DNA from: a bacterium
GTDB lineage: Bacteria > Patescibacteriota > Minisyncoccia > Phycocordibacterales > Phycocordibacteraceae
Reading direction: 5' to 3'
Assembly: GCA_023269085.1 (NCBI GenBank)
Contig: JAHFML010000003.1
Location: 52,863-116,862, forward strand
Length of the DNA stretch: 64,000 nt
Part shown: positions 1-64,000 of the stretch, piece after piece
Position numbering within the stretch: the first letter of the stretch is position 1
Layout of the letters: each line of letters opens with the position of its first letter
Program-made: the position numbers and the translations under genes
Notes under the pieces: model-generated
The model's input: the letters and a program-made list of their open reading frames with translations, nothing else
The model's database searches: none
What the model was told of the DNA's origin: nothing

Positions 1-300
1 TGGCTCGACTTCAGCCCGGTGCGCGGGCACGAACAGGACGGCAGGCGACCGGCGCTTATCGTTTCTCCGCACACGTATAATGCGAAGTCGGGGCTGGCGC
101 TCGCTTGCCCCATAACCTCACAGGTAAAGGGATACCCGTTTGAGGTCGCTTTCAAAGTGAAGCAGGTGCAGGGAGTTATTCTCGTCGACCAGATCCGCGG
201 GGTGGATTGGAAGGAGCGAAGGGCGGAGAAGATCGGTGCCGTTTCCGATTCTGTCATGCATGAGGTTCAAGAGTACCTCAAGAAGCTCATCGCTGAATAA
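1..300 (+). CDS. MazF/PemK-family endoribonuclease toxin (5' end runs off window start)
   Basis: Translation ...RRPALIVSPHTYNAKSGLALACPITSQVKGYPFEV... matches the conserved MazF/PemK core; the ORF continues upstream of position 1. Confidence 0.8.
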   Translation, partial: WLDFSPVRGHEQDGRRPALIVSPHTYNAKSGLALACPITSQVKGYPFEVAFKVKQVQGVILVDQIRGVDWKERRAEKIGAVSDSVMHEVQEYLKKLIAE

Positions 301-433
301 CCACCATGTGACGAAGTAGTTTCCATATAAAAATGTGAAAGTCCGACTTTCCAGAAATTGGGAAGTTGAAAGTGCGAGAGTGAGCCGTCGAAGGCGACCT
401 TCGACGGCCTTCGTTTTGTGCTACAATTAGCCC

Positions 434-730
434 ATGCAACCGACGATTCAAGAAATTGCAGAGAAGGCGAAGCCCGTATTCGAGAAGTACGGCATCTCGT
501 ATGCTGCGCTCTATGGGAGCATTGCGCGCGGTGAAGCGCGCCCAGATAGCGATGCTGATCTGCTTGTCGAGTATGACCGTCCGCTTGGGTTTGAATATTT
601 CGATATGCGCCGCGAGCTTGAAGAGGGTCTCGGCCGGCCGGTCGACATCATCACCGACGCGAGCATGAACAAGTTTTTGCGTCCGTACATCGTTCCCGAC
701 CTCACCCCCATCTATGGAGAAAAGCGATAG
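434..730 (+). CDS. mnt: Minimal nucleotidyltransferase (MNT) antitoxin of a HepT/MNT pair
   Basis: GS...ARGEARPDSDADLLV nucleotidyltransferase motif; overlaps the downstream HepT gene by 17 nt. Confidence 0.85.
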   Translation: MQPTIQEIAEKAKPVFEKYGISYAALYGSIARGEARPDSDADLLVEYDRPLGFEYFDMRRELEEGLGRPVDIITDASMNKFLRPYIVPDLTPIYGEKR

Positions 731-1064
731 TCCGTACCTCGCGCAGATTGCGGAGAATGTCACGAAGATACGAGCCTTTGTCGGCGACGAAGACTTTGAC
801 GCGTTCCTCGCGGACGGGAAGACGCAGAGCGCCGTCTTGATGCAGCTCCAGCAGATCGGCGAGCTCGCGAAGCGTGTTTCGCCGCAAGCGCAAGCGGAGA
901 CGCCATCGGTGCCGTGGCGCGATGTCACTGACTTTCGCAATGTGGTGGCGCATGAATATTATTCGGTGCAGTTGCCGGTCGTGTGGGAAATCATCACCGA
1001 TCAGCTCGCGCCGCTTGAAGTCGCTTGTGTTGAATATCTGAAAGCCCACCCGATACCGGAGTAG
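714..1064 (+). CDS. hepT: HepT (DUF86) RNase toxin
   Basis: C-terminal R-x4-H-x-Y motif (FRNVVAHEY); translationally coupled to MNT. Confidence 0.85.
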   Translation: MEKSDSPYLAQIAENVTKIRAFVGDEDFDAFLADGKTQSAVLMQLQQIGELAKRVSPQAQAETPSVPWRDVTDFRNVVAHEYYSVQLPVVWEIITDQLAPLEVACVEYLKAHPIPE

Positions 1065-1164
1065 GAGCCGCGGCCGGCAGAGCCGGCCGCGTGCTTGTTG
1101 ACGCTTCGGGGGCGAGGTGATACATTACTCGTACGCTCTTCGGGGCTTTATTTTTTACTGCTAC

Positions 1165-1434
1165 ATGGCAAAGACATCCCAGCTCGCGCGAATCGTCAAG
1201 AAGACGAAGCTCGTCGCTAAATATGCTGAAAAGCGCGCCGCCCTCAAGGCGGCGGGCGATGTCGCTGGTCTGCAGAAGCTCCCGAGAAACTCCTCGCCGG
1301 TCCGCTTGAAGAGCCGTTGCGCGATTACTGGTCGTTCGCGTGGCTATATGCGCGCCTTCGGCGTCTCGCGCATCCAGTTCCGCGAGATGGCGCTCGAGGG
1401 CAACATTCCGGGCGTTAAAAAAGCATCATGGTAA
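1165..1434 (+). CDS. rpsN: 30S ribosomal protein S14
   Basis: [29 protein letters not shown]...[39 protein letters not shown]; start taken at the internal Met of ORF 1117. Confidence 0.95.
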
Positions 1435-1832
1435 CAGACCGCATCGGCGATTTCATCATCCGCTTGCAGAACGCCGCGAAGGTGGGCAAGCGCGAGGCCA
1501 CTATGCCGTATTCGGCGCACGTGCTCGCTATCGCCAAGAAGCTCAAGAGCCTCGGCTTCATCGAGACGGTCGAGGTCGAAATAGTCGGCGATTCGACCGT
1601 GAAGAAGAACATCCTCGTCACGCTCGCCTTCGACGCGAAGGGGGCGCCGCGCTTGCGCGGCGTGAAGCGCATCAGCAAGCCGGGTCGTCGGCTCTATGTG
1701 TCCGCGGCCGAGGCGCACACGGTGAAGGGCGGTACGGGGAAGCGCATCATCTCGTCGTCGACCGGCATCGTCTCCGACGTCGAAGCCCGCAAGGGGAATG
1801 TCGGTGGCGAAAATCTCTTTGAGATCTGGTAG
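1428..1832 (+). CDS. rpsH: 30S ribosomal protein S8
   Basis: [16 protein letters not shown]... S8 signature; overlaps rpsN by 7 nt. Confidence 0.95.
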
Positions 1833-1846
1833 CCCTATAATACTCT

Positions 1847-2377
1847 ATGTCACGCCTCGCTAAAAAACCGATTGCCGCAGGGAAGACCGATATCTCGGTC
1901 GCGGGTGGCACCTTGACCGTGAAGGGCACCAAGGGCACCTTGACCAAGCGCGTCCACCCGACGATCGATATTGCGGTCGAAGCGGGCCACGTGACCGTCA
2001 CGCCGAAGGATCGCTCGCGGCTCGCGAAGGCGCTCACGGGCACCTTCGCCTCGCATGTGAAGAACATGGTGCAGGGCGTCGAGACGCCGTTTGTGAAGAA
2101 GCTTATCCTCGAAGGCGTCGGCTACAAGGTCGCGACCGACGGGAAGAATGTTGTGCTCACGGTCGGCTTCTCACACACGGTACCGCTCGCTATCCCCGAG
2201 GGTGTCGTGGCGAAGGTCGAGAAGAATATCATCACGCTCGAGAGCATTGATAAAGAAGTGCTCGGCCAGTTCGCCGCCAACATTCGCCGCGTGAAGCCGC
2301 CAGAGCCATATCTCGGCAAGGGCATCCGCTACGATGGCGAGGTTATCCGTCGCAAGCAGGGCAAGAAGGCCGTCTAG
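1847..2377 (+). CDS. rplF: 50S ribosomal protein L6
   Basis: MSRLAKKPIAAGKTDISVAGGTLTVKGTKGTL...; two L6 repeats. Confidence 0.95.
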   Translation: MSRLAKKPIAAGKTDISVAGGTLTVKGTKGTLTKRVHPTIDIAVEAGHVTVTPKDRSRLAKALTGTFASHVKNMVQGVETPFVKKLILEGVGYKVATDGKNVVLTVGFSHTVPLAIPEGVVAKVEKNIITLESIDKEVLGQFAANIRRVKPPEPYLGKGIRYDGEVIRRKQGKKAV

Positions 2378-2385
2378 TCATTTAT

Positions 2386-2739
2386 ATGCAAACACACGCA
2401 CCCACCACCAAGTCTGAGCTCCGCGAGCGTCGCCACGCGCGCGTCCGCGCTATCGTGAAGGGCACTGCCGAGCGACCGCGCCTCGCCGTCTACCGGAGCA
2501 ATCGCTTTGTCTCGGCCCAGCTCATCGACGACACGGCAGGGAAGACACTCGCGGCGTCGCACGGCCGCGAGTTCAAGGGTGCGCAATCGGTGCAGGCGAA
2601 GTCGGTCGGCACCGCGATGGCCGAGAAGGCGAAGAAGCTCGGTGTCACGACGATCGTCTTCGATCGCGCCGGCTATCGCTATGGCGGGCAGGTGCAGACG
2701 CTTGCCGAAGCCGCGCGCGAAGGAGGTCTCATCTTTTAA
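2386..2739 (+). CDS. rplR: 50S ribosomal protein L18
   Basis: RLAVYRSNRFVSAQLIDD...GYRYGGQVQTLAEAAREGGL. Confidence 0.95.
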   Translation: MQTHAPTTKSELRERRHARVRAIVKGTAERPRLAVYRSNRFVSAQLIDDTAGKTLAASHGREFKGAQSVQAKSVGTAMAEKAKKLGVTTIVFDRAGYRYGGQVQTLAEAAREGGLIF

Positions 2740-2742
2740 TAT

Positions 2743-3327
2743 ATGGCAACCATGACACCAGAAAAAGGAATTGGAGCAGAGGCAACCGCGACACCGATCG
2801 CCGCTACATCGGCACCAACCGCGTCGTCGCGAGGCTCACTCCGTGGCCGCGGGAGCCGGCCGGCTGGCCGTGGTGCTCGCCCGCCGCGCGAGCGCGGAGA
2901 GTTCGACTCGGTCACGATCGACGTCCGTCGCGTGGCGCGCGTTATGGCCGGCGGTCGTCGCTTCAACTTCAGCCTCGTGGTCGTCATCGGCGACAAGAAG
3001 GGTCGGGTCGGCGTCGGCCTTGGCAAGGGTGTCGACACGGCGCTCGCTATCGACAAGGCGACGCGCGACGCGAAGAAGCATCTCTTCACCGTCGCTCGTA
3101 CGCGATCAGGCTCGATCCCGCACGAAGTGATGGCGAAGTACGCCTCATCGACCGTCGAGATTATCCCGTCGGAGGGTCGCGGTCTCGTCGCCGGTACTGC
3201 CGTGCGCACCGTGCTCGATCTCGCCGGTGTCACCGATGTCGTGACCAAGATCCATTCACGTTCGAAGAACAAGCTCACGATCGCCCGCGCGACCATCGAC
3301 GCTTTGAAGCAATTGCGCACCGCCTAG
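2743..3327 (+). CDS. rpsE: 30S ribosomal protein S5
   Basis: VTIDVRRVARVMAGGRRFNFSLVVVIGDKKGRVGVGLGKG... S5 core with an Arg/Gly-rich N-terminal extension. Confidence 0.95.
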   Translation: MATMTPEKGIGAEATATPIAATSAPTASSRGSLRGRGSRPAGRGARPPRERGEFDSVTIDVRRVARVMAGGRRFNFSLVVVIGDKKGRVGVGLGKGVDTALAIDKATRDAKKHLFTVARTRSGSIPHEVMAKYASSTVEIIPSEGRGLVAGTAVRTVLDLAGVTDVVTKIHSRSKNKLTIARATIDALKQLRTA

Positions 3328-3337
3328 CCTCTTTACC

Positions 3338-3790
3338 ATGCAACTCAACACACTAGCTCCGAAGACAAAGAAAGAAAGCCACCCGAAGGTTGGGCGTGGC
3401 GGCAAGCGCGGTAAGACCAGCGGCAAGGGCGGCAAGGGTCAGACCGCGCGCGCCGGGCATCATATCCGCCCGGAGGTACGCGACCGGATCAAGAAACTCC
3501 CCAAGCTCCGCGGCCACGGCAAGAATCGTTCGCGCACCGTCCGCACCAATCGTATCGATGCGGCGGTCGTCAATCTCGCCGCGCTCGAAGCCGCCTTCAA
3601 AGCGGGTGAGGTCGTCTCGCCGGCAGCACTCCTCGCGAAAGGGCTCGTGCGCCGCGCGAAGGGTCGCGCGCCCGAGGTGAAGATCCTCGGCATGGGCACC
3701 TTGACCAAGGCGCTCACGATTCGCGGTTGTGTCCTCTCGGCGACCGCTCTTGCCGCGGTGCTCGCGGTCGGCGGCACCAACAATGATTAA
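3338..3790 (+). CDS. rplO: 50S ribosomal protein L15
   Basis: MQLNTLAPKTKKESHPKVGRGGKRGKTSGKGGKGQ... L15; begins 10 nt after rpsE with no rpmD (L30) in between. Confidence 0.95.
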   Translation: MQLNTLAPKTKKESHPKVGRGGKRGKTSGKGGKGQTARAGHHIRPEVRDRIKKLPKLRGHGKNRSRTVRTNRIDAAVVNLAALEAAFKAGEVVSPAALLAKGLVRRAKGRAPEVKILGMGTLTKALTIRGCVLSATALAAVLAVGGTNND

Positions 3791-5057
3791 TTCTTTTTTG
3801 CATAAGGTGAAGCTGGCGCTCGGCGATGCCGAGATCCGCTTCCGCATCCTCTTCGTCGTCGGCGCACTCGCCATCTTCCGGCTCCTTGCGGCTATTCCCA
3901 TCCCGGGAGTCGACAAGGCGGCGCTCGCGCAATTCTTCGCGAGCAATCAGTTTTTCGGTCTTTTGAATATCTTCTCGGGCGGCGGGCTCGCGCATCTCTC
4001 TATCGTGATGCTCGGCGTCGGCCCTTACATCACCGCTTCTATCGTGATGCAGCTCGCGACGATCGTCTTCCCGCAGGTGAAGGAGGCGTACTTCGAAGAT
4101 GGCGAGGCCGGTCGCGCGAAGTTCATCGAGTGGAGCCGCCTCCTCACGATACCGATCGCGGTCTTGCAGGCTATCGGCTTCCTCTTCTTGCTTCAGAATC
4201 AGCATGTCATCGGTCACTTGAGCACCGTCGCTCTCATCGCGAACATCGCAATCGTCACAGCCGGCTCGCTCCTCCTCATGTGGATCGGTGAGCTCGTGAC
4301 CGAGTTCGGTATTGGCAACGGCGTGTCGCTCATCATCCTCGCGGGTATCCTTGCGAGTGTACCGGCGAGCATCTCGCAGAGCCTCTTCGCCGCCTCGGCC
4401 GCGAACATCCCGGCCTATCTCGGCTTCATCATTCTCGCGGCCGCGATGATCTATGCGGTGGTGGTCGTTTCGGATGCCGAGCGTTCGATACCCATAGCGT
4501 ACGCCCGCGCCGTCCGCGGTGCGGCGATGGCGCAGGGAGCCGCAACGTATCTCCCGATTCGTCTCCTCCAAGCCGGCGTGATACCCATCATCTTTGCGCT
4601 CTCGCTCCTGCTCATCCCGCAGATGGCGCTCTCGATGCTCTCGACTCTGCACGTCTCCTTCGCACAGGGCGCGGCGCTCTGGTACACCGCCTTCCTCTCC
4701 AACCCGTGGCAGTACGGCGCTATCTACTTCGCGCTCGTGGTGCTCTTTACCTACTTCTATACCGCCGTCACCTTCGAGCCGAAGCGCGTCGCCGAGAATC
4801 TCCAGAAGACCGGCGCCTTCGTCCCGGGCGTGCGCCCCGGCCGCGAGACCGAGGAGTATATCAATAACGTGGTCAATCGCGTGACGCTTCCCGGAGCCTG
4901 CTTCCTCGGCCTCCTCGCGGTCTCGCCGTCGATTATCCAAGGGCTCACCGGCGTCACGACGCTCGTCCTTGGCGGCACGGCGCTCCTCATCGCGGTGCAG
5001 GTCATCCTCGACCTCGTGAACAAGATCGACGCCCAAGTCTCGCTTCGAGAATACTAA
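3783..5057 (+). CDS. secY: Preprotein translocase SecY
   Basis: MINSFLHKVKLALGDAEIRFRILFVVGALAIFR...MLGVGPYITASIVMQL...; 10 TM; ATG at 3783. Confidence 0.95.
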   Translation: MINSFLHKVKLALGDAEIRFRILFVVGALAIFRLLAAIPIPGVDKAALAQFFASNQFFGLLNIFSGGGLAHLSIVMLGVGPYITASIVMQLATIVFPQVKEAYFEDGEAGRAKFIEWSRLLTIPIAVLQAIGFLFLLQNQHVIGHLSTVALIANIAIVTAGSLLLMWIGELVTEFGIGNGVSLIILAGILASVPASISQSLFAASAANIPAYLGFIILAAAMIYAVVVVSDAERSIPIAYARAVRGAAMAQGAATYLPIRLLQAGVIPIIFALSLLLIPQMALSMLSTLHVSFAQGAALWYTAFLSNPWQYGAIYFALVVLFTYFYTAVTFEPKRVAENLQKTGAFVPGVRPGRETEEYINNVVNRVTLPGACFLGLLAVSPSIIQGLTGVTTLVLGGTALLIAVQVILDLVNKIDAQVSLREY

Positions 5058-5101
5058 AGCACGCGCCGCTTCGCGGCGTGTGGCGTGCTACTATAACAAC
5101 C

Positions 5102-5665
5102 ATGCAACCACGCACTATTTTTTTTATCGGCAAGCCCGGCTGCGGGAAGGGGACACAGGCGAAATTACTTGCACAAGAGACCGGCTGGCAGATTGTCTCT
5201 GCTGGCGACCAGTTCCGCGCCATCGCGCTCGAGGAGACGCCGGTCGGGCATAAGATCAAGGCGCAGATGGAGGCAGGCGATCTCGCGCCGCACTGGTTCG
5301 CGATGTATCTCTATCTGAAGTCGCTCTTCGCGGCAGACGAGGGCGCGGACATCATCTTCGACGGCTTCAACCGCGAGCTCTCTGAGGCGGTGCTCGTCGT
5401 CGACTCACTCGCGTGGCTCGGGCGCCCGTTCAATATCGTGAACCTTGTCATCTCGGACGAAGAAGTTCTCGCGCGTCTCGCGAAGCGGAAGGAAATAGAG
5501 GGTCGCGCCGATGACAATGTCGTCGAGGAGCGCTTGAAGGAGTTCCATCAGCACACTGATCCTGCGATCGCGATGTTCAGAGATGCGGGCGTCCTCATCG
5601 ACGTGAACGGCGATCAGGGTATCGAAGCTATTTCGGCCGATATCCGTTCGGCACTCGGCGTCTAG
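5102..5665 (+). CDS. adk: Adenylate kinase
   Basis: IFFIGKPGCGKGTQAKLLAQE... P-loop adenylate kinase. Confidence 0.93.
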   Translation: MQPRTIFFIGKPGCGKGTQAKLLAQETGWQIVSAGDQFRAIALEETPVGHKIKAQMEAGDLAPHWFAMYLYLKSLFAADEGADIIFDGFNRELSEAVLVVDSLAWLGRPFNIVNLVISDEEVLARLAKRKEIEGRADDNVVEERLKEFHQHTDPAIAMFRDAGVLIDVNGDQGIEAISADIRSALGV

Positions 5666-5668
5666 CTC

Positions 5669-6436
5669 ATGATTATCAAGACCGAGGCAGAACGCGCGGC
5701 TCTCATTGAAGGCGGCAAAAGGCTCGCGGCTATTCTGCGCGCGCTCGGAGCGAAGGCCGCGCCGGGTGTCACCGCTCACGAGCTCGATGCACTCGCCGAG
5801 GAGATGATACGCACGGGCGGGGACGAGCCCTGCTTCAAGGGCTACACGCCCGAGGGGGCCGCGCGGCCGTACCCGGCCGCGCTCTGCGTCTCCATAAACG
5901 ACGAAGTCGTGCATGGCATCCCGAACGAGTCGGTGAAGATTCTAAAAGAAGGCGACATCGTCGGGCTCGACCTCGGGCTCCGGCACGGTGGCATCGTGGT
6001 CGACGCGGCTATCACGGTCGCCATCGGCGCGGTGAACGAAGAGACTCTGCGGCTCATGCGCGCGACCTCTGCCGCGCTCGCGGCGGGCATCGCGGCCGCC
6101 CTCCCGAGCGGCCGCGTCGGCGACATCGGCCACGCGATACAAGAAGTGATTGAAGACGCAGGCTTCAAAGTGGTCAAAGAGCTCGGCGGGCACGGCGTCG
6201 GCACTCTCGTGCACGAAGAGCCCTTCATCTCGAACTTCGGCAAGCGCGGCACGGGCGAGCTCCTCGAAGAGGGTATGGTGCTCGCCCTCGAGCCTATTGC
6301 TTCGGCGGGCAAGGCGGCGGTCGTTGTCGCGCCGGACGGCTACACTTTCCGTACCAAAGACGGCTCCAAGAGCGCCCACTACGAGCACACCATCTTGCTC
6401 GAGAATGGCGGCGCAACCGTGGTAACGGTTTGTTGA
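5669..6436 (+). CDS. map: Methionine aminopeptidase type I
   Basis: pita-bread fold; metal ligands DxD...H...E...E pattern; conserved position after adk. Confidence 0.93.
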   Translation: MIIKTEAERAALIEGGKRLAAILRALGAKAAPGVTAHELDALAEEMIRTGGDEPCFKGYTPEGAARPYPAALCVSINDEVVHGIPNESVKILKEGDIVGLDLGLRHGGIVVDAAITVAIGAVNEETLRLMRATSAALAAGIAAALPSGRVGDIGHAIQEVIEDAGFKVVKELGGHGVGTLVHEEPFISNFGKRGTGELLEEGMVLALEPIASAGKAAVVVAPDGYTFRTKDGSKSAHYEHTILLENGGATVVTVC

Positions 6437-6517
6437 TAAGCTACTTGCGGAGTAGCGGTCGGCGTACTAATATGACTTTGTGCTATCCAATTAGCAGAAA
6501 GTCTCTTTTTACATAGT

Positions 6518-7645
6518 ATGCATATTTTCCGCCGTAAATTAGAGGACCACATAGTTCAAAACATCGCATCGGGGAAGATTTTGCTCATCTTCGGTCCGCG
6601 ACAAGTTGGTAAGACAACACTAGCAAAGAGAATTCTCGCTGAATACGGAGATCCTGCGGCATACTTCAATTGCGAAGAATTGGCTGTGCGCGAACACCTC
6701 GTCGTCGGCGTCGCAGAGCGGCTCAAAGAACTTGCCGGAGATCATAAGCTCATCGTGCTTGATGAAGCGCAGACGGTCGAAAATATTGGTGCTATCCTCA
6801 AACTCTTTGCCGATACCTATCCGGATACCCAAATCATCGCGACAGGATCTTCGTCATTCGACCTTGCGAACAAAATAAACGAGCCGCTTACTGGCCGCGC
6901 TTTTTCGTATACACTCTTGCCGCTCTCGCTTGAAGAGATTGCGTCGGCAAAAGAGGTCAATCGCGACGAGCTCGACCTCCTCATGCGCTTCGGAGCGTAT
7001 CCGGCGATTGTTGCGGCAAGCACGGTCGCCGACAAAGAGCAGAATCTCAAGAATATAGCGACGAGCTATCTCTACAAAGATATTTTCACTTTTGAGAGAA
7101 TCAAGAGCCCTCTTCACTTTGAGCATCTTTTGAAACTGCTCGCGTATCAAGTTGGTTCTACTGTGTCGCTCAACGAGCTTGCCGAGAGTCTCGGCGTGAG
7201 CCGCCATACGGTCGAGAAATACCTGCGCTTGCTTGAGCAGGCGTATGTGATCCGGCGCGTGTACGCGTTCTCGCGGAACAAGAGGAACGAGATTCGTCGC
7301 GCATTTAAAGTATTCTTCTTGGATAATGGTGTGCGCAATGCGGTCATCAACGATCTGCGCGATATCGGCATGCGCGAAGATGTCGGGCCACTATTCGAGC
7401 AGATGTTCTTCGCCGAGCTGTTGAAGCAGACGACACTTGAAACGCTCTCTCCCGAGGTGCGGTTCTGGCGCACGAAGCAGGGGCTCGAGATCGACTTTAT
7501 CGTTGAGCGTGCGGGAGATCTCCGTGCCTACGAGTGTAAATGGGGTGCCGGAGAGGTATCATTTCGGGCGTTCCAAAACCGGTATCCCGACGCGCATGCA
7601 GAAGTCGTTCACCCAGAGACTTTGCTGGCGGCGTTTGCGCAATGA
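6518..7645 (+). CDS. AAA+ ATPase with DUF4143-like C-terminal domain (COG1373-type)
   Basis: Walker A LLIFGPRQVGKTTLAKRIL, Walker B LIVLDEAQ; occupies the slot where infA-rpmJ-rpsM-rpsK would normally follow map. Confidence 0.75.
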   Translation: MHIFRRKLEDHIVQNIASGKILLIFGPRQVGKTTLAKRILAEYGDPAAYFNCEELAVREHLVVGVAERLKELAGDHKLIVLDEAQTVENIGAILKLFADTYPDTQIIATGSSSFDLANKINEPLTGRAFSYTLLPLSLEEIASAKEVNRDELDLLMRFGAYPAIVAASTVADKEQNLKNIATSYLYKDIFTFERIKSPLHFEHLLKLLAYQVGSTVSLNELAESLGVSRHTVEKYLRLLEQAYVIRRVYAFSRNKRNEIRRAFKVFFLDNGVRNAVINDLRDIGMREDVGPLFEQMFFAELLKQTTLETLSPEVRFWRTKQGLEIDFIVERAGDLRAYECKWGAGEVSFRAFQNRYPDAHAEVVHPETLLAAFAQ

Positions 7646-7736
7646 ACATGTCCTTGCTCGAAGCGTCCGGAGCGCGTATTATCACGGCATAGCCTACAAG
7701 GCGTCCGCCAGCTGGCGGATTAATATTTTTTGAACT

Positions 7737-8213
7737 ATGGCACATCCTAAAGAAGAGAAGACGCTTATTATCTTGAAGCCGGATGCCGTGCATCGCGGTC
7801 TCATGGGCGAGATCGTCACGCGCTTTGAGCGCAAAGGGCTCAAGATTGTCGGCATGAAGATGATTCAACTCGAGGACGCGCTCATCGAGGCGCACTACGC
7901 GCACATCGCCGACAAGCCCTTCTTCGCGGGCATCAAGACCTTTATGAAGCAGTCGCCGGTGGTGGTGATGGCGCTCTCGGGCATCAACGCGGTCGCCGCG
8001 ACGCGCCTCATCGTCGGCCCGACAAAGGGCTATGAGGCCGCGGCGGGCACCATCCGCGGTGATCTCTCGCTCTCGATGCAGAGCAATATCGTGCACGCCT
8101 CTGATAGTCTTGAGTCGAGCGCAGCAGAAGTCGCACGATTCTTCAGTGAAGCCGAAATCTTCGACTACAAGCGCAACGACTTCGACTTCATCCACGCCGA
8201 CGAGGTGTTCTAG
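7737..8213 (+). CDS. ndk: Nucleoside diphosphate kinase
   Basis: EKTLIILKPDAVHRGLMGEIVTRFERKGLKIVGMKM...; NDK active-site region. Confidence 0.93.
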   Translation: MAHPKEEKTLIILKPDAVHRGLMGEIVTRFERKGLKIVGMKMIQLEDALIEAHYAHIADKPFFAGIKTFMKQSPVVVMALSGINAVAATRLIVGPTKGYEAAAGTIRGDLSLSMQSNIVHASDSLESSAAEVARFFSEAEIFDYKRNDFDFIHADEVF

Positions 8214-8512
8214 CCGATAAAAGCGAGTGTTTGTGCGATAATTCAGCGTTTTCCCCACCCCTGCTTGACGGAGGGGGTATAATGAAAGGTAGGAGCTGTT
8301 CTCGAAAACGCAACTTGCCAATCATACGGGACTCCGACAGTTCGTGCGTCTCGGTTTGAGCACTTCGGCCTTACGGCCTCAGTATTCCGACAGTCGTGCG
8401 ATAGGTAACCCACCTGGCAAGACACAGTTGCTTCACTGAGGACAGTTCCGTAGAAAATCCCATCTCTCCCGAGATGGGATTTTCTACGTCCCGAGCGCGC
8501 GTCGAGGGACTG

Positions 8513-8568
8513 CGTGCTACAGTATCCACATGCTTAAACTCACCTCATTCGGCGAGGCGGGGAAGGCG
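8513..8568 (+). repeat. Direct repeat DR-L (~88% identical to 9276..9330); partial duplicate of the 5' end of the downstream beta-CASP RNase gene
   Basis: cgtgctacagtatccacatgcttaaactcacctcattcggcgaggcggggaagg versus cgtgctacagtaccttcatgcttaaactcacatcattcggcggggcggggaagg. Confidence 0.8.
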
Positions 8569-8592
8569 GCAGACTTCTCTTGGACTTGAGCG

Positions 8593-8946
8593 TCAAGGGG
8601 TTGGTAATTCTGCAAGGCATTGCTTCACACCTGTTTTGAACGGTGGCAAATCGTTCTGGATAGTATCCCACACCGCATGGATATCGACCTCGGGATACTC
8701 GTGAATGAGGAAGTCGCGCATTGCCGCGGCCGGCTTCCAGTCGATATTGGGGTACGCCTCGCGCACCGCGTCAGGGATACGCTTGACCGCTTCGCCGATA
8801 ATCTCGAGATTGCGCACGACCGCATCTTGCGTCTTCCCATCTGCGCCAAATGCCTCTGCCGACATGTCGATGGTGTACGACTCGATGCTCGTGATTGCAC
8901 CGATTATATCTGCTAGGTAGAGACGGATGTCGCGCGGAGCGGTCAT
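8593..8946 (-). CDS. hepT: HepT (DUF86) RNase toxin, second copy
   Basis: MTAPRDIRLYLADIIGAI...RDFLIHEY R-x4-H-x-Y motif; 4-nt overlap with upstream MNT. Confidence 0.85.
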   Translation of the reverse strand: MTAPRDIRLYLADIIGAITSIESYTIDMSAEAFGADGKTQDAVVRNLEIIGEAVKRIPDAVREAYPNIDWKPAAAMRDFLIHEYPEVDIHAVWDTIQNDLPPFKTGVKQCLAELPTP

Positions 8947-9221
8947 AGGATGGCGACTTCGTCTTTGAGGATGCGCTCGCGCAGGGCTGGTTTGATGGTG
9001 TCGTAGGCGATAAGGTCGACATTCTTCCCGAGTGTCGCTTCGAGCTCCTGTTTGAGCGTAAGGAACGAGAATAGTCCGTAAGGGCGCTTCATCTCGACGA
9101 GCAGATCGACATCGCGTGCAAACGGCTCGCCGCGCGCGACCGAACCGAACACTCCAGCGCGCGTTACCGCACGCCGCTTCAGTATTGGCGTCACTTTTTC
9201 TCGTACCTCTGCTATTTCCAT
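8943..9221 (-). CDS. mnt: MNT nucleotidyltransferase antitoxin, second copy
   Basis: GVFGSVARGEPFARDVDLLV nucleotidyltransferase motif. Confidence 0.85.
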   Translation of the reverse strand: MEIAEVREKVTPILKRRAVTRAGVFGSVARGEPFARDVDLLVEMKRPYGLFSFLTLKQELEATLGKNVDLIAYDTIKPALRERILKDEVAIL

Positions 9222-9275
9222 ACCTGAGAATCATACCATATTTTTGCGTGGCCGCCCCTTTAGGGTCGGCCGTGT

Positions 9276-9330
9276 CGTGCTACAGTACCTTCATGCTTAA
9301 ACTCACATCATTCGGCGGGGCGGGGAAGGT
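9276..9330 (+). repeat. Direct repeat DR-R (partner of 8513..8568); contains the start codon of the beta-CASP RNase gene
   Basis: see DR-L. Confidence 0.8.
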
Positions 9331-10741
9331 GACGGGCTCTAACTTTTTGATCGAAGGCGTACAGGCTAAAACCGCCGAAGGCGGTTCGCCCGACGCGGCA
9401 CAGAGTGCCGCGTTTAGGGGCAAGATGCTCGTCGACTGCGGTATGGAGCAGGGGGGCGACTTCGCGGTCGCCGAGATCTATGCGCCCTTCGCCTATGATG
9501 CCGCTTCTATCGACGCGCTCGTCGTGACGCACGCGCACCTCGATCATGTCGGGCGTATCCCCAAGCTTGTGCGGGAAGGGTTCAAAGGGAAAATATATAT
9601 GACTCCGCCGACCAAGGATCTCGCGCTCCTCATCCTTCACGATTCCATTAACATCTTGCGCGAAGAAGCGATGCGCCTCGGCAGGGCGCCCTTGTATGAA
9701 GCCGAGGATGTCGAGCGCGCGACCGCACTCATCGAAACGCTCGACTATCATATTGAGAAAGAAGTGGCGCCGGGCCTCTCGGTCTATTATCGCAACACGG
9801 GGCACATCCTCGGCGCGGCGAGCGTGCGCATCACGGATGAAGAGGGCACCGTGCTCGTGCTCACGGGCGACATCGGCAACTCGCCCTCGCCGCTCCTGCC
9901 CGACTGGGAGCCGGTCCCGGGCGCCGATGCGCTCCTCATGGAGAGTGTGTATGGCGACCGGCTCCACCCGGCGCACGCTGATCGCGTCGCGCGCTTGCGC
10001 GAGGCGCTCAAGCGCGCGATAGCGAAGGGCGGCACCATTCTTATCCCATCCTTCTCGATAGAACGCACCCAGCTCATGCTCTATGAGCTCTCCAACTTCT
10101 TCTCGGCGAGCGAGCTCCCGCCGGTGCCCGTCTTCCTCGATTCGCCGCTCGCTATCCATGTGACCGAGGTGTATGAGAAGTATGGCGCGACCTACTTCAA
10201 GAGCGAGGCCGAAGAGGAGATGAAGCGCGAGAAGAGCCTTTTCGAGTTCCCCTTCTTACAGAAGACGCTCGCACCAGAGGACTCGGCCGCGATAGCGAAG
10301 GTGCCGAGCCCGAAGATTATCATCGCGGGCGCGGGCATGAGCCATGGCGGCCGCATCGGCCGCTGGGAGGCGCGCTACTTGCCCGACCCAACCACGACGC
10401 TTCTCATCGTCGGCTACCAAGCCCCCGGCTCGCCGGGCAGGCGCATGGCCGACGGCGCACCGACGGTGCGCCTCGGCGGGCAGACGATTCACAATAGAGC
10501 GACCGTCGAGATTCTCGAGGGTTGGTCGGCGCATGCTGATCGCGACGAGCTTTTGAAATTTGCCGAAGAGGCACTCACCGACAAAAATAAAAAACTCAAG
10601 ACCATCTTCGTCGCGCTCGGCGAGCCTTCGGCCGAACGGTTCCTCGCCCAGCGCATCCATGACTACCTCGGCGCGACCGCCATAGTCCCCGAGCCCGCCG
10701 AGACATGGGAGATCTCGAAGGATGAGGTGAAGAGGGTGTGA
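9293..10741 (+). CDS. MBL-fold beta-CASP family ribonuclease (RNase J/CPSF-like)
   Basis: MLKLTSFGGAGKVTGSNFLIEG...VVTHAHLDHVGRIPKL (HxHxDH); beta-CASP C-terminal motifs; start placed at the internal Met matching the duplicated fragment. Confidence 0.75.
   Translation: MLKLTSFGGAGKVTGSNFLIEGVQAKTAEGGSPDAAQSAAFRGKMLVDCGMEQGGDFAVAEIYAPFAYDAASIDALVVTHAHLDHVGRIPKLVREGFKGKIYMTPPTKDLALLILHDSINILREEAMRLGRAPLYEAEDVERATALIETLDYHIEKEVAPGLSVYYRNTGHILGAASVRITDEEGTVLVLTGDIGNSPSPLLPDWEPVPGADALLMESVYGDRLHPAHADRVARLREALKRAIAKGGTILIPSFSIERTQLMLYELSNFFSASELPPVPVFLDSPLAIHVTEVYEKYGATYFKSEAEEEMKREKSLFEFPFLQKTLAPEDSAAIAKVPSPKIIIAGAGMSHGGRIGRWEARYLPDPTTTLLIVGYQAPGSPGRRMADGAPTVRLGGQTIHNRATVEILEGWSAHADRDELLKFAEEALTDKNKKLKTIFVALGEPSAERFLAQRIHDYLGATAIVPEPAETWEISKDEVKRV
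9366..9418 (+). repeat. In-frame ~53-nt palindromic insertion element (TIR ctaaaac...gtttag, two hairpins), copy 1
   Basis: ctaaaaccgccgaaggcggttcgcccgacgcggcacagagtgccgcgtttagg; ~80% identical to 56629..56678 in gatC. Confidence 0.75.
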
Positions 10742-10760
10742 TGTGGTATGCTTAACTTCT

Positions 10761-10955
10761 ATGGCGAAAGATTGGTCAAAACTCTATAAAAAATACAAAG
10801 GACTGTGGGTTGCTCTTGCGCAAGACGAAGAGACGGTGCTCGGTTTCGGTCCTACGGTGCAAGAGGCCGTCAAGAAGGCCCAGAAAAAAAGCGCCGAGAT
10901 GCCCTACCTCACTCGTGTCCCGAAGAATCTCAATGCGTATGTCGGCGTCATATGA
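10761..10955 (+). CDS. Small hypothetical protein (DUF5678-like)
   Basis: MAKDWSKLYKKYKGLWVAL...EAVKKAQKK pattern. Confidence 0.5.
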   Translation: MAKDWSKLYKKYKGLWVALAQDEETVLGFGPTVQEAVKKAQKKSAEMPYLTRVPKNLNAYVGVI

Positions 10956-11013
10956 AGTTCAGATACGCTCAGCATGAAAACAGAAGAGTTATTTCATGAG
11001 ATAGAAATAAAAA

Positions 11014-11037
11014 TGGTCCGCCAGTGAGGCGGACCAG
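11014..11037 (-). terminator. Rho-independent terminator after the membrane-protein gene
   Basis: ggtccgcc agtg aggcggacc hairpin preceded on the + strand by an A-run (a T-run on the - strand). Confidence 0.5.
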
Positions 11038-11041
11038 ATGA

Positions 11042-11668
11042 TCAAGTAATCATGACAAGAACCGTCACAATCATGAAGAGCCCGTTTTCGAGGGAAAACC
11101 CAGACACCTCAAGTGCTTGAAGCGGGCTAGTTGTCCGGTTGCACAACTTGTGCGGCAGTTCTTCGACAAGCGTGACATTTATCGTCGCGCCGAGGATCCA
11201 CATACCCCACCCGAGCAGCATCCACTCGGTCGGTAAATCGTGTGGCTCGAGATATTGCTTGAGCTGCGGATAGAACGACAAGATGTCGGCTGCAATGCCG
11301 CCCAAAAACAAGATGCGGGCGTTCCACTTTCCTGTTATACCGCCTATCGTAGCCCAAAGGCTGATAGTTACGACTATGCCAAATAGCACGACACTTTCGG
11401 CATGACCGAGGTTGAAAGTAGAGCCTCTTCGGCAGATCGCCAAGATGAGCATTGAGGCGTTCCCAATAAGGAACCCGAATGGCATGCGCCAGCCAGCAAA
11501 TCCTTGCGTATGCGATGCATAAAGTAACATCGCTGAAAGGATGAGCCAGAGGCTGTATGAAGCGGTATTTACTTCTGACGGGTGTTGCCATCCGCCGACG
11601 CCGAGGGGTATATATGCCCCGGCGCTAAGGAGCAGGACAAGCCAGCTCCAATAATCTTTCCGAGACAT
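11042..11668 (-). CDS. Hypothetical polytopic membrane protein
   Basis: ~7 predicted hydrophobic helices; start at MSRKDYWSW. Confidence 0.55.
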   Translation of the reverse strand: MSRKDYWSWLVLLLSAGAYIPLGVGGWQHPSEVNTASYSLWLILSAMLLYASHTQGFAGWRMPFGFLIGNASMLILAICRRGSTFNLGHAESVVLFGIVVTISLWATIGGITGKWNARILFLGGIAADILSFYPQLKQYLEPHDLPTEWMLLGWGMWILGATINVTLVEELPHKLCNRTTSPLQALEVSGFSLENGLFMIVTVLVMIT

Positions 11669-11809
11669 GGTGTTCTCCCAAAGAACAACCTCCAATCGAG
11701 GCGGTAATATATTACCATACTTACTGCCTAGAAGTCAATTTTTGCAACTTGTAGCAAAAGGCCGCTACTTTAAGGCAACGGTCTTTTTGTAAAATGGGGA
11801 AGCGAGGCG

Positions 11810-12157
11810 TTAGCTGACCTGCTTGCTGATGCGTTCGAAGATCTCGGGCTTGGTCGAGGCGAATTCGGCGAGGACCTTGCGGTCGAGGCCGATGTTGGCC
11901 TTCTTCAACTTCGCGATGAAGGTGCTGTAGGACTGGTGCCCGAGCTCGCGGACCGCGGCGTTCAAGCGGACTATCCAGAGCTGACGGAAGACGGTCTTCT
12001 TGTCGCGACGATGGGCGAAGGCGTAGCGACCGGCGCGCATCAGGGCTTCGTGCGCGAAGTTGAGCTTCTTGGAGCGATTGCCGCGATAGCCCTTGGCGCG
12101 CTCGAGGAGATTCGTGCGTCGCTTGAGTGCCATCATGCCGCCTTTGATTCTTGTCAT
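11810..12157 (-). CDS. rplT: 50S ribosomal protein L20
   Basis: MTRIKGGMMALKRRTNLLERAKGYRGNRSKKLNFAHEALMRAGRYAFAHRRDKK. Confidence 0.95.
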   Translation of the reverse strand: MTRIKGGMMALKRRTNLLERAKGYRGNRSKKLNFAHEALMRAGRYAFAHRRDKKTVFRQLWIVRLNAAVRELGHQSYSTFIAKLKKANIGLDRKVLAEFASTKPEIFERISKQVS

Positions 12158-12181
12158 ACGAAAGTAATTAAATAAGGATAA

Positions 12182-12367
12182 TTAGGTGCCGGGGAGGAAG
12201 CGACGCTGCTCCTTGGCGGTGAGGCTGATGGTGATAGCGACGCGCTTGCCCGAGCGCTTCGAGCCGCTCTGCTTCGCATTGAAATGGTTCTGGCCCGCCT
12301 TGCGTGCGACGAGCTTGCCGGTGCGGGTGACGCGGATTCTTTTGGTATACGATTTATTTGTTTTCAT
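12182..12367 (-). CDS. rpmI: 50S ribosomal protein L35
   Basis: MKTNKSYTKRIRVTRTGKLVARKAGQNHFNAKQSG. Confidence 0.93.
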   Translation of the reverse strand: MKTNKSYTKRIRVTRTGKLVARKAGQNHFNAKQSGSKRSGKRVAITISLTAKEQRRFLPGT

Positions 12368-12939
12368 ATTTTGGTTTCGTCTTTCTGTGCTCCGGCAATC
12401 TCCTTTTCGCGTTTGGCTTGAGCTTGGAGATCTCGTTCGATGACGCCGGCAAACCCTTTTGGGCTCCGCGCTATCGGCTCGGCGACCTTGTAGGCGTAGG
12501 GGATGCGGGTGAGGAACTTCTCGAGGCGAACCTTGAGGAACTCCTCGCTCATCCCCTTGTAGCGCCCCTTGAGGAAGAGCTCGGCGCGGACCCGATGGCC
12601 CTCACTGAGCCATTCGGCGGCCTTTTTTGCCTTCAAGGCCATGTCGTTGTCGCCGGTGCCCACTTTGATCTGGACCTCCTTCGTCTCCGAGACTTTGACC
12701 TTCGCCCGGGCTACCTTCTCCTTCTTGCTCCGCTCATATTCGAATTTACCATAATCCATGATCTTCGCAACGGGCGGGGTCGCTGAGGGCGAGATCTCGA
12801 TGAGGTCGACTCCCGCCCTCTTTGCGGCCGCGAGAGCATCAGAAAGTGAGAGAACTCCCAGGTTTTCGCCTTCTGCACCAATAACGCGCAACTCAAGCGC
12901 GCGTATTTCATTATTGATGCGGATGCGTTCGGTAGCCAC
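12364..12939 (-). CDS. infC: Translation initiation factor IF-3
   Basis: INNEIRALELRVIGAEGENLGVLSLSDALAAAKRAGVDLIEISPSATPPVAKIMDYGKFEYE; conserved infC-rpmI-rplT operon. Confidence 0.93.
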   Translation of the reverse strand: MATERIRINNEIRALELRVIGAEGENLGVLSLSDALAAAKRAGVDLIEISPSATPPVAKIMDYGKFEYERSKKEKVARAKVKVSETKEVQIKVGTGDNDMALKAKKAAEWLSEGHRVRAELFLKGRYKGMSEEFLKVRLEKFLTRIPYAYKVAEPIARSPKGFAGVIERDLQAQAKREKEIAGAQKDETKI

Positions 12940-12987
12940 TGGAAGTCACTCGATTGTAGCACAAAAAGGCAGGAATATGCAACTTTT

Positions 12988-13016
12988 TCGCAGATACAAA
13001 AAATGCGCCGACCTGA
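12988..13016 (-). terminator. Rho-independent terminator (minus strand)
   Basis: gcgccgacc ttca ggtcggcgc stem with a T-run on the minus strand. Confidence 0.5.
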
Positions 13017-13030
13017 AGGTCGGCGCAGGA

Positions 13031-13318
13031 TCAGAGTATCTCAAAGAACGGAACGGACGTCACAGGAAACAGATCCGAACTGATGATGGAATCAGGGGAC
13101 AGCACCCACTCGTTGTTCTGAAAGATTAGTAGGTATGTTTGACCCGAGGGAGACCGTACGCGGGTTCCGCGTCTTCCCTTGGGGGGAAAGCATGGCACAA
13201 ACAGGCATTGATTCCGTGTGCCGCGTTTCTCCTGTGCAGGCTGCGTCATAAGCCAAAAGCTCTGAGCGTAGTATCCAACAACATCGCCGGATGTTATTAC
13301 ACCGTTGTGCGAGTCCAT
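13031..13318 (-). CDS. Small hypothetical protein (95 aa)
   Basis: Strong SD (AAGGAG, 5 nt spacing) upstream of ATG; terminator downstream; no recognisable domain. Confidence 0.35.
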   Translation of the reverse strand: MDSHNGVITSGDVVGYYAQSFWLMTQPAQEKRGTRNQCLFVPCFPPKGRRGTRVRSPSGQTYLLIFQNNEWVLSPDSIISSDLFPVTSVPFFEIL

Positions 13319-13400
13319 TTACATCTCCTTTTTTGCGATGAGTTGCGGGAGGGCCCACCCAAATTGCCCGTTGAGAGTAAAGCACGAGGTGAGTGTGGTG

Positions 13401-14342
13401 TCAATCGCCGCGGAGCTGATCGGGAGAGGTGAGAACGATCTCGGCCTGGCCCTGGTAGGAGGTGATCTTGCCGATCAGGGTGACCGTCTTGCCAGCATAT
13501 TTGGAAAGGTCGCCGAATTTTTTCACATCGTCGGCGAAGATGACGCCCGAGAAGGGGCAACCTTTGTAGGACTTGCAAAAGTCGAGGAAGACGGTGCCGC
13601 TCTTGCTCGTGTAGGCGTCGACGAGCGTGCCGCGCACCGAGGCAGTCGCGCCGATGTGCGCGGGAGCGTCGGTGGTGGCGATGGTGCCGATAGAAACGGG
13701 CGCGGCCGCGCTAGCGGCCGCGTTGGTGCCCGCATAGGCCGTGAATAATTTCTTCAAGATATTCTCATACGTCTGTCGCAGGGTCGGGTCGGTGCCGATT
13801 TCCAATAACTCATCATTTACGTTGGTCGCCGAATTCGTCCAGTTGTAGCTCCCGAGCGCATAGGCCGAATCGGTGACGAGCGCTTTGATATGCATGATGC
13901 CCGAGCCGCTCGCGTGTTTCTCGGTCTCGACCGGGATACCGGCCGCGACGAGCTCCGCGATGATCGGCTTGTCGTAGCTCTTAGCGCTCTCACCGCTGTC
14001 GACGAGCCCGCGCACCTCGACCCCGCGCCCCTTCGCCGCGACGAGCGCGTCGGCAACATCCTTGAGCGTGAACTCATAGATGGCGAAATAAATATGACTC
14101 TTCGCCGCATTGATGAGCGCAATGAGCTCTTTGTCATTCTGCTTTTGGTCGAGCGAGTAGAGCACGCGGGTCGTGCCTGCCTTCGGCTCGGCGACGGTCG
14201 TAGCGGGGACGCTCACACACGTACCTGCCACCGATCCCTTGTCGCTCGCCATCGCGTAGCCAATCGTTCCCGATGCGAGCACGAGCACGAGCGCCACCCC
14301 GGCACGAATCAGTTTCTGCTTCATGGCTGTAGTATAATCCAT
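13401..14342 (-). CDS. Secreted/membrane-anchored phospholipase D-family nuclease (Nuc-like) with C-terminal OB-fold-like domain
   Basis: N-terminal signal/TM region (LIRAGVALVLVLASG); HxK motif (GIMHIKALV) of PLD/Nuc nucleases; C-terminal beta-rich domain. Confidence 0.7.
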   Translation of the reverse strand: MDYTTAMKQKLIRAGVALVLVLASGTIGYAMASDKGSVAGTCVSVPATTVAEPKAGTTRVLYSLDQKQNDKELIALINAAKSHIYFAIYEFTLKDVADALVAAKGRGVEVRGLVDSGESAKSYDKPIIAELVAAGIPVETEKHASGSGIMHIKALVTDSAYALGSYNWTNSATNVNDELLEIGTDPTLRQTYENILKKLFTAYAGTNAAASAAAPVSIGTIATTDAPAHIGATASVRGTLVDAYTSKSGTVFLDFCKSYKGCPFSGVIFADDVKKFGDLSKYAGKTVTLIGKITSYQGQAEIVLTSPDQLRGD

Positions 14343-14344
14343 TT

Positions 14345-15046
14345 ATGGCACTCGTATTCGACATTGAGACGGTGGGGGAGAAGTGGGAGGCGCTTGATGA
14401 GACGACCCAGCATAACCTCTCGTGGTACTTGCGTGAGTCGTCGCGCTCGGAGGAGGAGTTTGAATATGAGATGAAAGAGTTGAAGGAGGGCATGGGCCTC
14501 TCGCCTCTGACCGGCAGTGTCGTCGCTATTGGTGTTTTCGATACGGAAAAAGAGAAAGGCGCGGTCTATTTCTCGGCGCCGGGCGAAACGATCGAGGCGC
14601 ACGAAGAGGGCGGCATCAAGTATGAAGCGATGGAGGAGAAGGAGATGCTTGAGAAGTTCTGGCAGGTCGCCACGGTGTGCAATGAGTTCGTCTCCTTCAA
14701 TGGTCGCGGCTTCGACGCGCCTTTCCTCGCTATTCGCTCGCTCGTGCACGGGGTCCGCCCGACGAAGGATCTACTCAGCAATCGCTACCTCTCGCTCCAG
14801 CGAGGCTGTGCGCATATCGACCTGATGGACCAACTCACCTTCTACGGCGCGGCGCGCTTCCGCAAATCGCTCCACCTCTTTTGTCGGGCGCTCGGTATCG
14901 AGAGCCCGAAGGCGGGTGGCACGACCGGCGACGACGTCGCGGCCCTCTATGCCAATAAAAAATATGAGGACATTGCGCGCTACAACGCGGGCGACCTCTT
15001 CGCCACCGCGGCACTCTATCACCGTTGGCACGATACGCTACGATAG
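14345..15046 (+). CDS. RNase H-like 3'-5' exonuclease (PolB-exo/YprB-like)
   Basis: MALVFDIETVG (Exo I motif), ...FNGRGFDAPFL (Exo II), ...YNAGDLFATAALY (Exo III). Confidence 0.65.
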   Translation: MALVFDIETVGEKWEALDETTQHNLSWYLRESSRSEEEFEYEMKELKEGMGLSPLTGSVVAIGVFDTEKEKGAVYFSAPGETIEAHEEGGIKYEAMEEKEMLEKFWQVATVCNEFVSFNGRGFDAPFLAIRSLVHGVRPTKDLLSNRYLSLQRGCAHIDLMDQLTFYGAARFRKSLHLFCRALGIESPKAGGTTGDDVAALYANKKYEDIARYNAGDLFATAALYHRWHDTLR

Positions 15047-15069
15047 TCGCTTTGTGATATGGTGAGCAC

Positions 15070-15543
15070 ATGAAAGGCGAGCGAGATATCCTGTGGCTCT
15101 TCGACTTCGCGCTCATCGCGAAGATGTTGAATGGCGCGCTTGAGACGCTCGCGGCCTTGCTCGTGCTATTCGTGCCGCCGGCATTCGTCATCAAGGTAGT
15201 CGAGTGGGCGACGAGCGGCGAGCTCGCACAGGATCCGACCGACCCCATCGCGACGCTTATCCGATCGACCGCACACACTTTCACCATCCACACGCATTAT
15301 CTCCTCGCGCTCTATCTCGCGCTCCACGGTGTCGTGAAGGTCGCGCTCGTCATCGGCATCTTCGCGAAGAAGCGAATCGCATACCCGCTCTTTATGCTTG
15401 CGCTCGCACTCTTCGGCGCGTATGAGCTCTATCGAGGGCTCCTCCTCAACGAGCTACTCCTCCAAGCGCTTGGCGCGTTCGATTTCGCGCTCCTGCTCCT
15501 CACGGCGTACGAGTATCGGCAGAGGTATCCGCTCCCTGCTTGA
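15070..15543 (+). CDS. DUF2127-like membrane protein
   Basis: 4 TM helices; pattern typical of DUF2127. Confidence 0.5.
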   Translation: MKGERDILWLFDFALIAKMLNGALETLAALLVLFVPPAFVIKVVEWATSGELAQDPTDPIATLIRSTAHTFTIHTHYLLALYLALHGVVKVALVIGIFAKKRIAYPLFMLALALFGAYELYRGLLLNELLLQALGAFDFALLLLTAYEYRQRYPLPA

Positions 15544-16126
15544 ATCGGCTGGCGAGCACATTGTGCCGGCCTATGAAGAAGAGAATGATGAGGAAGATTG
15601 CCGCGATGCCCCAGCGCACCGGCCCGATGAGCTCGGTGGTGAGCGTACCGAACCAATACGAAGCGGCGAAGAGCGCCGTCGTCCAGACGCTCGCGGCGGC
15701 GGTCACGACGAGGATAAAGGTGCCGAGCGGCGAGCCGAAGAAGCCGCTTGTCGTGTAGGTGGGGAAGCGCGCACCGGGGATGAAGCGCGCGGAGAAGACC
15801 GTGATGGCGAAACGCGTCTCGAGCCAGCCTCTGAAGGGGGCGGTCATCTCGTGATCAACGTAGCGCGCGAACCACGGGTGCTTGCTCGCGAGCCAGCCGA
15901 TACCGTAGAGCAGAATGTCGCCGAAGATGATGCCCGCATAGAGTGAAGCGAGGGCGAGCGGGATCGAGATAATATGGTCAGCCGCGAGGAGGCCGACGAT
16001 GATGGTCGTCGGGTCCTCGACGAAGAAGACGCCGATCATGATGGCCGCCGCGAAGAGGAATGGGCTCGCTGCTGCGCCGATGATGAAATTGTAGAGGAAA
16101 TGAAGATGCATGGGCCGCTTCAGCAT
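15500..16126 (-). CDS. DedA/VTT-domain membrane protein
   Basis: DedA-like motif region (GIIFGDILLYGIGW...); multiple TM helices. Confidence 0.65.
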   Translation of the reverse strand: MLKRPMHLHFLYNFIIGAAASPFLFAAAIMIGVFFVEDPTTIIVGLLAADHIISIPLALASLYAGIIFGDILLYGIGWLASKHPWFARYVDHEMTAPFRGWLETRFAITVFSARFIPGARFPTYTTSGFFGSPLGTFILVVTAAASVWTTALFAASYWFGTLTTELIGPVRWGIAAIFLIILFFIGRHNVLASRFKQGADTSADTRTP

Positions 16127-16170
16127 AGCAAATTTTTCTTTGTCGCGGGCGTAGTACAATAGGCGGACGT

Positions 16171-16749
16171 ATGCAAAGTGATGCTACCGATCAAGAAATC
16201 GTCCGCCGGACGCTCCATGATAAAGAATCCTTCGCGCTCCTCATCGAGCGATATGAGGCGAAGCTCCTGCGCTACCTCGAACGACTCGGCGTTGGCGTGA
16301 GAGAAGATCGGGAGGATATCTTGCAGAACGCCTTCGTGAAGGCCTACAAGAATTTGAACAGCTTCGACCCCGAACTCGAGTTCTCTTCGTGGATGTATCG
16401 CATCACGCACAACGAGGCGATGAGCTTCTTCCGGGCGAAGCGCGCGCGGCCGCAGGTGATCTTGAGCGAGGACGGTGAGTTGCTCCTCACCGAGTTGCGT
16501 GATGAATCGTCTGACACGGCGGCCATAGCCGAGCATCGTCTCGATAGCGAAGAGCTCGCGCGCGCGTTTGCAGAGCTCGAGCCGAAGTACCGCACGGCGC
16601 TCGTGCTCCGCTTCTTCGAGGACCGCTCCTACAACGAGATGTCGGACATTCTGCAGGTACCCGTCGGGACCGTCTCGACGCTCCTCTATCGAGCGAAGAG
16701 GGAGCTCAAGAAAGTATTACCCGAGCATCACCGTGCGAATCATTTTTGA
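16171..16749 (+). CDS. ECF-family RNA polymerase sigma factor
   Basis: sigma-70 region 2 (FVKAYKNLNSFDPELEFSSWMYRITHNEAMSFFR) and region 4 (YNEMSDILQVPVGTVSTLLYRAKREL). Confidence 0.88.
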   Translation: MQSDATDQEIVRRTLHDKESFALLIERYEAKLLRYLERLGVGVREDREDILQNAFVKAYKNLNSFDPELEFSSWMYRITHNEAMSFFRAKRARPQVILSEDGELLLTELRDESSDTAAIAEHRLDSEELARAFAELEPKYRTALVLRFFEDRSYNEMSDILQVPVGTVSTLLYRAKRELKKVLPEHHRANHF

Positions 16750-17654
16750 ATACCATGACCACCATGCCGCCATCTCACCATCACGACGATCCGCTCACGA
16801 AGCGGGTCCTTGAGCGCATCAGTGACGAGCACGTGCGCCCGCGCTGGGAGTTCGTAGTGAAGAATTACTTTTTTTGGGGACTCGGCGCGCTCGCGGTCTT
16901 GCTCGGCGCTCTCGCCGTGTCAGCTATCCTCTTCGAGGTCACCAATGTTGACTGGCGGCTCGCATCGGCGACGCATGGGAGTCTCGCCGCACTCATCCTC
17001 GCCGCCGCGCCGTATCTCTGGATCGTGGCGCTCATCGTGTTCGTTGTGGTCGGATATCGCAATGTCCGCCTGACGAGCCGCGGCTATCGGTATCGGCTTT
17101 CGACCATCGCGCTCGGGGCGGTCCTCACCTCGCTCACGCTCGGGAGCGCGCTCCATATGGGCGGCTTCAGCAGAGCGATTGAAGAATCGATCGGCGATCA
17201 TCCCGCCTTCTATCGCCCTATCCTCGCGACGGAACAGTCATGGTGGAATGCGCCCGAGAAGGGTCTCATCGGCGGTGTGGTGACAGCGGTCGCGCCGGAC
17301 ATCGCGTCCTTCACGGTGCGCGGGTTCGACGGCGCGACCTGGCAGGTCGACGGCGACGACCTCCTGCTTCGCGATCGCACGACGGTCGCGCGCGGCGGCA
17401 TGGTGCGCATTGTCGGCGTGCCGCTCGTCTCGACGAGCACATCGGGGACATTTTTCCATGCTTGCTTCGTTTTCCCCTTCGCGCCGATGATGGGCTGGCG
17501 CCATATGATGCCACCTCCGCCCTTGGCGACCCTTGCCTCGACGAGCGGGCACGAGTCTCCAGCCGAGCGCAGTGCCGAGTGTCGCGGCATTCAGCCCTAT
17601 CACGACCTCCGTCAAGTCGAGACCGATGATGCCGCCGCCTCGAACGAGAATTAG
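16746..17654 (+). CDS. Putative anti-sigma factor / membrane protein coupled to the ECF sigma
   Basis: 4-nt overlap with the sigma gene; N-terminal cytoplasmic segment then TM helices. Confidence 0.5.
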   Translation: MNTMTTMPPSHHHDDPLTKRVLERISDEHVRPRWEFVVKNYFFWGLGALAVLLGALAVSAILFEVTNVDWRLASATHGSLAALILAAAPYLWIVALIVFVVVGYRNVRLTSRGYRYRLSTIALGAVLTSLTLGSALHMGGFSRAIEESIGDHPAFYRPILATEQSWWNAPEKGLIGGVVTAVAPDIASFTVRGFDGATWQVDGDDLLLRDRTTVARGGMVRIVGVPLVSTSTSGTFFHACFVFPFAPMMGWRHMMPPPPLATLASTSGHESPAERSAECRGIQPYHDLRQVETDDAAASNEN

Positions 17655-17754
17655 TTTGTGCATATCTGGTTTGCACGAGTGCGCTGGGGGCTTGCTTTTT
17701 TGCATAATGTGTGCTAGTCTAAAACCTAGATAGAACCTTGCCATTACGCACGTT

Positions 17755-17813
17755 CGCCACAGCAGAAAGGGGCTTTCGCCAGTCGGCAGGCTCGGCCGTT
17801 TTCTGCTGTGGCG
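17755..17813 (+). promoter_or_regulatory. Conserved 5' leader stem-loop of DGR-1 target gene (paralogue at 54000..54058)
   Basis: cgccacagcagaaa...tttctgctgtggcg 14-bp stem with an inner hairpin; ~85% identical to the copy upstream of the second DGR target, with compensatory changes in the inner stem. Confidence 0.7.
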
Positions 17814-17887
17814 AACCGAATATGTCGGTGCGTCGTACAGCACGCGACAATATCAGCAATGATAGTCGCACAAAAGGAGATCGCATC

Positions 17888-18604
17888 ATGTTGACCGACT
17901 CTCGCACCATCGCTCAAGCATACGGTCTTGGGCAAAAAGTTTTCTCCGCCGGCGAGGTTGCCGGTATGACGCCAGAGCTTTGGAATGCTCTGGCTCAAGA
18001 CGCGCGATTGTTTGCGCAGCTTCCGGCGATGATCCGCGGCTCTTTGGCGGATGCGTTGGCTGAACAGCGCGAACAGCAACCCAAGTTCTTCACTCACATC
18101 GCGACGACCAACCTTGCCGCGACTGTGGGCAAAAAGACGAGGAAGTGTTTCGTTGGCAGTCGCTATACGTATCGCGACAACGACTTCGACAACTGGCTTC
18201 CCGCCAATCAGCCATCCGCCGATGCCTGCGTTATCACAACGCTTGCTTCTGAGCAGGACTGGACGTTTGCCGAAGCCGCTGCCAAAGTCCTAGGTGTTGG
18301 CGCTGGCACGAACATCATCTTGCTCGGCAAAGCGCTCATCGAGAACGGTCATATCATGACCTTGGCGCAAGCTGAAGAAATGATCGAAGCCAACGAGCAC
18401 GGCGAGAACACCGGTATGCACCGCGATGGTCGGGGCAATTTCTTCTTCGTGGAAACGGAGGACGAAAATAATCCCGTCTCGGTTGGCGGCGTCGGTCGCG
18501 TTGAGCGCGCTTGGGTCGCGTACGTCGGCTGGCTCGTCAGCGGCGATCGCTGGGACGCTGGCGGTCGGCTCCTCGTCCGCAACTTGGACGCTTCGAAACT
18601 CTGA
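17888..18604 (+). CDS. DGR-1 target protein with C-terminal variable region
   Basis: SD AAAGGAGA 7 nt upstream of ATG 17888; C-terminal 36 codons form the VR. Confidence 0.75.
   Translation: MLTDSRTIAQAYGLGQKVFSAGEVAGMTPELWNALAQDARLFAQLPAMIRGSLADALAEQREQQPKFFTHIATTNLAATVGKKTRKCFVGSRYTYRDNDFDNWLPANQPSADACVITTLASEQDWTFAEAAAKVLGVGAGTNIILLGKALIENGHIMTLAQAEEMIEANEHGENTGMHRDGRGNFFFVETEDENNPVSVGGVGRVERAWVAYVGWLVSGDRWDAGGRLLVRNLDASKL
18475..18583 (+). repeat. DGR-1 variable repeat (VR)
   Basis: 109 nt aligning to the TR at 18863..18971; ~20 mismatches, 19 at TR adenines. Confidence 0.9.
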
Positions 18605-18862
18605 CACTTGGTCTCTTTCGAGTGTCCTCTAATTACTCCTCTCACGTATTACGCGTGCGAGGAGTATACTTTTGTCTGAACACGCTGGCATCTTCGGTTC
18701 CCAAACTTGAGGTGGCGAGGTTCCGGGTAAGTTCACCCGAAAAAAGAAATATAAGTTGGTGTGTCGCGCTGGTGGGCTCACGGCCCCGAATAAGATACAG
18801 CTCAGAGAGCATTCGATGGGTGGTAACCTTCGCTGGTGGTAAGGATGGTGCGACACACAAAG

Positions 18863-18971
18863 CGTCTCGGTTGGCAACGTCAATCGCGATGAGCGCGATT
18901 GGAACGCGAACGTCAACCGGCTCGACAACGACAATCGCTGGAACGCTGACAATCGGCTCCTCGTCCGCAAC
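18863..18971 (+). repeat. DGR-1 template repeat (TR)
   Basis: Intergenic; rich in AAC/AAT/GAC codons in the VR frame; all but one difference from the VR are at adenines. Confidence 0.9.
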
Positions 18972-18976
18972 AGATC

Positions 18977-19336
18977 TTACTTTCTCTCGCTTTCTGCGGG
19001 AGTTTTCTTTTCAAGATATGAACGCCATGCGACCAGCATTTTGCTTGCATCAACAAGTAGTCCGCTTATACGTACATGTTGAGCGTTCGTAATCGCATTA
19101 CTCTCCCACCCGACAAGTAGAAGGAATTTCGCCACATCGAGTCGGGCAATTGAGATGTTGAGCGCAGAAATCTTTTGCGCGGACGGAAGATATGCCGCAG
19201 AAAAGGCAGATTCAAGCGTGTCGAGAAGAGCCGTGTCAATTCTCGTACCGATAGTCTGTCGCTTCGTTTTGGCAACGTGAGGGAGTGCTGCTTGCCAAGC
19301 GAGATACGCCTCCTTCAATTTCGATACTACGGGCAC
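18977..19336 (-). CDS. avd: Accessory variability determinant (Avd) homologue, DGR-1
   Basis: 119-aa four-helix-bundle-type protein; resembles Bordetella phage Avd; homologous to the 55141..55509 ORF; GTG start. Confidence 0.7.
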   Translation of the reverse strand: MPVVSKLKEAYLAWQAALPHVAKTKRQTIGTRIDTALLDTLESAFSAAYLPSAQKISALNISIARLDVAKFLLLVGWESNAITNAQHVRISGLLVDASKMLVAWRSYLEKKTPAESERK

Positions 19337-19361
19337 GAGCTTTTCTTGTTGCGGAAACGTC

Positions 19362-19373
19362 GGGGGGGGGGGG
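19362..19373 (+). repeat. Homopolymeric G12 tract in the 50-nt divergent avd/RT intergenic region
   Basis: cgtcGGGGGGGGGGGGtacgttcagaagaATG; lies 14 nt upstream of the RT ATG and 26 nt upstream of the avd start. Confidence 0.95.
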
Positions 19374-19386
19374 TACGTTCAGAAGA

Positions 19387-20409
19387 ATGGATAGAATAAA
19401 TATCACTCATTCCTTCGACAATATCACCTTGGTAGATAATTTGCTCGACGCGTGGAAAGAATTCTTGCGCGGCAAACAGAAGAGGAAAGACGTGCAAGTA
19501 TTCGGATATAATCTAATTGAAAATATAAAAAGCATCCACGCGGACCTCATTTCCGGCATCTACCAGCACGGCCAGTACGAGCACTTCAAAATCAACGACC
19601 CAAAGCCCCGCGACATCCACAAAGCGAGCGTGCGCGACCGGCTCGTGCACCATGCCATTTATCGCATTCTCTACCCATTCTTCGATCGCACTTTTATCAG
19701 CGACTCCTACTCCTGCCGCAATGGGAAGGGGACGCACAAAGCCATGAATCGCTTTAGAGCCTTTGCGCGCAAAGTATCGAAGAATGACACGCGCACTGCT
19801 TGGGTCTTGAAGTGCGACATACGCAAGTTCTTCGCATCGATTGATCAGCCAACGCTCCTCGCCCTCTTGAGAGAACGCATTTCAGACGAACGCACCCTGC
19901 TACTCCTGCAACGAGTTATCGAGAGCTTCTCAAGTACAGCGAGAGGGAAAGGCCTCCCGCTCGGCAATCTCACCTCACAGCTCCTCGTGAACATCTACAT
20001 GAACGAGTCCGATCAATTCGTGAAGCATATACTCAAAGCGAAATACTATATCCGCTATGCCGATGACTTCGTATTCATCTCCCACGATCGCAGAGAACTC
20101 GAGGCGCTTCTGCCTCGTGTCGATGCCTTTTTGCGCGACCGGCTCAAGCTCGAATTGCACCCGAATAAAGTCTCAATCGCCACGCTCGCTTCGGGTATCG
20201 ACTTCTTGGGCTGGGTGCATTTCTCTGACCATCGCGTCTTGCGAGGCGCGACGAAGCGACGGATGTTGCGGAGGATTGAAGAGACGAGCGACAAGCCGGA
20301 GGTGATGAGCTCGTATCTGGGGATGCTAGAGCATGGAAATGGGTACAAGTTGCGAGAAGAGATTATGTATTTGCATACACTCACCGAGGCGCGTACCATG
20401 GTGGCATGA
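19387..20409 (+). CDS. DGR-type reverse transcriptase, DGR-1
   Basis: RT motifs including YADD and the DGR-characteristic LGNLTSQ (motif 4, in place of the group II QGxxxSP); start could alternatively be the upstream in-frame ATG at 19285. Confidence 0.9.
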   Translation: MDRINITHSFDNITLVDNLLDAWKEFLRGKQKRKDVQVFGYNLIENIKSIHADLISGIYQHGQYEHFKINDPKPRDIHKASVRDRLVHHAIYRILYPFFDRTFISDSYSCRNGKGTHKAMNRFRAFARKVSKNDTRTAWVLKCDIRKFFASIDQPTLLALLRERISDERTLLLLQRVIESFSSTARGKGLPLGNLTSQLLVNIYMNESDQFVKHILKAKYYIRYADDFVFISHDRRELEALLPRVDAFLRDRLKLELHPNKVSIATLASGIDFLGWVHFSDHRVLRGATKRRMLRRIEETSDKPEVMSSYLGMLEHGNGYKLREEIMYLHTLTEARTMVA

Positions 20410-20903
20410 AGCGTATCTTGGTTGCAACCATACTTTTTCTCGCGTTCTGCGGGCTCTCGGATTCGGTCTATCTCGCCGAGCACGAGGCGACCAGCACGCC
20501 GCTCGTCTGCAATATTCAGGGTCTTACCGGTTGTAACATCGTCGCGACAAGTTCCTACTCGCACCTCTTCGGCATCCCGACGGCACAGCTCGGCATTGCG
20601 TTCTACAGCGTTCTCTTCATTATCGCCGCGCTCGAACTCGCGCTTTTCACCAAGGTCTTGCGTCGCGCGCTGCAAGGGCTCTCGCTTGTCGGCACGGTCG
20701 CCTCGGTTGTCTTTGTTGGCCTGCAAGTCTTCGTGATTCACGCCTACTGCATCTATTGCCTTGCGTCAGCGATTATTGAAGTCATCATCTTCGCGCTCGC
20801 GCTCGGTATCGAGCCGGTCGAGGTGAAGGACAAAAAGAGGAATGAACCGCCGCTAGCTCCTCCGCAGTTTGAGTCGCACCTGTCGATGCCGCCACTTTCG
20901 TAG
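20406..20903 (+). CDS. VKOR-family thiol-disulfide oxidoreductase (membrane)
   Basis: Loop cysteines CNIQGLTGC and TM CxxC (CIYC); 4-5 TM. Confidence 0.65.
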   Translation: MKRILVATILFLAFCGLSDSVYLAEHEATSTPLVCNIQGLTGCNIVATSSYSHLFGIPTAQLGIAFYSVLFIIAALELALFTKVLRRALQGLSLVGTVASVVFVGLQVFVIHAYCIYCLASAIIEVIIFALALGIEPVEVKDKKRNEPPLAPPQFESHLSMPPLS

Positions 20904-20905
20904 AT

Positions 20906-22069
20906 ATGCGTTCCACATTTCTCACCCTCCTCGCCGCACTCATGCTCCCGACGAGTGCTCTGGCCGCACCTGCGGCGACGAAGCCAGCGTCCTTCTCGGC
21001 GGCGCAGTCGCTCACGGCCGCGAGCTCGTCTCCTGGGAATGCGTATGTCGCGGGCGCGTCGGTCGTCCTCACCGCACCCGTGGCGGGCGATCTCTCGGCA
21101 GTGGCCGGCTCGCTCGTGACGGCCGCGCCTGTTGGCGGCGACGATCTACTCCTCGCCGGCTCGATCAATTCTCGGGCGAGCGTCGCGGGCGATGTCCGTG
21201 CCGTGGGCGGGAGTATTGCTATTGACGCGCCCGTCGCCGGCGATCTCTTTGCAGTCGGCCTCACGGTGCAGGACAGCGGTCGGGTCGGGGGGAGCGTGTT
21301 TATCATCGGCGCGAACACGACGCTCGCGAATGGTGCTGCCGGGCCAGTAACGATTTATGCGAATAATATATCGCTTGGTGGCATCTTCACGGGAGATGTG
21401 CAGTTGAGTGCGATAGGGCATATCGCGCTCTTGCCGGGTACGGTGATTCGCGGGAAGCTGATCTATGACGCTCCCGAGCGGGCGGTCATCCCGGCGACGG
21501 CGGAGATCATCGGCGATACAGTGTATACGAATACCTCCTATCTCCCTGACACGAACGCTTCGCAGATGCTTGCCTTCGCGAGCGTTGGGTTCTTCATTAT
21601 CGTACGCATTGTCGGTGCATTGCTTCTCGCTGGCCTTCTCGCCGGTCTCTTCCCGAGCTTCGCCGACACGATTGCTGACCAGATGGTGCTGATGCCGCGA
21701 CGTAGTCTCTTCTTGACGATACTTCTCGGTTTCGCTGGTATCGTCGCAACGCCGGTGGTCATCGGCGTGCTCTCGCTCACCTTCGTCGGCATTGGTCTCG
21801 CGCTCCTACTGCTTGTCTTGTATGCACTCTTCATTCTGCTCGCTTTCCTCTATGCGGGCATCATTGCGGGTACGCTTCTCACGCGACAGTTCCTGCATCG
21901 CGAGCAAGTCTTGTGGCACGACGGCGTGCTCGGTATGACGCTCGTTTCGCTCATTGGGCTCGTGCCGATTGTCGGCGTGTGGGCACTCGCACTCTTCGTA
22001 TTCTTGACGCTCGGCATACTTCTACGACTTTGTTTCGTCTTTGCTTTTTCGCATGACGGTCGTGATTGA
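20906..22069 (+). CDS. Signal-peptide protein with bactofilin-like (polymer-forming) repeats and C-terminal multi-TM anchor
   Basis: Signal peptide MRSTFLTLLAALMLPTSALA; repeated AGDxxAVGGS... units; 4-5 C-terminal TM helices. Confidence 0.5.
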   Translation: MRSTFLTLLAALMLPTSALAAPAATKPASFSAAQSLTAASSSPGNAYVAGASVVLTAPVAGDLSAVAGSLVTAAPVGGDDLLLAGSINSRASVAGDVRAVGGSIAIDAPVAGDLFAVGLTVQDSGRVGGSVFIIGANTTLANGAAGPVTIYANNISLGGIFTGDVQLSAIGHIALLPGTVIRGKLIYDAPERAVIPATAEIIGDTVYTNTSYLPDTNASQMLAFASVGFFIIVRIVGALLLAGLLAGLFPSFADTIADQMVLMPRRSLFLTILLGFAGIVATPVVIGVLSLTFVGIGLALLLLVLYALFILLAFLYAGIIAGTLLTRQFLHREQVLWHDGVLGMTLVSLIGLVPIVGVWALALFVFLTLGILLRLCFVFAFSHDGRD

Positions 22070-22088
22070 GGGACTTTCAGAACGGAAG

Positions 22089-22727
22089 ATGCGCGCGAAG
22101 AAGATTGTCGCGTATCTGAAGAAGGCGTATCCGGAGCCCTCGAGCGAGCTGAACCACGAGACGCCGTTTCAATTTGTCGTCGCGGTCGTGCTCTCGGCGC
22201 AGTGTTCCGATAAGGCGGTGAACAGAGTGACGGCAGAGCTTTTCAAAAAATATAAAACACCTCGCGACTTTGCCGCCGCGAATCTCGCGACGTTTACGAA
22301 AGAGATTTCATCGGTGACCTTCTTCCGTAACAAGGCAAAAGCGATTATTGTGACGGCGAAAGAGGTAGAGGCGCGGCACGACTCTGTCGTGCCGCGCACC
22401 GAATCTGAACTTGTCGCCCTCCCCGGTATCGGCTACAAGACCGCGCATGTGGTCTTGGGCGAGCTCTATGACCTCTGGGAGGGGATCGCGACCGACACGC
22501 ATGTGAAGCGCTTCGCGCTCCGCTTCGACCTCACGAGCGAGACGGACCCGACGAAGATTTCAAAAGCGCTCGAAGCGCTCATATCAAAAAAAGATTGGAA
22601 GTATGTGAACAATGGCCTTGTTCTCTATGGCCGCTATGTTTGCCCGGCCCGCCCGCATGACTGCGCCTCGCATCCTCTGACCCTCCTCTATCCGCCCGCC
22701 GCGCTCCGGTGGGTAAAAGTGAAATAA
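22089..22727 (+). CDS. nth: Endonuclease III
   Basis: HhH-GPD motif (LVALPGIGYKTAHVVL), catalytic Lys/Asp, C-terminal Cys cluster. Confidence 0.88.
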   Translation: MRAKKIVAYLKKAYPEPSSELNHETPFQFVVAVVLSAQCSDKAVNRVTAELFKKYKTPRDFAAANLATFTKEISSVTFFRNKAKAIIVTAKEVEARHDSVVPRTESELVALPGIGYKTAHVVLGELYDLWEGIATDTHVKRFALRFDLTSETDPTKISKALEALISKKDWKYVNNGLVLYGRYVCPARPHDCASHPLTLLYPPAALRWVKVK

Positions 22728-22740
22728 GTGGACTGAAGAT

Positions 22741-23783
22741 TCCCCTTTGAAATGCAATTGCTCTAACATGGAGCAATATGCAAAAGCGCCAAGAATTCAA
22801 ACATTTACAACAGAAGGACAGAGACCGTATTCATGATCTGTATCTGTTCGGCCACAGCCAGAAAGGCATCGCGGAAGTACTCGGGGTGAGCCCGGGCACC
22901 ATCTCGCGAGAACTGAAGCGGTATGACAAACGCACCTGGCGGTACTCCGCCACGAGAGCGCAAGAGGACGCAGAGCTGAAGCGTCTGCACAGCAAGCGCC
23001 CCGGCATGAAGATTGCCGAGAACCACGCACTGCGCCAGCAGGTCATTCAAGAACTAAAGAAACTCCGTTCCCCAGACGAGATTGCGGGACGCATGAAGAA
23101 AGAGGGAGTGTCACCACGAGTCGGCAAGAACGCTATATACAAATGGCTGTACAGCGAGGACGGCAAAGCATACTGTCGGTATCTCTGCACCAAACGAACC
23201 AAACCAAGAGGGCGTCGGTACCTTGAGGCACGTGTCCTCATTCCCGATCGAAAGTCCCACAGAACAAGGCCGGATTCCCCAGGGCTCATCCATACCGAAG
23301 GAGACTTGTTCGTATCACCACAAAAGTCAGGATCAACTGTATGTGGCCTTCTCGTGGTGGAAAAAGAGAGCAAGCTATACTCGGGTGCGCTCATTTCAAA
23401 CAAGAGCGCCGCGTTCATCGTACCCGCAATGCGACGAGCAACCCGAGCCGTCAGTGCAGACACCTGTACGCTCGACAATGGCATTGAGAACATCTGCCAT
23501 CGAAACTTCGACGTGGACACCTACTTCTGCGACCCAGGGACACCGACCCAGAAGCCGGATGTTGAGGGGTCAATCGGGCTCGTACGTCGCTGGTTCCTGC
23601 CAAAAGGAACTGACCTGTCCACCGTCTCCAATGAGACATACCAGTCGCAACTGCACCTGCTGAATCACAAGTATCGGAGGTCGCTCGGATACCGGAGTGC
23701 GTATGAAGACGCCCTTGAGCGAGGTATCATCAAACGAGTGCCGAGGGTTTCATTACAAATGGCGATTGCATTTCGCTAGGGAA
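22741..23783. mobile_element. IS30-family insertion sequence (~1.04 kb)
   Basis: Imperfect terminal IRs (CCCTTTGAAATGCAATTGC ... GCGATTGCATTTCGCTAGGG) bracket a single transposase ORF. Confidence 0.75.
22778..23779 (+). CDS. IS30-family DDE transposase
   Basis: N-terminal HTH (HSQKGIAEVLGVSPGTISRELKR), C-terminal DDE-type catalytic domain; ORF ends inside the right IR. Confidence 0.85.
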   Translation: MQKRQEFKHLQQKDRDRIHDLYLFGHSQKGIAEVLGVSPGTISRELKRYDKRTWRYSATRAQEDAELKRLHSKRPGMKIAENHALRQQVIQELKKLRSPDEIAGRMKKEGVSPRVGKNAIYKWLYSEDGKAYCRYLCTKRTKPRGRRYLEARVLIPDRKSHRTRPDSPGLIHTEGDLFVSPQKSGSTVCGLLVVEKESKLYSGALISNKSAAFIVPAMRRATRAVSADTCTLDNGIENICHRNFDVDTYFCDPGTPTQKPDVEGSIGLVRRWFLPKGTDLSTVSNETYQSQLHLLNHKYRRSLGYRSAYEDALERGIIKRVPRVSLQMAIAFR

Positions 23784-23898
23784 TTTACAGACAAAAAAGT
23801 TTGCGCGCTAGGCAAGAAGGTGTATAGTAAAAGTCTAACCGCACCACCTCTGTCTTCGGGCAGGGGTGGTTTGTTTCTGGAGGGAGTATACTAAAAAA

Positions 23899-24462
23899 AT
23901 GGTTTTGAACTTGAAAGAACGAGCGGCTGTTTATATCGACGGGAGCAACACTTACAACAAATTAAAATCTCTTGGGTTGCCGGAAAGTACGAAGAGGTTC
24001 GATTTCTCCGCGTTTGTGTCGCATATCGTCGGGGAACGATCTCTGGTCTCTCAAAGGTACTATGTCGGGATTGTTCGTAATCATGACACTACCGAAAAGA
24101 GCGAGACGCTTGTGCGCAAGCAACAGCAATTCTTGGAAACGCTACGGCTATCAGGATTTGAAATCAAACCGGGGAAAATCATGTATGACGGTGGTCGCAT
24201 ACGAGAAAAAGGTGTCGATGTAAAATTGGCGATTGATTTGGTCATTGGTGCGGCGGAAGATTTATACGACATCGCGATTGTCATCAGCTCAGATACTGAT
24301 CTTATACCGGCAATAAAATATGTTTTGAACGGAAAGAACAAGAAGGTCGAGTATGTTGGATTCGCTGGCGCGCCCTCACTCGGGATGAGTAAGGAGTGCA
24401 GTACGCAACGCCTTTTCTCGAAAGAGGATCTTTCCCCGTTTCAATTCCTTAAAGAAAATTAA
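23899..24462 (+). CDS. NYN-domain (LabA-like) putative RNase
   Basis: AVYIDGSN...VDVKLAIDLV...ISSDTDLIPAI NYN/PIN-like motifs. Confidence 0.75.
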   Translation: MVLNLKERAAVYIDGSNTYNKLKSLGLPESTKRFDFSAFVSHIVGERSLVSQRYYVGIVRNHDTTEKSETLVRKQQQFLETLRLSGFEIKPGKIMYDGGRIREKGVDVKLAIDLVIGAAEDLYDIAIVISSDTDLIPAIKYVLNGKNKKVEYVGFAGAPSLGMSKECSTQRLFSKEDLSPFQFLKEN

Positions 24463-25299
24463 ATGTTAGCAGTATCGAAATTCAGAACGACCGTGTGGCG
24501 CTACTACCGAGAGCAGGGGCGGCATGATTTGCCGTGGAGGAAGACGCAGGATTTGTATCACATTCTCGTTTCTGAAGTGATGTTGCAACAGACGCAGGTA
24601 CATCGGGTACTCCCGATGTATGCCGAGTTCACGAAGCGTTTCCCGACGGCGCGGCGGCTTGCCGCCGCGCCGCTCTCTGAAGTGCTCAAAGTGTGGCAAG
24701 GGCTCGGCTACAATCGCCGCGCGAAAATGTTGCACCAAGCGGCGAAGGAAATTGAAGCACGCCCGACAAGGTTCGACCTTGAGGATTCGGATGTAAGGTC
24801 GAACCTTGTCGGGCGGCTCGAGGCGTTGCCCGGGGTGGGGCACTACACCGCGCGAGCCGTCGCGGCCTTCGCCTACAACGAAGACACCATCGTCATTGAG
24901 ACGAATATTCGCACGGCGGTTATCCATCACTTTTTTGCCGAGAGAACCGACAAAGTCTCGGATGCGGAAATTACTGAAGTACTCGCGCGCGCCCTGCCGC
25001 GAGGCGGGGCGCGCGACTGGTACAGCGCGCTCATGGACTATGGCGCGCACTTAAAGCAGATCGGCATCTCGCACAATGCCCGCACACAGGCGTCGGCGAA
25101 GCAGTCGAAGTTCGCGGGTTCGCTCAGGCAAGCGCGCGGGGCTCTCTTGCGAGAGCTCGCGCGCGGCGCGCAGAGCGCGCCGCATCTCCGCAACCTTTTG
25201 GGCGTCGACCGGCGCGACCAGGTGAACGCCGCTCTCAACGCGCTCCTCACCGAAGGCTTTCTGCAAAAAGAAAAAGGGAAGTATCGCCTTGCCGGCTAA
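24463..25299 (+). CDS. HhH-GPD DNA glycosylase (MutY/Nth-like) with C-terminal winged-helix-like domain
   Basis: LVSEVMLQQTQVHRVLPMY...LPGVGHYTARAVAAFAY HhH-GPD; no obvious 4Fe-4S Cys cluster. Confidence 0.7.
   Translation: MLAVSKFRTTVWRYYREQGRHDLPWRKTQDLYHILVSEVMLQQTQVHRVLPMYAEFTKRFPTARRLAAAPLSEVLKVWQGLGYNRRAKMLHQAAKEIEARPTRFDLEDSDVRSNLVGRLEALPGVGHYTARAVAAFAYNEDTIVIETNIRTAVIHHFFAERTDKVSDAEITEVLARALPRGGARDWYSALMDYGAHLKQIGISHNARTQASAKQSKFAGSLRQARGALLRELARGAQSAPHLRNLLGVDRRDQVNAALNALLTEGFLQKEKGKYRLAG
24762..24813 (+). repeat. In-frame perfect palindrome (19-bp arms, 14-nt spacer) inside the glycosylase gene
   Basis: cccgacaaggttcgacctt gaggattcggatgt aaggtcgaaccttgtcggg. Confidence 0.9.
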
Positions 25300-26477
25300 C
25301 GGAAATCTTTGATACACAAGGTTGCGATGGTGCCCGCGATCATGACGAATCCGCCCGTGAGCGCGAAGAAAAGCGGATAATTATAGTGACTGCAAAATAG
25401 GATTAGCGTGCCTGCGAGCGGTGCGAGTATGTTCGAGAGTGGCCACACGCCGCGGAAGACGCTCACTGACACGATGTCTTGTTCGGAGACACGGCGGAAG
25501 AAGTGCCCCTCGGTCATACTCTCGATCAAGGCCGCGCCGACGCGAGTTGCGAGCAGAACGGTGATGATAACGAGCACTGATGAGTGCGCGGTGATGAGGC
25601 CGATCGACGAGAGCGCCGCCCCTGCAATGATGAAGCCCGCGAGCATCATCTCCTTGTCGCCGAGGACACGATCGGCGACCCATCCGGCGGGATATTCGAT
25701 AAGGACATAGGGCAGAAGCATGAGCGAGAAGACCCAGCCGAGCTCGCTCCACGGGAGGCCGAGCACGCCGTGGAGGTAGACCGGCACATAGAGCGGCGCC
25801 CACATATAGAACATATACAAAATAAGATGGCCGATAGTGACTGCCGCGAGGTCGCGATTGTGCACGAGGTGGTGGAGCGTGTCGTGCACATGAGAGGGAT
25901 TGGGCGCCGTTCCATGGGGCAATTTGCGGAGCGAGAAGATGACGATGAAAGGCACGAGCACTGCGGCGGCGGTGAAGAAGACGAACGAGTAGCTCTCGGT
26001 CGACGCGAGCAGGGTGCCGATAAGAAGCGGCGCGACAAGGGAGCCGAGGTTGCCGCCGGTGAGGAACAATGTCCGTGCGCGGCCAGTCGTGCTCTCGCCG
26101 TCTATCGTCGCTTCGAGGAGAAGGTCGAGGCCGTAGTAGAGAATAGGCTGGAGTGATATGACGAGCACGACAAAAATCGCGCTCGCGATCGTGCTCGGCG
26201 CCGCCGCGACCGCGAAGAGCAGGATCATCGTGGTGAAGACTGAGGCGAGTGTGAGCCACTGAGCGCCCGTGCGCGCGACGATGCGCGGCAAGAAGAAGAA
26301 GAGTGCGAGCGCGGCCGCCGCGCCGAGCGCGATCGCGAAGCCGATGAGTGCCGCGGGGATGAAGGTGAGGAGATACGAGATGAGCGTGTAGCTCACCAAG
26401 GTTGATGAGACCGCGATAAAAAAGTTCCCGAGAAATAGCGTCGTCCGTGCGGGCATGGTTATCGTAGAGTTTAGCAT
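25296..26477 (-). CDS. MFS transporter
   Basis: 12 TM; start uncertain (26477 or 26456). Confidence 0.8.
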   Translation of the reverse strand: MLNSTITMPARTTLFLGNFFIAVSSTLVSYTLISYLLTFIPAALIGFAIALGAAAALALFFFLPRIVARTGAQWLTLASVFTTMILLFAVAAAPSTIASAIFVVLVISLQPILYYGLDLLLEATIDGESTTGRARTLFLTGGNLGSLVAPLLIGTLLASTESYSFVFFTAAAVLVPFIVIFSLRKLPHGTAPNPSHVHDTLHHLVHNRDLAAVTIGHLILYMFYMWAPLYVPVYLHGVLGLPWSELGWVFSLMLLPYVLIEYPAGWVADRVLGDKEMMLAGFIIAGAALSSIGLITAHSSVLVIITVLLATRVGAALIESMTEGHFFRRVSEQDIVSVSVFRGVWPLSNILAPLAGTLILFCSHYNYPLFFALTGGFVMIAGTIATLCIKDFR

Positions 26478-26492
26478 GAACGAAATCAATTT

Positions 26493-26517
26493 CGGGTGGA
26501 CACTAGGTGTCCACCCG
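26493..26517 (+). repeat. 25-bp inverted-repeat element copy 1 (cgggtggacac-tag-gtgtccacccg)
   Basis: 11-bp perfect arms with a 3-nt spacer; 4 copies in the window. Confidence 0.95.
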
Positions 26518-26609
26518 TGTGTTTGCATATTGTCGCGCTCTGTGGCATGCTCACAGCGGACCCCGAGACGCGTTTTGGGGATGTTCCACAAACTGTGAAG
26601 GAGAAAATC

Positions 26610-27155
26610 ATGGACGAGTCCATGCAATTTGATGTGCTGAAGGGTACGGCAATGTTACCTGCCTGCAAACTCAAATCGGGTGTTCTGCGACGTCTCGTTG
26701 AGGAGATGTTTTACGAAAGTCACGGGAGCGCGCAGACATTTGCGTCCATATTTCAGGGCCATATGTTTCTGCAAAGCATATCAAATGGAATGGTTAACTG
26801 GACACGATGTCCCGGACTAGGGATGCAGACACGCGCTTATATGGTCGGGTCTGCGCGAAGTGACGAGGAAACGCAGAATCTGTGCGTAGCGTGGGTAGCG
26901 GGGTCGCGTGAGGAAATCGTATGGGTTATCGTCAAGACCTCACGCGCCGCCGGGCCGAGAGCGGAGGTGTCGCCAATCAGCGATACCGAAGTTGATGTGT
27001 TTTTGCAAGAGCGATTGGCGAACGCGAATTGGCATTTAAACGCCATCGTTCAGCATCTGAACACGCAACTCTGCATGCTTGAAGAGAGGCGTAGGAATCT
27101 GACCTCTGCTCACTATCTACTTGCGGGCGCGTTGAGGCGGATTGATTGGCCATAA
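26610..27155 (+). CDS. Hypothetical protein (181 aa)
   Basis: SD AAGGAGA 5 nt upstream; terminator downstream; bracketed by IR-element copies 1 and 2. Confidence 0.55.
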   Translation: MDESMQFDVLKGTAMLPACKLKSGVLRRLVEEMFYESHGSAQTFASIFQGHMFLQSISNGMVNWTRCPGLGMQTRAYMVGSARSDEETQNLCVAWVAGSREEIVWVIVKTSRAAGPRAEVSPISDTEVDVFLQERLANANWHLNAIVQHLNTQLCMLEERRRNLTSAHYLLAGALRRIDWP

Positions 27156-27175
27156 TCAGACCGCCGCGAAAAAAT

Positions 27176-27216
27176 CGCGGGCACGCCAGAGGCGTGCCCG
27201 CGGTTTCTCTTTTTTA
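27176..27216 (+). terminator. Rho-independent terminator
   Basis: cgcgggcacgcc agag gcgtgcccgcg + tttctctttttt. Confidence 0.7.
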
Positions 27217-27228
27217 CTTCTATCCTCG

Positions 27229-27253
27229 TGGGTGGACACTAGGTGTCCACCCA
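27229..27253 (+). repeat. 25-bp inverted-repeat element copy 2
   Basis: tgggtggacactaggtgtccaccca. Confidence 0.95.
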
Positions 27254-27255
27254 TT

Positions 27256-29184
27256 TTACATACCGATGAGGACAGGGATGACCATCGGCGCTTTGTTGGT
27301 GCGCGCGAAGAGGAATCCGGCGACGACGTCGGTGAGATTATTCTTCACGTAGTCGAGATCGATCGGGTTCATCCCGTTCGTCGAATCTTCGATCGTCTTC
27401 TTGATCAAGATGCGCGCTTCGTTCAAGAGCGACTGGCTCTCGCGCAGGTAGATGAAGCCGCGGCTGATGATGTCGGGGCTCTTGCGAAGCTTGCCGGTCT
27501 TCAGGTTGACGCTCGCGATGATGACGAACATGCCGTCCTTGGCGAGCGACTGGCGGTCGCGGATAACGACCTCCTGCAAATCGCCGATAGTGAAGCCGTC
27601 GACGACGAGCGGTGCTGAGGGGACCTTCTCTTTGTGCACGACCATTTCCTTGCCGTCGATGATGTCGATGACGATGCCGTTGTCGGGGATGATGACGTTC
27701 TCCCTCGGGAAGCCGGCTTGCTCGACCGCGCGCGCGTGGCAGGTGGTCATCGAGCGGTAGCCGTAGCTCGGCATGAAGAACTTCGGATGCACCTTCTGAT
27801 TGATCCACACGAGCTCGCCTGAGTTGCCGTGGCCGGTCGAGTGCACATCCGAAGAGCGGTAGTGGATGATGGTCACGTTGTTGCGATACAAATTGTCCTT
27901 CAATTTTTGCACCGAGATCTCGTTGCCCGGGATGACGGAGGAGGAGAGGACGACGGTATCGCGATCGTTGAACTGGATGTACTTGTGCTGCTTGGTCGCG
28001 ATGCGCATGAGGGCCGCGAACTCTTCGCCCTGCGCGCCGGTCGCAAGCACGATGATCTTATTCGGCGGGTAGTCCTGCATGTCCTGCGCCTGGATCAGCG
28101 TATCTTTGTTGACGGTGAGGAGGCCGGCGCGCTCGGCGATCTCGATATTGGTCTTGATCGAGCGGCCTTCGGTGACGACCTTCTTGCCGTACTTCTCAGC
28201 GAACTGGATGATGTTGATCATGCGCTCGAACTGCGATGCGAAGGTGCCGATGATAAGGCGGCTCTGCACCGTCTTGACGATCTCCTCGAGGGTGAGGAGG
28301 ACGCGCGCCTCGGGGATAGAGAAGCCGTCGCGCTCGGCGTTGGTCGAGTCGGCGATGAAGAAGAGGTTATCGTCTTTGCCGATGTCGCCCCAGGTCTTCT
28401 GTTCGATCTCGGTCGGGACGCCGTCGACATGGTCGAGCTTCAAGTCGCCGGTGATGACCACGTTGCCGTAGGGCGTGCTCATCGAGACACCCATCGAGTC
28501 GGGAATAGAGTGCGTGACGGGGAAGAACTTCACTTTGGTCTTCCCGAGCGTTACCTCAGAGCCGACTTCGATTTCGTTGATGACCGGCGCGGGAACGTCT
28601 GGATACTCCTCTTGGCGGCGCTGGATCATGATGCTGGTCGCGCGACGCGTGTAGAGGGGCGGATTGCCGAAGCGGGGGAGGAGGAAGGGGATGCCGCCGA
28701 TATGGTCGAGGTGGCCGTGGGTGATGATGACCGCGCGGATACGATCCATGTTCTTCTCGAGGAACTTCGTGTTCGGGAGCGTGTAGTCGACGCCGGACAT
28801 GTTCTCTTCGTCTTTGAAGTGGAAGCCCGCGTCCATCACGATAATGTCGCCGTTCACATCGATAGCGACCATGTTGCGGCCGACCTCTTCGGCGCCGCCC
28901 AAGGGGACGATGCGAACAACGTTCTCGCCCGGCTTCTCGGGATAATAATCGGTCGTGCGCGGGGCGCGCGTGCCGCCGACGCCGGGGCGCCGGAGGATGC
29001 GCTGGATGCGCCGAGTGACGCCGCCCGGGCGGGAACCGCCGCGTGCGGTGCTGTCGCCAGTGCGTCGCGGGCCGCTGCGATGCGGAGGGCGCGTGGGGTG
29101 CTCGTGCGGTGTCGCTTCTGGACGCGGAGTGTGTGTCGGATGTGCTGGTGTCGGCGCGGGGGCCGGAGCAGGTGCTTGGTTCAT
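27256..29184 (-). CDS. rnj: Ribonuclease J
   Basis: MBL HxHxDH (ITHGHLDHIGG), beta-CASP and C-terminal domains; ~95-aa Pro/Arg/Thr-rich low-complexity N-terminal extension. Confidence 0.88.
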   Translation of the reverse strand: MNQAPAPAPAPTPAHPTHTPRPEATPHEHPTRPPHRSGPRRTGDSTARGGSRPGGVTRRIQRILRRPGVGGTRAPRTTDYYPEKPGENVVRIVPLGGAEEVGRNMVAIDVNGDIIVMDAGFHFKDEENMSGVDYTLPNTKFLEKNMDRIRAVIITHGHLDHIGGIPFLLPRFGNPPLYTRRATSIMIQRRQEEYPDVPAPVINEIEVGSEVTLGKTKVKFFPVTHSIPDSMGVSMSTPYGNVVITGDLKLDHVDGVPTEIEQKTWGDIGKDDNLFFIADSTNAERDGFSIPEARVLLTLEEIVKTVQSRLIIGTFASQFERMINIIQFAEKYGKKVVTEGRSIKTNIEIAERAGLLTVNKDTLIQAQDMQDYPPNKIIVLATGAQGEEFAALMRIATKQHKYIQFNDRDTVVLSSSVIPGNEISVQKLKDNLYRNNVTIIHYRSSDVHSTGHGNSGELVWINQKVHPKFFMPSYGYRSMTTCHARAVEQAGFPRENVIIPDNGIVIDIIDGKEMVVHKEKVPSAPLVVDGFTIGDLQEVVIRDRQSLAKDGMFVIIASVNLKTGKLRKSPDIISRGFIYLRESQSLLNEARILIKKTIEDSTNGMNPIDLDYVKNNLTDVVAGFLFARTNKAPMVIPVLIGM

Positions 29185-29255
29185 ACTGGTTGAGTGGTTA
29201 TTCGGGCTTGTAAAATAATTAATGAGACCCGTACGAAAATGATAAGAAACTTTTT

Positions 29256-30992
29256 CTAGCGAGCGAAGAACGGCCAGACCGCGTCGGTCGCGCGATACCA
29301 CGAGGCGATCGTCGCGAAGCGATCAGAGGGAGTGATGATCTGAGGGAGCACGACGCCGGAGAGATCAGAGGGAATCGCGTAGATGAAGTCAGGCGAGTAG
29401 ATGAAGGCGGCAGGATAGTCGGCCGAAACTAGGTCTTCTATCTTCTGCAGAGCTTTGACGCGCGTCTCGGTATCTGTGGTCGTGCGTGCGTTCTCGAGTA
29501 GTGTGTCGACGGACTTATTCGCATAGAGGGCGATGTTCAGCCCGGGGTCGTTACGCTCTTGAGAATCCCAGAAGGCGTAGAGGTCTTGATCGCGGCCGAT
29601 GACCTCTCCATAGAGAAGAGCATCATACTTACGCGGGCGGATGACGTTCTGTGACAGGTCGCCCGGCTCATAGAGCTCGATAGCGACGCCCACGCCGAGT
29701 TTCTCCCACCCCGCCTTTACCGCACCCGCGACATTCTTGAGTTCAGGAACATTACTTGTGCGGATGGTGATGGTGGGAATCGTGAGCTTTGCTTTCGTTC
29801 CGCCTTGGGCGAATTGCCAGACACGCGACGAGCCGTCGTATGTCCAGCCACTCATGGTCAATACCTGGGCCGCGTTCGTAATCGGGTCGCTCGTCGTTGG
29901 GATGGTCGTTTGAGTTACATTCCCGCCAGGGGGAACGGGCCCTAGTATCGGTGTCGCGTAGCCGCCCAGAACCGAGGTGATAATAGCTTTACGGTCGATG
30001 GCCAACGAAAGCGCCTTGCGTACTTCAGTCCGCGCATAAATCTTTTGCTGATCGGGATTCCAGAACACGCCGAAGACGCGCGCATACGGTGCGGTTACGA
30101 CATGCGTCGAAGGAATGCCATATGCGCTCTCTATTGAACCGTTCTTGAGCGCATTCGCCTTATCATCACTGTTCGTGTAGAAGGTGAAGGTAATCTCGTC
30201 GAGATATGGCCGACCAAGTACATATTTCTGATTCGCGCCGAGCGATACGCTCTTGATAAGACCGGACGCATCGCGCGAGATGCTCACAATCTTGAACGGT
30301 CCGTTCCCGACAGGATTCGTCTCGAGGGTAGAGAAGGGGAACTCTGTGGTACCGATGCTCTGCCAGAGGTGCGCCGGCAGGATGCCAAGCGTTGTGAGAC
30401 CGATGAATGGCGAATAAGGCTTCGTGAGCGTGAAGCGCACCGTCCCCTTATCGACGGCGACGACTGACACGCCTGACCAGTTCGCGTACTCCGGGCTCTT
30501 GAGCGCGGGGTCCTGCGCTTTCTTCACAGTGAAGACGACATCATCTGCTGTTATTGGCGTCCCATCGGTAAAGAGGGCGTTAGGACGCAGGGTGAAGGTG
30601 TAGATTTTACCGTCGTCGCTCACCGTGTAGTCGCTCGCGAGCACCGGCACGAGATTGCCCTTGCCGCCGATGCCCATGAGTCCTGCGTAGGTTAGGCTTG
30701 ACAGATCACGATCGGCGTCGCTGATAGCGAGAAGCGGATTTATGAATTGTGGAGAACCTATTTCTCCTTCAGAGAGCGTGCCGCCATAAGTCGGTACTTG
30801 CACCAAGAGCGCCTGCTCGAGAGCCATGAAGCTCGCAATCGACGAAATGACAACGCCGAGAGCGAGTATTGAGAAAATAGCGCGGTCGCCGCGCGAGAGC
30901 GCGACGACATACTCGCTCGCATGTTCGAACATCGCGGCGCGCCGAATGCGTTTCATTTCTGCTCGCCAATCCGGGCGGCTGTCATCCGTCAT
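29256..30992 (-). CDS. ABC transporter substrate-binding protein, family 5 (peptide/nickel type)
   Basis: SBP_bac_5-like length and motifs; N-terminal TM anchor. Confidence 0.75.
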   Translation of the reverse strand: MTDDSRPDWRAEMKRIRRAAMFEHASEYVVALSRGDRAIFSILALGVVISSIASFMALEQALLVQVPTYGGTLSEGEIGSPQFINPLLAISDADRDLSSLTYAGLMGIGGKGNLVPVLASDYTVSDDGKIYTFTLRPNALFTDGTPITADDVVFTVKKAQDPALKSPEYANWSGVSVVAVDKGTVRFTLTKPYSPFIGLTTLGILPAHLWQSIGTTEFPFSTLETNPVGNGPFKIVSISRDASGLIKSVSLGANQKYVLGRPYLDEITFTFYTNSDDKANALKNGSIESAYGIPSTHVVTAPYARVFGVFWNPDQQKIYARTEVRKALSLAIDRKAIITSVLGGYATPILGPVPPGGNVTQTTIPTTSDPITNAAQVLTMSGWTYDGSSRVWQFAQGGTKAKLTIPTITIRTSNVPELKNVAGAVKAGWEKLGVGVAIELYEPGDLSQNVIRPRKYDALLYGEVIGRDQDLYAFWDSQERNDPGLNIALYANKSVDTLLENARTTTDTETRVKALQKIEDLVSADYPAAFIYSPDFIYAIPSDLSGVVLPQIITPSDRFATIASWYRATDAVWPFFAR

Positions 30993-31228
30993 GCTCCTGA
31001 CAGAAGGAAGCTCGCTATCGCCGCAAGTACGAGCAAAATCGCGATAAGTACGGTCGCGTTGAATAGGAATTTCTCCGCGCCTCTGCGCTTGTAGAAAGTT
31101 GACGCGAAATTATCACCGCCGAAGGCTCCGCCGAGGGTCGCGCCGCGCTGTTGGAGCACGATGCCGACGATAAGGAGCAGGGCGAGGGTGATCTCTGCGT
31201 ACGGTAGTGCCGATACGAGTGCTTCCAT
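30989..31228 (-). CDS. secG: Preprotein translocase SecG
   Basis: Two TM helices with Gly-rich loop (LLIVGIVLQQRGATLGGAFGG). Confidence 0.7.
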   Translation of the reverse strand: MEALVSALPYAEITLALLLIVGIVLQQRGATLGGAFGGDNFASTFYKRRGAEKFLFNATVLIAILLVLAAIASFLLSGA

Positions 31229-31279
31229 CTGTGCTCTCAAGATACCATGCCGCCCGCGCGTCGTGCAAGTCGATGAAAA

Positions 31280-31304
31280 CGGGTGGACACTAGGTGTCCA
31301 CCCG
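31280..31304 (+). repeat. 25-bp inverted-repeat element copy 3
   Basis: cgggtggacactaggtgtccacccg. Confidence 0.95.
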
Positions 31305-31336
31305 TCTGTCGCCTACCGGCATCGCATATTATTCAA

Positions 31337-31384
31337 TCAAAGCTCGTCCGGGCGGATGCCTGCGTACTTCAAGATCTCGTGCAA
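31337..31384 (-). pseudogene. hicA: hicA C-terminal remnant fused out of frame to the hicB 3' end
   Basis: +1 frame encodes ...QDTLHEILKYAGIRPDEL, matching the HicA C-terminus (compare intact HicA 33976..34185 ...LVRIAKHTGLTSEDL); the rest of hicA is absent. Confidence 0.55.
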
Positions 31385-31542
31385 AGTGTCTTGTACCCGC
31401 CGATGGCGTCCTCGGCCATCTGGTGCGCCTGTTCGACGGTCTTGCCGTAAGTAATGCATCCGGGCAGAGAGGGAACAATGACGGTATAGCCGCCCTCCGG
31501 CTCCGGCCGCAGGATTATTTGGTACGACGCCGTCTTTTTCAT
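31369..31542 (-). CDS. hicB: HicB-family antitoxin (orphan)
   Basis: MKKTASYQIILRPEPEGGYTVIVPSLPGCITYGKTVEQAHQMAEDAIGGY. Confidence 0.75.
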   Translation of the reverse strand: MKKTASYQIILRPEPEGGYTVIVPSLPGCITYGKTVEQAHQMAEDAIGGYKTLCTRS

Positions 31543-31650
31543 GGCTGCATTGTACCATATTCGTACAAAAAGTTGCATCACGTCGCACAGGGTCTATACT
31601 TCGAACACCAGTGCTCGGGCGATTATTCATTTATATAGATACAAAAGACT

Positions 31651-31956
31651 ATGACAAAGAAACTGTCACTTATACCGCTTGGCGACAAGATTGTGGTCCT
31701 GCCGTCAGAAAAGGAAGGCGAGAAGAAGCTCGCCTCGGGCATCATCATCCCCGAGACGGTGGACAAGGAGAAGCCGGCGCAGGGCACGGTGGTCGCAACA
31801 GGCCCGGGAAAATATGAAGACGGCACACGCATCCCGATGCAGGTCGCGGTCGGCGACCTCGTCCTCTTCAGCAAGTACGGCTACGACGAAGTGAAGGTCG
31901 ACGGTGAAGACTATTACATCCTTGCGGAGTCGAATGTGCTCGGCATTATTAACTAG
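31651..31956 (+). CDS. groES: Co-chaperonin GroES
   Basis: LSLIPLGDKIVVLPSEKEGEKKLASGIIIPETVDKEKPAQGTVVATGPG. Confidence 0.95.
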   Translation: MTKKLSLIPLGDKIVVLPSEKEGEKKLASGIIIPETVDKEKPAQGTVVATGPGKYEDGTRIPMQVAVGDLVLFSKYGYDEVKVDGEDYYILAESNVLGIIN

Positions 31957-32009
31957 CAATTAGGCGCTGGGCTCTAGGAATGAACATCCAGCTAGAGCCT
32001 AATGCCTAA

Positions 32010-33668
<1,659 letters not shown>

Positions 33669-33700
33669 CAACATTGTGAAAGTCTGACTTTCACAAACAG

Positions 33701-33733
33701 CGCGGCGGGGCAGAGCCCCGCCGCGCTTTTGTG
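33701..33733 (+). terminator. Rho-independent terminator after groEL
   Basis: cgcggcggggc agag ccccgccgcg + cttttgtgg. Confidence 0.7.
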
Positions 33734-33746
33734 GTACAATCGAGTT

Positions 33747-33995
33747 ATGAATAAGTTAGCTAACCAGCCAACAAAGCGCCCTTCTTTTGCCGTCGAGTTC
33801 GACCGCGAGGTGGATGGTCGCTGGATTGCCGAGATAACTCGACTCCCGGGCGCTATGGCCTATGGCGCGACGAGGCGCGAGGCACTTGAGCGCGTCTATG
33901 CGATCGCACTCCGCACGCTCGCCGACAATGTCGAGCAGGGCGCTCTCTTTACGCCGGTCTCGCGCATGTTCGGCTATGGAATGGCGAGCCGTTAA
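33747..33995 (+). CDS. hicB: HicB-family antitoxin
   Basis: FAVEFDREVDGRWIAEITRLPGAMAYGATRREALERVYAIAL. Confidence 0.75.
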   Translation: MNKLANQPTKRPSFAVEFDREVDGRWIAEITRLPGAMAYGATRREALERVYAIALRTLADNVEQGALFTPVSRMFGYGMASR

Positions 33996-34185
33996 GGCTC
34001 CGCGCGTGTTGAAGGCGCTCATTGCGAAGGGTTGGGTTATCAAACGACAGAAAGGTTCGCATCGTATTCTCGCGCGGCATGGCCAACCGAATTTTACTTT
34101 TGCTTTTCATCTACAAGAAGAAATCGGCCCGCACATGCTTGTGCGCATCGCTAAACATACCGGGCTCACATCAGAGGATTTGTAG
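33976..34185 (+). CDS. hicA: HicA-family mRNA interferase toxin
   Basis: MEWRAVKAPRVLKALIAKGWVIKRQKGSHRILARHGQPNFTFAFHLQEE...; overlaps hicB by 20 nt. Confidence 0.8.
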   Translation: MEWRAVKAPRVLKALIAKGWVIKRQKGSHRILARHGQPNFTFAFHLQEEIGPHMLVRIAKHTGLTSEDL

Positions 34186-34331
34186 TCGCAGAGCGTTGCC
34201 ACCGAGATTATCGCCTCGCGTAAATAAATCACCAGCAAAAATACATAGGGTAGTCCTATGTATTGAACACACGCGGCCGCCCATTGGGGCGGCCGCAGGT
34301 TGGATTATAATAGCAAGCGTTACCATGACTG

Positions 34332-35165
34332 ATGAGGTATACTTTTGCTATGAATAATGAGCGGCCTCAAAAATCGCTTTCATCTGAAGAGAATATTGAA
34401 CGAGAACAACCAACTCGAACACCAGAAGTTCACCATGACTGGCCATTGATTACCTATGAGTACTCAAGACTGTATCTCGACCTAGCAGACAAACACCTTG
34501 AGAAAGATGACCCGCTGCGTGCAAGAATTGTTGACTATTTTTCCGAGTCGGAACGACTAGAACATGAGTTGAGAACGCTGTTTGCAGGACTCGATGACGA
34601 CGAGATTCATCAGAGAATGGAAGATGTGGCGAAACAGCTTTTCGATAGAACATTCTTCGTTGAACATTACCAGAAAATCTTTGAGCGTATGGACGCCCAC
34701 AATGGAATAAAGGAACGGACGATCGAGCGTCCAATGGCGACGCAGGAAGAATACGATCTCGGCACCTATAAAGAAGGATTGGAACGGCAAGTAAGAGACG
34801 CTTGTTTCCTTTTGAGCAAAAAGGGTTACAAGACGTTCGAATCAGGCTTTCGCGAGAAGGAGGACGATCGAGATCAGTATCTCGGTGTGAGTAACAAGAC
34901 AGTTGAAATACCCGATGAGGTTATCGCGCGTCTCAAAGAAAAACAATTCGAGGTGTCGATTATTCGCCAAAATGACAGGACTATCATAAATATTCATCCT
35001 GAAAAGACAGACGCGGTTACTCTGGAGGAATGGGAGGAGATCTGGAATGAATTGGCACGAGGTATGCCTGCGGCGAAATCAGAAGATTTTTCTGGAGTCA
35101 AAATATACGAACTCCACCGCACCTTCCGGGAACGACAAGATGTTCTGAGGCGTTTGCATTTCTAA
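34332..35165 (+). CDS. Hypothetical protein (277 aa), low-GC
   Basis: Acidic, Glu/Arg-rich; no recognisable domain; GC clearly below flanking genes. Confidence 0.5.
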   Translation: MRYTFAMNNERPQKSLSSEENIEREQPTRTPEVHHDWPLITYEYSRLYLDLADKHLEKDDPLRARIVDYFSESERLEHELRTLFAGLDDDEIHQRMEDVAKQLFDRTFFVEHYQKIFERMDAHNGIKERTIERPMATQEEYDLGTYKEGLERQVRDACFLLSKKGYKTFESGFREKEDDRDQYLGVSNKTVEIPDEVIARLKEKQFEVSIIRQNDRTIINIHPEKTDAVTLEEWEEIWNELARGMPAAKSEDFSGVKIYELHRTFRERQDVLRRLHF

Positions 35166-35326
35166 CAGCGTTCTCGTATAGTGTCTCTAACGCATCTTGG
35201 CGTCGCTCTTTGGCTTGTCTGCTTTGTGAGTTGGCGGGCCGCGGAGCTTTTTTCCGACTCGCTTGTCTGCCGACAGGCAGGCGTCGGAATGATTCGTGAT
35301 TTACTAAAACATTACCGATAATCATT

Positions 35327-36532
35327 ATGGCAACAGCAGAATTCAATCGTGCGAAGCCGCACATGAACGTGGGCACCATCGGCCACGTTGACCACGGCAA
35401 GACGACCCTCACCGCCGGCATTCTCAATATCCTCTCGAAGCTTACGGCCGAGGGCTATGCCGCTCGCGTCGAAGGCGTCGACAACATCGACAGCGCACCA
35501 GAGGAGAAGGCGCGCGGTATCACTATCGCGCTCCACCACTCTGAGTATGAGTCGCCGAACCGCCACTACGCGCACATCGATGCGCCGGGCCACGCCGACT
35601 ATATCAAGAACATGATCACCGGCGCCGCCCAGATGGACGGAGCGGTTCTCGTGGTCGCCGCGACCGACGGCGTGATGCCGCAGACGCGCGAGCACATCCT
35701 CCTCGCAAAGCAGGTGGGCCTCAAGAAGCTTATCGTCTTCCTCAACAAGGTGGACATGGTGGACGAGCCGGACCTCATCGACCTCGTCGAAGAAGAGATC
35801 CGCGAGCTCCTCACCAAGCAGGGCTACGACGGCGCGAATACGCCGATTATCCGTGGCTCGGGGCTCAAGGCGCTCGAGGCAACTGACGTGAGCGACGAAT
35901 GGGCGCAGAAGGTGAAGACTCTCGTCGACACGATGGACACTTACTTCGATCTCCCTGAGCGCGAAGTCAACAAGCCGTTCCTCATGCCGATCGAGGACAT
36001 CTTCTCGATCGAAGGTCGCGGCACCGTCGTCACGGGTCGCATCGAGCGCGGTATGGTCAAGGTCGGCGAAGAAGTCGAGATCATCGGCATCAAGCCGACG
36101 ATGAAGTCGACCGTCACCGGTATCGAAATGTTCAACAAACAGCTCTCGGAGGGTCAGGCAGGCGACAACGCCGGCATCCTCCTCCGCGGCACCAAGAAGG
36201 AGGATGTGCATCGCGGCCAGGTCCTCGCGAAGACGGGCTCGGTCACGCCGCACACCGACTTCGAGGCCGAGGTCTATGTCCTTGGCAAGGACGAAGGCGG
36301 TCGTCACACGCCGTTCTTCTCGGGCTACAAGCCGCAGTTCTATATCCGCACCACCGACGTGACGGGCGAAGTCACGCTCCCGGAGGGTAAGGAGATGGTC
36401 ATGCCGGGTGACACCGTCACCTTCAAGGTGAAGCTCACCGCACCGGTCGCGCTCGAAGCGCAGCAGCACTTTGCTATTCGCGAAGGCGGCCGCACCGTCG
36501 GCGCCGGCGTCGTGACTAAGATCACGGCATAA
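35327..36532 (+). CDS. tuf: Elongation factor Tu
   Basis: [22 protein letters not shown] GTPase motifs. Confidence 0.98.
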
Positions 36533-36556
36533 GTCATTAGCAGAATCCACACTCAT

Positions 36557-36991
36557 ATGGAACCAACCACGGAAGTAAAACCGAAAGCGACTAAAACTTC
36601 CTCAGGAAGTTCGTCCGACACTTCGCGAAGCGAAGTGTCTAGGAAGCGTGTTTCGAAGAAGGTCGCGGCCGTCGCTCCGGTAGTCGAGCACAAGCTCCGG
36701 ATCCGGGTTCGCGCCTATGAGCACAAGATTCTCGATCTCTCGGTGAAGCAGATCATGGACACAGCGGCGCGTTTCGACGCGGTGATCGTGGGCCCTGTCC
36801 CGCTCCCGACCGAGATCAAGCGTTGGACAGTGAACCGCTCGACCTTCGTCCACAAGGACGCGCGCGAGCAGTTCGAGATGCGCATCCATAAGCGCCTCAT
36901 CGACATCCGGAACCCGTCGCCGAAGGTGATCGAGGCCCTCACGAACCTCAATCTCCCCTCCGGTGTGACGATTGATGTGAAGATGGTGTAG
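36557..36991 (+). CDS. rpsJ: 30S ribosomal protein S10 with ~42-aa Lys/Ser-rich N-terminal extension
   Basis: ...HKLRIRVRAYEHKILDLSVKQIMDTAARFDAVIVGPVPLPTEIKRWTVNRSTFVHKDAREQFEMRIHKRLIDI. Confidence 0.9.
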   Translation: MEPTTEVKPKATKTSSGSSSDTSRSEVSRKRVSKKVAAVAPVVEHKLRIRVRAYEHKILDLSVKQIMDTAARFDAVIVGPVPLPTEIKRWTVNRSTFVHKDAREQFEMRIHKRLIDIRNPSPKVIEALTNLNLPSGVTIDVKMV

Positions 36992-37004
36992 ACGCCAAGA
37001 AAAA

Positions 37005-37045
37005 AGCACGCGGGCGCCCCAGAGGGGCGCCCGCGTGCTTTTTTG
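37005..37045 (+). terminator. Strong rho-independent terminator directly after rpsJ
   Basis: agcacgcgggcgcccc agag gggcgcccgcgtgct + tttttg. Confidence 0.85.
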
Positions 37046-37093
37046 CTCCAACTGTGGTATCAGAAGAGAGGATTCACAACCAAGGAGACAGAG

Positions 37094-37552
37094 ATGTCAC
37101 AGACACCAGAACTTCGTATCATCTATTACGACACAGGCCTCCCGCGGGAGATTTCTAGTGAAATCCGCAGGAAGAATGCGGCAACTTGGGAAGAAACGAC
37201 TCTTCGAGGCGTCTTCCATTCGATTACGGTGAAGGGTGCCGTCGTTTCGGCAAAAATCGTCTTTCGCTGTTTTGTCGAGACCAAAAGCGCGACGACAAGG
37301 AAGCCGTCCGGTTTTTTCGCAAGATTCATGAAGCGAGAAAGTGATTCTGCCACAGAAGTCATCGAGGTGGTCGATCGGTGGAGTTGTGTCGGCGAAGATC
37401 TAGTGGGCATCGATTTCTGCGGTGAGTACAAACGTTTTTTGCTCGATACCATGAAGCGGAAAGGTATTGCGGTATTGGATACGACAATCAGTACCGTCTT
37501 CGACCCCATCCACGCACGGCTCTTCTATGAGTTGCGGAAGAAAAAGAAGTAA
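37094..37552 (+). CDS. Hypothetical protein (152 aa) inserted between rpsJ and rplC
   Basis: SD AAGGAGA 5 nt upstream of ATG; own terminators on both sides; lower GC; no recognisable domain. Confidence 0.55.
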   Translation: MSQTPELRIIYYDTGLPREISSEIRRKNAATWEETTLRGVFHSITVKGAVVSAKIVFRCFVETKSATTRKPSGFFARFMKRESDSATEVIEVVDRWSCVGEDLVGIDFCGEYKRFLLDTMKRKGIAVLDTTISTVFDPIHARLFYELRKKKK

Positions 37553-37560
37553 CCCCTCTC

Positions 37561-37582
37561 ACGGCCCGCTCGCGCGGGCCGT
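37561..37582 (+). terminator. Terminator-like hairpin after the inserted gene
   Basis: ggcccgctcgcgcgggcc followed by gttgttct. Confidence 0.45.
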
Positions 37583-37597
37583 TGTTCTGCCCGGGAT

Positions 37598-37626
37598 TTG
37601 CAAATTTTGCCTACCTCGTGTAGAGT
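37598..37626 (+). promoter_or_regulatory. Candidate sigma-70-type promoter for rplC-rplD-rplW-rplB
   Basis: TTGCAA -17 nt- TAGAGT. Confidence 0.35.
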
Positions 37627-37665
37627 GCTTGAAACGCTACGTACCTCGCCTTGAGGGACCTCCAG

Positions 37666-37700
37666 CAAATCGCGCCACGCGATTGCTGTGGCGCGATTTG
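37666..37700 (+). promoter_or_regulatory. 13-bp-stem leader hairpin immediately upstream of rplC (possible autoregulatory/attenuator element)
   Basis: caaatcgcgccac gcgattgct gtggcgcgatttg. Confidence 0.45.
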
Positions 37701-37711
37701 CTTTGACCCAC

Positions 37712-38347
37712 ATGAAATTCATCCTCGCCACCAAAGAGAACATGACCCGCGTCTTCGCGGAGGATGGTCGCGCCTATGCGGGCACTATCCTCTCGGTCGC
37801 GCCGATGACGGTCACGCAGGTGAAGACGGCTGAAGGGAAGGACGGCTACGCGGCGGTACAGGTGGGCACCGGCGAACGCAAGACGAAGAACATCAGCAAG
37901 GCGGTCTTGGGCCACACGGGTGGCAAGGGCTATGAGGCTATCCGCGAATTCCGCCTGCCTACCGGTCAGGCAGGTGATGGCGACGTAGCCGAGGTGGGCG
38001 CGACGCTCGATGCCTCAGTCTTCGCGAAGGGCGATATGGTCGAGGTCTCGGGTCTCACCAAGGGCAAGGGCTTTGCCGGCGTGGTGAAGCGCCACGGCTT
38101 CCACGGTGGCCCGCGCTCGCACGGTCAGAAGCACACCGAGCGCTCGCCGGGCTCTATCGGCGGCTCAGGCGGGCGCGCCGGTGGGCGCGTCGTGAAGGGG
38201 AAGAAGATGGCGGGCCGCATGGGTACCGATCGGGTGACGGTCGCCAATCTCAAGGTCCTCGCGGTCGACGCAAAAGCAGGGATGATAGTCATCTCGGGCG
38301 CCGTGCCGGGTCGTCGCGGCACACTCCTCGAAGTCGTGTCCGCATAA
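37712..38347 (+). CDS. rplC: 50S ribosomal protein L3
   Basis: MKFILATKENMTRVFAEDGRAYAGTILSVAP... Confidence 0.95.
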   Translation: MKFILATKENMTRVFAEDGRAYAGTILSVAPMTVTQVKTAEGKDGYAAVQVGTGERKTKNISKAVLGHTGGKGYEAIREFRLPTGQAGDGDVAEVGATLDASVFAKGDMVEVSGLTKGKGFAGVVKRHGFHGGPRSHGQKHTERSPGSIGGSGGRAGGRVVKGKKMAGRMGTDRVTVANLKVLAVDAKAGMIVISGAVPGRRGTLLEVVSA

Positions 38348-38357
38348 TTTCAATACT

Positions 38358-39080
38358 ATGACTACTGCAAAAGACATGAAAGAGATAAAGACGGTCGCGC
38401 CGACGACATTCGAACTCCCTGTCTATTCGATGGAAGGGAAGAAAGTCTCGACGGCCATACTCCCGGAAGCGATTTTCAATGCACCGTGGAAGACTGATCT
38501 CGTGCACCAGGTGACCACCGCGATGCAGGCCAACCTGCGCCAGAACCGCGCCCACACCAAGGACCGCGCCGAGGTCTCGGGCGGTGGCCGTAAGCCGTGG
38601 AAGCAGAAGGGCACCGGCCAAGCGCGCCATAGCTCGACCCGTTCGCCGATATGGCGTCACGGCGGCGTGACCTTCGGCCCGCGCAATGAGCGCGACTACA
38701 GCGAGAAGATCAACAAGAAGATGCGCATGGGCGCGCTCCTCTCGGTGCTCTCTCACAAGGCGAAGGACGGTGAAATTATCTTGGTTGACTCATTCGGCTT
38801 CACGGCACCGAAGACCGCACTCGCGAAGACGGCGCTCGGGAAGCTTGCTGTCGGTGCCGGTGCAGAAGCTTTGGTGACGAAGAAGAAGAACGCCGCGCTC
38901 CTCGCACTCGCCGCGTACGACGAGAACACGATCAAGAGCTTCGCCAACTTCGGCAATCTCACGACCGAGGAGGCGCGCAATCTGAACCCGCTCTCGATCA
39001 TGTCCTGCAAGTATCTCATTATCGAGAAGCCGGTTGAGACGTTTGCCGCTCTCGCGACGCGCCTCGGCAAAAATACATAA
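38358..39080 (+). CDS. rplD: 50S ribosomal protein L4
   Basis: L4 family; ...RAEVSGGGRKPWKQKGTGQARHSSTRSPIWRHGG. Confidence 0.95.
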   Translation: MTTAKDMKEIKTVAPTTFELPVYSMEGKKVSTAILPEAIFNAPWKTDLVHQVTTAMQANLRQNRAHTKDRAEVSGGGRKPWKQKGTGQARHSSTRSPIWRHGGVTFGPRNERDYSEKINKKMRMGALLSVLSHKAKDGEIILVDSFGFTAPKTALAKTALGKLAVGAGAEALVTKKKNAALLALAAYDENTIKSFANFGNLTTEEARNLNPLSIMSCKYLIIEKPVETFAALATRLGKNT

Positions 39081-39086
39081 TTATAT

Positions 39087-39452
39087 ATGGCAATCTTCGG
39101 CGACAAAAAGAAAGAAAAGAAGGAGGTTACGAGCGTGGTACGTCACGCGCACGCGGTCAACGCGACCCACGGGAGCGCGCACGACATCATCCGCGCGCCG
39201 TGGTTCTCTGAGAAGGCGCTCCTCGGCACCGACAAGGGCGTGTATGTCTTCGCCGTCGCCCCGCGCGCAACCTCGGCACAGGTCGCGGGCGCCATCCGCG
39301 AGATCTACAAGGTGACGCCGAAGTCGGTCCACCTCGCGAACTTGCCGGGCAAGAAGAAGGCGATGCGCTCGCGCCACGGCATGGGGCAACGCGCCGCACG
39401 GAGCAAGGCCTATGTCTATTTGAACGCGGGCGACAGCATCCAGTTTGCCTAA
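39087..39452 (+). CDS. rplW: 50S ribosomal protein L23
   Basis: HDIIRAPWFSEKALLGTDKGVYVFAVAPRATSAQVAGAIREIYKV. Confidence 0.93.
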   Translation: MAIFGDKKKEKKEVTSVVRHAHAVNATHGSAHDIIRAPWFSEKALLGTDKGVYVFAVAPRATSAQVAGAIREIYKVTPKSVHLANLPGKKKAMRSRHGMGQRAARSKAYVYLNAGDSIQFA

Positions 39453-39472
39453 AGCCTAGCGCCTAATTATCT

Positions 39473-40321
39473 ATGAAAACCTACAGCCCAACCACCAAGA
39501 GCCGCCGATCGATGACCACCTTGCCCTACAAGGAGCTCCTCTCGGGCGACGCGCCCTACAAGCCGCTTCTCGCCGCTAAGAAGCGTCAGGGCGGTCGCAA
39601 CGCCTTCGGCCGGATAACGACGCGTCATCAAGGTGGCGGGCACAAGCGCCGTTTGCGCGAGATCGACTTCTCCTTCAACAAGAAGAACATTCCCGCCAAG
39701 ATCGAGACGGTCGAGTATGATCCCTTCCGCTCGGCCTTCATCGGCCTCGCGCTCTATCGCGATGGCGAGCGTCGCTATGTCGTCCTGCCGAAGAGCGTCG
39801 GCGTCGGAGCGACTTTCGTCGTCGCCGAGGACGCGCCGCTCACGCCGGGCAACCGTCTTCCGATAGGGAAGATCCCGGTGGGCACCTCGATTTATAATAT
39901 TGAAATCGCTCCGGGCACAGGCGCCGCGCTCGTCCGTTCGGCGGGCACCTTCGCCGAGGTGGTCGCGCACGACGCGGGCTATGCGCAGATCAAGCTCCCC
40001 TCGACCGAGATCCGCCGCGTCTCGGATCTCGCATGGGCCAGCATCGGCGCGGTCGGCAACGAAGAGTACAATCTCGTCGTCATTGGCAAGGCCGGTCGCT
40101 CGCGTTGGCTCGGCATCCGCCCGACAGTGCGCGGCACCGCGATGAACCCGGTTGACCACCCGCACGGCGGCGGTGAAGGGCGTCAGGGCCGCGGGCTTCG
40201 TCGCGCCAAGACCAAGTGGGGTAAGCCGAGTGGCAAGGGCCAGAAGACGCGCACGCCGAAGAAATACTCAAACGTCTTCATCGTCTCGCGCCGCAAGGTC
40301 GGCAAGAAGCGCAAGGGCTAA
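39473..40321 (+). CDS. rplB: 50S ribosomal protein L2
   Basis: GRNAFGRITTRHQGGGHKRRLREIDF...VRGTAMNPVDHPHGGGEG. Confidence 0.97.
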   Translation: MKTYSPTTKSRRSMTTLPYKELLSGDAPYKPLLAAKKRQGGRNAFGRITTRHQGGGHKRRLREIDFSFNKKNIPAKIETVEYDPFRSAFIGLALYRDGERRYVVLPKSVGVGATFVVAEDAPLTPGNRLPIGKIPVGTSIYNIEIAPGTGAALVRSAGTFAEVVAHDAGYAQIKLPSTEIRRVSDLAWASIGAVGNEEYNLVVIGKAGRSRWLGIRPTVRGTAMNPVDHPHGGGEGRQGRGLRRAKTKWGKPSGKGQKTRTPKKYSNVFIVSRRKVGKKRKG

Positions 40322-40334
40322 TTTCACAAAAACA

Positions 40335-40370
40335 GAAAGCACGCGGCGCCTCCGGCGCCGCGTGCTTTCT
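40335..40370 (+). terminator. Rho-independent terminator after rplB (the cluster ends here; no rpsS follows)
   Basis: gaaagcacgcggcgcc tcc ggcgccgcgtgctttc. Confidence 0.75.
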
Positions 40371-40406
40371 CATCGCCTATCCCCACCCCACCCCTTTACC
40401 TCCCCC

Positions 40407-40419
40407 TCGGGGGGGGGGG
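40407..40419 (+). repeat. Homopolymeric G13 tract 40 nt upstream of the surface-protein gene
   Basis: cctcGGGGGGGGGGGGGtacgctacag; flanks closely resemble the G12 tract region of DGR-1 (cgtcG12tacgttcag). Confidence 0.95.
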
Positions 40420-40459
40420 GGTACGCTACAGGTATATCCACCGCGCATAACCCATACCC

Positions 40460-41374
40460 ATGAAAGAACTAACTCGTTCAACGCTCGTCGCCATCGTCGC
40501 CTCATCGCTCTCCCTCCTCGCCTTCTACGCGGTGAGCGCTGGCGCACAATCAGCCTGGACTCCAGCTCCAGCTAACGCTCCCTCAGGCAACGTGGCAGGC
40601 CCCCTCACCACGGGCGCAACCGGTCAGAGCAAAGCCGGTAACCTCATGCTCAACACCGACGGCACCCTCGCCAACGGCCTCATCGTCGCGAATGGGAATG
40701 TGGGTATTGGGACGGTGGCGCCATACTTGCCACTCGTCGTTTATAGTTCGTCAGCCAATGGTTCTGCTGTAGCGCTTGACAGACCGGCTGGCTTGGCTGG
40801 GATGTATCAGGTAAGAACAAACGGATCTCCTCGATGGGTTTTTGGTGCAGACCAAACAACAGAGAGTGGCTCGAATTCCGGATCAAACTTTCGAATTATC
40901 GGGTATAATGATGACGGTCTTGGATTAAATAACGCATTAACAATAAATAGATCCTCCGGCAACGTCGGTATTGGAACGACGAATCCGAACGTCTCGAAGG
41001 GGGCTGGCGGGTATGTCGACGCCAAAGACGTCTATCTCCGTGACGCCGGGAAGTGGGCGAGTGAGGTTGGTGGGAGTGGGAGTATCGTAGCAGGATGCGC
41101 AAAAAATAGGAGAGCAGTTGATTTTTGCGGAAGAGTTAACAACAACCCAGCAGGACTAATCGCTGATGTTTGTTGGGGAGGCGCATCATTTACTACTATT
41201 GAAATAGGCACCCTCGGAGCGGATTGGGGAGCGAGTACCGTTTATACGACAAAGACATTTTCTTGCCCGAGCGGATCCACTGTTCGACTCGTTGGGACTA
41301 TGGGCGAAGGCTGTGGGAGTAACTCATATTCGTCGTCTAGCGTATCACTGGATACCTTTTTCTGTATCAAATAA
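40460..41374 (+). CDS. Secreted Gly/Asn-rich repeat protein (fibre/surface-protein-like)
   Basis: Signal peptide (LVAIVASSLSLLAFYAVSAGAQS); repeated NGNVGIGT / SGNVGIGTTNP motifs; C-terminal Cys-rich region. Confidence 0.6.
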   Translation: MKELTRSTLVAIVASSLSLLAFYAVSAGAQSAWTPAPANAPSGNVAGPLTTGATGQSKAGNLMLNTDGTLANGLIVANGNVGIGTVAPYLPLVVYSSSANGSAVALDRPAGLAGMYQVRTNGSPRWVFGADQTTESGSNSGSNFRIIGYNDDGLGLNNALTINRSSGNVGIGTTNPNVSKGAGGYVDAKDVYLRDAGKWASEVGGSGSIVAGCAKNRRAVDFCGRVNNNPAGLIADVCWGGASFTTIEIGTLGADWGASTVYTTKTFSCPSGSTVRLVGTMGEGCGSNSYSSSSVSLDTFFCIK

Positions 41375-41520
41375 CCTGCTCGATACTCGCGAAAAGCGCG
41401 TGCCGCATTTGTTCATTTCAACCCATCAAGATGTTCTCCGCACGTTCTCTCACAATGAGAAAATTGTTTTGCACACCTTGGTGCTGAAGGTTTGAGTGGG
41501 CATAGCGTATACTAAATCAA

Positions 41521-42267
41521 ATGGCCTCGCTCTCTTCGATACCAACATCATTCGTTCCGCATCAGGCGGCGGTTGAGCGCCGTCAATTCAGCAGCGACTT
41601 CTCAAGCGCGTTCTCCTTCTTCGCCTACCTCGTGCTCCTCATCGTCTTCGCGCTCGCTCTCGGCGTATTCTTTTACGGCCGCATCTTATCCTCGACACAA
41701 GCGTCCAGGGAGGCTGAACTTACCAAAGCCGAAGCGGCTATCGACCAGGCGACCGTGGACGATTTCGTGCACTTGCGCGATCGCCTCAATTCCTCGCAGT
41801 CTTTATTGGGGAAGCATGTCGCGTTATCGAACGTGTTCTCGACGCTTCAGACCATCCTTCCTTCAAGCGTGCGCCTCTCGTCTCTGCACATAGCGCTCGA
41901 TGATACTGGTGCAGTCAAGATAGAGGGGAGCGGTTTCGCGAAGAGCTTCAATTCACTCGCCTTCGCATCGGAAGTGTTCTCTGCGGACAGCAGTATCAAA
42001 GAGGTCATATTCTCCAGGATAGGCGTCACAAAAGATTCGACGATCGCGTTCAATCTCGCGGCGTCTATCGACCCAAAGCTGATTGCTTATTCGCCGAGCA
42101 CGAGCGTGCCGGATCTCTCTGGCATGTCGAGCGTTCCGAGCATGCCGGCGTTGTCACTGCCAACCGTAGCGACTTCGAGCATTATGGCGACATCAAGCGC
42201 TCCCGCCAAGGTCGCGTCATCGTCTAAGCCGACAAGCAAGCCGGCCGCTAAGTCTCGCGTACCATGA
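41521..42267 (+). CDS. PilN-like type IV pilus assembly protein
   Basis: Single N-terminal TM then periplasmic domain; Ser/Pro-rich C-terminal tail. Confidence 0.45.
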   Translation: MASLSSIPTSFVPHQAAVERRQFSSDFSSAFSFFAYLVLLIVFALALGVFFYGRILSSTQASREAELTKAEAAIDQATVDDFVHLRDRLNSSQSLLGKHVALSNVFSTLQTILPSSVRLSSLHIALDDTGAVKIEGSGFAKSFNSLAFASEVFSADSSIKEVIFSRIGVTKDSTIAFNLAASIDPKLIAYSPSTSVPDLSGMSSVPSMPALSLPTVATSSIMATSSAPAKVASSSKPTSKPAAKSRVP

Positions 42268-42818
42268 ACAACCGCATTCTCCCCAGTCTCGCGCTCCTTA
42301 TCGCCATCGGCATCTTCTTCGCCTATGTGAATCCGACGTGGACAGGGTCCATCGCTACTGCCCGGGCGGCAATCGCGGTCGATGATGCGTCGCTCGTTAC
42401 GGCTAGGCACTATGTCACAGAGCAGAACGAGCTTGCCGCCGAGCGTGATGCTATCGATCCGAAAGATCTCTCTGCGCTCACGGCCTTCCTCCCCGATTCG
42501 GTCAATAACGTCGGTCTCATTCTCGATCTGAATACGCTCGCCGCACGAACCGGGTTCTCGATTACGGCCATAGACGTGACGGGGAATACCGACAAGAAGA
42601 CAAGTGTATCCTCAACGCCGTCCGGCTCGCCGAACGAGCTCGTCGGTACGGTAGACTTGGCGCTATCGGCGCAAGGGACATTCTCGTCTCTAAAATCATT
42701 TTTGGCCGGTATCGAGAGGAGCGGACGACTGCTTGATGTGCAGGACATGGTCGTGCGTGACTCCGAGACAGGCGTGTATACCTATCAGATGCGTATCCGC
42801 CTCTATTGGCTCCGTTAA
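42264..42818 (+). CDS. PilO-like type IV pilus assembly protein
   Basis: N-terminal TM, coiled-coil segment, C-terminal PilO-like domain; 4-nt overlap with upstream gene. Confidence 0.5.
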   Translation: MNNRILPSLALLIAIGIFFAYVNPTWTGSIATARAAIAVDDASLVTARHYVTEQNELAAERDAIDPKDLSALTAFLPDSVNNVGLILDLNTLAARTGFSITAIDVTGNTDKKTSVSSTPSGSPNELVGTVDLALSAQGTFSSLKSFLAGIERSGRLLDVQDMVVRDSETGVYTYQMRIRLYWLR

Positions 42819-42830
42819 TCATTTGAGAAC

Positions 42831-43112
42831 ATGAAATCAAATCCTGTACCCTTCATCATCGCAACAGTCCTTGTCGGTATCGGCGCGTACTGGTTTTTCT
42901 TCGTCAATGGCACGGAACAACCGTCATTGACGATGAATTCGACGCAGAATGGTGCCCAAGCCAAGTTCCAGGCGCTCGCGAGCCAATTGCAGTCGATTTC
43001 GTTCGATACGCGCATATTTTCCGATCCGAATTTCGTATCGCTCGTCAGTCTCACCACATCGATAACACCAGAAACGAAGGGCACCATCGATCCGTTCGGC
43101 CCTATCCGCTAG
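42831..43112 (+). CDS. Small membrane protein (PilP-like?) in pilus operon
   Basis: N-terminal TM; position between pilO-like and pilB. Confidence 0.35.
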   Translation: MKSNPVPFIIATVLVGIGAYWFFFVNGTEQPSLTMNSTQNGAQAKFQALASQLQSISFDTRIFSDPNFVSLVSLTTSITPETKGTIDPFGPIR

Positions 43113-43136
43113 CCGTATGCGGCACCCTGCTTCAGA

Positions 43137-44930
43137 ATGAATCTTCTCGAACTTCTCGTCGACAAGAACATGATCTCCGCGCAGGATCGCGTGGAGATTG
43201 AGAAGGCGCTCGGCGAGAAGCAGTCGCTCGCCGAAGCGTTCACGGCGCATAATTTGTCTTTGGCCGATACACTTTCTGCAGTCAGCTCGCTCTACGGCAT
43301 TCCATCAAGGCTTCTCGGTGATCCACCGGCAAATGAAGAAGTTTTCTCTTATATCCCGATTGATTCGGCGCGGCACTATGGTTTCGTCCCGCTCGACGAG
43401 GTTGACGGCGCGCTTGAGGTCGGCATCATCGATCCTGATAATATCGAAGCGCTCGACGCGCTCCAGTTCATCTCGGGCAAGATAGGGATTCCGTATAAGA
43501 TATTCCTCATCACCCGAGAAGATTTCGATAGAGTGCTCGAAGCGTATGCGAATCTCTCGGGTGAAGTGGGGAAGGCGCTTTCTGAATACGAGACGACCAA
43601 GAAGACTCCGCTATCGGGCGCATCGGTCGCCGCCGCGGGAGGTGAAGAAGAGGCTCTCGGTATCGAGGAGTTGAATCTCTCGGGCAAGAGTGAAGCGCTG
43701 AAGGAGGACGCGCCGGTGACGAAGATCGTGTCGACTATCCTGCGCTACGCGATCGAAGGTCACTCGTCCGACATCCATATCGAGCCGTCGCCGACAAAGA
43801 CGCGGGTCCGCTTCCGCATGGACGGGAATCTGCATACCTCGCTCGAATTGCCGAGCAAGGTGCACGAAGCGGTCGTCGCGCGTGTGAAGATCCTGGCGAA
43901 GCTCCGTCTTGACGAGAAGCGCAAGCCGCAGGACGGGCGCTTCTCGGCGAATGTGGATCGGCGGCGCATCGACTTTCGCGTGTCGACATTCCCGACCGAG
44001 TTCGGCGAGAAGGTCGTGATGCGTATTCTCGACCAGTCGGACGCGACGGCGACGCTCGAGACGCTCGGGTTTTCTGCGAATGACCTCGTCAGCGTTCGGA
44101 ACATGATGAAATCTCCCTACGGGATCATCCTTATCGCCGGACCGACCGGAAGCGGTAAGTCGACGACACTCTTCGCCATGCTCTCCGAGCTCGATCGCGA
44201 GACGAACAATGTCGTCTCGCTCGAAGACCCAGTCGAATACCAGATTGCCGGCGTTGCGCAGAGCCAGGTGCGGCCCGAGATCGGCTACACCTTCGCGACC
44301 GGGCTCCGCTCCATCCTGCGTCAGGACCCGGACATCATCATGGTCGGCGAGATCCGCGATAAGGAGACGGCGGTGCTCGCTGTCCAAGCCGCGCTCACCG
44401 GTCACCTCGTCTTCACGACGGTGCACACCAACACCGCTTCGGGAGCGATACCGCGCCTTATCGACATGGGCGTTGACCCGTTCCTCATCGCGCCGACGCT
44501 GATCGCGGTCGTCGGCCAGCGTCTCGTACGCAAGCTCTGCAGTGAGGGAGGGAAATCGTTCCCGGTGAGCGACAGCCTCAAGCAGTATCTAGATCGCGAT
44601 TTCGCCGATCTGCCAGAGGAGTACCGCGCTAAACTACCTCCATTCGAACAGTTCTATCACGCCACGCCGACGCCAGCCTGTTCTGACGGTACGCGCGGCC
44701 GGCTCGGCATCTTCGAGATACTGCGCATGAACAAAGAGCTCGAAAGCATCGTCTTGACCTCGCCTGTCGAGGAGAAGATTTATGAAGTAGCGCGCGAGGG
44801 CGGTATGCTGACCATGCGCGAAGACGCGCTTATTAAAGCGAGTGTCGGGGATATACCATTTGAAGACGTGAATTCGCTCGGCGGCGAGCTATTCCCAGAA
44901 GAAGAGGAGACGGTGCCCAAGCCGGGATAG
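43137..44930 (+). CDS. pilB: Type IV pilus assembly ATPase PilB (GspE family)
   Basis: N-terminal GspE_N domain; Walker A GPTGSGKSTT; Asp/His boxes. Confidence 0.92.
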   Translation: MNLLELLVDKNMISAQDRVEIEKALGEKQSLAEAFTAHNLSLADTLSAVSSLYGIPSRLLGDPPANEEVFSYIPIDSARHYGFVPLDEVDGALEVGIIDPDNIEALDALQFISGKIGIPYKIFLITREDFDRVLEAYANLSGEVGKALSEYETTKKTPLSGASVAAAGGEEEALGIEELNLSGKSEALKEDAPVTKIVSTILRYAIEGHSSDIHIEPSPTKTRVRFRMDGNLHTSLELPSKVHEAVVARVKILAKLRLDEKRKPQDGRFSANVDRRRIDFRVSTFPTEFGEKVVMRILDQSDATATLETLGFSANDLVSVRNMMKSPYGIILIAGPTGSGKSTTLFAMLSELDRETNNVVSLEDPVEYQIAGVAQSQVRPEIGYTFATGLRSILRQDPDIIMVGEIRDKETAVLAVQAALTGHLVFTTVHTNTASGAIPRLIDMGVDPFLIAPTLIAVVGQRLVRKLCSEGGKSFPVSDSLKQYLDRDFADLPEEYRAKLPPFEQFYHATPTPACSDGTRGRLGIFEILRMNKELESIVLTSPVEEKIYEVAREGGMLTMREDALIKASVGDIPFEDVNSLGGELFPEEEETVPKPG

Positions 44931-44949
44931 TCTGTAGTATACTGTAGAC

Positions 44950-45348
44950 ATGGCCTATCATATTTATCTTATCGATGATGATCGATTCCTGCTCGATCTC
45001 TATGCGCTCAAGTTCAAGAATGCCGGTCATGAAGTGAGCACGTTCAATGGCGGGGAAGAGTTGCTTGCCGCTCTGCGAGAAGAAGGTGCAAAAATGCCCG
45101 ATGCACTCTTGATTGACGTCATCATGCCGAATCTTACCGGTTTCGATACGATCGAGATGCTACGTAAGGAGCAGCTTGCGAAAGAGGCGAAGGTCATCTT
45201 CCTCTCTAATCAAGGACAGGACTCAGACTTCGAGAAGGCGAAGAAGCTCGGCGCCGATGGGTACATCATCAAGGCTTCGGCAATCCCGTCTGAAGTGCTC
45301 GCCGAGACCGTGCGGATAATCGAAGCCGCCGCGCCGGTGGTCGCATAA
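44950..45348 (+). CDS. Single-domain response regulator (REC)
   Basis: YLIDDD...phospho-acceptor D in LLIDVIMP...K in YIIKA. Confidence 0.85.
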   Translation: MAYHIYLIDDDRFLLDLYALKFKNAGHEVSTFNGGEELLAALREEGAKMPDALLIDVIMPNLTGFDTIEMLRKEQLAKEAKVIFLSNQGQDSDFEKAKKLGADGYIIKASAIPSEVLAETVRIIEAAAPVVA

Positions 45349-45352
45349 TCCT

Positions 45353-46414
45353 ATGATCGCCGACAAACGCCTCGAAGAACTGCTCGATCTCACTGTGAGC
45401 CAAGGCGGGTCCGACCTCCACCTATTCGCGGGAGGGTCGCCCGTCATGCGCATCTCGGGCGAGCTCGTGACACTTACGAAGTATGCGCCTTTCACTCCCG
45501 ACGAGACGAATGCCGTGCTGAAGAGCATCACCCCTCCCGAGCGATGGGCTATCTTTGAAGAGCGGCAGGCTATCGACCTCTCGTATTCGCACAAGGCCGA
45601 CGCGCGCTTCCGCGTCAACGGCTACCGCGTCCAAGGGACGACCGCGCTCGCGCTCCGGCTCATCCCGCGCACGATCCACTCGTTCTCCGAGTTGAATCTG
45701 CCGCCGATCCTCGAAGTCTTCACTCAGCATAAACAGGGCTTCTTCATCGTTGTGGGGCCGGTCGGGCAGGGCAAATCGACTACGCTTGCGACGATGCTGA
45801 ACCGCATCAACGAGTCGCGTGCCGAGCATATCCTCACCATCGAGGATCCGGTCGAATACATCTTCACGCCGAAGCTCTCGCTCATCCATCAACGTGAAGT
45901 CTTTATCGACGCTCCCGATTTCAAGACAGCGCTCCAGGGCTCCTTCCGCGAGGACGTCGACGTGATCATGGTCGGCGAGATGCGCGATTATGAGACGATC
46001 TCCTCGGCGGTGACCGCCGCCGAGACCGGCCACCTCGTCTTCTCGACTCTGCACACCAACTCCGCCGCGCAGACGATCGATCGCATCATCGACATGTTCC
46101 CGGCTGAACAGCAGAGCCAGGTGCGCGTCCAGCTCGCCGGGAGCCTCACGGGTATCTTCTCGCAGAGGCTCGTCCCGCGCATCTCGGGCGGCCTCATCCC
46201 CGCCTACGAGCTTCTCATCAACAATAACGCGGTGAGTACCCTCATTCGCGATGCGCGCACGCACGAGATCAATGCCGTGATCCAGACCTCGTCGCAGGAG
46301 GGCATGATCGACCTCGACCGGTCGCTCGCCGAGCTCGTTCAGCGCGGAGAAGTAACCGTCGAGCACGCCTACGAGCACGCGCTCGACCCCAAGACCTTTG
46401 AGACGTATCTATAA
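45353..46414 (+). CDS. pilT: Twitching-motility retraction ATPase PilT
   Basis: GSDLHL, Walker A GPVGQGKSTT, PilT-type motifs. Confidence 0.9.
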   Translation: MIADKRLEELLDLTVSQGGSDLHLFAGGSPVMRISGELVTLTKYAPFTPDETNAVLKSITPPERWAIFEERQAIDLSYSHKADARFRVNGYRVQGTTALALRLIPRTIHSFSELNLPPILEVFTQHKQGFFIVVGPVGQGKSTTLATMLNRINESRAEHILTIEDPVEYIFTPKLSLIHQREVFIDAPDFKTALQGSFREDVDVIMVGEMRDYETISSAVTAAETGHLVFSTLHTNSAAQTIDRIIDMFPAEQQSQVRVQLAGSLTGIFSQRLVPRISGGLIPAYELLINNNAVSTLIRDARTHEINAVIQTSSQEGMIDLDRSLAELVQRGEVTVEHAYEHALDPKTFETYL

Positions 46415-46435
46415 TCCAGACCTCACCCTTGCACC

Positions 46436-47641
46436 ATGCTCTTTACCTACCACGCGATTGATTCTGACGGCCACGAGCGGGACGGGACCATCGAAGCGTT
46501 GTCGCAGGACATCGCCATCTCGGCACTCCAGCGCCGCAATCTCGTCATCTCCTCTATCAAGTCGGGCGAGAAGAGTTCCGTATTCGAATTCAAATTCTCT
46601 TTTTCTCATGGCGTTTCCAACAAAGAGGTCGTCATCCTCTCGCGCCAGATCGCTACGCTCTTCAGCGCGCAGGTCTCGGCGCTCCGTGTGTTCCGCCTCC
46701 TCTCCTCAGAAGTCGATAACAAGAATCTGGCGGATATACTCGGTACCGTCGCCGATGAGCTCCAGGGCGGGAGCCCTATAAGCAAAGCGCTCGCGCACCA
46801 TCCGGAGGTCTTCTCTGTCTTCTATGTGAACATGGTGCGAGCGGGAGAGGAGTCGGGCCGCCTGCCCGAGACCTTTGAATACCTCGCCGACTATCTCGAT
46901 CGCTCTTACGACATTGTGAGCAAGGCGGAGAACGCGCTCATCTATCCGGTATTCGTTATCGCTATTTTCTTCATCGTCATGTGGCTCATGCTTACGCTCG
47001 TCATACCGAAGATCAGCGCGGTGCTGGTCGACTCGGGGCAGGCGGTTCCCTTCTATACGGCGGTCATCATCGGCCTGTCGAACTTCCTCGTCCACTACGG
47101 CATCTTCATCATCGTGGCGCTCGTCATCGCCGGCTTCTATGTGTGGCAGATCGGCAAGACGAAGCAGGGTAAGCTCGTTCTCGACGGCCTGAAGCTCATG
47201 GTCCCGTATGTCGGCAATCTCTACAGCAAGCTCTATCTCGCCCGCATCGCGGACAACTTCGCGACGATGCTCCTCTCAGGCGTCTCGGTGGTCGAGGCTA
47301 TCGATATCACCTCGTCGGTTGTCGGCAATGTCGCCTACGAGGCGGTGCTCTCGCAGGTCGCGCTCGACGTGAAGGGCGGTTCGTCGATATCCGACGCACT
47401 TGCGAAACATCAGGAGATGCCGGGCATCATGGTCGCGATGACCAAGGTCGGCGAAGAGACCGGCGAGCTCGGCAAGATCCTCACGATGCTTGCCAAGTTC
47501 TACAACCGCGAAGTGACGAACGCCGTCGACACGCTCGTCGGCCTCATCGAGCCTATTATGATCGTCGCGCTCGGCCTCGGCGTCGGCATCCTGCTCGCGG
47601 CCGTCCTCATGCCGATCTACAACCTCGCGGGGGCGTTCTAA
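46436..47641 (+). CDS. pilC: Type IV pilus platform protein PilC (GspF family)
   Basis: Two GspF repeats, 3 TM segments. Confidence 0.9.
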   Translation: MLFTYHAIDSDGHERDGTIEALSQDIAISALQRRNLVISSIKSGEKSSVFEFKFSFSHGVSNKEVVILSRQIATLFSAQVSALRVFRLLSSEVDNKNLADILGTVADELQGGSPISKALAHHPEVFSVFYVNMVRAGEESGRLPETFEYLADYLDRSYDIVSKAENALIYPVFVIAIFFIVMWLMLTLVIPKISAVLVDSGQAVPFYTAVIIGLSNFLVHYGIFIIVALVIAGFYVWQIGKTKQGKLVLDGLKLMVPYVGNLYSKLYLARIADNFATMLLSGVSVVEAIDITSSVVGNVAYEAVLSQVALDVKGGSSISDALAKHQEMPGIMVAMTKVGEETGELGKILTMLAKFYNREVTNAVDTLVGLIEPIMIVALGLGVGILLAAVLMPIYNLAGAF

Positions 47642-47826
47642 ACGATTGGAAGAAGGCTATAGAAAAGGAGGAACCGCCCTCAAGCGTGGCGGTTCCCGAG
47701 TGAACTTAGTCAGTATACACTGAACAATAGTCTTTGCAAGGCGACGGTGGGCAGGTTATCCACACCGGTCTCCCACAATTGGCTTGCGAGGCGTATACTG
47801 TAGCCATTAACCGTTTACAATAAATT

Positions 47827-48327
47827 ATGTACAAGAATCGTTCACGTGGTTTCACCCTTATTGAATTGCTCGTCGTCATCGCCATCATCGGCGTCTTGTC
47901 GGCCGTCGTCCTCGCTTCGCTCAACACCGCGCGTAGCAAGGGTAACGATGCGGCTATCAAGTCGAATCTCGGCACGGTGTTGACCCAGTCGGCTATCTAT
48001 TATGATACGTATAGCGCCTATGTGAGCGCCGGAACACCAGCTGCAGTTGGAACTCCGACAGTCGCTGCGTGTGGTACTGCGACCTCGTTGTTCGCAGATG
48101 CAAACGTAACACAGGCACTGATCTCTTCCGACAAGGCAGCAGGAGGTCCTGGTACGACGCTCGCCAACATGACGAAAACATACTGTGGTTTTACCGGAAG
48201 TCTTGCTACGTGGGTTGTCTATACCGTTCTCTTGAATAACGGAGCCACAGGACAGTCATGGTGTGTCGATAGCTCGGGGAACTCGAAGCAGATAGCGACG
48301 CCTGCGGGAGCCCTTGCTAATTGTTAG
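47827..48327 (+). CDS. Type IV pilin (major pilin candidate)
   Basis: Prepilin leader + GFTLIELLVVIAIIGVL N-methylation motif. Confidence 0.9.
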   Translation: MYKNRSRGFTLIELLVVIAIIGVLSAVVLASLNTARSKGNDAAIKSNLGTVLTQSAIYYDTYSAYVSAGTPAAVGTPTVAACGTATSLFADANVTQALISSDKAAGGPGTTLANMTKTYCGFTGSLATWVVYTVLLNNGATGQSWCVDSSGNSKQIATPAGALANC

Positions 48328-48357
48328 TCGGCTCAGTTAGGTAAGTTCTCTAAAAGA

Positions 48358-48390
48358 AATCCCCCGCCTTGCGCGGGGGATTTCTTTTTC
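48358..48390 (+). terminator. Rho-independent terminator after pilin 1
   Basis: aaatcccccgc cttg cgcgggggattt + ctttttc. Confidence 0.8.
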
Positions 48391-48410
48391 GGTGCTACAA
48401 TGAGGCGCAT

Positions 48411-48920
48411 ATGATGTATATAAAAAAGAATGCAGGGTTTACCCTTATCGAGCTCATGGTCGTTATCTCTATCATCGGTGTGTTGTCAGCTATCGTCCTC
48501 GCCTCGATGACGGCCGCGCGTAATAAGGGCGCGAACGCGGCGGTGAAGGCCGACCTGAATGGCGTTATTAAGCAGGCAGAGATTTATTTCTACGCTCATA
48601 GCAATGCTTATGGCACAGCCGCACCAAGCAATACAGATTGTGGTGTAGCCGCAAACCAAGTGGGCGTGTTCGCTGATACCAATATCTCTGCGGCGCTCGT
48701 CGCGGCCAAGTCAGCCGAGGGCGGCACCGCGCTCTACTGCACTATGCCAGCGACGGGGACTGCCTACGCAGTCGCTGTCCCGCTCAAGGGTGGCGGGTAT
48801 TGGTGTGTGGACAGCACCGGCATTGCGCGGAGCGCGACTGCGGGCGGCACTGCCTACACCGGCACGAACGGCGCGTCGCCTGCGGCGGTCACGAACGCGA
48901 CGACCTATAAGTGCAACTAG
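48411..48920 (+). CDS. Type IV pilin, second copy
   Basis: MMYIKKNAGFTLIELMVVISIIGVLSAIVLAS; paralogous to pilin 1. Confidence 0.88.
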   Translation: MMYIKKNAGFTLIELMVVISIIGVLSAIVLASMTAARNKGANAAVKADLNGVIKQAEIYFYAHSNAYGTAAPSNTDCGVAANQVGVFADTNISAALVAAKSAEGGTALYCTMPATGTAYAVAVPLKGGGYWCVDSTGIARSATAGGTAYTGTNGASPAAVTNATTYKCN

Positions 48921-48926
48921 CGCGGC

Positions 48927-49694
48927 ATGACGCTACTACTTAGCGTCGCCTTCTTCACTCTCGGGGCGGTCGCCGCGAGCTTCGCGGGCGTGCTCGCGGC
49001 GCGCTACCACACGGGGCAGAGCTGGGTGCGCGGGCGATCAAGATGCGACGCGTGCGGCAAGACGCTTGCGCCGCACACGCTTCTGCCGATCTTTTCGCAC
49101 CTCATCTCGCGTGGCCGCGCGCGCTGTTGCGGCGCGCGGCTCTCAGGCGCGTCGCCCGTGGCTGAAGCGCTCCTCGGTGCGCTCTTCGTTCTTGCCTATC
49201 TGAAGCTCGACCTCACGCTTGCGCTCCCGTTCCTCCTCCTCGCGCTCACCATGCTCCTCGCGCTCGTGCTCTATGACCTCGCGCACCAGATACTGCCGAC
49301 GGCATTTCTCGCGGTCTTCGGCGCGGCCGCAGCGGCCGCGGGATTCCTGCAAGCGGCGTCGCTTGATGAATTCTTCACGACCTTCCTGCTCGCGGCACTC
49401 TTCGCCGCGTTCCTGCTCGCGATTCACTTCTTCTCGCGCGGGCGCGCGATGGGATTCGCGGACGCGCCGCTCGTCTTCGGTCTTGCTCTCATGGGCGGCG
49501 CGACCGCCTTCACAGGCTTCGTCTTCTCCTTCTGGATCGGTGCCGTTGTGGGCATAGCGTTATTGGCAGGGAGGCTGGGTGGCTTTAGAATGAATAGCGA
49601 GGTCCCCTTCGCGCCGTTTCTCGCCGCCGGCTTCATCCTCGCGTACTTCACCCAATGGAACATTCTCACGCTCATCGAGGCTTCACTCTCATAG
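48927..49694 (+). CDS. pilD: Prepilin peptidase PilD (A24 family)
   Basis: N-terminal CxxC...CxxC zinc motifs; catalytic Asp region (MGFADAPL); 8 TM. Confidence 0.85.
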   Translation: MTLLLSVAFFTLGAVAASFAGVLAARYHTGQSWVRGRSRCDACGKTLAPHTLLPIFSHLISRGRARCCGARLSGASPVAEALLGALFVLAYLKLDLTLALPFLLLALTMLLALVLYDLAHQILPTAFLAVFGAAAAAAGFLQAASLDEFFTTFLLAALFAAFLLAIHFFSRGRAMGFADAPLVFGLALMGGATAFTGFVFSFWIGAVVGIALLAGRLGGFRMNSEVPFAPFLAAGFILAYFTQWNILTLIEASLS

Positions 49695-50305
49695 AACTTC
49701 TCATCGTGAGTGGGATTATTGTCGTCATCACGGGCATCGTTTTCGTGAACCAGAGCACCTTCAACAAGACACTCATTCTCTCGAACACCGCCTACGATAT
49801 CGCTCTTTCGATCCAGGCCGCCGAGACCTATGGCATGGGCGGTCATTCGGTCGGTATCTCGCCGGTCGGGTATGGTTTGCATTTCGACAGCAATTTCCCC
49901 AAAGAGTACAAACTTTTCGCCGACATATCTCCTCAGTCCTCAAGCGGGTCGGCTTGTCATGCGCCGGGCAACACGCAGGGCGGGCTGGACGCACAGCCAG
50001 GGAATTGTGTCTATGATGCGGGGAATGATTCTCTTGTTTTGACGTATGGTCTCGGGAATGGTATCAGCATCAGTGAGTTCTGTGCGTACCCGGCGTGGGG
50101 GAAATATTGTGCGAGCACCGGGCTGACGTCGCTCGATGTGGTATTTTCTCGTCCGAACGCGGCTCCGCTTATCAGTACGAGCGGGGCGTACACCGCATCC
50201 GCGAAATCGGCATGTCTCGCCGCGATTTCTCCACAGGGCGGGATTCGTTCCGTCGTAATCTCTGCATCGGGAGAGATAGAAGTAAGGCAGACCGCTTGTC
50301 CATGA
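49655..50305 (+). CDS. Pseudopilin/minor pilin 1
   Basis: RGFTLIELLIVSGIIVVITGIVF prepilin motif; overlaps pilD 3' end. Confidence 0.8.
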   Translation: MEHSHAHRGFTLIELLIVSGIIVVITGIVFVNQSTFNKTLILSNTAYDIALSIQAAETYGMGGHSVGISPVGYGLHFDSNFPKEYKLFADISPQSSSGSACHAPGNTQGGLDAQPGNCVYDAGNDSLVLTYGLGNGISISEFCAYPAWGKYCASTGLTSLDVVFSRPNAAPLISTSGAYTASAKSACLAAISPQGGIRSVVISASGEIEVRQTACP

Positions 50306-50835
50306 ATATGCCGTTGTCGCACTACCGTATGAAGAAGGTCGCTCGCGCGTTTACGCTCATTGAGCTCATGGTAGCGCTCGGGCTCTTCGCGGTCATCATG
50401 ACGATCGCCGCCGGCTCGTATCTCACGATGATCAACGCGAATCGTCATGCGCAGGCGCTCGCGAAGGGCGTCGATAATCTCTCCTTCGCGCTCGAGGTGA
50501 TGACGCGCACGATCAGCACCGGATCGCACTATGACCAGATTGGCACACACGAACTGACTTTCTTGAATAAAGACGGTGTTTCGGTCACGTACGCGGTCGC
50601 GAATAACGCATTACGGCAGACTGTTGGCGGCGTGACGGCGGTACTCACCGATCCGTCGGTCACCATCGGTTCGAGCCAGTTAACATTCATTATCACCGGC
50701 AAACAGTCGGTAAATAGCGATCAAGAACAGGCGCGCGTGCAGATCAACGTGCACGGGAGCGTCAATGTCGGGCCGGGCTCGACTAAGTCGTTCGATATCG
50801 AGACGCTCGCGACGATGCGCGGGAGCGACCTATGA
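50302..50835 (+). CDS. Pseudopilin/minor pilin 2
   Basis: AFTLIELMVALGLFAVIMTIAAGSY; start 50302 or 50329. Confidence 0.8.
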   Translation: MNMPLSHYRMKKVARAFTLIELMVALGLFAVIMTIAAGSYLTMINANRHAQALAKGVDNLSFALEVMTRTISTGSHYDQIGTHELTFLNKDGVSVTYAVANNALRQTVGGVTAVLTDPSVTIGSSQLTFIITGKQSVNSDQEQARVQINVHGSVNVGPGSTKSFDIETLATMRGSDL

Positions 50836-50836
50836 T

Positions 50837-51421
50837 ATGAAAGGCTTCACCCTCATCGAGACTCTTGTGGCGGTGACTATCGTTACGGTTGCCGTTTCGG
50901 GAGCTATTTTCTCTGCGAACAGCGCAATGGTCGCCGCGCAAGTCTCGCGCGATCGGCTTACCGCCTCATATCTCGCTCAAGAGGGCGTCGAATATGTTCG
51001 CGCGATGCGCGATGATGCGTTCCTCCAGGAATATCATGCCGGTAATGCGAACGCGTCTGCTGATGCTTGGAACAGCTTTACCAACGGAGCGCCCGGGTCG
51101 ACGCCATGGTCGATCAGGGGGTGTGTCGATGTGACTTGTACGCTCGATCCGTTGCGCTCTATGGGTTCGGTAGGGAACGGGTCATCGCTTAATTCGTGCG
51201 GCCAAGGGAATGGCAATGCCTGTACGCCGCTTTACTTCGCGAACGGCGCGTATACACAGCAGGACAATATATCAGGCGGCGTGAAGACACCCTTCACTCG
51301 TACGATCCAAGCGACCGCCATTTCCAGCACGGAAGAAAGCATCGTCTCGATCGTAACGTGGAATCTCCATGGAACTCAGTTCACGGCGAGTACGGCCGCC
51401 CATCTCACGCCATGGCAATAA
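50837..51421 (+). CDS. Pseudopilin/minor pilin 3
   Basis: MKGFTLIETLVAVTIVTVAVSGAIF. Confidence 0.8.
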   Translation: MKGFTLIETLVAVTIVTVAVSGAIFSANSAMVAAQVSRDRLTASYLAQEGVEYVRAMRDDAFLQEYHAGNANASADAWNSFTNGAPGSTPWSIRGCVDVTCTLDPLRSMGSVGNGSSLNSCGQGNGNACTPLYFANGAYTQQDNISGGVKTPFTRTIQATAISSTEESIVSIVTWNLHGTQFTASTAAHLTPWQ

Positions 51422-51906
51422 AAAAGACACCACGAGGGTTCGCGCTTCTTATCGCCATTATCTTCATGTCGGTGATGCTCTCCTTCGGGCTGACCTTGAG
51501 CTCGCTCGGGTATAAGCAGGAGCTGCTCTCGTCGAGCGTCGCGCAGTCGCGGGTCGCCTTCTATGCCGCCGATTCGATGCTCGAGTGTGTGCTCTATATG
51601 GACCAGCAATTGGGCACCTTCGCTTATCCATCGGTCGACCCGGGAGCTCCGCCAAGCATGTCTTCTTGCGGCGATGGCGCTGTCATCTCGCCGGCAGAGA
51701 CTTGGTATATGAACAAGTGGGTGGTCAGTGGGCGCTTCTCCCTCGATGACGGAGCGCATTGTGCCGATTTCATGGTGTCGAAGCCGGATCCTGGCGTCTC
51801 TGGCGGCGTAACATATCTTTATTCGCAGGGGTATGATGTCTCTTGTTCATCGGTAGGTTTAAATAATGTCCGGTTTGCTTCGCGCGGGATCACGGCTCAC
51901 TATTGA
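51412..51906 (+). CDS. PilX/GspK-like minor pilin lacking Glu5
   Basis: MAIKKTPRGFALLIAIIFMSVMLSFGL. Confidence 0.6.
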   Translation: MAIKKTPRGFALLIAIIFMSVMLSFGLTLSSLGYKQELLSSSVAQSRVAFYAADSMLECVLYMDQQLGTFAYPSVDPGAPPSMSSCGDGAVISPAETWYMNKWVVSGRFSLDDGAHCADFMVSKPDPGVSGGVTYLYSQGYDVSCSSVGLNNVRFASRGITAHY

Positions 51907-51913
51907 TGGGTAA

Positions 51914-53956
<2,043 letters not shown>

Positions 53957-53999
53957 TGCTATCCTCTACGCAGGTTTTAGGTCTTTTCACTTGTGCATC

Positions 54000-54058
54000 C
54001 GCCACAGCAGAAAGGGGCTTCCGCCAACCGGCGGACTAGGCCGTTTTCTGCTGTGGCG
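54000..54058 (+). promoter_or_regulatory. Conserved 5' leader stem-loop of DGR-2 target gene
   Basis: cgccacagcagaaa...tttctgctgtggcg; paralogue of 17755..17813. Confidence 0.7.
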
Positions 54059-54120
54059 AACCGAATAGGTACGCTTGAACAGCACTGTAAAAACGCTCTT
54101 CCCAAGCCAAGGAGAAAGTC

Positions 54121-54714
54121 ATGAGCGCACAACAGAAGCAAATCACGAAACTAGTGGCCGCTCTGGTCGAGTTTTCTGACCAGTTCGGCCAGATGTCGAC
54201 CGAGGATTGCCAATGGGCAATCCAAAACACGAAAGCGGCAATCGGCCTCTTCGTAGAGGCGGTGAGGAATCGCCCGATAGCAGCTCTGGTCGGGTTGCCA
54301 GAAGGCACGGTCATCCGTCGCGTGAAGGTCGACCGCTCGCATTCTCCGCAGAAAATGGTGAACGCGACCGGCCGTAGGCAGTACATCGACAAGGACATCC
54401 TCGCGACGATGCCTTTGGGCGAAGGCGACGAGGTGGATGTGTACTTCGTACCGACCAAGCGCTTCGTTTTGGCAAGTGAGGTCTCGGCGTTTCTCGCGCA
54501 GTATGGTCTCGTTCCCGACCCGCGCGCGCAAACGGCGGTGAACGAAGCCGATCCGACCTTCGCCGACGACCATCCGAACGGAACGCAATGGAGCGATTTT
54601 TGCTACCTGACGTTCTACCGCTGGTATGACGAGCGGGACGTGTACTGCAACCGCGACGACCGCGTCTGGCGCGGCTATTGGTTCCTCTCGGGTGTCCCGA
54701 CTCCCCGCAAGTAA
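54121..54714 (+). CDS. DGR-2 target protein with C-terminal variable region
   Basis: SD AAGGAGA 5 nt upstream; VR occupies the last ~36 codons (…CYLTFYRWYDERDVYCNRDDRVWRGYWFLSGVPTPRK). Confidence 0.75.
   Translation: MSAQQKQITKLVAALVEFSDQFGQMSTEDCQWAIQNTKAAIGLFVEAVRNRPIAALVGLPEGTVIRRVKVDRSHSPQKMVNATGRRQYIDKDILATMPLGEGDEVDVYFVPTKRFVLASEVSAFLAQYGLVPDPRAQTAVNEADPTFADDHPNGTQWSDFCYLTFYRWYDERDVYCNRDDRVWRGYWFLSGVPTPRK
54601..54707 (+). repeat. DGR-2 variable repeat (VR)
   Basis: 107 nt aligning to 55025..55131; ~14 mismatches, all at TR adenines. Confidence 0.9.
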
Positions 54715-54763
54715 GTCCTCGGGTCTTTGAGTATAAGAACTCTTTAGACCCTTAACCCTTTGT

Positions 54764-54792
54764 GCGCCGCTTTCCCAAGCGGCGCATTTTGT
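54764..54792 (+). terminator. Rho-independent terminator after DGR-2 target
   Basis: gcgccgc tttcccaa gcggcgc + attttgt. Confidence 0.7.
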
Positions 54793-55024
54793 ATATGATG
54801 CAAATGGTAGTAGGCGAATACGGAAGCGATTACGGTTTCTTCCTGCCGAATCCAGTATCCGTACGTTGAGAACGTGTGCGATTACGGTTGCATATGGAGG
54901 ATGTACGCAGAAACTTCAAAAAATGAAGATACTTGGTGTGAAGTGCTGGCGCATTACCGATGCCGAATACGATTCAACCTTGAGAATACTCGATGGGTGG
55001 TGGCACAGATGGCGCTCCATACAT

Positions 55025-55131
55025 TGCTACCTGACGTTCAACCGCTGGAATGACGAGCGGAACGTGAACTGCAACCGCAACGACAACGACTGGAACGACA
55101 ATTGGTTCCTCTCGGGTGTCCCGACTCCCCG
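55025..55131 (+). repeat. DGR-2 template repeat (TR)
   Basis: AAC-rich in VR frame (…NRWNDERNVNCNRNDNDWNDNWF…); intergenic. Confidence 0.9.
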
Positions 55132-55140
55132 TAACTCTCT

Positions 55141-55509
55141 TCATTTCTCGCCCGAACCTCTATGTTCGGGCGAGTTTTGTTTAACGAGCTGCCCATTCCA
55201 TCCACCAAGCATTCTCCCGACCTCCTCAAGTGGCATCGAGAGAGCGATGTATTTCTTCGTATCGAGCGATTTGGTCTCCCAGAGGATGAGTAAGAATATT
55301 TTTAGCGTATCGAGTTTACGAATAGCGAGACGCACCCACGGCTGTTTCTCAGTTTTTGAGAGAAAGCTTGCACTTGCGACTGCTTCAATCAACGCAACGA
55401 ATTCCGCGTCAACTGTTCCACCGAGCGTGTGCCGATGGGTCTTCGGTATGGTTTGATAAAATCCATACCATATAATATACGCATGCTTAATACGCTCGAG
55501 CACCGGCAA
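55141..55509 (-). CDS. avd: Avd homologue, DGR-2
   Basis: 122 aa; ...LSMPLEEVGRMLGGWNGQLVKQ resembles the Avd C-terminus; TTG start. Confidence 0.7.
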   Translation of the reverse strand: MPVLERIKHAYIIWYGFYQTIPKTHRHTLGGTVDAEFVALIEAVASASFLSKTEKQPWVRLAIRKLDTLKIFLLILWETKSLDTKKYIALSMPLEEVGRMLGGWNGQLVKQNSPEHRGSGEK

Positions 55510-55516
55510 GAGCCTC

Positions 55517-55526
55517 GGGGGGGGGG
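55517..55526 (+). repeat. Homopolymeric G10 tract between divergent avd-2 and RT-2
   Basis: agcctcGGGGGGGGGGagcttcgaag; 8 nt upstream of avd-2 start. Confidence 0.95.
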
Positions 55527-55606
55527 AGCTTCGAAGAATCGAATTCGTTCATACCTATGAGCATATCATCTCGATCGAGAACCTTCTCGACGCGTGGCGA
55601 GAATTC

Positions 55607-56542
55607 GTGAGAGGGAAGAAGAAGCGTGCGGATGTGCAAGAGTTCGAGAGAGACTTGATGCAAAATGTCATATCGTTGCATCGTTATCTCGTGTCTGGCG
55701 CGTACCAGCACGGCCAGTACGAGCGCTTCAAAATCAACGACCCCAAGCCTCGCGACATCCACAAAGCGAGCGTGCGCGATCGGCTCGTGCACCATGCCAT
55801 CTATCGCATTCTATATCCATTCTTCGACCGCACTTTCATCAGCGACTCCTATTCCTGCCGCAATGGGAAGGGAACGCACAGAGCCATGAATCGCTTTAGA
55901 GCCTTTGCGCGCAAAGTATCGAAGAATGACACGCGCACTGCTTGGGTCTTGAAGTGCGACATACGCAAGTTCTTCGCCTCGATTGATCAGTCAACGCTCC
56001 TCGTCATCTTGAAGAGACGCATAACAGACGAACGCACGCTGACACTTCTGCAACGAGTTATCGAGAGCTTCCGCACACCCTGTGCAACACCTGGTGTTGC
56101 ACAAAAAGGCCTCCCGCTTGGCAACCTTACCTCACAACTCCTCGTGAACATCTACATGAACGAGTTCGATCAATTCGTGAAGCACGCGCTCAAAGCAAGA
56201 TACTATCTCCGCTATGCCGATGACTTCGTATTCATCTCTCACGACCGCAGAGAGCTCGAGGCGCTTCTGCCTCGGGTCGATGCCTTTTTGCGCGACCGGC
56301 TCAAGCTCGAACTGCATCCAGACAAAGTCTCAATCGCCACGCTCGCTTCGGGTATCGACTTCTTGGGCTGGGTGCATTTCTCTGACCATCGCGTTGTGCG
56401 AGGCGCGACGAAGCGGCGGATGTTGCGGAGGATTGAAGAGATGGGTGGCAAGCCAGAGGTGGTGAGCTCGTATCTGGGGATGCTCTCGCACGGGAACGCG
56501 TACCGGCTTGTTGCTCATATTTCAGAACAGAAGGAAAAGTGA
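55607..56542 (+). CDS. DGR-type reverse transcriptase, DGR-2
   Basis: ~85% identical to RT-1; YADD and LGNLTSQ motifs; no ATG equivalent to RT-1 Met1 (ATG->ATC), so the true N-terminus is unclear. Confidence 0.85.
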   Translation: MRGKKKRADVQEFERDLMQNVISLHRYLVSGAYQHGQYERFKINDPKPRDIHKASVRDRLVHHAIYRILYPFFDRTFISDSYSCRNGKGTHRAMNRFRAFARKVSKNDTRTAWVLKCDIRKFFASIDQSTLLVILKRRITDERTLTLLQRVIESFRTPCATPGVAQKGLPLGNLTSQLLVNIYMNEFDQFVKHALKARYYLRYADDFVFISHDRRELEALLPRVDAFLRDRLKLELHPDKVSIATLASGIDFLGWVHFSDHRVVRGATKRRMLRRIEEMGGKPEVVSSYLGMLSHGNAYRLVAHISEQKEK

Positions 56543-56555
56543 TACAGTAGAAACC

Positions 56556-56900
56556 ATGGCGACTACAGAGGAGGTGAAGAAGCTCGCGGCCTTGGCGCGG
56601 ATTACCATTGCCGACGAAGAACTCACGACTAAAACCGCCCAAGGCGGTTCGTCCGACGCCGCAGAAGCGGCGTTTAGGAAGTTTACGAGTGAGTTTGACG
56701 CTATCTTGGCGTATGTCGGCCAGCTCGAGGAGCTCGAGTTGCCCGAGGGCTTGGTGGGAGAGAAGCCGGCCTTGCGGAACATCTTTCGTGATGACGCAGA
56801 GCCGTATCCCGCGCGCACCTTTACCGAAAAGATTACAGCGCAATTTCCGGCACGTTCGGGCGACGCGCTCTTGGTGAAGCAAATCATTTCTCATGAATAA
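56556..56900 (+). CDS. gatC: Glu/Asp-tRNA amidotransferase subunit C
   Basis: MATTEEVKKLAALARITIADEEL...ILAYVGQLEELEL...ALRNIFRDD; carries an in-frame 50-nt element. Confidence 0.85.
   Translation: MATTEEVKKLAALARITIADEELTTKTAQGGSSDAAEAAFRKFTSEFDAILAYVGQLEELELPEGLVGEKPALRNIFRDDAEPYPARTFTEKITAQFPARSGDALLVKQIISHE
56629..56678 (+). repeat. In-frame ~50-nt palindromic insertion element, copy 2 (in gatC)
   Basis: ctaaaaccgcccaaggcggttcgtccgacgccgcagaagcggcgtttagg; encodes TKTAQGGSSDAAEAAFR. Confidence 0.75.
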
Positions 56901-58341
56901 AGAAAAATTGAATGAGTTGACGATTGGTGAGGCCGCCCGCGCGCTCCGCCTGCCTGACGGCAGTCAGGCGCGCGTCACCGTTCGTGAATTATGGGACGCT
57001 TGCATCGAAGCGGCCAAAGCGAAGAACCCCGAGCTGAACGCCTATCTCGAAATTTTTGATGCTGACGAGGCGGCTATTGCCGACGCACAAAAGAGAATAA
57101 ATGAAGAAGGGGACAAAGCACCACTTCTCTGCGGCATCCCGCTCGCTATTAAAGACAACATCTTGATAGAAGGCCACATCGCGAGTGCCGCGAGCCGGAT
57201 GCTTGAGAACTATCGCGCGACCTACGACGCTACCGTCATCGAGAAGCTCAGGGTGGCGGGCGCGCTCTTCATCGGGCGCACCAACATGGACGAGTTCGCG
57301 ATGGGTTCGTCGACTGAGCACTCGGCCTTCGTGAAGACGCGCAACCCGCACGACCCTGCGCGCGTGCCGGGTGGCTCATCGGGCGGCTCGGCGGCGGCGG
57401 TCGCCGCGCACATGGCGATCGCGGCTCTCGGCACCGACACGGGTGGCTCTATCCGCCAGCCCGCCGCACTCACCGGCCTCGTCGGGTTGAAGCCGACCTA
57501 TGGCGAGGTCTCGCGCTCGGGCGCTATCGCGATGGGCTCGTCGCTCGATCAGATCGGCCCGCTCGCGAAGACAGCTGAAGACGCGAAGATTATTTTCGAT
57601 ACAATACGCGGCGTTGATCCGCTCGATTCGACGACGATTCCTGACGGTCTCTATCCAGTACAAAAAGTGGGGCTGAAGCTGCGCATCGGTGTCCCGCGTG
57701 CGCTCCTCGGCGACAATGTTACGGCCGATGTGCGCGCCGCCTTCGATGCCACCCTCGAGAGACTCGTGCAGGCCGGCCACACGCTCGTCGATATCGAGCT
57801 CCCGACGAGCGCGCACTCGCTCGCGGCCTATTATGTCATCATGCCGGCCGAGGTATCGACCAATCTCGCGCGGCTCGACGGTATCCGTTATGGTCACGCC
57901 GTGCGTGGCGCGACTCTGCTCGACGACTACCTGCTCTCTCGTACCGAAGGCTTCGGAGAAGAGACGCGCCGCCGCATCCTGCTTGGCACCTTCGTCCTCT
58001 CCTCGGGCTATATCGACGCCTACTATCGCAAGGCGCACGCCGCGCGCGACGTGCTCCGCCACGAATATAACGAAGCCTTCAAGAAGGTCGACGTCATCGC
58101 TTTCCCCACGACGCTCTCGCCCGCGTTCAAGTTCGGCGAAAAGAGCGACCCGATCTCTATGTATCTCGAAGACATCTTCACGGTGACGGCCAACCTCACC
58201 GGCATGCCCGCGCTCTCAACACCGATGGGCACGGTCGAGCGGGAAGGGAAGCAGCTCCCGATCGGCATCCACTTCACTGCGCCGCATCAGGCCGAAGAAA
58301 CACTCTTCACCATAGCCTCTCTTGTTGAACATTCGGCATAG
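56893..58341 (+). CDS. gatA: Glutamyl-tRNA(Gln) amidotransferase subunit A
   Basis: Amidase signature GGSSGGSAAAVAA...GTDTGGSIRQPA. Confidence 0.95.
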   Translation: MNKEKLNELTIGEAARALRLPDGSQARVTVRELWDACIEAAKAKNPELNAYLEIFDADEAAIADAQKRINEEGDKAPLLCGIPLAIKDNILIEGHIASAASRMLENYRATYDATVIEKLRVAGALFIGRTNMDEFAMGSSTEHSAFVKTRNPHDPARVPGGSSGGSAAAVAAHMAIAALGTDTGGSIRQPAALTGLVGLKPTYGEVSRSGAIAMGSSLDQIGPLAKTAEDAKIIFDTIRGVDPLDSTTIPDGLYPVQKVGLKLRIGVPRALLGDNVTADVRAAFDATLERLVQAGHTLVDIELPTSAHSLAAYYVIMPAEVSTNLARLDGIRYGHAVRGATLLDDYLLSRTEGFGEETRRRILLGTFVLSSGYIDAYYRKAHAARDVLRHEYNEAFKKVDVIAFPTTLSPAFKFGEKSDPISMYLEDIFTVTANLTGMPALSTPMGTVEREGKQLPIGIHFTAPHQAEETLFTIASLVEHSA

Positions 58342-58353
58342 TATACTGACGCT

Positions 58354-58932
58354 ATGCAGATCCCTGATCAGCTGAACGTCGAGTTCTTTTTCCGTCTCCT
58401 TTACGAATGCCTTCACGGCGCGTGTATGGGTGGCGCCAATGGCGCAATTTTTTCTGCATGGCTCGCGCAGCTCTGGCTCTGGATCGTCCTCATCGGGTAT
58501 CTGCTCGCGATTGTCGGGCTCATCATGATCGTCTATACGACCATGCGTATCTTCGAGCTTCGTAAACGCGAAGAGGAGCACTATGGCACGCTCATTATCT
58601 CGCCGGACGCGGGTGGTGCGAATCCGCGTTGGCTCCACATCGAGACGCTCGCCAAGAGCGCGAACACGAGCGATCTGCGCACCGCTATTATCGAGGCCGA
58701 CATCATGCTCGACGATATGCTCACCACGCAGGGCTACACAGGCGACGGCGTCGCCGAGAAGTTGAAGAATGTCGAGCGTTCTGACTTCGCGACAAGGGAT
58801 GACGCGTGGACGGCGCATAAGGTACGCAACCAGATAGCGCACGAGGGCTCGGCCTTCGACCTCTCTGAGGTACTCGCCCGCCGCACCCTCGCTCACTACG
58901 AAGCTGTCTTCCGCGAATTTGGGATGCTTTGA
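58354..58932 (+). CDS. Hypothetical membrane protein
   Basis: One N-terminal TM then a ~120-aa soluble domain; no recognisable family. Confidence 0.45.
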   Translation: MQIPDQLNVEFFFRLLYECLHGACMGGANGAIFSAWLAQLWLWIVLIGYLLAIVGLIMIVYTTMRIFELRKREEEHYGTLIISPDAGGANPRWLHIETLAKSANTSDLRTAIIEADIMLDDMLTTQGYTGDGVAEKLKNVERSDFATRDDAWTAHKVRNQIAHEGSAFDLSEVLARRTLAHYEAVFREFGML

Positions 58933-59007
58933 GTTGCAAAGCGATTGAGAAGCGGTATAGTGTACCTATCGCAGAGACGCAGGGTCTCTTGCGGTTATGA
59001 GAATATA

Positions 59008-59297
59008 GCGGGGTAGAGGAGAGGTACCTCGGGAGGCTTGAGTTATTCGGGCGTGCGCGCGAGCAATTGCGCGTAAGATCATCTGTCAAATTCGGCGAAC
59101 CCCTCTCGCGAAAACGAAAGGCAACACCGAGCCAAGCTTTGCGAATAATCGCAAGGAAGGTGTAGAGACTAGACGGCAGACATCCTGAGCGTAGTCGAAG
59201 GATGAAGGCATAGTCCAGACCACAAACGAAAGGCAATGAAAATTGTAGTGGTAAGCATAACCTCCAGACCCTGGTTCGATTCCAGGCCCCGCAACAA
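59008..59297 (+). ncRNA. ssrA: Candidate tmRNA-like RNA (tRNA-like T-arm plus acceptor-like 3' end); identity uncertain
   Basis: 3' end ...CCTGG-TTCGATT-CCAGG-CCCCGCA-A mimics T-arm plus acceptor strand; complementary GCGGGG ~285 nt upstream; 410-nt ORF-free interval; followed by a strong terminator; tag ORF not confidently identified. Confidence 0.4.
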
Positions 59298-59306
59298 ACA
59301 AAACAG

Positions 59307-59337
59307 AAAGCCGCCGCAAGGCGGCTTTCTGTTTGCT
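59307..59337. terminator. Bidirectional rho-independent terminator
   Basis: gaaagccgcc gcaa ggcggctttc + tgtttgc. Confidence 0.75.
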
Positions 59338-59344
59338 TCAGAAT

Positions 59345-60616
59345 TCAAAAGAAGGGTGAAGGAGTCGAGAGATCATCGGGCAAGATGGGTGAACGAAATG
59401 CGAGGGAAGGCGCGAGCGCGGTAAGGCGCTTTTCGCAATCATCGGGCTCTTGTCCCGGGATGGGCATCATCTGACGCGGGTCGCCACAGTGTATAAGAGC
59501 GAATTCGGCGAGTCGGGCGATTTCAGTCTTGAATGCGTTCGAGTCAGCATAGCCGCTTGCGGCCTGTAGTTTGGGCTCGAGAGTGGTGAATGGACGCTTT
59601 GGGTCGCCGGTCGCGGCGATGAGACGCGCGACCGCGAGGATGTGCGCCGCTCGCTCCTTCGGGTTGTATCCGAAGATTTCGTTTATATCGGTGAGCACGA
59701 GCCAGTCGAGGATATGATGCGCGGCGTCTTTGAGGCCTTCAGCTATGCGTAAACGTCTGGCAAGGACACTTATTTCCGCGTGGGTGTCGAGAAGAGTGTC
59801 AAGAACTTCTATGGGTTCGATGAGTGTGAGAGAGCCGGAGGCTTTGCCGGAGTGAGCGTTCTCTTCAAGCGATGCGGCTATCTGATTGACGCATTGGCGT
59901 ACCATCTCTTGAAACAGTCGCGAATTCTGATGGCCGTTCTTCATCACGCTCACGAGATGGTTTTCGCCCATCGTGAGCGCGCGCACCACGGGCTGCATGT
60001 CCGCGTAGGTGACCTTCTTGTTGGGGCGAGCTTTGGGCATCTCGACGAGAAGGTAGGTGAGCGCATCACTCGGATCGCGCGTCGGGTCGGTGAATATCGC
60101 GGTGATCGCCTTCAAGTCCTTCTTCGTGCCACCTATGGTGCGCAAAAAATAGAGAAGATTTTCCTCGGCTACTTCGGAGAGAAACTGTAGTCTTTGGTCG
60201 ATAGCCTTCTGTATCCGTTCTTCGTTTTCCGGACTGTTTTCTTCTTCGAGAAGAGCATCGTAATCTATTGGCGGCGCACCGGCGGCAACCTCCTCGCGCA
60301 TCTTCTCGACAGGTGACATGCCGAGATCGTCATGAGGGAAGTGGTTCCATACGCCCGTCATGATCTCGAAGGCATCTATGAAGGTATCCTCGTTTCCAGA
60401 ATGTCGAGCGATGAAGTCAGCGAAAGCAGATTGGAAGTCTTTGAATGGATAGGAGCGTGGTGAGACCATGCCGAGCTTTGTTGCGGCGACGGCCGCTTCG
60501 AATCCGAGCGTGTGCGGGAGTTGAGCGTTCGTAACGAGCGCTTCATAATCACGCTGTATCTCAGCGCGCAACTCTTCTATCGGGCGTTCGAGGTCGGGCT
60601 TGGTGTACGATTTCAT
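59345..60616 (-). CDS. Hypothetical protein (423 aa) co-transcribed with Fic
   Basis: 4-nt overlap with upstream Fic gene; no recognisable domain. Confidence 0.55.
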   Translation of the reverse strand: MKSYTKPDLERPIEELRAEIQRDYEALVTNAQLPHTLGFEAAVAATKLGMVSPRSYPFKDFQSAFADFIARHSGNEDTFIDAFEIMTGVWNHFPHDDLGMSPVEKMREEVAAGAPPIDYDALLEEENSPENEERIQKAIDQRLQFLSEVAEENLLYFLRTIGGTKKDLKAITAIFTDPTRDPSDALTYLLVEMPKARPNKKVTYADMQPVVRALTMGENHLVSVMKNGHQNSRLFQEMVRQCVNQIAASLEENAHSGKASGSLTLIEPIEVLDTLLDTHAEISVLARRLRIAEGLKDAAHHILDWLVLTDINEIFGYNPKERAAHILAVARLIAATGDPKRPFTTLEPKLQAASGYADSNAFKTEIARLAEFALIHCGDPRQMMPIPGQEPDDCEKRLTALAPSLAFRSPILPDDLSTPSPFF

Positions 60617-61680
60617 GGTCGTGTCTTCTTATACCGCGTCGCACGGCCTTGGCCGAGACGCATGATGAGCAAGTGGCTTACGAGACGAAGAAGCGTTTTT
60701 TTGATGGTCGGTACGGCGACAGATCCGTGAAGGCGATTGTGTATCTCGCGGACGGATAGCTCGCTCCCGTCCGCGAAGAGCTCGTAGACGACGATCTGCT
60801 TAGGCGAGAGGAGCATCTCGGGGTGTTTCTCGCCGAGGAGCTTCTCAGCACGCGTCGACTGCGCGAGGAGCGCATCAAGGAAGAACTCGACCCACGGGGT
60901 TACGTCCTCGTCATCGGTCTTGTGACGCTTCTGCGTCTGCCGCAGAGCGAGATAGTAGTCGGTCGTGCGTTCCTCGATAATCTCGTCGAGCGACACGTAG
61001 GGAATGTACGCGTATCCGGCACGCAGGAGGAGCAGGTTTGTGAGCGCGCGCGACAGGCGGCCGTTGCCATCGTGGAATGGGTGGATAGCGAGGAACTCAA
61101 AAATAAAGTTCGCGATCACGAGCAGAGGATGCGTATCAACTTGCGCATCGCGTTCGTTGAACCACGCGACCGCGTCTCCCATTTCCTTTTTCACGAGATA
61201 CGGAGGGGTAGGGCGAAAGAGCACGATCTCTTCACTATCACCGCCACGCATAACGACGACATTGTCGGTCGTCTTGTACGCGCCCTTATGAAGGGCGTCT
61301 TTCTGTGCGAAGTGCAAGAGAATCTCATGGAATTGCAAGGTACGATTCTCGGAGAGTGGCAGATCGGCGAAATGGTCAAATATCCTGCCGAGCAGGTCAG
61401 CATAGCCAGCGACCTCTTCTTCGTCGCGGCCGACCGGCGGTTTCGACTTCAATCCGCGCAGAAGCCGTGCGACTTCGTCATCGCTCAAGTTCGAACCTTC
61501 GATACGCGTCGAGGATCCGGTCGAGGTGATGATGACGGACGTACGCAGACGATCCAAGATTTTCTGGCTCATTTCGGCCGTGCCGCGCCAACGCCCCTTG
61601 AACTCGTCGATGGCCGCGATGCGAGTTACTATATCGTTGGTCAGCTTTATCCTCTTGTTGAATCGATCGTTCATGATCAT
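60613..61680 (-). CDS. Fic-family protein (Fic_N-Fic-wHTH architecture)
   Basis: Canonical active-site motif HPFHDGNGRLSRAL; N-terminal IDEFKGRW Fic_N-like segment; C-terminal wHTH-like region. Confidence 0.85.
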   Translation of the reverse strand: MIMNDRFNKRIKLTNDIVTRIAAIDEFKGRWRGTAEMSQKILDRLRTSVIITSTGSSTRIEGSNLSDDEVARLLRGLKSKPPVGRDEEEVAGYADLLGRIFDHFADLPLSENRTLQFHEILLHFAQKDALHKGAYKTTDNVVVMRGGDSEEIVLFRPTPPYLVKKEMGDAVAWFNERDAQVDTHPLLVIANFIFEFLAIHPFHDGNGRLSRALTNLLLLRAGYAYIPYVSLDEIIEERTTDYYLALRQTQKRHKTDDEDVTPWVEFFLDALLAQSTRAEKLLGEKHPEMLLSPKQIVVYELFADGSELSVREIHNRLHGSVAVPTIKKTLLRLVSHLLIMRLGQGRATRYKKTRP

Positions 61681-61791
61681 ATATAAGCTATATATCCGAT
61701 TATATACGATAGTATCCGATTAGGCAATAGAGCGAGGGAGTGGCGGGGCGAGACTTTTTAGAGACCACGATCTAGGTCGCGGCTTTCGTGT

Positions 61792-62409
61792 GTGTCTAGA
61801 AGAGGTATACTTCCAAATGTGGAAACAGAGATTGAAGCAAAATTTCCCGATATAGATGCCGAAGCGTTACGCGTAACCCTCAAACAAAAAGGGGCGACTC
61901 TCGAACATGCAGAAGTATTAATGCGTCGCAAGAATTACGACTATCCAGATAAGCGGCTTGATAAGATTGGTGGATGGATTCGTGTTCGCGATGAAGGAAA
62001 CAAAGTGACTTTGAGCTACAAACAACTGAATGATCGGACATTGCACGGCACCAAAGAGGTCAGTGTTGTTGTTGATGATTTCGATAAGACTGGTCAATTC
62101 CTTGAAGCAATCGGGATGGAGGCAAAAGCGTACCAAGAAACCAAGCGAGAAAAGTGGAAATATATGGACGTTGAGGTGACTATCGACACGTGGCCATGGG
62201 TGCCGACTTTTGTTGAGCTCGAAGGACCGACTGAAGAAGTGGTGAGAAATGTCGCTGCAAATCTCGGATTCGATTGGAGCAAGGCAATGCACGGAAGCGT
62301 CGAGACTATCTATCAGATGCACTACGACTTCACCGAAGAAGAAATCGATAATTGGGAATCGATCACCTTTATTGCTCCACCCGATTGGTTGTTGGTGAAA
62401 AAGAAGTGA
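61792..62409 (+). CDS. CYTH-domain protein (triphosphate tunnel metalloenzyme)
   Basis: N-terminal ExExK motif (VETEIEAKF); GTG start (alternative GTG at 61819). Confidence 0.65.
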   Translation: MSRRGILPNVETEIEAKFPDIDAEALRVTLKQKGATLEHAEVLMRRKNYDYPDKRLDKIGGWIRVRDEGNKVTLSYKQLNDRTLHGTKEVSVVVDDFDKTGQFLEAIGMEAKAYQETKREKWKYMDVEVTIDTWPWVPTFVELEGPTEEVVRNVAANLGFDWSKAMHGSVETIYQMHYDFTEEEIDNWESITFIAPPDWLLVKKK

Positions 62410-62419
62410 GTATCGACCT

Positions 62420-62938
62420 ATGGAAATCAAATCAACGCTCATCAACCGTTCTGGTCAGACGCTCGCGACTGAGTATCGGGACATCGATTCAGTCGAGGAG
62501 GTTGGTAATAAAAAAGTGCATGGTGTCCATGCCTTTTGCTTCGTGGGCGACAAGCTCGTCGTCGTGTATGCGGCCGCGAAGGGATACTGGACGCCGCCAG
62601 GTGGCGGGGTAGAAGCGGGCGAGACGGTGGAAGAAGCCACTGCTCGTGAGGTACAGGAGGAGACGAACATGCGCGTGCTCAAGCAACGGCCAATAGGCAC
62701 GCTTACCGTTTTCGAACCGGAAGAGACAAAGTTCCAAGTTCGTTCGGTCTGCATCGTCGAACCAATCGGCCCGTTCGTTGCCGACGCTGATCCCGATGAA
62801 GGAGTGACGGAGATCAAACTCATTGACCCTGCCGATATAAAGAAGTATTTCGACTGGGGCGAAATTGGCGATCATATGTTGCGCCGCGCGCTCGAGATCA
62901 AGGGGCAGATGGAGGCCGAGGCGGGACCTATGCTATGA
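62420..62938 (+). CDS. Nudix hydrolase
   Basis: Nudix box GGGVEAGETVEEATAREVQEETNM. Confidence 0.85.
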   Translation: MEIKSTLINRSGQTLATEYRDIDSVEEVGNKKVHGVHAFCFVGDKLVVVYAAAKGYWTPPGGGVEAGETVEEATAREVQEETNMRVLKQRPIGTLTVFEPEETKFQVRSVCIVEPIGPFVADADPDEGVTEIKLIDPADIKKYFDWGEIGDHMLRRALEIKGQMEAEAGPML

Positions 62939-62948
62939 TCACTCGACT

Positions 62949-63848
62949 ATGTGGCAAGTTTTCAGCTTCTTTTCCGTTTTGTCAGGAACGATCGAAGAGA
63001 CGCTCGATAAGGCGACGATGGTCGGCAGTAGAGCAGTCGACATCGTCGGCGCTTCATGGATCCGTAATGCGGCGCTGTTGCTAATTACTTTCTTGGGCGG
63101 ATTGATTCTCGAGACTCATGTGCCGCGACTGGTGTGGTCTATGCCCATTCTCATCCTTGGGACTTTCTATGCGGTGCAGGCATTGTTCTATACCGGTCTC
63201 CTCCGGCATGTCGAGATTACGACGTCGAGCTTGATGGACACCTTCATCCCGCTCATATTTCTCCTCGTCGACATACTTTTCATCGGTACGCCGTTCCTCC
63301 CACGGCAAGTGATCGGCATCATTACGCTGGTCATTGGCGGCGGTCTATTCTTTTGGAAGCGCGAGAATATAACGCGCATGCAAATGCGGCTCATGCTTGC
63401 CGCGTTCTTTTTCGACCTACTCATTTACGGCCTCGAGAGCTATTCTTTCAAGTCGCTATTCGCGACCGGTTCAATCTCGGCACCTGATTTCTTGTGGAGC
63501 ATGTGGGCGGTGATGGTCGCCGTGCTCTCGGTCATGTTCATCGCGGTCTGCGGGTATCAGCGGACATTACCGAGAGTATCGCAGTATGCCGGGTACCTGC
63601 GCGGCTCTCTCAAGGCAAAGACCGCGGACTACATCGGATCATCTCTTTATTTGCAGGCTCTCACGCTCGCGTCGGTCTCTCAAGTGGTGGCGATGAAATC
63701 TATCTATCCGCTCATCCTCATCGGAGTGGCGGGCGTCGCGCAGGGGCATCTCAAGATTAACCTCGACGAGACGCTCGGCCGCAAGACATTGTTCAAAAAA
63801 GTTCTCGCTTCAGGCATCATCTGCGTGGGTGTGTATCTTATTCATTAG
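62949..63848 (+). CDS. DMT/EamA-like polytopic membrane transporter
   Basis: ~10 TM helices in two halves. Confidence 0.55.
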   Translation: MWQVFSFFSVLSGTIEETLDKATMVGSRAVDIVGASWIRNAALLLITFLGGLILETHVPRLVWSMPILILGTFYAVQALFYTGLLRHVEITTSSLMDTFIPLIFLLVDILFIGTPFLPRQVIGIITLVIGGGLFFWKRENITRMQMRLMLAAFFFDLLIYGLESYSFKSLFATGSISAPDFLWSMWAVMVAVLSVMFIAVCGYQRTLPRVSQYAGYLRGSLKAKTADYIGSSLYLQALTLASVSQVVAMKSIYPLILIGVAGVAQGHLKINLDETLGRKTLFKKVLASGIICVGVYLIH

Positions 63849-63876
63849 CCGAATCGAGAACTGCTATACTCACTGC

Positions 63877-64000
63877 ATGAATATGCCACTCTACGAATCG
63901 CGGCCGATAACGGCAGGAGAGCGCAAGGCGGCGCTCGAGACGCTGGTTGCACAGACCGCGCCGAGCCGCGAATATTATCTGCTCGTCGTCGGCGCCATCG
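63877..64000 (+). CDS. Hypothetical protein, 3' end beyond window
   Basis: ORF MNMPLYESRPITAGERKAALETLVAQT... runs off the window end. Confidence 0.3.
   Translation, partial: MNMPLYESRPITAGERKAALETLVAQTAPSREYYLLVVGAI

Follow-up and report, generated by a model that had tools for sequence, protein, structure and literature searches.

A homopolymeric G/C tract between avd and reverse transcriptase genes as a candidate phase-variation switch of DGR activity in Patescibacteria

INTRODUCTION

The DGR of Bordetella phage BPP-1, with the gene order mtd-avd-TR-brt, is one of the described systems closest to the elements reported here; we know of no repeat tract in its avd gene. Promoter-located tracts are known from porA and opc of Neisseria meningitidis and from Haemophilus influenzae, where a (TA)n repeat lies between the divergent promoters of hifA and hifB; poly-G or poly-C tracts upstream of −10 boxes occur at Neisseria porA and opc and at Bordetella fim. 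Other tracts of the promoter-located type are the poly-A of N. meningitidis nspA (PMC6389960) and the homopolymeric tracts of Bordetella pertussis (PMC1891110). Contingency loci of another type have poly-G in the 5′ coding region, as in N. meningitidis hmbR and hpuA (PMC3786947) and in genes of Campylobacter jejuni (PMC8355987). Leaderless genes of Mycobacterium and other bacteria have a TANNNT box about 7 nt upstream of the A/GTG start (PMC3898074, PMC4633059).

A recent Bacteroides study says of the mechanisms that regulate mutagenic retrohoming that they ‘await discovery’ (bioRxiv 10.1101/2024.11.15.621889). A CPR-restricted DGR clade has been delineated (clade 2 of PMC8144416). The searchable DGR surveys make no mention of a repeat tract in avd, and homopolymers or phase variation go unmentioned in this context in the searchable DGR and CPR literature, a scope outside which the primary CPR-DGR paper (Paul et al. 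2017) lies. Here we describe a homopolymeric tract in the avd–reverse transcriptase junction of two DGRs from one patescibacterial contig, and its counterparts in related genomes.

RESULTS

A G12 tract separates avd-1 and RT-1

The window, i.e. the whole stretch of 64,000 nt that was analysed, contains two DGRs, DGR-1 and DGR-2. The parts of DGR-1 and the tract are as follows.

18475–18583, plus strand: variable repeat VR-1, at the 3′ end of the target gene (17738–18604)
18863–18971, plus strand: template repeat TR-1
18977–19336, minus strand: core of Avd-1, a predicted four-helix bundle like bAvd; GTG 19336 probably encodes an internal Val instead of serving as the start
19362–19373, no strand: G12/C12 homopolymer; on the minus strand Pro codons in the putative avd-1 frame, on the plus strand adjoining the −10-like box of RT-1
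19387–20409, plus strand: RT-1, the DGR reverse transcriptase

DGR-1 is a genuine DGR and has been active, because the mismatches between TR-1 and VR-1 are adenine-specific (about 21 of about 22 fall at TR adenines), RT-1 matches RVT_1 (E = 3e-24) and bAvd matches were found. The bAvd scores in Pfam, 39.3 bits for Avd-2 (E = 1e-9) and 19.7 bits for Avd-1, are both below the 40-bit cutoff; close homologs of both proteins carry precomputed PF22296 matches. Homologs of RT-1 number thousands in CPR/Patescibacteria, the closest named ones being from Kaiserbacteria. Downstream of RT-1, at 22778–23779, there is a 333-aa ORF with an N-terminal helix-turn-helix, which we take to resemble an IS30-family transposase.

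The first-pass annotation had reported a G12 homopolymer between avd-1 and RT-1; the sequence and a second assembly both confirm it. The run (G on the plus strand) is separated by 13 nt (19374–19386) from the RT-1 ATG at 19387, and by 25 nt (19337–19361) from GTG 19336, which opens the longest avd-1 ORF. A tract of this length is far beyond chance: under a first-order Markov model the expected number of G runs of at least 12 nt is ~0.0015 per window. G/C runs longer than 6 nt occur in the window only three times (G12, G13 at 40409–40421 and G10 at 55517–55526), and all three have G on the plus strand. Slippage requires about 8 or more G/C; the present tract has 12, and the mode in the family is 9–10. 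An independent Logan assembly of the same sequence (contig L001) also has G12, so that no length heterogeneity was seen at the RT-1/avd-1 junction between these two assemblies; when other assemblies were queried for the identical RT-1 protein and for the protein encoded after G13, a second ENA contig emerged. An Rfam search of the junction matched no family.

TACGCT comes immediately after the G13 run (context 40334–40460); this is the arrangement of G12-TACGTT at RT-1. The run is flanked by the rplB terminator hairpin and by a gene for a 304-aa signal-peptide protein (40460–41374) that occupies the usual place of rpsS after rplB. It is possible that this protein is a promoter-linked phase-variable surface protein.

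The tract is conserved at the junction in related DGR loci

We used the conserved RT motifs LPLGNLTSQ and LLVNIYMN as search patterns and fetched 80 species-level loci, 70 of which had enough upstream sequence for the junction to be counted. A run of G6–G14 (mode 9–10) is present at the equivalent junction in 62 of these 70 related CPR DGR loci, whose GC content ranges over 31–59%. In the 426 kb of fetched sequence, 57 runs of eight or more Gs are at the junction and nine elsewhere; among these nine, three are junction runs missed by the anchor and three belong to a single locus, L054 (its own junction G12 and a poly-C artefact by a scaffold gap). A scan of metagenome DNA with the flanks and a free, too permissive, gap yielded three real matches.

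The L054 contig (623–861) has a scaffold break at the tract, with a G12 junction copy, 10 Ns, C41-G-C12 and a duplicated RT start. This arrangement is an assembly artefact, and such tracts act as assembly breakpoints. Along with the T-to-G miscalls beside the runs of L236, L100 and L091, which are sequencing noise, it raises the question of whether the tract itself could be an artefact of assembly or sequencing (two-colour poly-G), or else a mutational hotspot devoid of function. We find this hardly credible: position, orientation and flanks are the same in 62 independent genomes from many projects and assemblers, and two assemblies agree on G12. As for a neutral hotspot, unselected homopolymers decay, while the tract persists over 31–59% GC.

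Four loci have another simple repeat at the junction: (GGCT)n, (GA)n twice and (GCTGATT)n. None of these replacements has a triplet unit, and on the avd strand none contains a stop in any frame (on the RT strand the 7-mer includes TGA); two of the four loci are in frame with Avd and two are out of frame. Three loci (L076, L024 and L044) have no repeat at the junction at all. What is conserved is the DNA homopolymer and not the prolines, because CCC makes up only 23% of Pro codons in the neighbouring RT genes and the repeat-free loci have no poly-Pro at that position.

The start of avd probably lies beyond the tract

The avd-1 start had been placed 26 nt from the tract, at GTG 19336. This is probably not the real start. 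The codon is GTA, GTC or ATC in close relatives, with GTA or GTC in those nearest to avd-1, and a synonymous Leu codon in the wider family: the codon preceding the conserved Pro-Val of Avd is TTG in only 17 of 45 loci, the others having TTA, CTC, CTA, CTG or CTT (Leu), or GTC, GTA or ATC. Variation that is synonymous or among Val, Ile and Leu is what a translated residue would show, rather than a start; and since only one to few non-start codons lie between it and the C-run, the avd frame must open at the run or on its far side. In twelve out-of-frame loci the conserved Avd N-terminus lacks any canonical start in the assembled frame. Both avd copies of the window keep GTG or TTG at the conserved Val/Leu codon, which may permit low-level internal initiation or termination-reinitiation.

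The real start of avd-1 is probably a minus-strand ATG at 19410–19408, antisense of the RT-1 His8 codon CAT. The minus-strand features connected with it are listed below.

19418–19426, minus strand: TGA-TATTGT, resembling an extended −10 box, with 7 nt between it and the ATG; lies in the RT-1 coding sequence and is the predicted promoter of a leaderless avd mRNA
19408–19410, minus strand: predicted avd-1 start ATG, antisense of the RT-1 His8 codon CAT; the CAT is conserved and the frame open
19374–19407, minus strand: putative codons 2–12 of the avd-1 extension and position 1 of codon 13 (SDIYSIHSSER-T); the same DNA also carries the start region of RT-1
19337–19361, minus strand: linker between tract and Avd core, TFPQQEKL in the Avd frame
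19327–19410, minus strand: 27-codon ORF of the C12 allele as assembled, closed by TAG 19329–19327; the out-of-frame ‘OFF’ state

At C12 the frame of this ATG reads MSDIYSIHSSERTPPPRRFRNKKSSCP and stops (27 aa). In a simulation with n = 9–14, C13 or C10 joined it to Avd-1, giving 143/144 aa. The earlier proposal that an upstream minus-strand ATG reads through the C-tract and would fuse to Avd if the tract were 1 nt longer thus holds, with C10 as a second solution. The predicted avd extension peptides are MSDIYSIHSSER and TPPPPTFPQQEK. The linker is kept at the protein level, with synonymous changes, in a relative of the P0005 group and is stop-free in 48 loci.

Conservation of this upstream frame, on which the proposal of the first-pass annotation depends, is borne out by several patterns. 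The conserved His of the N-terminal ‘x-H-x-Y’ motif of RT (codon −10) is encoded by CAT in 54 of 57 loci, compared with 575 of 1055 His codons (55%) elsewhere in the same genes (p = 1e-8, a value that overstates independence, the loci being related). RT codon −6 is NAT in 62 of 65 loci and codon −5 is ATC in 59 of 69, with a background of 61% T in the third-base profile; the intervening Tyr and Phe codons are unbiased. Complemented to the minus strand, these three constrained third positions supply the A of the ATG, the A in TAnnnT and the G in the ‘TGn’ of an extended −10. The resulting minus-strand consensus, TGATATcnT-N7-ATG, has the same 7-nt geometry as the RT strand and other genes of this genome.

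No stop interrupts the ATG frame before the tract in any of 47 loci (47/47), the other two frames being open in 2 and 9; in matched 12-codon windows of RT bodies that antisense frame is open in only 67%. Between run and His, the codons TTA, CTA and TCA account for 0 of 52 Leu/Ser codons, against 20% in RT bodies. In the repeat-free L076 and L024 the minus-strand ATG continues in frame into Avd; in L044, also repeat-free, avd and RT overlap by their 5′ ends, and each start codon is the complement of a His codon of the partner gene. Of the 120 best-scoring gene-called Avd homologs in the database, a sample biased by a query that carried the extension, 77 begin with M...PP(P)(P)xxLL before the core (M...PPP...LLPV), and at least seven more were missed by the regular expression. 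The extension is outside the bAvd fold, because the Pfam domain starts at about VPVV.

Taken as comparative sequence data, these patterns show selection on the minus-strand ATG, the promoter-like box and the open frame. That the extension is translated and that transcription starts where we place it, we infer from the same comparisons.

A second conserved minus-strand ATG is located inside the TGATAT box. We rejected it as the start in the common His-type loci, where it is in another frame that is mostly closed, and where it is better read as part of the putative extended −10 box. In His-less loci of the P0064 type this second ATG appears to be the start (MISSY... proteins).

Tract length varies among near-identical relatives

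Populations of contigs with identical RT were gathered by exact-protein look-up, using RTs whose called ORF excludes the tract, so that the samples are unbiased for tract length. Five such populations were compared.

P0064: G11 in two contigs, G10 in four, G9 in one, and one interrupted run
P0022 (closest relative of RT-1): G10 in seven contigs, G9 in one, and one T-to-G variant
P0081: G9 in four contigs
P0005: G8 in four contigs, and one contig with miscalls
P0052: G7 in four contigs

The first-pass annotation had proposed to look for heterogeneity of tract length. The present locus gave G12 twice; in relatives the assemblies are polymorphic in two of the five populations, with G9, G10 and G11 in one and G10 and G9 in the other, among near-identical contigs. 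In the P0022 set the tract is the sole indel in nine contigs of 3.4 kb. In the P0064 set it is the sole multi-state indel, and most other differences are substitutions clustered in the VR. The longer tracts vary and the shorter ones do not, as slippage predicts: the three populations with G7, G8 and G9 are invariant in length, and all are out of frame. In-frame and out-of-frame alleles are both present within a population.

Within L087–L094 (alignment columns 184–314), contigs with an identical RT differ by clustered substitutions in the VR of the target. This indicates ongoing DGR diversification in the P0064 population, which also carries the G9, G10 and G11 alleles.

Across species, 17 of 41 loci are in frame, indistinguishable from 1/3. 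In-frame alleles are thus not enriched over 1/3 among these loci, a result uninformative for a free-running switch: the ratio fits such a switch, and it fits equally a tract whose frame is irrelevant, for instance through slippage of the ribosome or RNA polymerase. Such slippage amounts to constitutive recoding, with the frame restored by ribosomal (CCC-CCC) or RNA-polymerase slippage and the tract serving as an attenuator that keeps Avd low, without a heritable switch. Besides the seemingly random frames, it is favoured by the stable short tracts (G7–G9) that are out of frame in several populations despite intact DGR genes, and long homopolymers are slippery for tRNA-Pro. RNA-polymerase slippage, on the other hand, is to our knowledge documented mainly for A/T runs; the repeats (TC)n, (AGCC)n and (AATCAGC)n found at the same place are not known slippery sites; and the repeat-free loci are simply in frame. 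We regard recoding as improbable on balance.

The RT strand: a −10-like box rather than a Shine-Dalgarno sequence

19374–19379, plus strand: −10-like hexamer TACGTT, adjoining the tract and followed by 7 nt and the RT-1 ATG; predicted promoter of a leaderless RT mRNA

The tract had been assigned to the Shine-Dalgarno (SD) position of RT-1, with its length setting the SD-to-ATG spacing. The run is indeed G-rich and upstream of the RT ATG. However, runs of any length have their 3′ edge at the same distance of 13 nt from the ATG, so that slippage leaves the spacing of the nearest Gs unchanged; 13 nt is long for an SD, which is a purine-rich motif 5–10 nt upstream of the start in an SD-using organism; and the interval is filled by the −10-like box. 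SD-like motifs precede only 3 of the 57 putative genes in the window. The assignment is not supported, and we consider an SD role of the tract highly unlikely.

In 25 loci including RT-1 the run is directly followed by TAnnnT, 7 nt and ATG, the three specified positions of the box being T in 24, A in 22 and T in 23 of the 25. A TAnnnT box at the expected position upstream of the start is found for 12 of the 57 genes of the window; several of these boxes are near-consensus, of TATAAT type, 6–8 nt before the ATG (e.g. at 1847, 14345, 41521, 51932 and 58354). Because SD motifs are near absent and −10 boxes are common before the ATG, the organism appears to rely largely on leaderless (or SD-independent) initiation, and for the nucleotides that follow the tract a −10 box is a better interpretation than SD spacing.

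If both predicted starts are right, the transcripts of RT-1 and avd-1 begin face to face with a 5′ overlap of about 24 nt. The predicted −10 boxes of the two genes are about 40 bp apart, and RNA polymerases at the two promoters would then probably be mutually exclusive.

The direct contact of the tract with a conserved TAnnnT-N7-ATG on the RT strand brings up a switch at the promoter level, in which the tract would serve the RT promoter, and perhaps other promoters, as a spacer or upstream element and tune transcription by its length; such a switch may coexist with a frame switch. The combination of Gn and a −10-like box also occurs at genes other than RT: G13-TACGCT in the window, and in another CPR genome (L047) a G10-TATAAT-N6-ATG and a G10 before an Avd-like gene. 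In the RT-1 subfamily, moreover, a TTGCGG/TTGCGA hexamer is present 15–19 nt upstream of the −10 box; this candidate −35 is, however, also constrained by Avd coding. A promoter-spacer switch of the porA/opc type would have the tract between a recognisable −35 and −10, with a total spacing near 17 nt. A strict sigma-70 scan found no −35/−10 pair at the junction, and linker and run lengths do not compensate each other (Spearman −0.03). The repeat arrays of about 40–75 nt in L011, L068 and L077 are too long for a spacer. Conservation of the minus-strand ATG, its open frame and the Leu-codon pattern would all be left unexplained. We therefore hold a promoter-level switch to be rather unlikely, even if it is not a negligible option.

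The two G10 runs of L047 (3404–3413 and 5253–5262) are at the start regions of non-RT genes; the G10-TATAAT-N6-ATG precedes a gene for a signal-peptide repeat protein, and the other G10 lies 12 nt before a second Avd-like gene.

The second DGR of the window

DGR-2 has the same layout as DGR-1, i.e. target, TR, reversed avd, tract and RT.

55024–55134, plus strand: TR-2, paired with VR-2 (54600–54710) in the target gene 54121–54714
55141–55509, minus strand: Avd-2 core (bAvd, E = 1e-9)
55471–55485, plus strand: TATAAT-N6-ATG, candidate true start of RT-2 (ATG 55483), upstream of the tract
55517–55526, no strand: G10/C10 tract, at the equivalent junction of the second DGR
55550–55552, minus strand: predicted avd-2 start ATG, complementary to a His codon of RT-2, behind TGA-TATGCT at 55560–55568 (TGATATGCT)

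TR-2 and VR-2 form a 111-nt pair with 88% identity. From the putative avd-2 start the assembled C10 gives 21 aa, whereas C9 or C12 gives 136/137 aa. Between the in-frame stop at 55457 and GTG 55607 the RT-2 frame contains no ATG, GTG or TTG; the database annotation shortens RT-2 to 294 aa (P0003), and homology of RT-2 to RT-1 begins right after G10. From ATG 55483, upstream of the tract, the assembled G10 gives 25 aa, and G9 or G12 gives 352/353 aa. Five relatives of the RT-2 subclass have TAGAAT/TAGAGT-N7-ATG 53–56 nt upstream of the run. In the DGR-2 subclass, then, one tract probably gates both avd and RT. As assembled, DGR-1 and DGR-2 are each one slip away from an in-frame state.

The in-frame length classes of RT and Avd match in seven of seven clear cases. 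We rejected this match as evidence: it is a geometric identity wherever both ATGs are complementary to in-frame His codons of the opposite gene.

RT-1 and RT-2 (19590–20100 compared with 55720–56250) share long identical protein stretches, with 84% identity overall, and Logan contig L001 stops near the point from which the two copies are almost the same. Both observations suggest a duplication or gene conversion event in the recent past, with the copies collapsing in assemblies.

DISCUSSION

The first-pass annotation suggested that a slippage-prone tract acts as a translational ON/OFF switch; for Avd, this core idea is supported by the comparative evidence, and neither of the two outcomes named as counting against it, an invariant tract length and an unconserved ATG frame, was observed among the relatives as a whole. 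Our main reading is that avd carries the tract as a contingency repeat near the 5′ end of its coding sequence, by which DGR activity is gated. We give it a probability of roughly 65%, and not more, mainly because the variation in tract length was seen in relatives, with G12 in both assemblies of this locus, and because the near-random frames also fit a slippery attenuator.

The mechanism that we propose for this contingency repeat would operate as follows. An extended −10 promoter (TGATATTGT), concealed within the first codons of RT on the opposite strand, would drive a leaderless avd mRNA. Translation would start at ATG 19410–19408 and proceed through 12 codons, the C-tract read as prolines, the short linker and the conserved Avd core. 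Slippage during replication would alter the homopolymer in steps of 1 nt and so shift the frame: C12 would yield the 27-aa peptide and no Avd, C13 or C10 full-length Avd-1. Given that DGR reverse transcriptases require Avd, the tract would gate mutagenic retrohoming in a stochastic and heritable manner. RT-1 would keep its own start downstream of the tract, behind the −10 box (TACGTT-N7-ATG) that adjoins it; in DGR-2 the RT frame probably crosses the tract too, and a single tract would gate both genes. Reversible switching and control of DGR activity in vivo are what we infer from this arrangement.

A broader view can be offered only tentatively, and we lean somewhat against it: the CPR DGR lineage as a whole would be under a ‘mutator of the mutator’, a hypermutable repeat placed in the head-to-head overlap of leaderless genes whose starts are antisense to His codons. 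In the DGR-2 type one tract would set the frame of Avd and RT together, both being on only at G9 or G12, with most cells off and a small, constantly renewed subpopulation hypermutating.

If the contingency-repeat reading is true, the slippage tract in avd is a simple control element, readable from sequence, for the CPR-restricted DGR clade, and the on/off state of a DGR could be predicted from metagenomic reads. It would also explain the frequent mis-annotation or N-terminal truncation of avd in CPR genomes and, within the searchable literature, would be the first indication of classical contingency loci in Patescibacteria. For annotation, leaderless models are needed for gene starts in these genomes, and a frameshifted avd at such a tract should not be dismissed as a pseudogene.

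Repeat-mediated frame switching as such is known; what is new is its use at a DGR accessory gene, the face-to-face overlap of leaderless genes and the breadth of conservation. With contingency loci the present system shares a G/C tract of about 8–13 nt early in the ORF, the predicted frame shift on ±1 slippage, length polymorphism between near-identical genomes (here of relatives) and the substitution of other non-triplet repeats for the tract. It differs from them in that the gated gene is an accessory factor of a targeted-mutagenesis retroelement rather than a surface antigen, that the tract lies in DNA whose other strand also encodes the start of the partner RT, both genes looking leaderless, and that conservation extends CPR-wide in the DGR lineage instead of over a few strains of a pathogen. 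Like the promoter-located tracts, the tract lies between divergent genes immediately upstream of a −10-like box; unlike them, it has no −35 partner, it is apparently transcribed and translated on the opposite strand, and long arrays substitute for it in some loci.

In comparison with the BPP-1 DGR, the elements described here likewise have an RT, a predicted bAvd-like protein, TR/VR differences that are adenine-specific in DGR-1 and a VR at the 3′ end of the target, but the order is target-TR-avd(reversed)-RT, and avd and RT overlap head to head. As in the leaderless genes of Mycobacterium, a TAnnnT ends 7 nt before the ATG, here on both strands, and there is no SD; unlike in those genes, the two predicted units face each other with a 5′ overlap of about 24 nt, and each promoter is inside the coding sequence of the partner.

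Follow-up and report, generated by a model that had tools for sequence, protein, structure and literature searches.

An in-frame palindromic doublet in a MutYX-type glycosylase gene, probably a copy of a REPIN-like element widespread in Patescibacteria

The closest described counterparts of the palindrome reported here are the REP/REPIN-RAYT systems, such as REP-TnpA(REP) of E. coli and the REPINs of Pseudomonas, in which several copies are dispersed per genome and, as in the present family, short palindromic units form inverted doublets that fold into a longer hairpin, a single IS200-like Y1 (HUH) gene is flanked by units, and target-site duplication is lacking. To our knowledge, work on these systems has dealt almost exclusively with Proteobacteria and with copies outside genes. 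Target-site duplication is not expected of elements of the Y1/IS200 type. In the IS200/IS605 family and the PATEs, a Y1 HUH gene is likewise bounded by subterminal hairpins, hairpin-only derivatives occur and the target site is not duplicated; these family features serve here as background, the Pfam match being the one point at which they were compared with our data. The classic case of in-frame insertion is that of the Rickettsia palindromic elements (RPEs), which are 100-150 bp long; in-frame insertion is common to them and to the present element, which is set apart by their description, being 30-56 nt long, built on another core and found in Patescibacteria. Intragenic REPs are known as well: they lie in frame in genes of known proteins, often as dimers, and contribute 20-30 residues, many are found in replication and repair genes, some occupy about the same site in orthologues, and a GTAG or CGTC tag serves as the criterion for a REP (Di Nocera et al. 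2013, PMC3733652). Those GTAG/CGTC REPs are from Proteobacteria and Opitutus, where the intragenic ones are a minority, and differ from the present element in family, phylum and sequence (PMC3733652). Perfect inverted repeats with both arms translated have also been reported in coding sequences of Nematomorpha mitochondrial genes; these repeats reach 284 bp, and they are not known to belong to a dispersed family built on one core or to accompany a transposase (PMC6649704).

Here we describe a palindrome that is probably an intragenic copy of a small REP/REPIN-like element widespread in Patescibacteria (candidate phyla radiation, CPR). REP-RAYT systems and intragenic REPs are already known, while our literature search found no description of these motifs, of RAYTs or REPINs in connection with Patescibacteria, or of such a Patescibacteria family. 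Its unusual traits are a core shared across many Patescibacteria lineages, a mostly intragenic location of the sampled copies, the lack of a GTAG/CGTC tag, co-varying centre triplets and locus-specific outer stems.

The window, that is, the whole 64,000-nt stretch of DNA analysed, contains a 56-nt inverted repeat whose 21-nt arms are 100% complementary and are separated by a 14-nt spacer. The initial annotation had already recognized it as a perfect inverted repeat, with arms of 19 bp; each arm is actually 2 bp longer. The left arm CGCCCGACAAGGTTCGACCTT (24760-24780) is made up of an outer stem specific to this locus, CGCCCGAC (24760-24767), and the core unit AAGGT-TCG-ACCTT (24768-24780), a REP-like 5-3-5 mini-palindrome translated as R-F-D-L. 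The spacer GAGGATTCGGATGT (24781-24794) is typical of the family. The right arm AAGGTCGAACCTTGTCGGGCG (24795-24815) consists of the inverted partner unit AAGGT-CGA-ACCTT (24795-24807), translated as R-S-N-L, and an outer stem GTCGGGCG (24808-24815) that overlaps the native-looking V-G-R helix start preceding the HhH motif. The arms, units and spacer are annotated without strand, and the centre triplets TCG and CGA are mutually complementary. In the ORF at 24463-25299 (+), the repeat is in frame and encodes the 19 residues R100-R118 RPTRFDLEDSDVRSNLVGR, ending three residues before the LPGVG hairpin of the HhH-GPD motif (L122-G126; 24826-24840, +), which lies outside the element and marks the position of the insertion in the protein.

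The host ORF is intact and encodes a 278-aa protein that reads as a clusterless MutY-like (MutYX-type) HhH-GPD adenine glycosylase. The protein matches Pfam HhH-GPD above the cutoff (5.6e-18) and comes nearest, among curated models, to TIGR01084 mutY at 2e-47, yet under the cutoff of the latter model, as expected for a divergent clade. Its best PDB match is 8uuc_A (1e-49, residues 21-252), described as MutYX, a clusterless adenine glycosylase with a distinct C-terminal domain (bioRxiv 10.1101/2025.01.03.631205). The region aligned to the cluster loop contains no Cys and the C-terminal domain is winged-helix-like, and by these sequence comparisons the host gene is assigned as a putative MutY/MutYX adenine glycosylase. 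An AF2 model built with 32 homologues has a mean pLDDT of 90; in it, the inserted residues form short turns of helix that connect helix 84-99 to the HhH helices, and confidence is lower there (block 101-110, pLDDT 78). With its intact ORF, its full set of conserved motifs and a confident fold prediction, the host gene looks functional. It is preceded by a gene with a NYN domain and followed on the opposite strand by an MFS transporter gene, which is kept in orthologous loci, and its close homologues (60-73% identity) are from Kaiserbacteria, Paceibacteria and Minisyncoccia MAGs, which places the window in the Patescibacteria.

Other copies of the element were searched in the window and in one genome per species from 185,579 species, using the pattern AAGGTYSRACCTT-N(2-26)-AAGGTYSRACCTT with the centre limited to YSR. 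In the 64-kb window, no further copy was found with up to three mismatches on the arm or two on the unit. The nearest match there, AAGTTCGAACCTT at 61487, is a lone unit with one mismatch, located within an ORF and without a partner. The genome scan returned at least 120 loci in other genomes, nearly all labelled Patescibacteria, against an estimated chance expectation of about 0.3 for the pattern. The labelled lineages among the matches listed include Kaiser-, Lloyd-, Zambryski-, Taylor-, Nomura-, Moran-, Uhr-, Vogel-, Yonath- and Levybacteria and others, and the MutYX gene accounts for only 2 of the 120 loci listed. Also among the matches listed, 779 kb of matched loci hold 316 units, which form 138 doublets and 40 singles; one Lloydbacteria MAG has six loci on five contigs, and three doublets lie within 8 kb at another locus (L093). 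Among 2.9 million viral contigs there was one match, a direct array of GAAGGTnnnACCTTCC in a high-GC phage-like contig, which looks like an operator array and was set apart as unrelated.

The basic unit of the family is a 13-17-nt mini-palindrome, (AC)AAGGT-NNN-ACCTT(GT), and two inverted units 0-26 nt apart make a doublet able to fold into one long hairpin. Although eight centre triplets were allowed, 125 of the 138 doublets have arms of perfect complementarity. In the flank logos of the units, C at -1 and G at +1 are the only conserved bases, a TAC/GTA extension is common, and neither a GTAG nor a CGTC tetranucleotide appears at the unit ends. Extension of the stem past the core is bimodal in the dispersed copies, being either absent (0 bp) or about 7-8 bp, with a maximum of 16 bp, and its sequence is locus-specific. 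Compared with REP/REPIN-RAYT systems, the Patescibacteria unit is shorter (13-17 nt with a 3-nt centre) and without the tag, its centre triplet varies freely with the two units co-varying, and many copies have locus-specific outer stems; REPs are usually specific to a species or genus, whereas this core is common to many Patescibacteria lineages. A resemblance to the tRNA T-arm (GGTTCGA) was discarded in view of the free variation of the centre triplet, and the idea of a DNA-uptake sequence was set aside because the units are mostly paired and too sparse here (one doublet per 64 kb).

The 83 host ORFs among the matches listed represent 140 Pfam families, mostly housekeeping, with class I aaRS, GatA/GatB, SMC, LigA, TsaD, MiaA, NusA and Mur ligases as examples. 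Copies also lie in UvrA, as well as in DnaG and in a LOG-family gene, the latter two with spacers resembling that of the window: identity to GAGGATTCGGATGT is 10/14 for the DnaG copy (L025), 11/14 for the LOG-family copy (L075) and 12/14 for a MutYX orthologue (L208). Copies are found between genes as well as within them. Doublets inside open frames of at least 600 nt make up 81 of 138 (59%), against 71% of random 40-nt windows from the same loci, so the element is not drawn to coding DNA but merely not excluded from it; this share in long ORFs again differs from the extragenic REP/REPIN-RAYT pattern. Within genes, the copies run in three phases and on both strands (RxxL 45, xGxTL 29, KVxP 15), and one DNA motif is read according to phase as RFDL/RSNL/RSDL, as QGSTL/KGRTL or as KVRP/KVEP. 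These peptides can thus be regarded as footprints of one mobile palindrome in three frames, which gives a DNA-level explanation for some lineage-specific loop insertions in the proteins concerned; in annotation and structure prediction, such segments are best handled as derived from the element. The element boundaries show direct repeats no more often than random positions do, and a DDE-type MITE was ruled out for want of any excess of direct target-site repeats.

Four of the host frames match Pfam Y1_Tnp and are genes of about 200 aa that the palindrome adjoins. The palindrome-adjacent proteins score 39-46 bits with PF01797 Y1_Tnp (cutoff 23), and their best NCBIfam match is NF047646 REP_Tyr_transpos (1e-12 to 1e-14; 46.7-52.3 bits, under the cutoff of 80). 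At 200-226 aa they are longer than RAYTs, which together with the score under the NCBIfam RAYT cutoff sets them apart from these. They have no sequence match in the PDB, and candidate HUH (NHFHL) and Tyr (YIHxNP) motifs were assigned by eye. By tblastn, the Y1 gene is present at 12 of 120 palindrome-selected loci and at 0 of 88 control loci (Fisher p = 0.0015); the same type of search found no RAYT-like gene in the 64-kb window. In at least 8 of the 12 Y1 loci, the distance from a doublet or single unit to the start and/or stop codon is 9-91 nt, and at one of them (L049) the two flanking doublets have reverse-complementary spacers. Complementarity outside the core is only 2-3 bp in the Y1-flanking copies. 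A search for RAYT-like proteins returned at least 4980 clusters, with records named "transposase" or "IS200-like" from Patescibacteria, Microgenomates, Gracilibacteria and WS5. As a prospective test, two Y1 homologues were picked by protein similarity alone, and both were flanked: one gene (L211) has ACAAGGTTCAACCTTGT|ACAAGGTTGAACCTTGT on either side, and a homologue with 50% identity (L209) is flanked by a variant AGGGTTGAACCCT/AGGGTTCAACCCT doublet, so the repeat varies along with the protein lineage. The doublets are linked to a putative IS200-like Y1 (RAYT-like) gene, the link being one of genomic association. Compared with IS200/IS605 elements, the ends in Patescibacteria are one symmetric doublet, not distinct left and right ends, tnpB is lacking, and the dispersed copies of 30-56 nt are far smaller than an IS.

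The window repeat is a member of this family, which is built of doublets, resides in diverse host genes and is polymorphic for insertion. The palindromic unit, the inverted doublets, the flanked Y1 gene and the lack of target-site duplication together support reading the window palindrome as an intragenic REPIN-like doublet. Against this reading count the single copy and the lack of a RAYT-like gene in the 64 kb of the window, the scores of the RAYT-like proteins under the NCBIfam cutoff, and the missing GTAG/CGTC tags. The Y1 enzyme would recognize the hairpins on single-stranded DNA and mobilize them without duplicating the target site, and intragenic copies would survive only where the frame is kept and the insertion falls in a tolerant surface loop. 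In MutYX, the element would occupy a tolerant loop ahead of the helix-hairpin-helix, where it encodes 19 residues and the ORF stays intact. This reading would place a REP/REPIN-RAYT architecture across the candidate phyla radiation, in genomes with very little intergenic space, with most sampled copies in frame within housekeeping genes of DNA repair, replication and translation.

The units might instead be domesticated binding sites of a host protein, the AAGGT-NNN-ACCTT palindrome receiving a dimer that acts in chromosome organization or regulation, with the Y1 protein as the binder. Such a role would fit the dyad symmetry of each unit, the conservation of 10 fixed core bases over many Patescibacteria lineages, the size of the RAYT-like family (at least 4980 clusters) and the occurrence of a similar motif as an operator-like direct array in the one phage-like contig. 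REP/RAYT systems have reportedly been argued by Bertels and Rainey to be vertically inherited and possibly beneficial, which also counts in its favour. However, the density is low and patchy, with one doublet in the 64-kb window, none in 279 kb of RAYT-checked control loci and several within 8-20 kb elsewhere, the copies decay at orthologous sites, and their placement in essential ORFs looks tolerated, not designed. We therefore consider domesticated binding sites improbable and retain the REPIN-like element as the preferred reading.

Comparison of orthologues bears on whether the repeat was inserted into the host gene. The stretch from GYNRRA to LPGVG is 39 aa long in the window. Distant MutY/MutYX relatives nearly all have 32 aa there and a GGKxP motif, and in the close clade, including the nearest element-free orthologues, the commonest length is 28 aa (xRKIxTV). 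Loops that lack the element thus measure 28 or 32 aa, and those that contain it 29-49 aa. The initial estimate of a loop lengthened by about 8 residues was about right, the gap being 7 residues relative to 8uuc and 8 relative to E. coli MutY. Among 119 close homologues, 25 have two arm peptides (RFDL...RSNL, RSNL...RFDL, RSDL...RSDL or RFNL...RLNL), 26 have a single unit or remnant, and 68 have neither; about 43% of the MutYX orthologues thus carry the element or a remnant at the identical site and in the identical reading frame. The segment is missing from distant relatives and from these 68 close orthologues, and is palindromic in all nine element-bearing orthologues whose DNA was examined, which supports the initial proposal of an in-frame palindromic insertion. 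Single units persist in L126 and L207. A metagenome scan for relatives yielded mostly distant MutY/MutYX proteins (43-61% identity), which fixed the ancestral loop at 32 aa, and its sole element-bearing locus was L126 with its single unit. The most window-like loop is that of P0112, and the closest protein is P0001. When the loop was masked and a neighbour-joining tree built from 120 orthologues, sequences with the element were intermixed with empty ones; the tree is star-like, too much so for gain and loss counts.

With so many orthologues carrying the element or a remnant at one site, the MutYX site may represent an ancient insertion or else a hot spot for insertions. The presence of a hairpin at one site in many orthologues could also mean that it was selected there for a function of its own, as an mRNA structure (an RNase III site, a translational pause or an attenuator) or as a DNA cruciform. 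Pairing across the nine element-bearing orthologues is extensive: in the 13-bp core it holds in 115 of 117 cells, with centre triplets that vary and are still complementary (TCG/CGA, CGA/TCG, TCA/TGA and CAG/CTG), and at the seven positions beyond the core, which are orthologue-specific, it holds in 54 of 63 cells against 37.5% for random bases. The fold is also very stable, at -49.3 kcal/mol for the RNA of an 86-nt stretch against -25.3 +/- 3.3 for shuffles (z = -7.3), and the sense strand of one orthologue (L001) keeps pairing through a G-U wobble. On the other hand, a C-A mismatch interrupts sense-strand pairing in another orthologue (L002), 68 of the 119 close orthologues do without the element, and an Rfam scan covering 24300-25400 (E up to 10) yielded sub-threshold noise only and no family match. 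Moreover, the core and even the spacer type are found in more than 100 genes unrelated to one another, whatever the frame or strand, and the core also lies between genes and beside the transposase gene. Selection of the hairpin for a function at mutYX is accordingly quite improbable.

A feature selected at the protein level, in which the RFDL...RSNL loop serves MutYX function and the palindromy is incidental, would find a footing in the position of the loop next to the DNA-binding HhH motif, in the recurrence of the peptide in orthologues and in the short helices given for it by AF2. The codons, however, are fixed in the DNA (always AGG and CTT), and the element shows 90% DNA identity between the window and L208, compared with 38-41% at third codon positions of the remaining gene, which places the constraint at the DNA level and not on the peptide. 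In a further orthologue (L003), RFDL and RSNL are exchanged between the arms, so that pairing is kept and peptide order is not; other genes read the same DNA in other frames, and many orthologues lack the element. Protein-level selection is unlikely as the cause of the perfect arm complementarity, and as an account of the whole feature it is very improbable. A chance palindrome or an assembly artefact, for which nothing specific speaks beyond a source that is probably a metagenome-assembled genome, can be dismissed almost outright, since the window arm (up to three mismatches) matches two sites in 64 kb, namely the two arms themselves, where shuffles predict 0.01 matches (0 of 100 shuffles reached two), and since independent assemblies made in separate studies show the element at this position, and the ORF is intact and in frame.

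What also weighs against the REPIN-like reading is that a shared site and frame in about 43% of orthologues and the complementary outer stems are not what simple insertion followed by neutral decay predicts; the pattern requires an added process, such as templating or re-insertion at a hot spot, or selection on the hairpin. The outer stem is CGCCCGAC in the window and CCGCAAC, CTGAAAC, GAGTATGGG or ACACACC in other orthologues, and each of positions -1 to -7 shows two to five pair types. In the window, the right stem GTC GGG CGG (V-G-R) looks native and is common to orthologues and the left stem CGC CCG AC (R-P-T) is unique among them, which suggests that the left flank was rewritten from the right. 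The perfect arms, including the locus-specific outer 8 bp, would then probably reflect templating from arm to arm, by hairpin-primed synthesis or template-switch correction, with re-insertion as the alternative. More generally, the candidate explanations for the outer stems are arm-to-arm templating during replication or element copying, selection for a stable hairpin, and genome-specific longer variants of the element that repeatedly hit one hot spot. Complementary, locus-specific stems at orthologous sites raise the question of how palindromes are maintained and extended inside coding DNA.

A broader and more tentative proposal, which we regard as possible though rather doubtful, is that Patescibacteria harbour an ancient phylum-wide REPIN-RAYT-like system whose hairpins lie mostly in essential genes and time and again reshape surface loops at hot spots such as those of MutYX and LigA, the arms being kept complementary over deep divergence by self-templating outward into host codons. 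If true, this would be a previously undescribed way of maintaining palindromes and would continually supply streamlined genomes with lineage-specific insertions in their proteins.

LigA provides a second example. The window repeat had initially been counted as one of several families of in-frame palindromes in the window; the existence of the others is plausible, and one such palindrome lies in LigA at 52241-52285. Elsewhere, the LigA gene of one matched locus (L008) contains two doublets of the present element. Among the 120 closest homologues, the site before SVAYYCxNxKC is found in four states: empty (P0131, P0134, P0161 and P0234), with an intact doublet (KRSDLKNSxRSDL), with a decayed doublet (KRSGLKNSKRPDL and KRQDLKNSKRSCL), or with a different insert. 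The LigA site repeats the pattern of MutYX, a permissive loop serving as a hot spot where inserts turn over rapidly. Orthologues that differ in state share about 70-74% identity, and one pair that is 91% identical carries unlike inserts at the site.

A second in-frame palindrome in the window, CTCGCGGGTGGACAC-cta-GTGTCCACCCGCGAG, is located at 52241-52285 within the NAD-dependent DNA ligase (LigA) ORF (51914-53953), and it maps to approximately residue 110 of the ligase, a position that is an insertion hot spot among LigA orthologues of Patescibacteria. Its stems, GCGGGTG...CACCCGC, are similar to the GCGGGTGTCCAACACCCGC hairpins flanking the RAYT-like gene of locus L008, and the LigA palindrome may be a member of a second REP family. 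In addition, other insert peptides, such as LLHPSGGTFREKN, NFSAFLHPSGG and LQGEGQGG, recur at the same hot spots in LigA homologues (P0127, P0130, P0132, P0156, P0185 and others), suggesting that more palindromic repeat families may be translated in the housekeeping proteins of Patescibacteria.

REP units are also present inside the RAYT-like ORF itself, approximately 135-215 nt past its start. Their position is similar across several genomes, where they occur either as single units (loci L049, L055, L080, L088 and L095) or as doublets (L091 and L117). These units could represent in-frame insertions in the transposase or, alternatively, a self-regulatory site. In the MutYX orthologue P0028, the spacer between the palindrome arms carries a tandem KTSRS x3 repeat, TRFDLKNKTSRSKTSRSKTSRSNLEV, suggesting that slippage may have occurred inside the element. 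The sole viral match to the doublet pattern was four direct units, GAAGGTnnnACCTTCC, with 7-nt spacing at 11324-11405 of L212, a high-GC, phage-like IMG/VR contig; its appearance is that of an array of operators or iterons, not of the Patescibacteria element.

Palindromes of a third family, CGCCACAGCAGAAAGGGGC ... GCCGTTTTCTGCTGTGGCG, occur in the window at 17752-17816 and 54000-54058 and mark where a segmental duplication of approximately 2.5 kb begins. The duplicated segments (17.75-20.25 kb and 54.0-56.4 kb) share 90-94% identity and lie approximately 36.2 kb apart, and a Pfam search with a 292-aa frame spanning the first copy returned no match. Two genes upstream of mutYX, a 333-aa ORF (22778-23779) looked by eye like a candidate IS30-like gene; it is unrelated to the palindrome-linked Y1 family.

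Alignment of the MutYX encoded in the window (24463-25299) with its family showed that this MutYX clade has a Glu within its invariant ETNIRT motif, and the Glu is also found in 8uuc. In E. coli MutY the equivalent position is taken by the catalytic Asp (D138, within DGNV).

Follow-up and report, generated by a model that had tools for sequence, protein, structure and literature searches.

The DNA analysed here (the window, 64 kb in total) comes from a Patescibacteria genome of the Parcubacteria/Paceibacteria type and carries a short palindrome at four separate places (Table 1). Two copies in direct orientation, with a start-to-start distance of 736 bp, lie between an MFS gene (25299-26456, minus strand) and the RNase J gene. 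They enclose one hypothetical ORF with its own Shine-Dalgarno sequence and an intrinsic terminator, as had been described by an earlier reading of the sequence only. A third copy lies in a short segment next to secG, and the fourth is found within ligA (51932-53956, plus strand).

The invariant part of the repeat is the 23-mer GGGTGGACACTAGGTGTCCACCC, built as GGGTGGACAC-TAG-GTGTCCACCC (10-bp arms and a 3-nt loop). It is matched exactly at 26494-26516, 27230-27252, and 31281-31303, and in the reverse orientation, GGGTGGACACCTAGTGTCCACCC, at 52252-52274, where it is in frame within ligA. Against these four matches, 100 dinucleotide-preserving shuffles of the window gave an expectation of 0.00. 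The dispersed repeat reported earlier at 26493, 27229, 31280, and in ligA is thus borne out. The unit was then given as 25 bp. Its 11-bp arms are indeed complementary once one flanking base on each side is added (C...G in copies 1, 3, and 4, T...A in copy 2), but only 23 nt are invariant, and the 11th pair varies while staying complementary.

Table 1. Positions of the palindromes and associated features, in the window unless another locus is named.
Feature	Position	Strand	Description
Palindrome copy 1 (putative REP-like)	26493..26517	+	C-GGGTGGACAC-TAG-GTGTCCACCC-G; exact match
Palindrome copy 2 (putative REP-like)	27229..27253	+	T-...-A outer pair; exact match
Palindrome copy 3 (putative REP-like)	31279..31305	+	12-bp arms (12-bp stem)
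Palindrome copy 4 (putative REP-like)	52246..52280	-	opposite orientation, plus-strand loop CTA; perfect 16-bp stem
Segment A	26486..27252		present in the window, missing from relatives
Hypothetical ORF, 181 aa	26610..27155	+	own GGAG Shine-Dalgarno sequence
Bidirectional intrinsic terminator	27172..27206		12-16-bp GC stem, A-run before, T-run after
Segment B	31271..31573		~303 nt, missing from L014; contains copy 3 and the HicB-like ORF
HicB-like ORF, 57 aa	31369..31542	-	N-terminal part of HicB-like antitoxins (PF15919, E 9.5e-9)
L006 palindromes	82 and 837		GGGTGGACAC-TTA-GTGTCCACCC; Y1 gene at 182-817 between them
L028/L029 palindromes	9962 and 10717, third at 9057		exact 25-mer of the window; Y1 gene at 10001-10702
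L002, L001, L024, L030 palindromes			lineage-specific arms on the GACAC-N3-GTGTC core, around the Y1 gene

Three of the four copies are extragenic, all four are singlets, and the repeat is 23-25 nt long. The exact 10-mer arm does not occur elsewhere in the window outside the four palindromes; a DNA uptake sequence was ruled out on this ground, as a single arm is never found on its own there. Copy 1 lies between the divergent MFS gene and 181-aa ORF, and its predicted DNA hairpin is stable (-13.6 kcal/mol, z -6.7). Copy 2 lies between convergent genes, 3 nt past the stop codon of RNase J. Copy 3 lies 3' of the small HicB-like ORF.

No Rfam family matched at the palindrome copies, no tRNAs were seen near them, and a promoter scan at copy 1 found nothing. 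A terminator scan flagged copy 1 weakly and copies 2-4 not at all, and the latter three have no U-tract on their 3' side. No regulator, methylase, or endonuclease gene adjoins the copies.

Related palindromes and Y1 genes in other genomes

The arms were also matched in a genome collection. Five of the six matches came from Patescibacteria MAGs (metagenome-assembled genomes), while about one match was expected by chance from a size-based estimate. Related copies in a few other Patescibacteria have the same 10-bp arms and varying loops, and the common core of the family is GACAC-N3-GTGTC. The motif has no copy in a viral collection, and neither the genome nor the metagenome collection gave a further contig of the window's own genome.

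In six lineages (L006, L028/L029, L002, L001, L024, and L030) a gene for a Y1 protein lies between two such palindromes. The flanking hairpins are in direct orientation in L001, L006, L024, L028, and L030. Window copy 3 and the L028 copy found 3' of the Y1 gene have 28 identical nucleotides in common, and an L028 copy lies 4 nt past a stop codon. Units in which hairpins enclose a different gene also adjoin the Y1 gene, with a 213-aa passenger ORF in L028 and an ORF that reads as acetyltransferase-like in L002. In L024 and L030 the Y1 gene occupies one conserved site, between pilC and the first pilin gene.

The Y1 protein is recognised by Pfam (Y1_Tnp, PF01797, E 2e-7). Its best NCBIfam family is the REP-associated tyrosine transposase (RAYT) family NF047646 (E 4e-9), with scores of 30.7 and 36.6 bits that do not reach the 80-bit cut-off of that family. 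Among 32 members, the N89-H90-x-H92 motif and Y150 are invariant. Sequence searches of the PDB with the Y1 protein and with the family profile gave no match, and the AlphaFold model (pLDDT 90) was compared by fold. The top match of the model was 4ER8, in which the Escherichia coli RAYT is in complex with a REP hairpin (Foldseek probability 1.00); the TnpA proteins of IS608, ISDra2, and IS200 came next.

The window itself contains no Y1 homologue by TBLASTN, and the best hit of a profile search had an E-value of 3.6. No Y1 gene is listed among the genes in the 10 kb past its right edge, and on the left 0.9 kb of additional DNA was recovered. The L028 Y1 gene may belong to the genome of the window: L028 and the window share the repeat and a sample and are alike in base composition. 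The L028 protein (P0246) is also found in ENA sample ERZ27297709, and the same sample has a contig with the ligA of the window at 100% identity. Between L028 and the window the tetranucleotide correlation reaches 0.969, which is within the 0.958-0.979 span of the window's own 10.7-kb chunks and compatible with a single genome.

Nineteen copies were aligned. The 11th pair is CG in 10, AU in 4, UA in 4, and unpaired in 1, and in 18 of the 19 copies complementary but non-conserved bases extend the palindrome past the conserved core. No conserved tetranucleotide was found in the flanks of these copies, and a GTAG or CGTC tag is absent.

These results bear on two earlier proposals, a regulon operator pair and a site for a dimeric regulator or restriction-modification system. 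An operator of a dimeric transcription factor, or the target of a restriction-modification or homing enzyme, would fit the perfect two-fold symmetry, the conserved arms, and the free central 3 bp, and copy 1 does lie between divergent genes. However, it is alone in this; three of the four copies are outside promoter regions. The covariation of flanking bases extends the stem, which a protein binding duplex DNA would not need. The copies also lack a neighbouring gene of the expected kinds, and elsewhere the same arms flank Y1 transposase genes. Neither proposal was borne out, and a duplex recognition site of this sort is hardly credible.

The reading that we favour, with a probability of about 78%, is that the 23-nt palindrome represents a non-autonomous family of REP-like hairpins which is spread in trans by the RAYT-like Y1 (HUH) enzyme. 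An association with a RAYT-type Y1 protein accounts for copies beside genes, around a new gene, and inside ligA. The position of copy 2 and of the L028 copy just past stop codons is the classical placement of REPs and supports this interpretation. In single-stranded form each copy would make a hairpin of 11-16 bp closed by a 3-nt loop. This stem would be recognised by the Y1 enzyme, which would then cut and rejoin the DNA via its catalytic tyrosine, and new copies could be seeded in trans in this manner. They would survive where harm is small: past stop codons, between genes, or in frame in tolerant surface loops of proteins, of which the LigA linker is an example. Cutting and spreading of these particular hairpins is an inferred activity of the Y1 enzyme.

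Segments A and B and the ligA copy

Segment A is missing at all six related loci examined (L014-L019). In its place L014 has 75 nt containing a terminator and a different hairpin, and in L015-L019 the MFS gene directly follows RNase J. The bracketed gene had been proposed for a check of presence and absence in related genomes, and since every relative examined lacks the segment, the polymorphism is real. Compared with L014, the break points of segment A are 0-8 nt from the two palindromes: copy 1 is 7-8 nt inside the left break point and copy 2 abuts the right one. At 0.53, the G+C content of the segment is below the 0.60 of the genes on either side.

The 181-aa ORF is close to an orphan. It belongs to no family in Pfam or NCBIfam, and its sole full-length relative is 29% identical (E 7e-10). 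The first ~50 residues resemble repeats of giant proteins. The public gene call is 202 aa long (P0241), and an exact protein look-up with the 181-aa sequence gave no match. The protein is unrelated to the 213-aa passenger of L028. A degenerate Y1 protein was considered for this ORF and ruled out, as it has neither a family match nor a HUH motif.

Segment B bears a palindrome copy near one end only, with copy 3 lying 10 nt inside the secG-proximal end. Its break points are ambiguous by 4 nt, since AAGT is present at both ends. No hicA partner was seen for the HicB-like ORF. Under the REP-like interpretation, the three intergenic copies would lie at the borders of two small and recent insertions, the first with the 181-aa ORF and the second with the HicB-like ORF. 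REP copies may have had a part in how both segments were inserted.

A further step would be that 26493-27253 is itself a mobile single-gene unit moved by the Y1 enzyme. The two direct copies would then act as left and right hairpin ends of the IS200/IS605 type, or as recombination sites on folded single strands. This extends the REP-like explanation and does not contradict it. As noted above, the break points relative to L014 fall within 0-8 nt of the two copies, and the copies are direct, like the hairpins beside every Y1 gene seen. The 759-bp module is close in size to the hairpin-Y1-hairpin unit of L006 (778 bp), the same layout with unrelated passenger genes adjoins the Y1 gene in L028 and L002, and the G+C content of the segment is below that of its neighbours. 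On the other hand, neither a second cassette nor anything closely homologous to its gene turned up in protein look-ups, and in segment B just one end has a copy. L014 and L015 bear other palindromes past the stop codon of RNase J, so this may be a preferred landing site. REPs favour gene ends in any case (PMC3733652). We consider movement of the module as a unit unlikely. The mobilisable mini-cassette of the sequence-only reading therefore stands in part: the segment is polymorphic and the palindrome family is tied to a transposase, but movement by its own two copies is conjectural, and no second cassette was found.

Copy 4 lies upstream of the KxDG adenylation motif of LigA, in a variable linker. 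The palindrome encodes GGHLVST, and the full stem (52246..52280) corresponds to 11 residues. The linker is 17 aa long here and 9 aa long in 88 of the 110 homologues with a readable linker (120 listed), and the palindromic in-frame insert is missing from most homologues. Between the window and L021, the ligA stems differ by exactly two compensatory pairs, so that the 16-bp stem stays perfect; the estimated probability of this by chance is ~2.5e-4. In other lineages different, unrelated palindromes are found at the same site of ligA. For example, L022 has an inverted doublet of another palindrome.

Preservation of stems is also expected if the palindrome is a selected structural signal in RNA or DNA (a stabiliser of mRNA 3' ends, a helper of terminators, or a protein landing pad), in which case repetition would result from function and not from mobility. 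The stems are very stable, and compensatory changes preserved the one in ligA. Other hairpins are located at the RNase J 3' spot occupied by copy 2: in L014 the stem has 7 bp and the loop 7 nt, and in L015 a perfect 12-bp stem is closed by a 3-nt loop. Such roles are credited to classical REPs (PMC3733652). A structural signal leaves unexplained why the same sequence brackets Y1 genes in other genomes, why a 16-bp stem is found within an essential coding region, and why the copies are located at the break points, and the lack of U-tracts at copies 2-4 also speaks against it. As the explanation of the family it is very unlikely; a secondary role of this type for copies already present is possible.

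Templated correction of quasi-palindromes is an established mutational mechanism. Hairpin-templated correction could keep the palindromes perfect without transposition, the copies being relics of duplication or gene conversion. It would fit the complementary extension beyond the conserved core in 18 of 19 copies and the symmetric change in the ligA stem, but it cannot explain how one 23-mer came to lie at four unrelated loci, or beside a transposase in other genomes. As an origin of the family it is highly improbable, although it may well explain the arm extension and symmetry of copies already in place.

Comparison with known systems

The palindromes appear to be a Patescibacteria version of a known kind of element. 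REP sequences and BIMEs with their TnpA-REP (RAYT) proteins, together called REPtrons, are described from E. coli, Pseudomonas, and Stenotrophomonas (PMC3733652; PMC6006769). Shared features include short (20-40 bp) dispersed palindromes mostly located just 3' of ORFs, a Y1 HUH gene between the same repeats (in related contigs, not in the window) with a conserved chromosomal position in L024 and L030, and a predicted Y1 fold that is nearest to 4ER8.

The differences are considerable. In classical REPs the palindrome has at one end a GTAG (or CGTC) tag that stays unpaired (PMC3733652), and the window family has neither tag. Its stems are perfect with a 3-nt loop, whereas REPtron stems are imperfect and bulged. 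The copies here are singlets, direct around the Y1 gene, while those of REPtrons form inverted doublets (BIME/REPIN). The Y1 protein is ~232 aa long with an additional helical region at its C terminus, and its score stays far under the curated cut-off for RAYTs. The host also differs: Patescibacteria do not figure in the published surveys examined.

In IS200/IS605 elements the Y1 gene also lies between two same-strand hairpins, and the proposed mechanism likewise involves single-stranded DNA. However, the left and right hairpins are identical in the present family, no conserved cleavage tetranucleotide was found, and the Y1 gene seems to be single-copy and syntenic in some lineages instead of multi-copy. 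The hairpin-gene-hairpin module, which lacks a transposase, resembles a derivative of these elements that is mobilised in trans (palindrome-associated transposable elements). Such derivatives are much longer than an isolated 23-nt hairpin.

The ligA copy has parallels in intragenic REPs and in the Rickettsia palindromic elements (RPE), where a palindromic insert is also found in frame in a variable loop of a conserved housekeeping gene. RPE-1 is much longer than the inserts seen here. Two further differences are that several unrelated palindromes occupy one ligA site across lineages and that the stem is held perfect by compensatory changes. Intragenic REPs are known in other phyla, and one is reported from a DNA ligase of Opitutus terrae (PMC3733652).

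Segment A further resembles an integron cassette: a single gene bounded by hairpin-forming sites, a proposed recombination of folded single strands, and a presence/absence polymorphism. The attC sites of integrons are ~57-141 bp long, imperfect, and have extrahelical bases, and an integrase/attI platform lies adjacent. The palindrome here is perfect and only 23 nt long, the genes neighbouring the copies (MFS, RNase J, solute-binding protein, secG) include no integron platform, and the associated enzyme is a HUH Y1 protein and not a tyrosine recombinase. The hairpins and the RAYT-like enzyme might together form a gene-capture system, functionally comparable to integrons but driven by a HUH enzyme. 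Genes between two direct hairpins would be moved as single-stranded units, and the copies in ligA, enolase, and gatA would be kept perfect by selection on DNA or RNA structure and not on protein. Given the present evidence, such a system is unlikely. Movement of an enclosed gene by paired hairpins, if it occurs, would give Patescibacteria a new way of acquiring genes.

The genomes of Patescibacteria are very small and tightly packed and are considered poor in repeated DNA. A literature search found no paper tying REP/RAYT systems to this group; the palindrome family is a variant of the known REP kind which was not found described for it. Patescibacteria would gain an additional mobile-DNA system with a REP-like family that has a divergent Y1 enzyme of its own. 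Such a family would also account for the odd short peptides inserted in conserved proteins (GHPMS, GHRMS, and GGHLVST). The ligA site is a natural experiment, with one position, different palindromes in different lineages, and compensatory changes, and it bears on how such hairpins reach their targets and are maintained. Contigs of ~1 kb carry many of the Y1 genes of this RAYT-like family, which flags the family as a source of assembly breaks.

A hairpin repeat and two inserted segments

The palindromic 23-mer GGGTGGACACTAGGTGTCCACCC is found in the window as three copies with zero mismatches and, in reverse orientation (loop CTA), as a fourth within ligA. Against the four window copies, 100 dinucleotide-preserving shuffles gave 0 matches, and the repeat is real and not due to chance. 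The 10-nt arm on its own was never seen in the window. The pair just outside the arms is complementary in all window copies (C-G three times, T-A once); pairing extends over 12 positions in copy 3, and the ligA copy forms a perfect 16-bp stem (CCTCGCGGGTGGACAC-CTA-GTGTCCACCCGCGAGG). As single-stranded DNA the window copies fold at -12.5 to -22.4 kcal/mol (z-scores -5.9 to -7.9). Copies 1 and 2 lie in direct orientation 736 bp apart and enclose an ORF, preceded by a Shine-Dalgarno sequence, together with a bidirectional terminator; the sequence-only reading had described this arrangement correctly.

Features of the window discussed in the text
Feature	Position	Strand
First retroelement	18475-20409	
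Variable / template repeat, first retroelement	18475-18583 / 18863-18971	
MFS transporter	25299-26456	-
Segment A	26486-27252	
Palindrome copies 1, 2, 3	26494, 27230, 31281	
181-aa ORF (cassette gene)	26610-27155	+
RNase J	27259-29301	-
Family-5 solute-binding protein	among neighbours of the copies	
secG	30992-31240	-
Segment B	31271-31573	
GroEL	neighbour beyond secG	
ligA	about 20 kb beyond these neighbours	
Palindrome copy 4	52252	
Second retroelement	54600-56542	
Variable / template repeat, second retroelement	54600-54710 / 55024-55134	
Group I intron, Rfam match	59030-59235	+
71-nt repeat	17755-17825, 54000-54070	
35-nt repeat	9366-9400, 36591-36625, 56629-56663	

Homologues of RNase J and LigA belong to Parcubacteria, Paceibacteria, Kaiserbacteria and other Patescibacteria MAGs. 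The related locus L014 (~84% nucleotide identity) aligns from secG through RNase J, has a gap at segment A and continues into the MFS gene; where the window has the segment, L014 carries 75 nt with a terminator and a different hairpin. In five further related loci (L015-L019) the MFS gene directly follows RNase J. Segment A is missing from all of these, the absence that the sequence-only reading had proposed to look for, and thus represents an insertion in the lineage of the window. The segment has a G+C content of 0.53, compared with 0.60 for the genes on either side. Segment B, likewise missing from L014, contains a 57-aa HicB-like ORF and copy 3, which sits 10 nt in from the junction on the secG side; the segment's ends are ambiguous by AAGT.

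On the copy 1 side, the break point of segment A is 7-8 nt beyond the palindrome; on the other side it coincides exactly with the end of copy 2. The position of the break points at the two copies is part of the evidence that favours a possible mobilisation, by two direct hairpins, of the DNA between them. Against it, no second copy of the cassette was found and the cassette gene is a near-orphan.

Residues 5-52 of the cassette protein (window 26610-26765) match a unit of which the 5703-aa protein P0242 has 18 repeats; the same N-terminal unit of ~50 residues occurs six times in the 1501-aa protein P0244.

Same and related hairpins around Y1 transposase genes

Across one genome per species and the JGI metagenomes, only 13 stretches turned up that have the same 10-bp arms around other loops; most are from Patescibacteria. 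A Y1 (IS200-like) transposase gene stands beside the palindromes in three of them. At L006 it is bracketed by two copies with loop TTA, and at L001 by TTGCCGACAC-TAA-GTGTCGGCAA; at L002 shorter versions lie on both sides, and a full copy bounds an acetyltransferase-like ORF adjoining the Y1 gene. A search with the L006 protein returned ~205 clusters, every named one from Patescibacteria; many relatives are on ~1 kb contigs. The deciding evidence came from contigs that carry three of these proteins. At L028/L029 the Y1 gene (protein P0246) has CGGGTGGACAC-CTA-GTGTCCACCCG on both sides, which is the exact window 25-mer, loop included, and a third copy lies 4 nt past the stop codon of an upstream gene. 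The flanks are TGATGGACAC-GTA-GTGTCCATCA at L024 and TTGACAC-GTC-GTGTCAA at L030. The core GACAC-N3-GTGTC is common to all Y1-flanking palindromes. Around any one Y1 gene the loops of the paired copies are always identical, and the copies are therefore in direct orientation. The recurrence of hairpin-gene-hairpin modules beside Y1 genes (L002, L028) is a further point for mobilisation.

A palindrome arm is duplicated near the Y1 gene at L028 9951-9961 (GGGTGGACACC, ahead of the full copy) and at L006 105-114 (GTGTCCACCC, behind it). These duplicated arms may be scars of cutting and rejoining.

The Y1 protein matches Pfam Y1_Tnp (E 2e-7), and its top NCBIfam family is the REP-associated tyrosine transposase (RAYT; E 2e-7 to 4e-9, far below the curated cut-off). 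The HUH motif H90-x-H92 and Y150 (in YxMVKNP) are invariant in 32 family members. PDB sequence searches gave no match; in structural comparison the AlphaFold model (pLDDT 90.3) comes closest to 4ER8, which is E. coli RAYT in complex with a REP hairpin, followed by the IS608, ISDra2 and IS200 transposases.

Neither tblastn nor a six-frame search with the family profile detected a Y1 homologue in the window. At L024 and L030 the Y1 gene occupies the spacer that separates pilC from the first pilin gene; the corresponding spacer of the window (47642-47826) is empty. P0246 is also present in ENA sample ERZ27297709, one of whose contigs carries a ligA 100% identical to that of the window. The tetranucleotide correlation of L028 with the window is 0.969, a value inside the spread of the window's own chunks and higher than for any other locus. 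This is compatible with L028 being part of the window's genome but is not proof.

In the published descriptions, a REP is a palindrome of 20-40 bp, usually a short way downstream of an ORF, and the Y1 gene is flanked by the same repeats; intragenic REPs are occasional, one of them in a DNA ligase (PMC3733652; PMC6006769). The window family resembles such systems in its palindrome features and in the Y1 gene flanked by its own repeats. Unlike them, it has no GTAG or CGTC tag, its stems are perfect with 3-nt loops, the arrangement is direct rather than inverted, and the protein is longer and very divergent. No REP/RAYT report for this host phylum was found in the literature. The most probable reading of the repeat is a REP-like element belonging to a RAYT-like system specific to Patescibacteria, a variant of the known REP/RAYT kind. 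Both where the copies lie and their association with a transposase are at odds with the operator or restriction site that had been suggested.

Palindromes within genes and after stop codons

The LigA linker ahead of the KxDG motif has 9 aa (RKVSGxxPT) in 88 of the 110 homologues in which it was readable (120 listed), and 17 aa in the window. About 20 other homologues have inserts at the same place (e.g. GHPMSQGHRMS, GLTKSQGLRKS, MSGRGTSRH). The insert DNA is GGACATCCGATGTCC-CAG-GGACATCGGATGTCC in L022 and CCTCGTCGGTGGACAC-CTA-GTGTCCACCGACGAGG in L021, whose LigA is 80% identical to the window's. The four positions that differ between the L021 and window inserts form two compensatory pairs, so that the perfect 16-bp stem is kept with two amino acids altered; the 300 nt downstream are 84% identical. 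The chance of such a pattern is estimated at ~2.5e-4. Among 19 distinct copies, CG forms the 11th pair in 10, AU in 4 and UA in 4, and in 1 the position is unpaired. Outer arms are partly common to several copies (CCTCGC in ligA, CCTCGT in copy 2, CACCCTGC in L028), and part of the arm extension was therefore inherited from the source copy.

In-frame perfect palindromes also occur in housekeeping genes of other Patescibacteria: two in the L001 enolase gene (4662-5900), encoding LCIPGMHK and VGGHPVSTH, and one with a 20-bp stem at 13068-13110 in the L022 gatA gene. The window's second reverse-transcriptase gene (55607-56542) contains an in-frame perfect palindrome of a second family, TGTGCAACAC-CTG-GTGTTGCACA, at 56081-56103; it is missing from the paralogue (19285-20409), which at that point is shorter by 5 codons. 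This palindrome resembles the L001 enolase insert CCTTGTGCATAC-CTG-GTATGCACAAGG.

Further palindromes lie right after stop codons. Window 33674-33696, 6 nt past groEL, is TTGTGAAAGT-CTG-ACTTTCACAA (perfect stem, 3-nt loop). After RNase J, L014 has an imperfect palindrome at 4199-4219 (TAGGGAC-ATCGTAA-GTCCCTA, 7-bp stem, 7-nt loop) and L015 has ACGTGTGAAGGT-TTA-ACCTTCACACGT at 11917-11943 (perfect stem, 3-nt loop). This suggests that hairpin families turn over at fixed sites. The palindromes at the RNase J stop in L014 and L015 speak against mobilisation by paired hairpins and, with the single cassette copy and its near-orphan gene, argue for a landing-site preference instead.

Retroelements and a group I intron

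The window also holds two diversity-generating retroelements. An RVT_1 gene follows each variable/template pair, and 19/20 and 12/13 of the repeat mismatches are at A of the template copy. In the relatives L021 and L022, ligA is next to gatC; in the window the second retroelement is inserted between the two genes. A tRNA gene appears to be split by a group I intron (RF00028, 56 bits, E 1.4e-11; about 59000-59295): in the intact window ARAGORN detects no tRNA, and with about 59022-59237 taken out in silico it detects one, whose anticodon call varies with the exact splice point. Upstream of both retroelement loci there is a 71-nt repeat (90% identical), and a 35-nt repeat (CTAAAACCGCC-GAAG-GGCGGTTCG...) occurs three times.

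Follow-up and report, generated by a model that had tools for sequence, protein, structure and literature searches.

In Neisseria meningitidis porA (poly-G) and opc (poly-C) and in Bordetella pertussis fim (poly-C), a homopolymer lies in the core promoter, where its length, which varies between close strains, sets the distance from the -35 element or from the activator site to the -10 element, and hence the expression of the surface protein. The vlp genes of Mycoplasma hyorhinis, a small-genome, host-attached bacterium, each carry a poly-A run in the promoter spacer, and the members switch independently; the 5' non-coding region, the signal peptide and the N-terminus are conserved among them, and the C-termini diverge. 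Most runs of the type found in Campylobacter, Helicobacter and Bifidobacterium breve are inside coding regions and act by frameshift. The poly-G/C contingency loci of Campylobacter and Helicobacter are reported to be hypermutable runs that control surface structures by replication slippage (PMC8355987, PMC2823697), and a pilus of B. breve is reported to be switched by a G-tract (PMC9187656). These G/C runs measure about 8-13 nt, and the run studied here resembles them in this respect.

The Patescibacteria (CPR) are bacteria of tiny size, most of them uncultivated, with a life attached to host cells. The attachment is attributed to their surface fibres, pili and proteins diversified by DGRs. 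The canonical DGR order is that of Bordetella phage BPP-1, mtd-avd-TR-brt, and we know of no characterised DGR in which a repeat such as the one reported below has been described. In the searchable literature, with its incomplete coverage and without Paul et al. 2017 on CPR DGRs, we found no account of poly-G runs at DGRs or of homopolymer phase variation in Patescibacteria.

Here we analysed a 64-kb window, by which we mean the whole stretch of DNA under study, with a G13 run upstream of a gene for a fibre-like protein. It is, in our judgement, somewhat probable that this run is a length-variable promoter spacer and would act as a slippage-driven contingency switch of the fibre gene. Like porA, opc and fim, the locus has a G/C homopolymer in the predicted core promoter of a surface-protein gene; unlike them, it belongs to uncultivated Patescibacteria, its run abuts a -10-like hexamer of the TAnnnT type, and the transcripts at the related DGR sites are apparently leaderless. 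With vlp it shares a conserved putative promoter, signal peptide and N-terminus, a promoter homopolymer and a variable C-terminus, whereas the fibre family has poly-G rather than poly-A, no lipobox cysteine, swapped C-terminal domains rather than tandem repeats, and members that are not all clustered. The fibre family would thus be Vlp-like in its working without being a member of the Vlp family: by analogy, its gene-family logic appears closest to M. hyorhinis vlp, and its mechanism would be of the classical porA/opc and fim type. In contrast to the Campylobacter, Helicobacter and B. breve loci, the G13 run is non-coding, with an in-frame stop between the run and the ATG.

Results

A G13 run upstream of a fibre-like gene

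The run occupies 40409-40421 of the + strand; the sequence-only reading had its length right and placed it 2 nt too early, at 40407..40419. It is flanked as ...cctttacctccccctc-G13-tacgctacagg, and up to the start codon of the fibre gene, 38 nt from the run, the locus reads ...cctatccccaccccacccctttacctccccctc-G13-tacgctacaggtatatccaccgcgcataacccataccc-ATG (Table 1). Only three runs of more than six G's occur in the window, namely G12 (19362-19373), this G13 and G10 (55517-55526), while runs of 4, 5 and 6 number 116, 15 and 3, respectively, and none of 7-9 is present; the longest C run in the window is 5. A run of at least 13 G's would be expected 0.005 times in the window and was observed once, so that the homopolymer is well above chance. 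All three long runs have their G's on the + strand, which is the sense strand of the downstream gene, and stand at gene 5' ends, the G10 and G12 preceding the two DGR reverse transcriptase (RT) genes. As had been noted from the sequence, the flanks of G13 match those of the DGR-1 site, ...ggaaacgtc-G12-tacgttcagaag, sharing 'tc', the G run, 'tacg', 't' and 'cag' with one 1-nt indel. Look-alike flanks were found at gene 5' ends only, and no scattered, non-regulatory sites with similar flanks turned up.

Table 1. Features of the fibre-gene promoter region and of the two DGR sites, in window coordinates
Feature	Position	Strand	Remarks
Hairpin, 17-bp stem	40334..40370	+	after rplB; dG -24.6 kcal/mol, z = -8.8
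C-rich block (+), canonical G4 motif (-)	40381..40406	-	overlaps the -35-like hexamer; sister promoters without the motif
-35-like hexamer TTTACC	40395..40400	+	putative; CTTTACC invariant in 4/4 family promoters, sequence just 5' diverges
Promoter spacer, 21 bp	40401..40421	+	tccccctc + G13 (40409-40421)
-10-like hexamer TACGCT (TAnnnT type)	40422..40427	+	putative; abuts the G run; TAC(G/T)CT in 4/4 family promoters
Discriminator, transcription start and leader	40428..40459	+	predicted from the -10 position; start at about 40434, C/A-rich leader of ~26 nt without SD
Fibre-like protein gene	40460..41374	+	304 aa; secreted or anchored; N-terminal ~85 aa family-conserved, remainder variable
DGR-1 G12 and TACGTT hexamer	19362..19379	+	7 nt before the RT ATG (19387); between divergent avd (18977-19336, -) and RT
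DGR-2 G10	55517..55526	+	between divergent avd (55141-55509, -) and RT body (to 56542)

An in-frame TAA (40448-40450), four codons before the ATG of the 40460-41374 ORF, separates the run from the start codon; the run is therefore non-coding, and a coding-frame switch at G13 is ruled out. An SD-like role of the run was also rejected, since the run-to-start spacing is typically 13 nt and here 38 nt, and the genome hardly uses SD motifs. The fibre gene indeed has no SD, as the sequence-only reading had stressed, but this does not set it apart, as SD motifs precede only 2 of the 69 long ORFs in the window. TATAAT or TATACT often stands 6-7 nt before the ATG in the window (examples at 1847, 14345, 41521, 44950, 51932 and 58354), a pattern that suggests that leaderless mRNAs may be widespread and normal in this organism.

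The fibre gene is preceded by tuf, rpsJ, an unknown ORF, rplC, rplD, rplW and rplB, which ends at 40321, and is followed by a type IV pilus cluster comprising a PilO-like gene, PilB, a response regulator, PilT, PilC, pilins and a prepilin peptidase. The ribosomal-protein cluster is split in the window. One block, rpsN-rpsH-rplF-rplR-rpsE-rplO-secY (714-5057), is preceded by a HepT-like toxin gene, and the second, tuf-rpsJ-rplC-rplD-rplW-rplB (35327-40321), has no rpsS after rplB; the unknown ORF, of 152-169 aa (about 37095-37552), is inserted after a terminator between rpsJ and rplC. For the hairpin after rplB we propose a role as terminator or insulator; on the + strand it has no clean T-run. 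It belongs to a family of strong hairpins with a common stem base, AAAGCACGCGG...CCGCGTGCTTT, and different upper stems and loops, found at 40336-40368, at 37003-37041 (after rpsJ) and at about 905-955 of the relative's contig L083, 5' of a sister gene. The differences between the upper stems look like compensatory changes.

Two further features of the window are recorded here. The palindrome GGGTGGACAC(TA/CT)AGTGTCCACCC occurs four times (26478-26517, 27214-27253, 31265-31304 and 52236-52275) and resembles REP or terminator elements. At 59009-59293 (+), an apparent tRNA gene is interrupted by a group I intron (Rfam RF00028, 56 bits, 59030-59235); in this gene the 5' GCGGGGT pairs with the 3' CCCCGCA adjoining the GGTTCGATTCC T-arm; an ARAGORN search of the whole window for tRNAs gave no hit.

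The fibre-like protein family

The description of the downstream gene as encoding a signal-peptide, fibre-like protein proved correct: its product has an N-terminal signal or anchor helix and two GNVGIGT motifs. No Pfam family was found for the 304-aa protein, and the AlphaFold model, with a mean pLDDT of 58 and a confident N-terminal helix, made a fold search not feasible. The protein has no paralogues inside the window; at least five paralogues are encoded on one 148,724-bp contig, where P0002, P0005, P0006 and P0008 reside, and the relatives P0003 and P0007 are on another genome. The first ~85 residues are common to all members in the family alignment and some have a 'GYVDAKDVYLRDAGKWASEVGG' neck, while the middle and C-terminal parts differ; the signal peptides end in ...AFYA(V/I)(S/N)A(G/S/Q)AQSAW, with no lipobox cysteine. 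Between the window and L083, which carries P0005, the coding DNA is 93% identical over the first 255 nt and unrelated beyond. With its conserved 5' part and swapped C-terminal domains, the family would thus have the build of a surface contingency family.

Within the coding sequence of P0005 (L083 1371-1378), a G8 run encodes GGGG of the neck, where the gene in the window has GGTGGGAGTGGGAGT; this coding G8 could be a second, frame-shifting switch.

A metagenome scan with the 304-aa protein gave two distant matches only. The distant homologue P0020, which was present in 10 samples, has no G run at its gene, and the G-run design is therefore lineage-specific. The ten P0020 loci (L090-L099) encode an identical protein and show a 6-nt indel about 30 nt past the stop codon (ggaacctatgg versus ggaacctaaacctatgg), and in one of them, L094, a 30-nt hairpin segment upstream of the gene is missing.

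A common predicted promoter layout in the fibre family

We compared the promoter in the window with those of three relatives with DNA, L083 (P0005), L084/L085 (P0008) and L089 (P0004). All four have TTTACC, 7-8 nt, a G run and TAC(G/T)CT in this order. The window reads TTTACC-tccccctc-G13-TACGCT, with a spacer of 21 bp; L083 reads TTTACC-tccccctc-G10-TACGCT (18 bp), L084/L085 TTTACC-aacccatc-G11-c-TACTCT (20 bp), and L089 TTTACC-tcccctc-GGGAGGGGGG-TACGCT (17 bp). In the last of these, an A interrupts the run, and the spacing is the optimal 17 bp; the interrupted run would thus offer optimal spacing in a form unable to slip easily. The leader regions of the family promoters contain a conserved ACCCAYACCC-ATGAAAGA, and from the hairpin to the ATG 96 of 100 aligned positions are identical between the window and L083, in which the runs are G13 and G10, respectively.

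These results bear out, in outline, the claim that the run belongs to the control region of a gene for a secreted, fibre-like protein, a region that we take to be a candidate promoter. We infer the promoter function of the two hexamers from their conservation: they flank the run in four of four family promoters, but a scan with the E. coli consensus found no promoter in 40200-41700, and of the 6 bases of TACGCT only 3 agree with TATAAT. For mycobacteria, leaderless transcription from promoters of the TAnnnT type is established, and in bacteria with promoters of this leaderless type the -35 element is often weak and spacing may matter less. At a related locus, L072, the layout is TTGCCA-N18-TATAAT, which scored 11/12; here a G10 fills the spacer, and the ATG of a signal-peptide protein follows 6 nt on. 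A second site in L072 has G10-TGATAT-N6-ATG 5' of an Avd gene.

Variation in run length

An independent ENA assembly, L086, agreed with the window over 6,023 nt with no mismatch and a single gap, G11 versus G12 at DGR-1. On the ENA contig ERZ27297709, the intergenic region between rplB and the fibre gene measures 137 nt rather than the 138 nt of the window, all other gene spacings being identical, and G12 instead of G13 is therefore implied. The runs of L065, L071, L079 and L058 are G8, G11, G11 and G10, respectively, between 200-nt flanks that are 96-99.5% identical. L084 and L085, which come from two sequencing runs, both have G11. At runs of G11-G13, differences of one base could come from noise of Illumina sequencing or of the assembler. 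As a whole, run length appears to change faster than the flanks, that is, to be polymorphic among close relatives. The proposal of a phase-variable tract thus holds in so far as length differs between near-identical sequences; change within a population is what we infer from these differences.

G runs at DGR loci

The two DGRs in the window (18475-20409 and 54600-56542) have RT, Avd and TR/VR pairs, as canonical DGRs do. Unlike in BPP-1, avd, which is bAvd-like, is on the strand opposite to RT and divergent from it, and a G run of hypermutable type lies in the ~50-bp gap. Only two TR/VR pairs occur in the window, 18863/18475 and 55024/54600, and in both DGRs the TR ends no more than 6 nt from the avd stop codon. 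Among all pairs in the window none involves 40460-41374; the fibre gene is not a DGR target. A 71-nt element (17755-17825 and 54000-54070, 90% identical), which contains the hairpin CGCCACAGCAGAAA...TTTCTGCTGTGGCG, stands just 5' of both DGR target genes.

We collected 80 RT relatives from species-representative genomes, all of them Patescibacteria, 74 with at least 100 nt of upstream DNA. By the closest of these RT relatives, the organism of the window would be a member of the Patescibacteria of the Kaiserbacteria/Paceibacteria kind. The gap between avd and RT contains a run of at least G5 in 67 of these 74 loci and G8-G14 in 60, with a mode of 9-10 and a range of 5-14. Another simple repeat, (GT)n, (GGCT)n or (GGCGGCT)n, occupies the same spot in 6 of the 74, and one locus has a scaffold gap there. 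A G run or other simple repeat fills the gap in about 90% of the 74 loci, and selection at the site seems to favour a simple repeat of some kind over any one specific sequence. Genomes that are AT-rich (33-38% GC) retain G8-G11 at the site. In one relative of the RT from IMG/VR, a decayed GGTGG is all that stands there.

We compared the bases next to the run in 69 loci. Directly before it, 44 have a C; after it, the first two bases are T in 49 and A in 35, and five positions on there is a T in 35. In 27 of the 69, TAnnnT comes immediately after the run, compared with 0-4 loci at each other offset, and in 17 of these 27 the first ATG comes exactly 7 nt past TAnnnT; an in-frame start is at +13 in 22 of the 69. 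This post-run geometry fits, at many DGR loci, a leaderless promoter, and the run would therefore lie upstream of the transcript at these sites and would have to act at the DNA level. The TACGCT that follows G13 is identical to the hexamer of two DGR loci, L037 and L057. The start of avd is 7-25 nt from the run on the opposite strand, and the -35-like positions of the DGR loci overlap avd coding sequence on the other strand, by which their conservation is confounded.

No in-frame canonical start was found within 25 nt past the run in 22 of the 69 RT loci, including DGR-2. Besides DGR-2 (55484-55610), these start-less loci include L004, L005, L006-L008, L010, L023 and others. A coding-frame switch, or a non-canonical start, is possible in this subgroup: in L005, L029 and L040 translation from an upstream start would pass in frame across the run, which is read as poly-Gly, and the upstream ATG of DGR-2 (55484) would be in frame with RT at G9 or G12, not at the present G10. 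On the opposite strand, however, this DGR-2 ATG corresponds to a conserved avd His codon, and its counterparts in L004 and L010 are out of frame.

Alternative explanations

A fixed, non-switching element is the main rival to the length-variable spacer. The G-rich spacer abutting the -10 would then set promoter strength, DNA rigidity or the response to supercoiling, or would be the site of a lineage-specific regulator or sigma factor common to the RT genes of DGRs and the fibre genes, and the length differences would reflect drift or assembly noise. We consider this unlikely. The C-G(n)-TA boundary and the G-on-sense orientation are conserved at all sites, and the orientation speaks for a fixed element, as do the equal lengths in the two samples L084 and L085 and the interrupted G-rich spacer of L089. 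However, the unrelated simple repeats of six DGR loci argue against sequence-specific recognition, runs between flanks of 96-100% identity differ in length by as much as 3 nt, and the AT-rich genomes keep their G8-G11 runs. If a fixed element were at work, the co-regulation with the DGRs would be real.

Action at the RNA level would require that the run is transcribed, either because transcription continues from rplB or because it starts upstream of the run, and that the run works through 5'-leader structure, an RNA G-quadruplex or transcriptional slippage. The lack of a clean T-run makes read-through past the rplB hairpin possible, and the run is 38 nt from the ATG. This explanation is nevertheless quite improbable, since TAnnnT-N7-ATG at the DGR sites places the run 5' of the transcript, the ~38 nt between hairpin and run leave no room for a plausible upstream promoter, and the C-rich block and G13 fold no better than shuffles (z about 0), with no Rfam match. 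Indeed, folding of the C-rich block back on G13 was rejected for either strand, and Rfam gave no family near the site at the gathering threshold and only chance-level hairpin matches at E <= 1.

The sequence-only reading had also pointed to a minus-strand motif, GGGGG-N7-GGGG-N1-GGGG-N1-GGGG, as part of the switch. The motif is real: it is canonical, with four runs of at least 3 and loops of at most 7, and shares bases with the -35-like hexamer. Neither strand of the 64 kb has another canonical G4 motif; block shuffles give 5.2 +/- 2.2. A minus-strand G-quadruplex at 40381-40406, or an i-motif on the + strand, might thus be a regulatory element. Its role in the switch was not borne out, however, as the motif is missing from all three sister promoters (L083, L084 and L089), the region varying among the four promoters, and from the DGR-1 and DGR-2 sites; the sisters keep both hexamers and the G run without it. 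We rejected the G-quadruplex as a functional element, and its involvement would be very improbable.

The G13 site might instead be what is left of a third DGR whose avd-RT junction the fibre gene has captured. The TACGCT shared with L037 and L057 would agree with such an origin, but a nhmmer profile of 67 RT 5' regions, which recovered DGR-1 (E = 6e-9) and DGR-2 (E = 2e-12), did not match the G13 site at E <= 100, no avd-like sequence lies upstream, and no TR/VR pair is present; this reading is largely refuted and has a slighter chance still. The site was likewise rejected as part of a DGR, as the gene has no TR/VR and the homology to avd-RT junctions does not extend beyond the run.

A sequencing or assembly artefact, from two-colour poly-G tails or a chimeric join at the rplB/fibre junction, is hardly credible: related contigs do end in poly-C or N gaps at the avd-RT run (L035, L038 and L077), and the ribosomal-protein cluster is broken after rplB, but the gene order from rplB to the fibre gene is identical on three contigs, unique sequence borders the runs at either end in dozens of independent assemblies, among them the older RIFCS and GW2011 genomes, which presumably come from four-colour sequencing chemistry, and L089 has its interrupted G-rich spacer at the homologous place. 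A chimera at this junction is further rejected by the recurrence of the hairpin-promoter layout at the sister gene. The avd-RT runs themselves evidently break or corrupt short-read assemblies. The first 49 nt of L035 are C49, the first 52 nt of L038 are C52, and L077 has an N gap and C41 (728-791) exactly at the run.

Discussion

The proposed switch of the fibre gene would work as follows. TTTACC and TACGCT would form a weak sigma-70-type promoter with G13 as its variable spacer, driving a single gene of a family that codes for secreted, fibre-like proteins; the family members appear to have promoter, signal peptide and N-terminal module in common and to differ in their C-terminal domains. Slipped-strand mispairing at replication would add or remove G's, and the altered distance between -35 and -10 would turn the gene up or down stochastically. 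The spacer of 21 bp present here is predicted to be weak or off, and one of 17-18 bp on. The same C-G(n)-TAnnnT design would stand 5' of both RT genes in the window and of most related RT genes in Patescibacteria DGRs, where it would usually be followed by 7 nt and a leaderless ATG. Neither the G4 motif, nor the missing SD, nor homology to a 'DGR switch' would be what makes the switch work.

Some observations speak against a switch. The G's are always on the sense strand, an orientation that a pure spacer-length model does not require; most states in the fibre family (20-21 bp) would be 'off'; and the 22 of 69 start-less RT loci leave part of the DGR set unexplained. Co-regulation of the fibre protein with the DGRs, which had been suggested from the shared flanks, was not upheld: the sites have their promoter design in common, yet each run would mutate independently.

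A broader proposal, possible and to us somewhat doubtful, is that Patescibacteria have a lineage-wide set of phase-variable genes marked by a G run abutting TAnnnT, often leaderless, of which the DGRs would be the most consistent client. The repeat would then gate hypermutation, as a form of bet-hedging, and would pick which fibre member is expressed.

In practical terms, the runs break or distort assemblies and gene calls at DGR loci, so that contigs end in poly-C, N gaps arise and RT start codons are missing. The fibre gene itself would be a classical contingency switch in a new phylum, and the wider pattern of repeats at RT promoters is the more interesting lead. If these readings are true, surface variation in the style of Mycoplasma or Neisseria would take place in Patescibacteria, and DGR mutagenesis would itself be gated by a hypermutable repeat.
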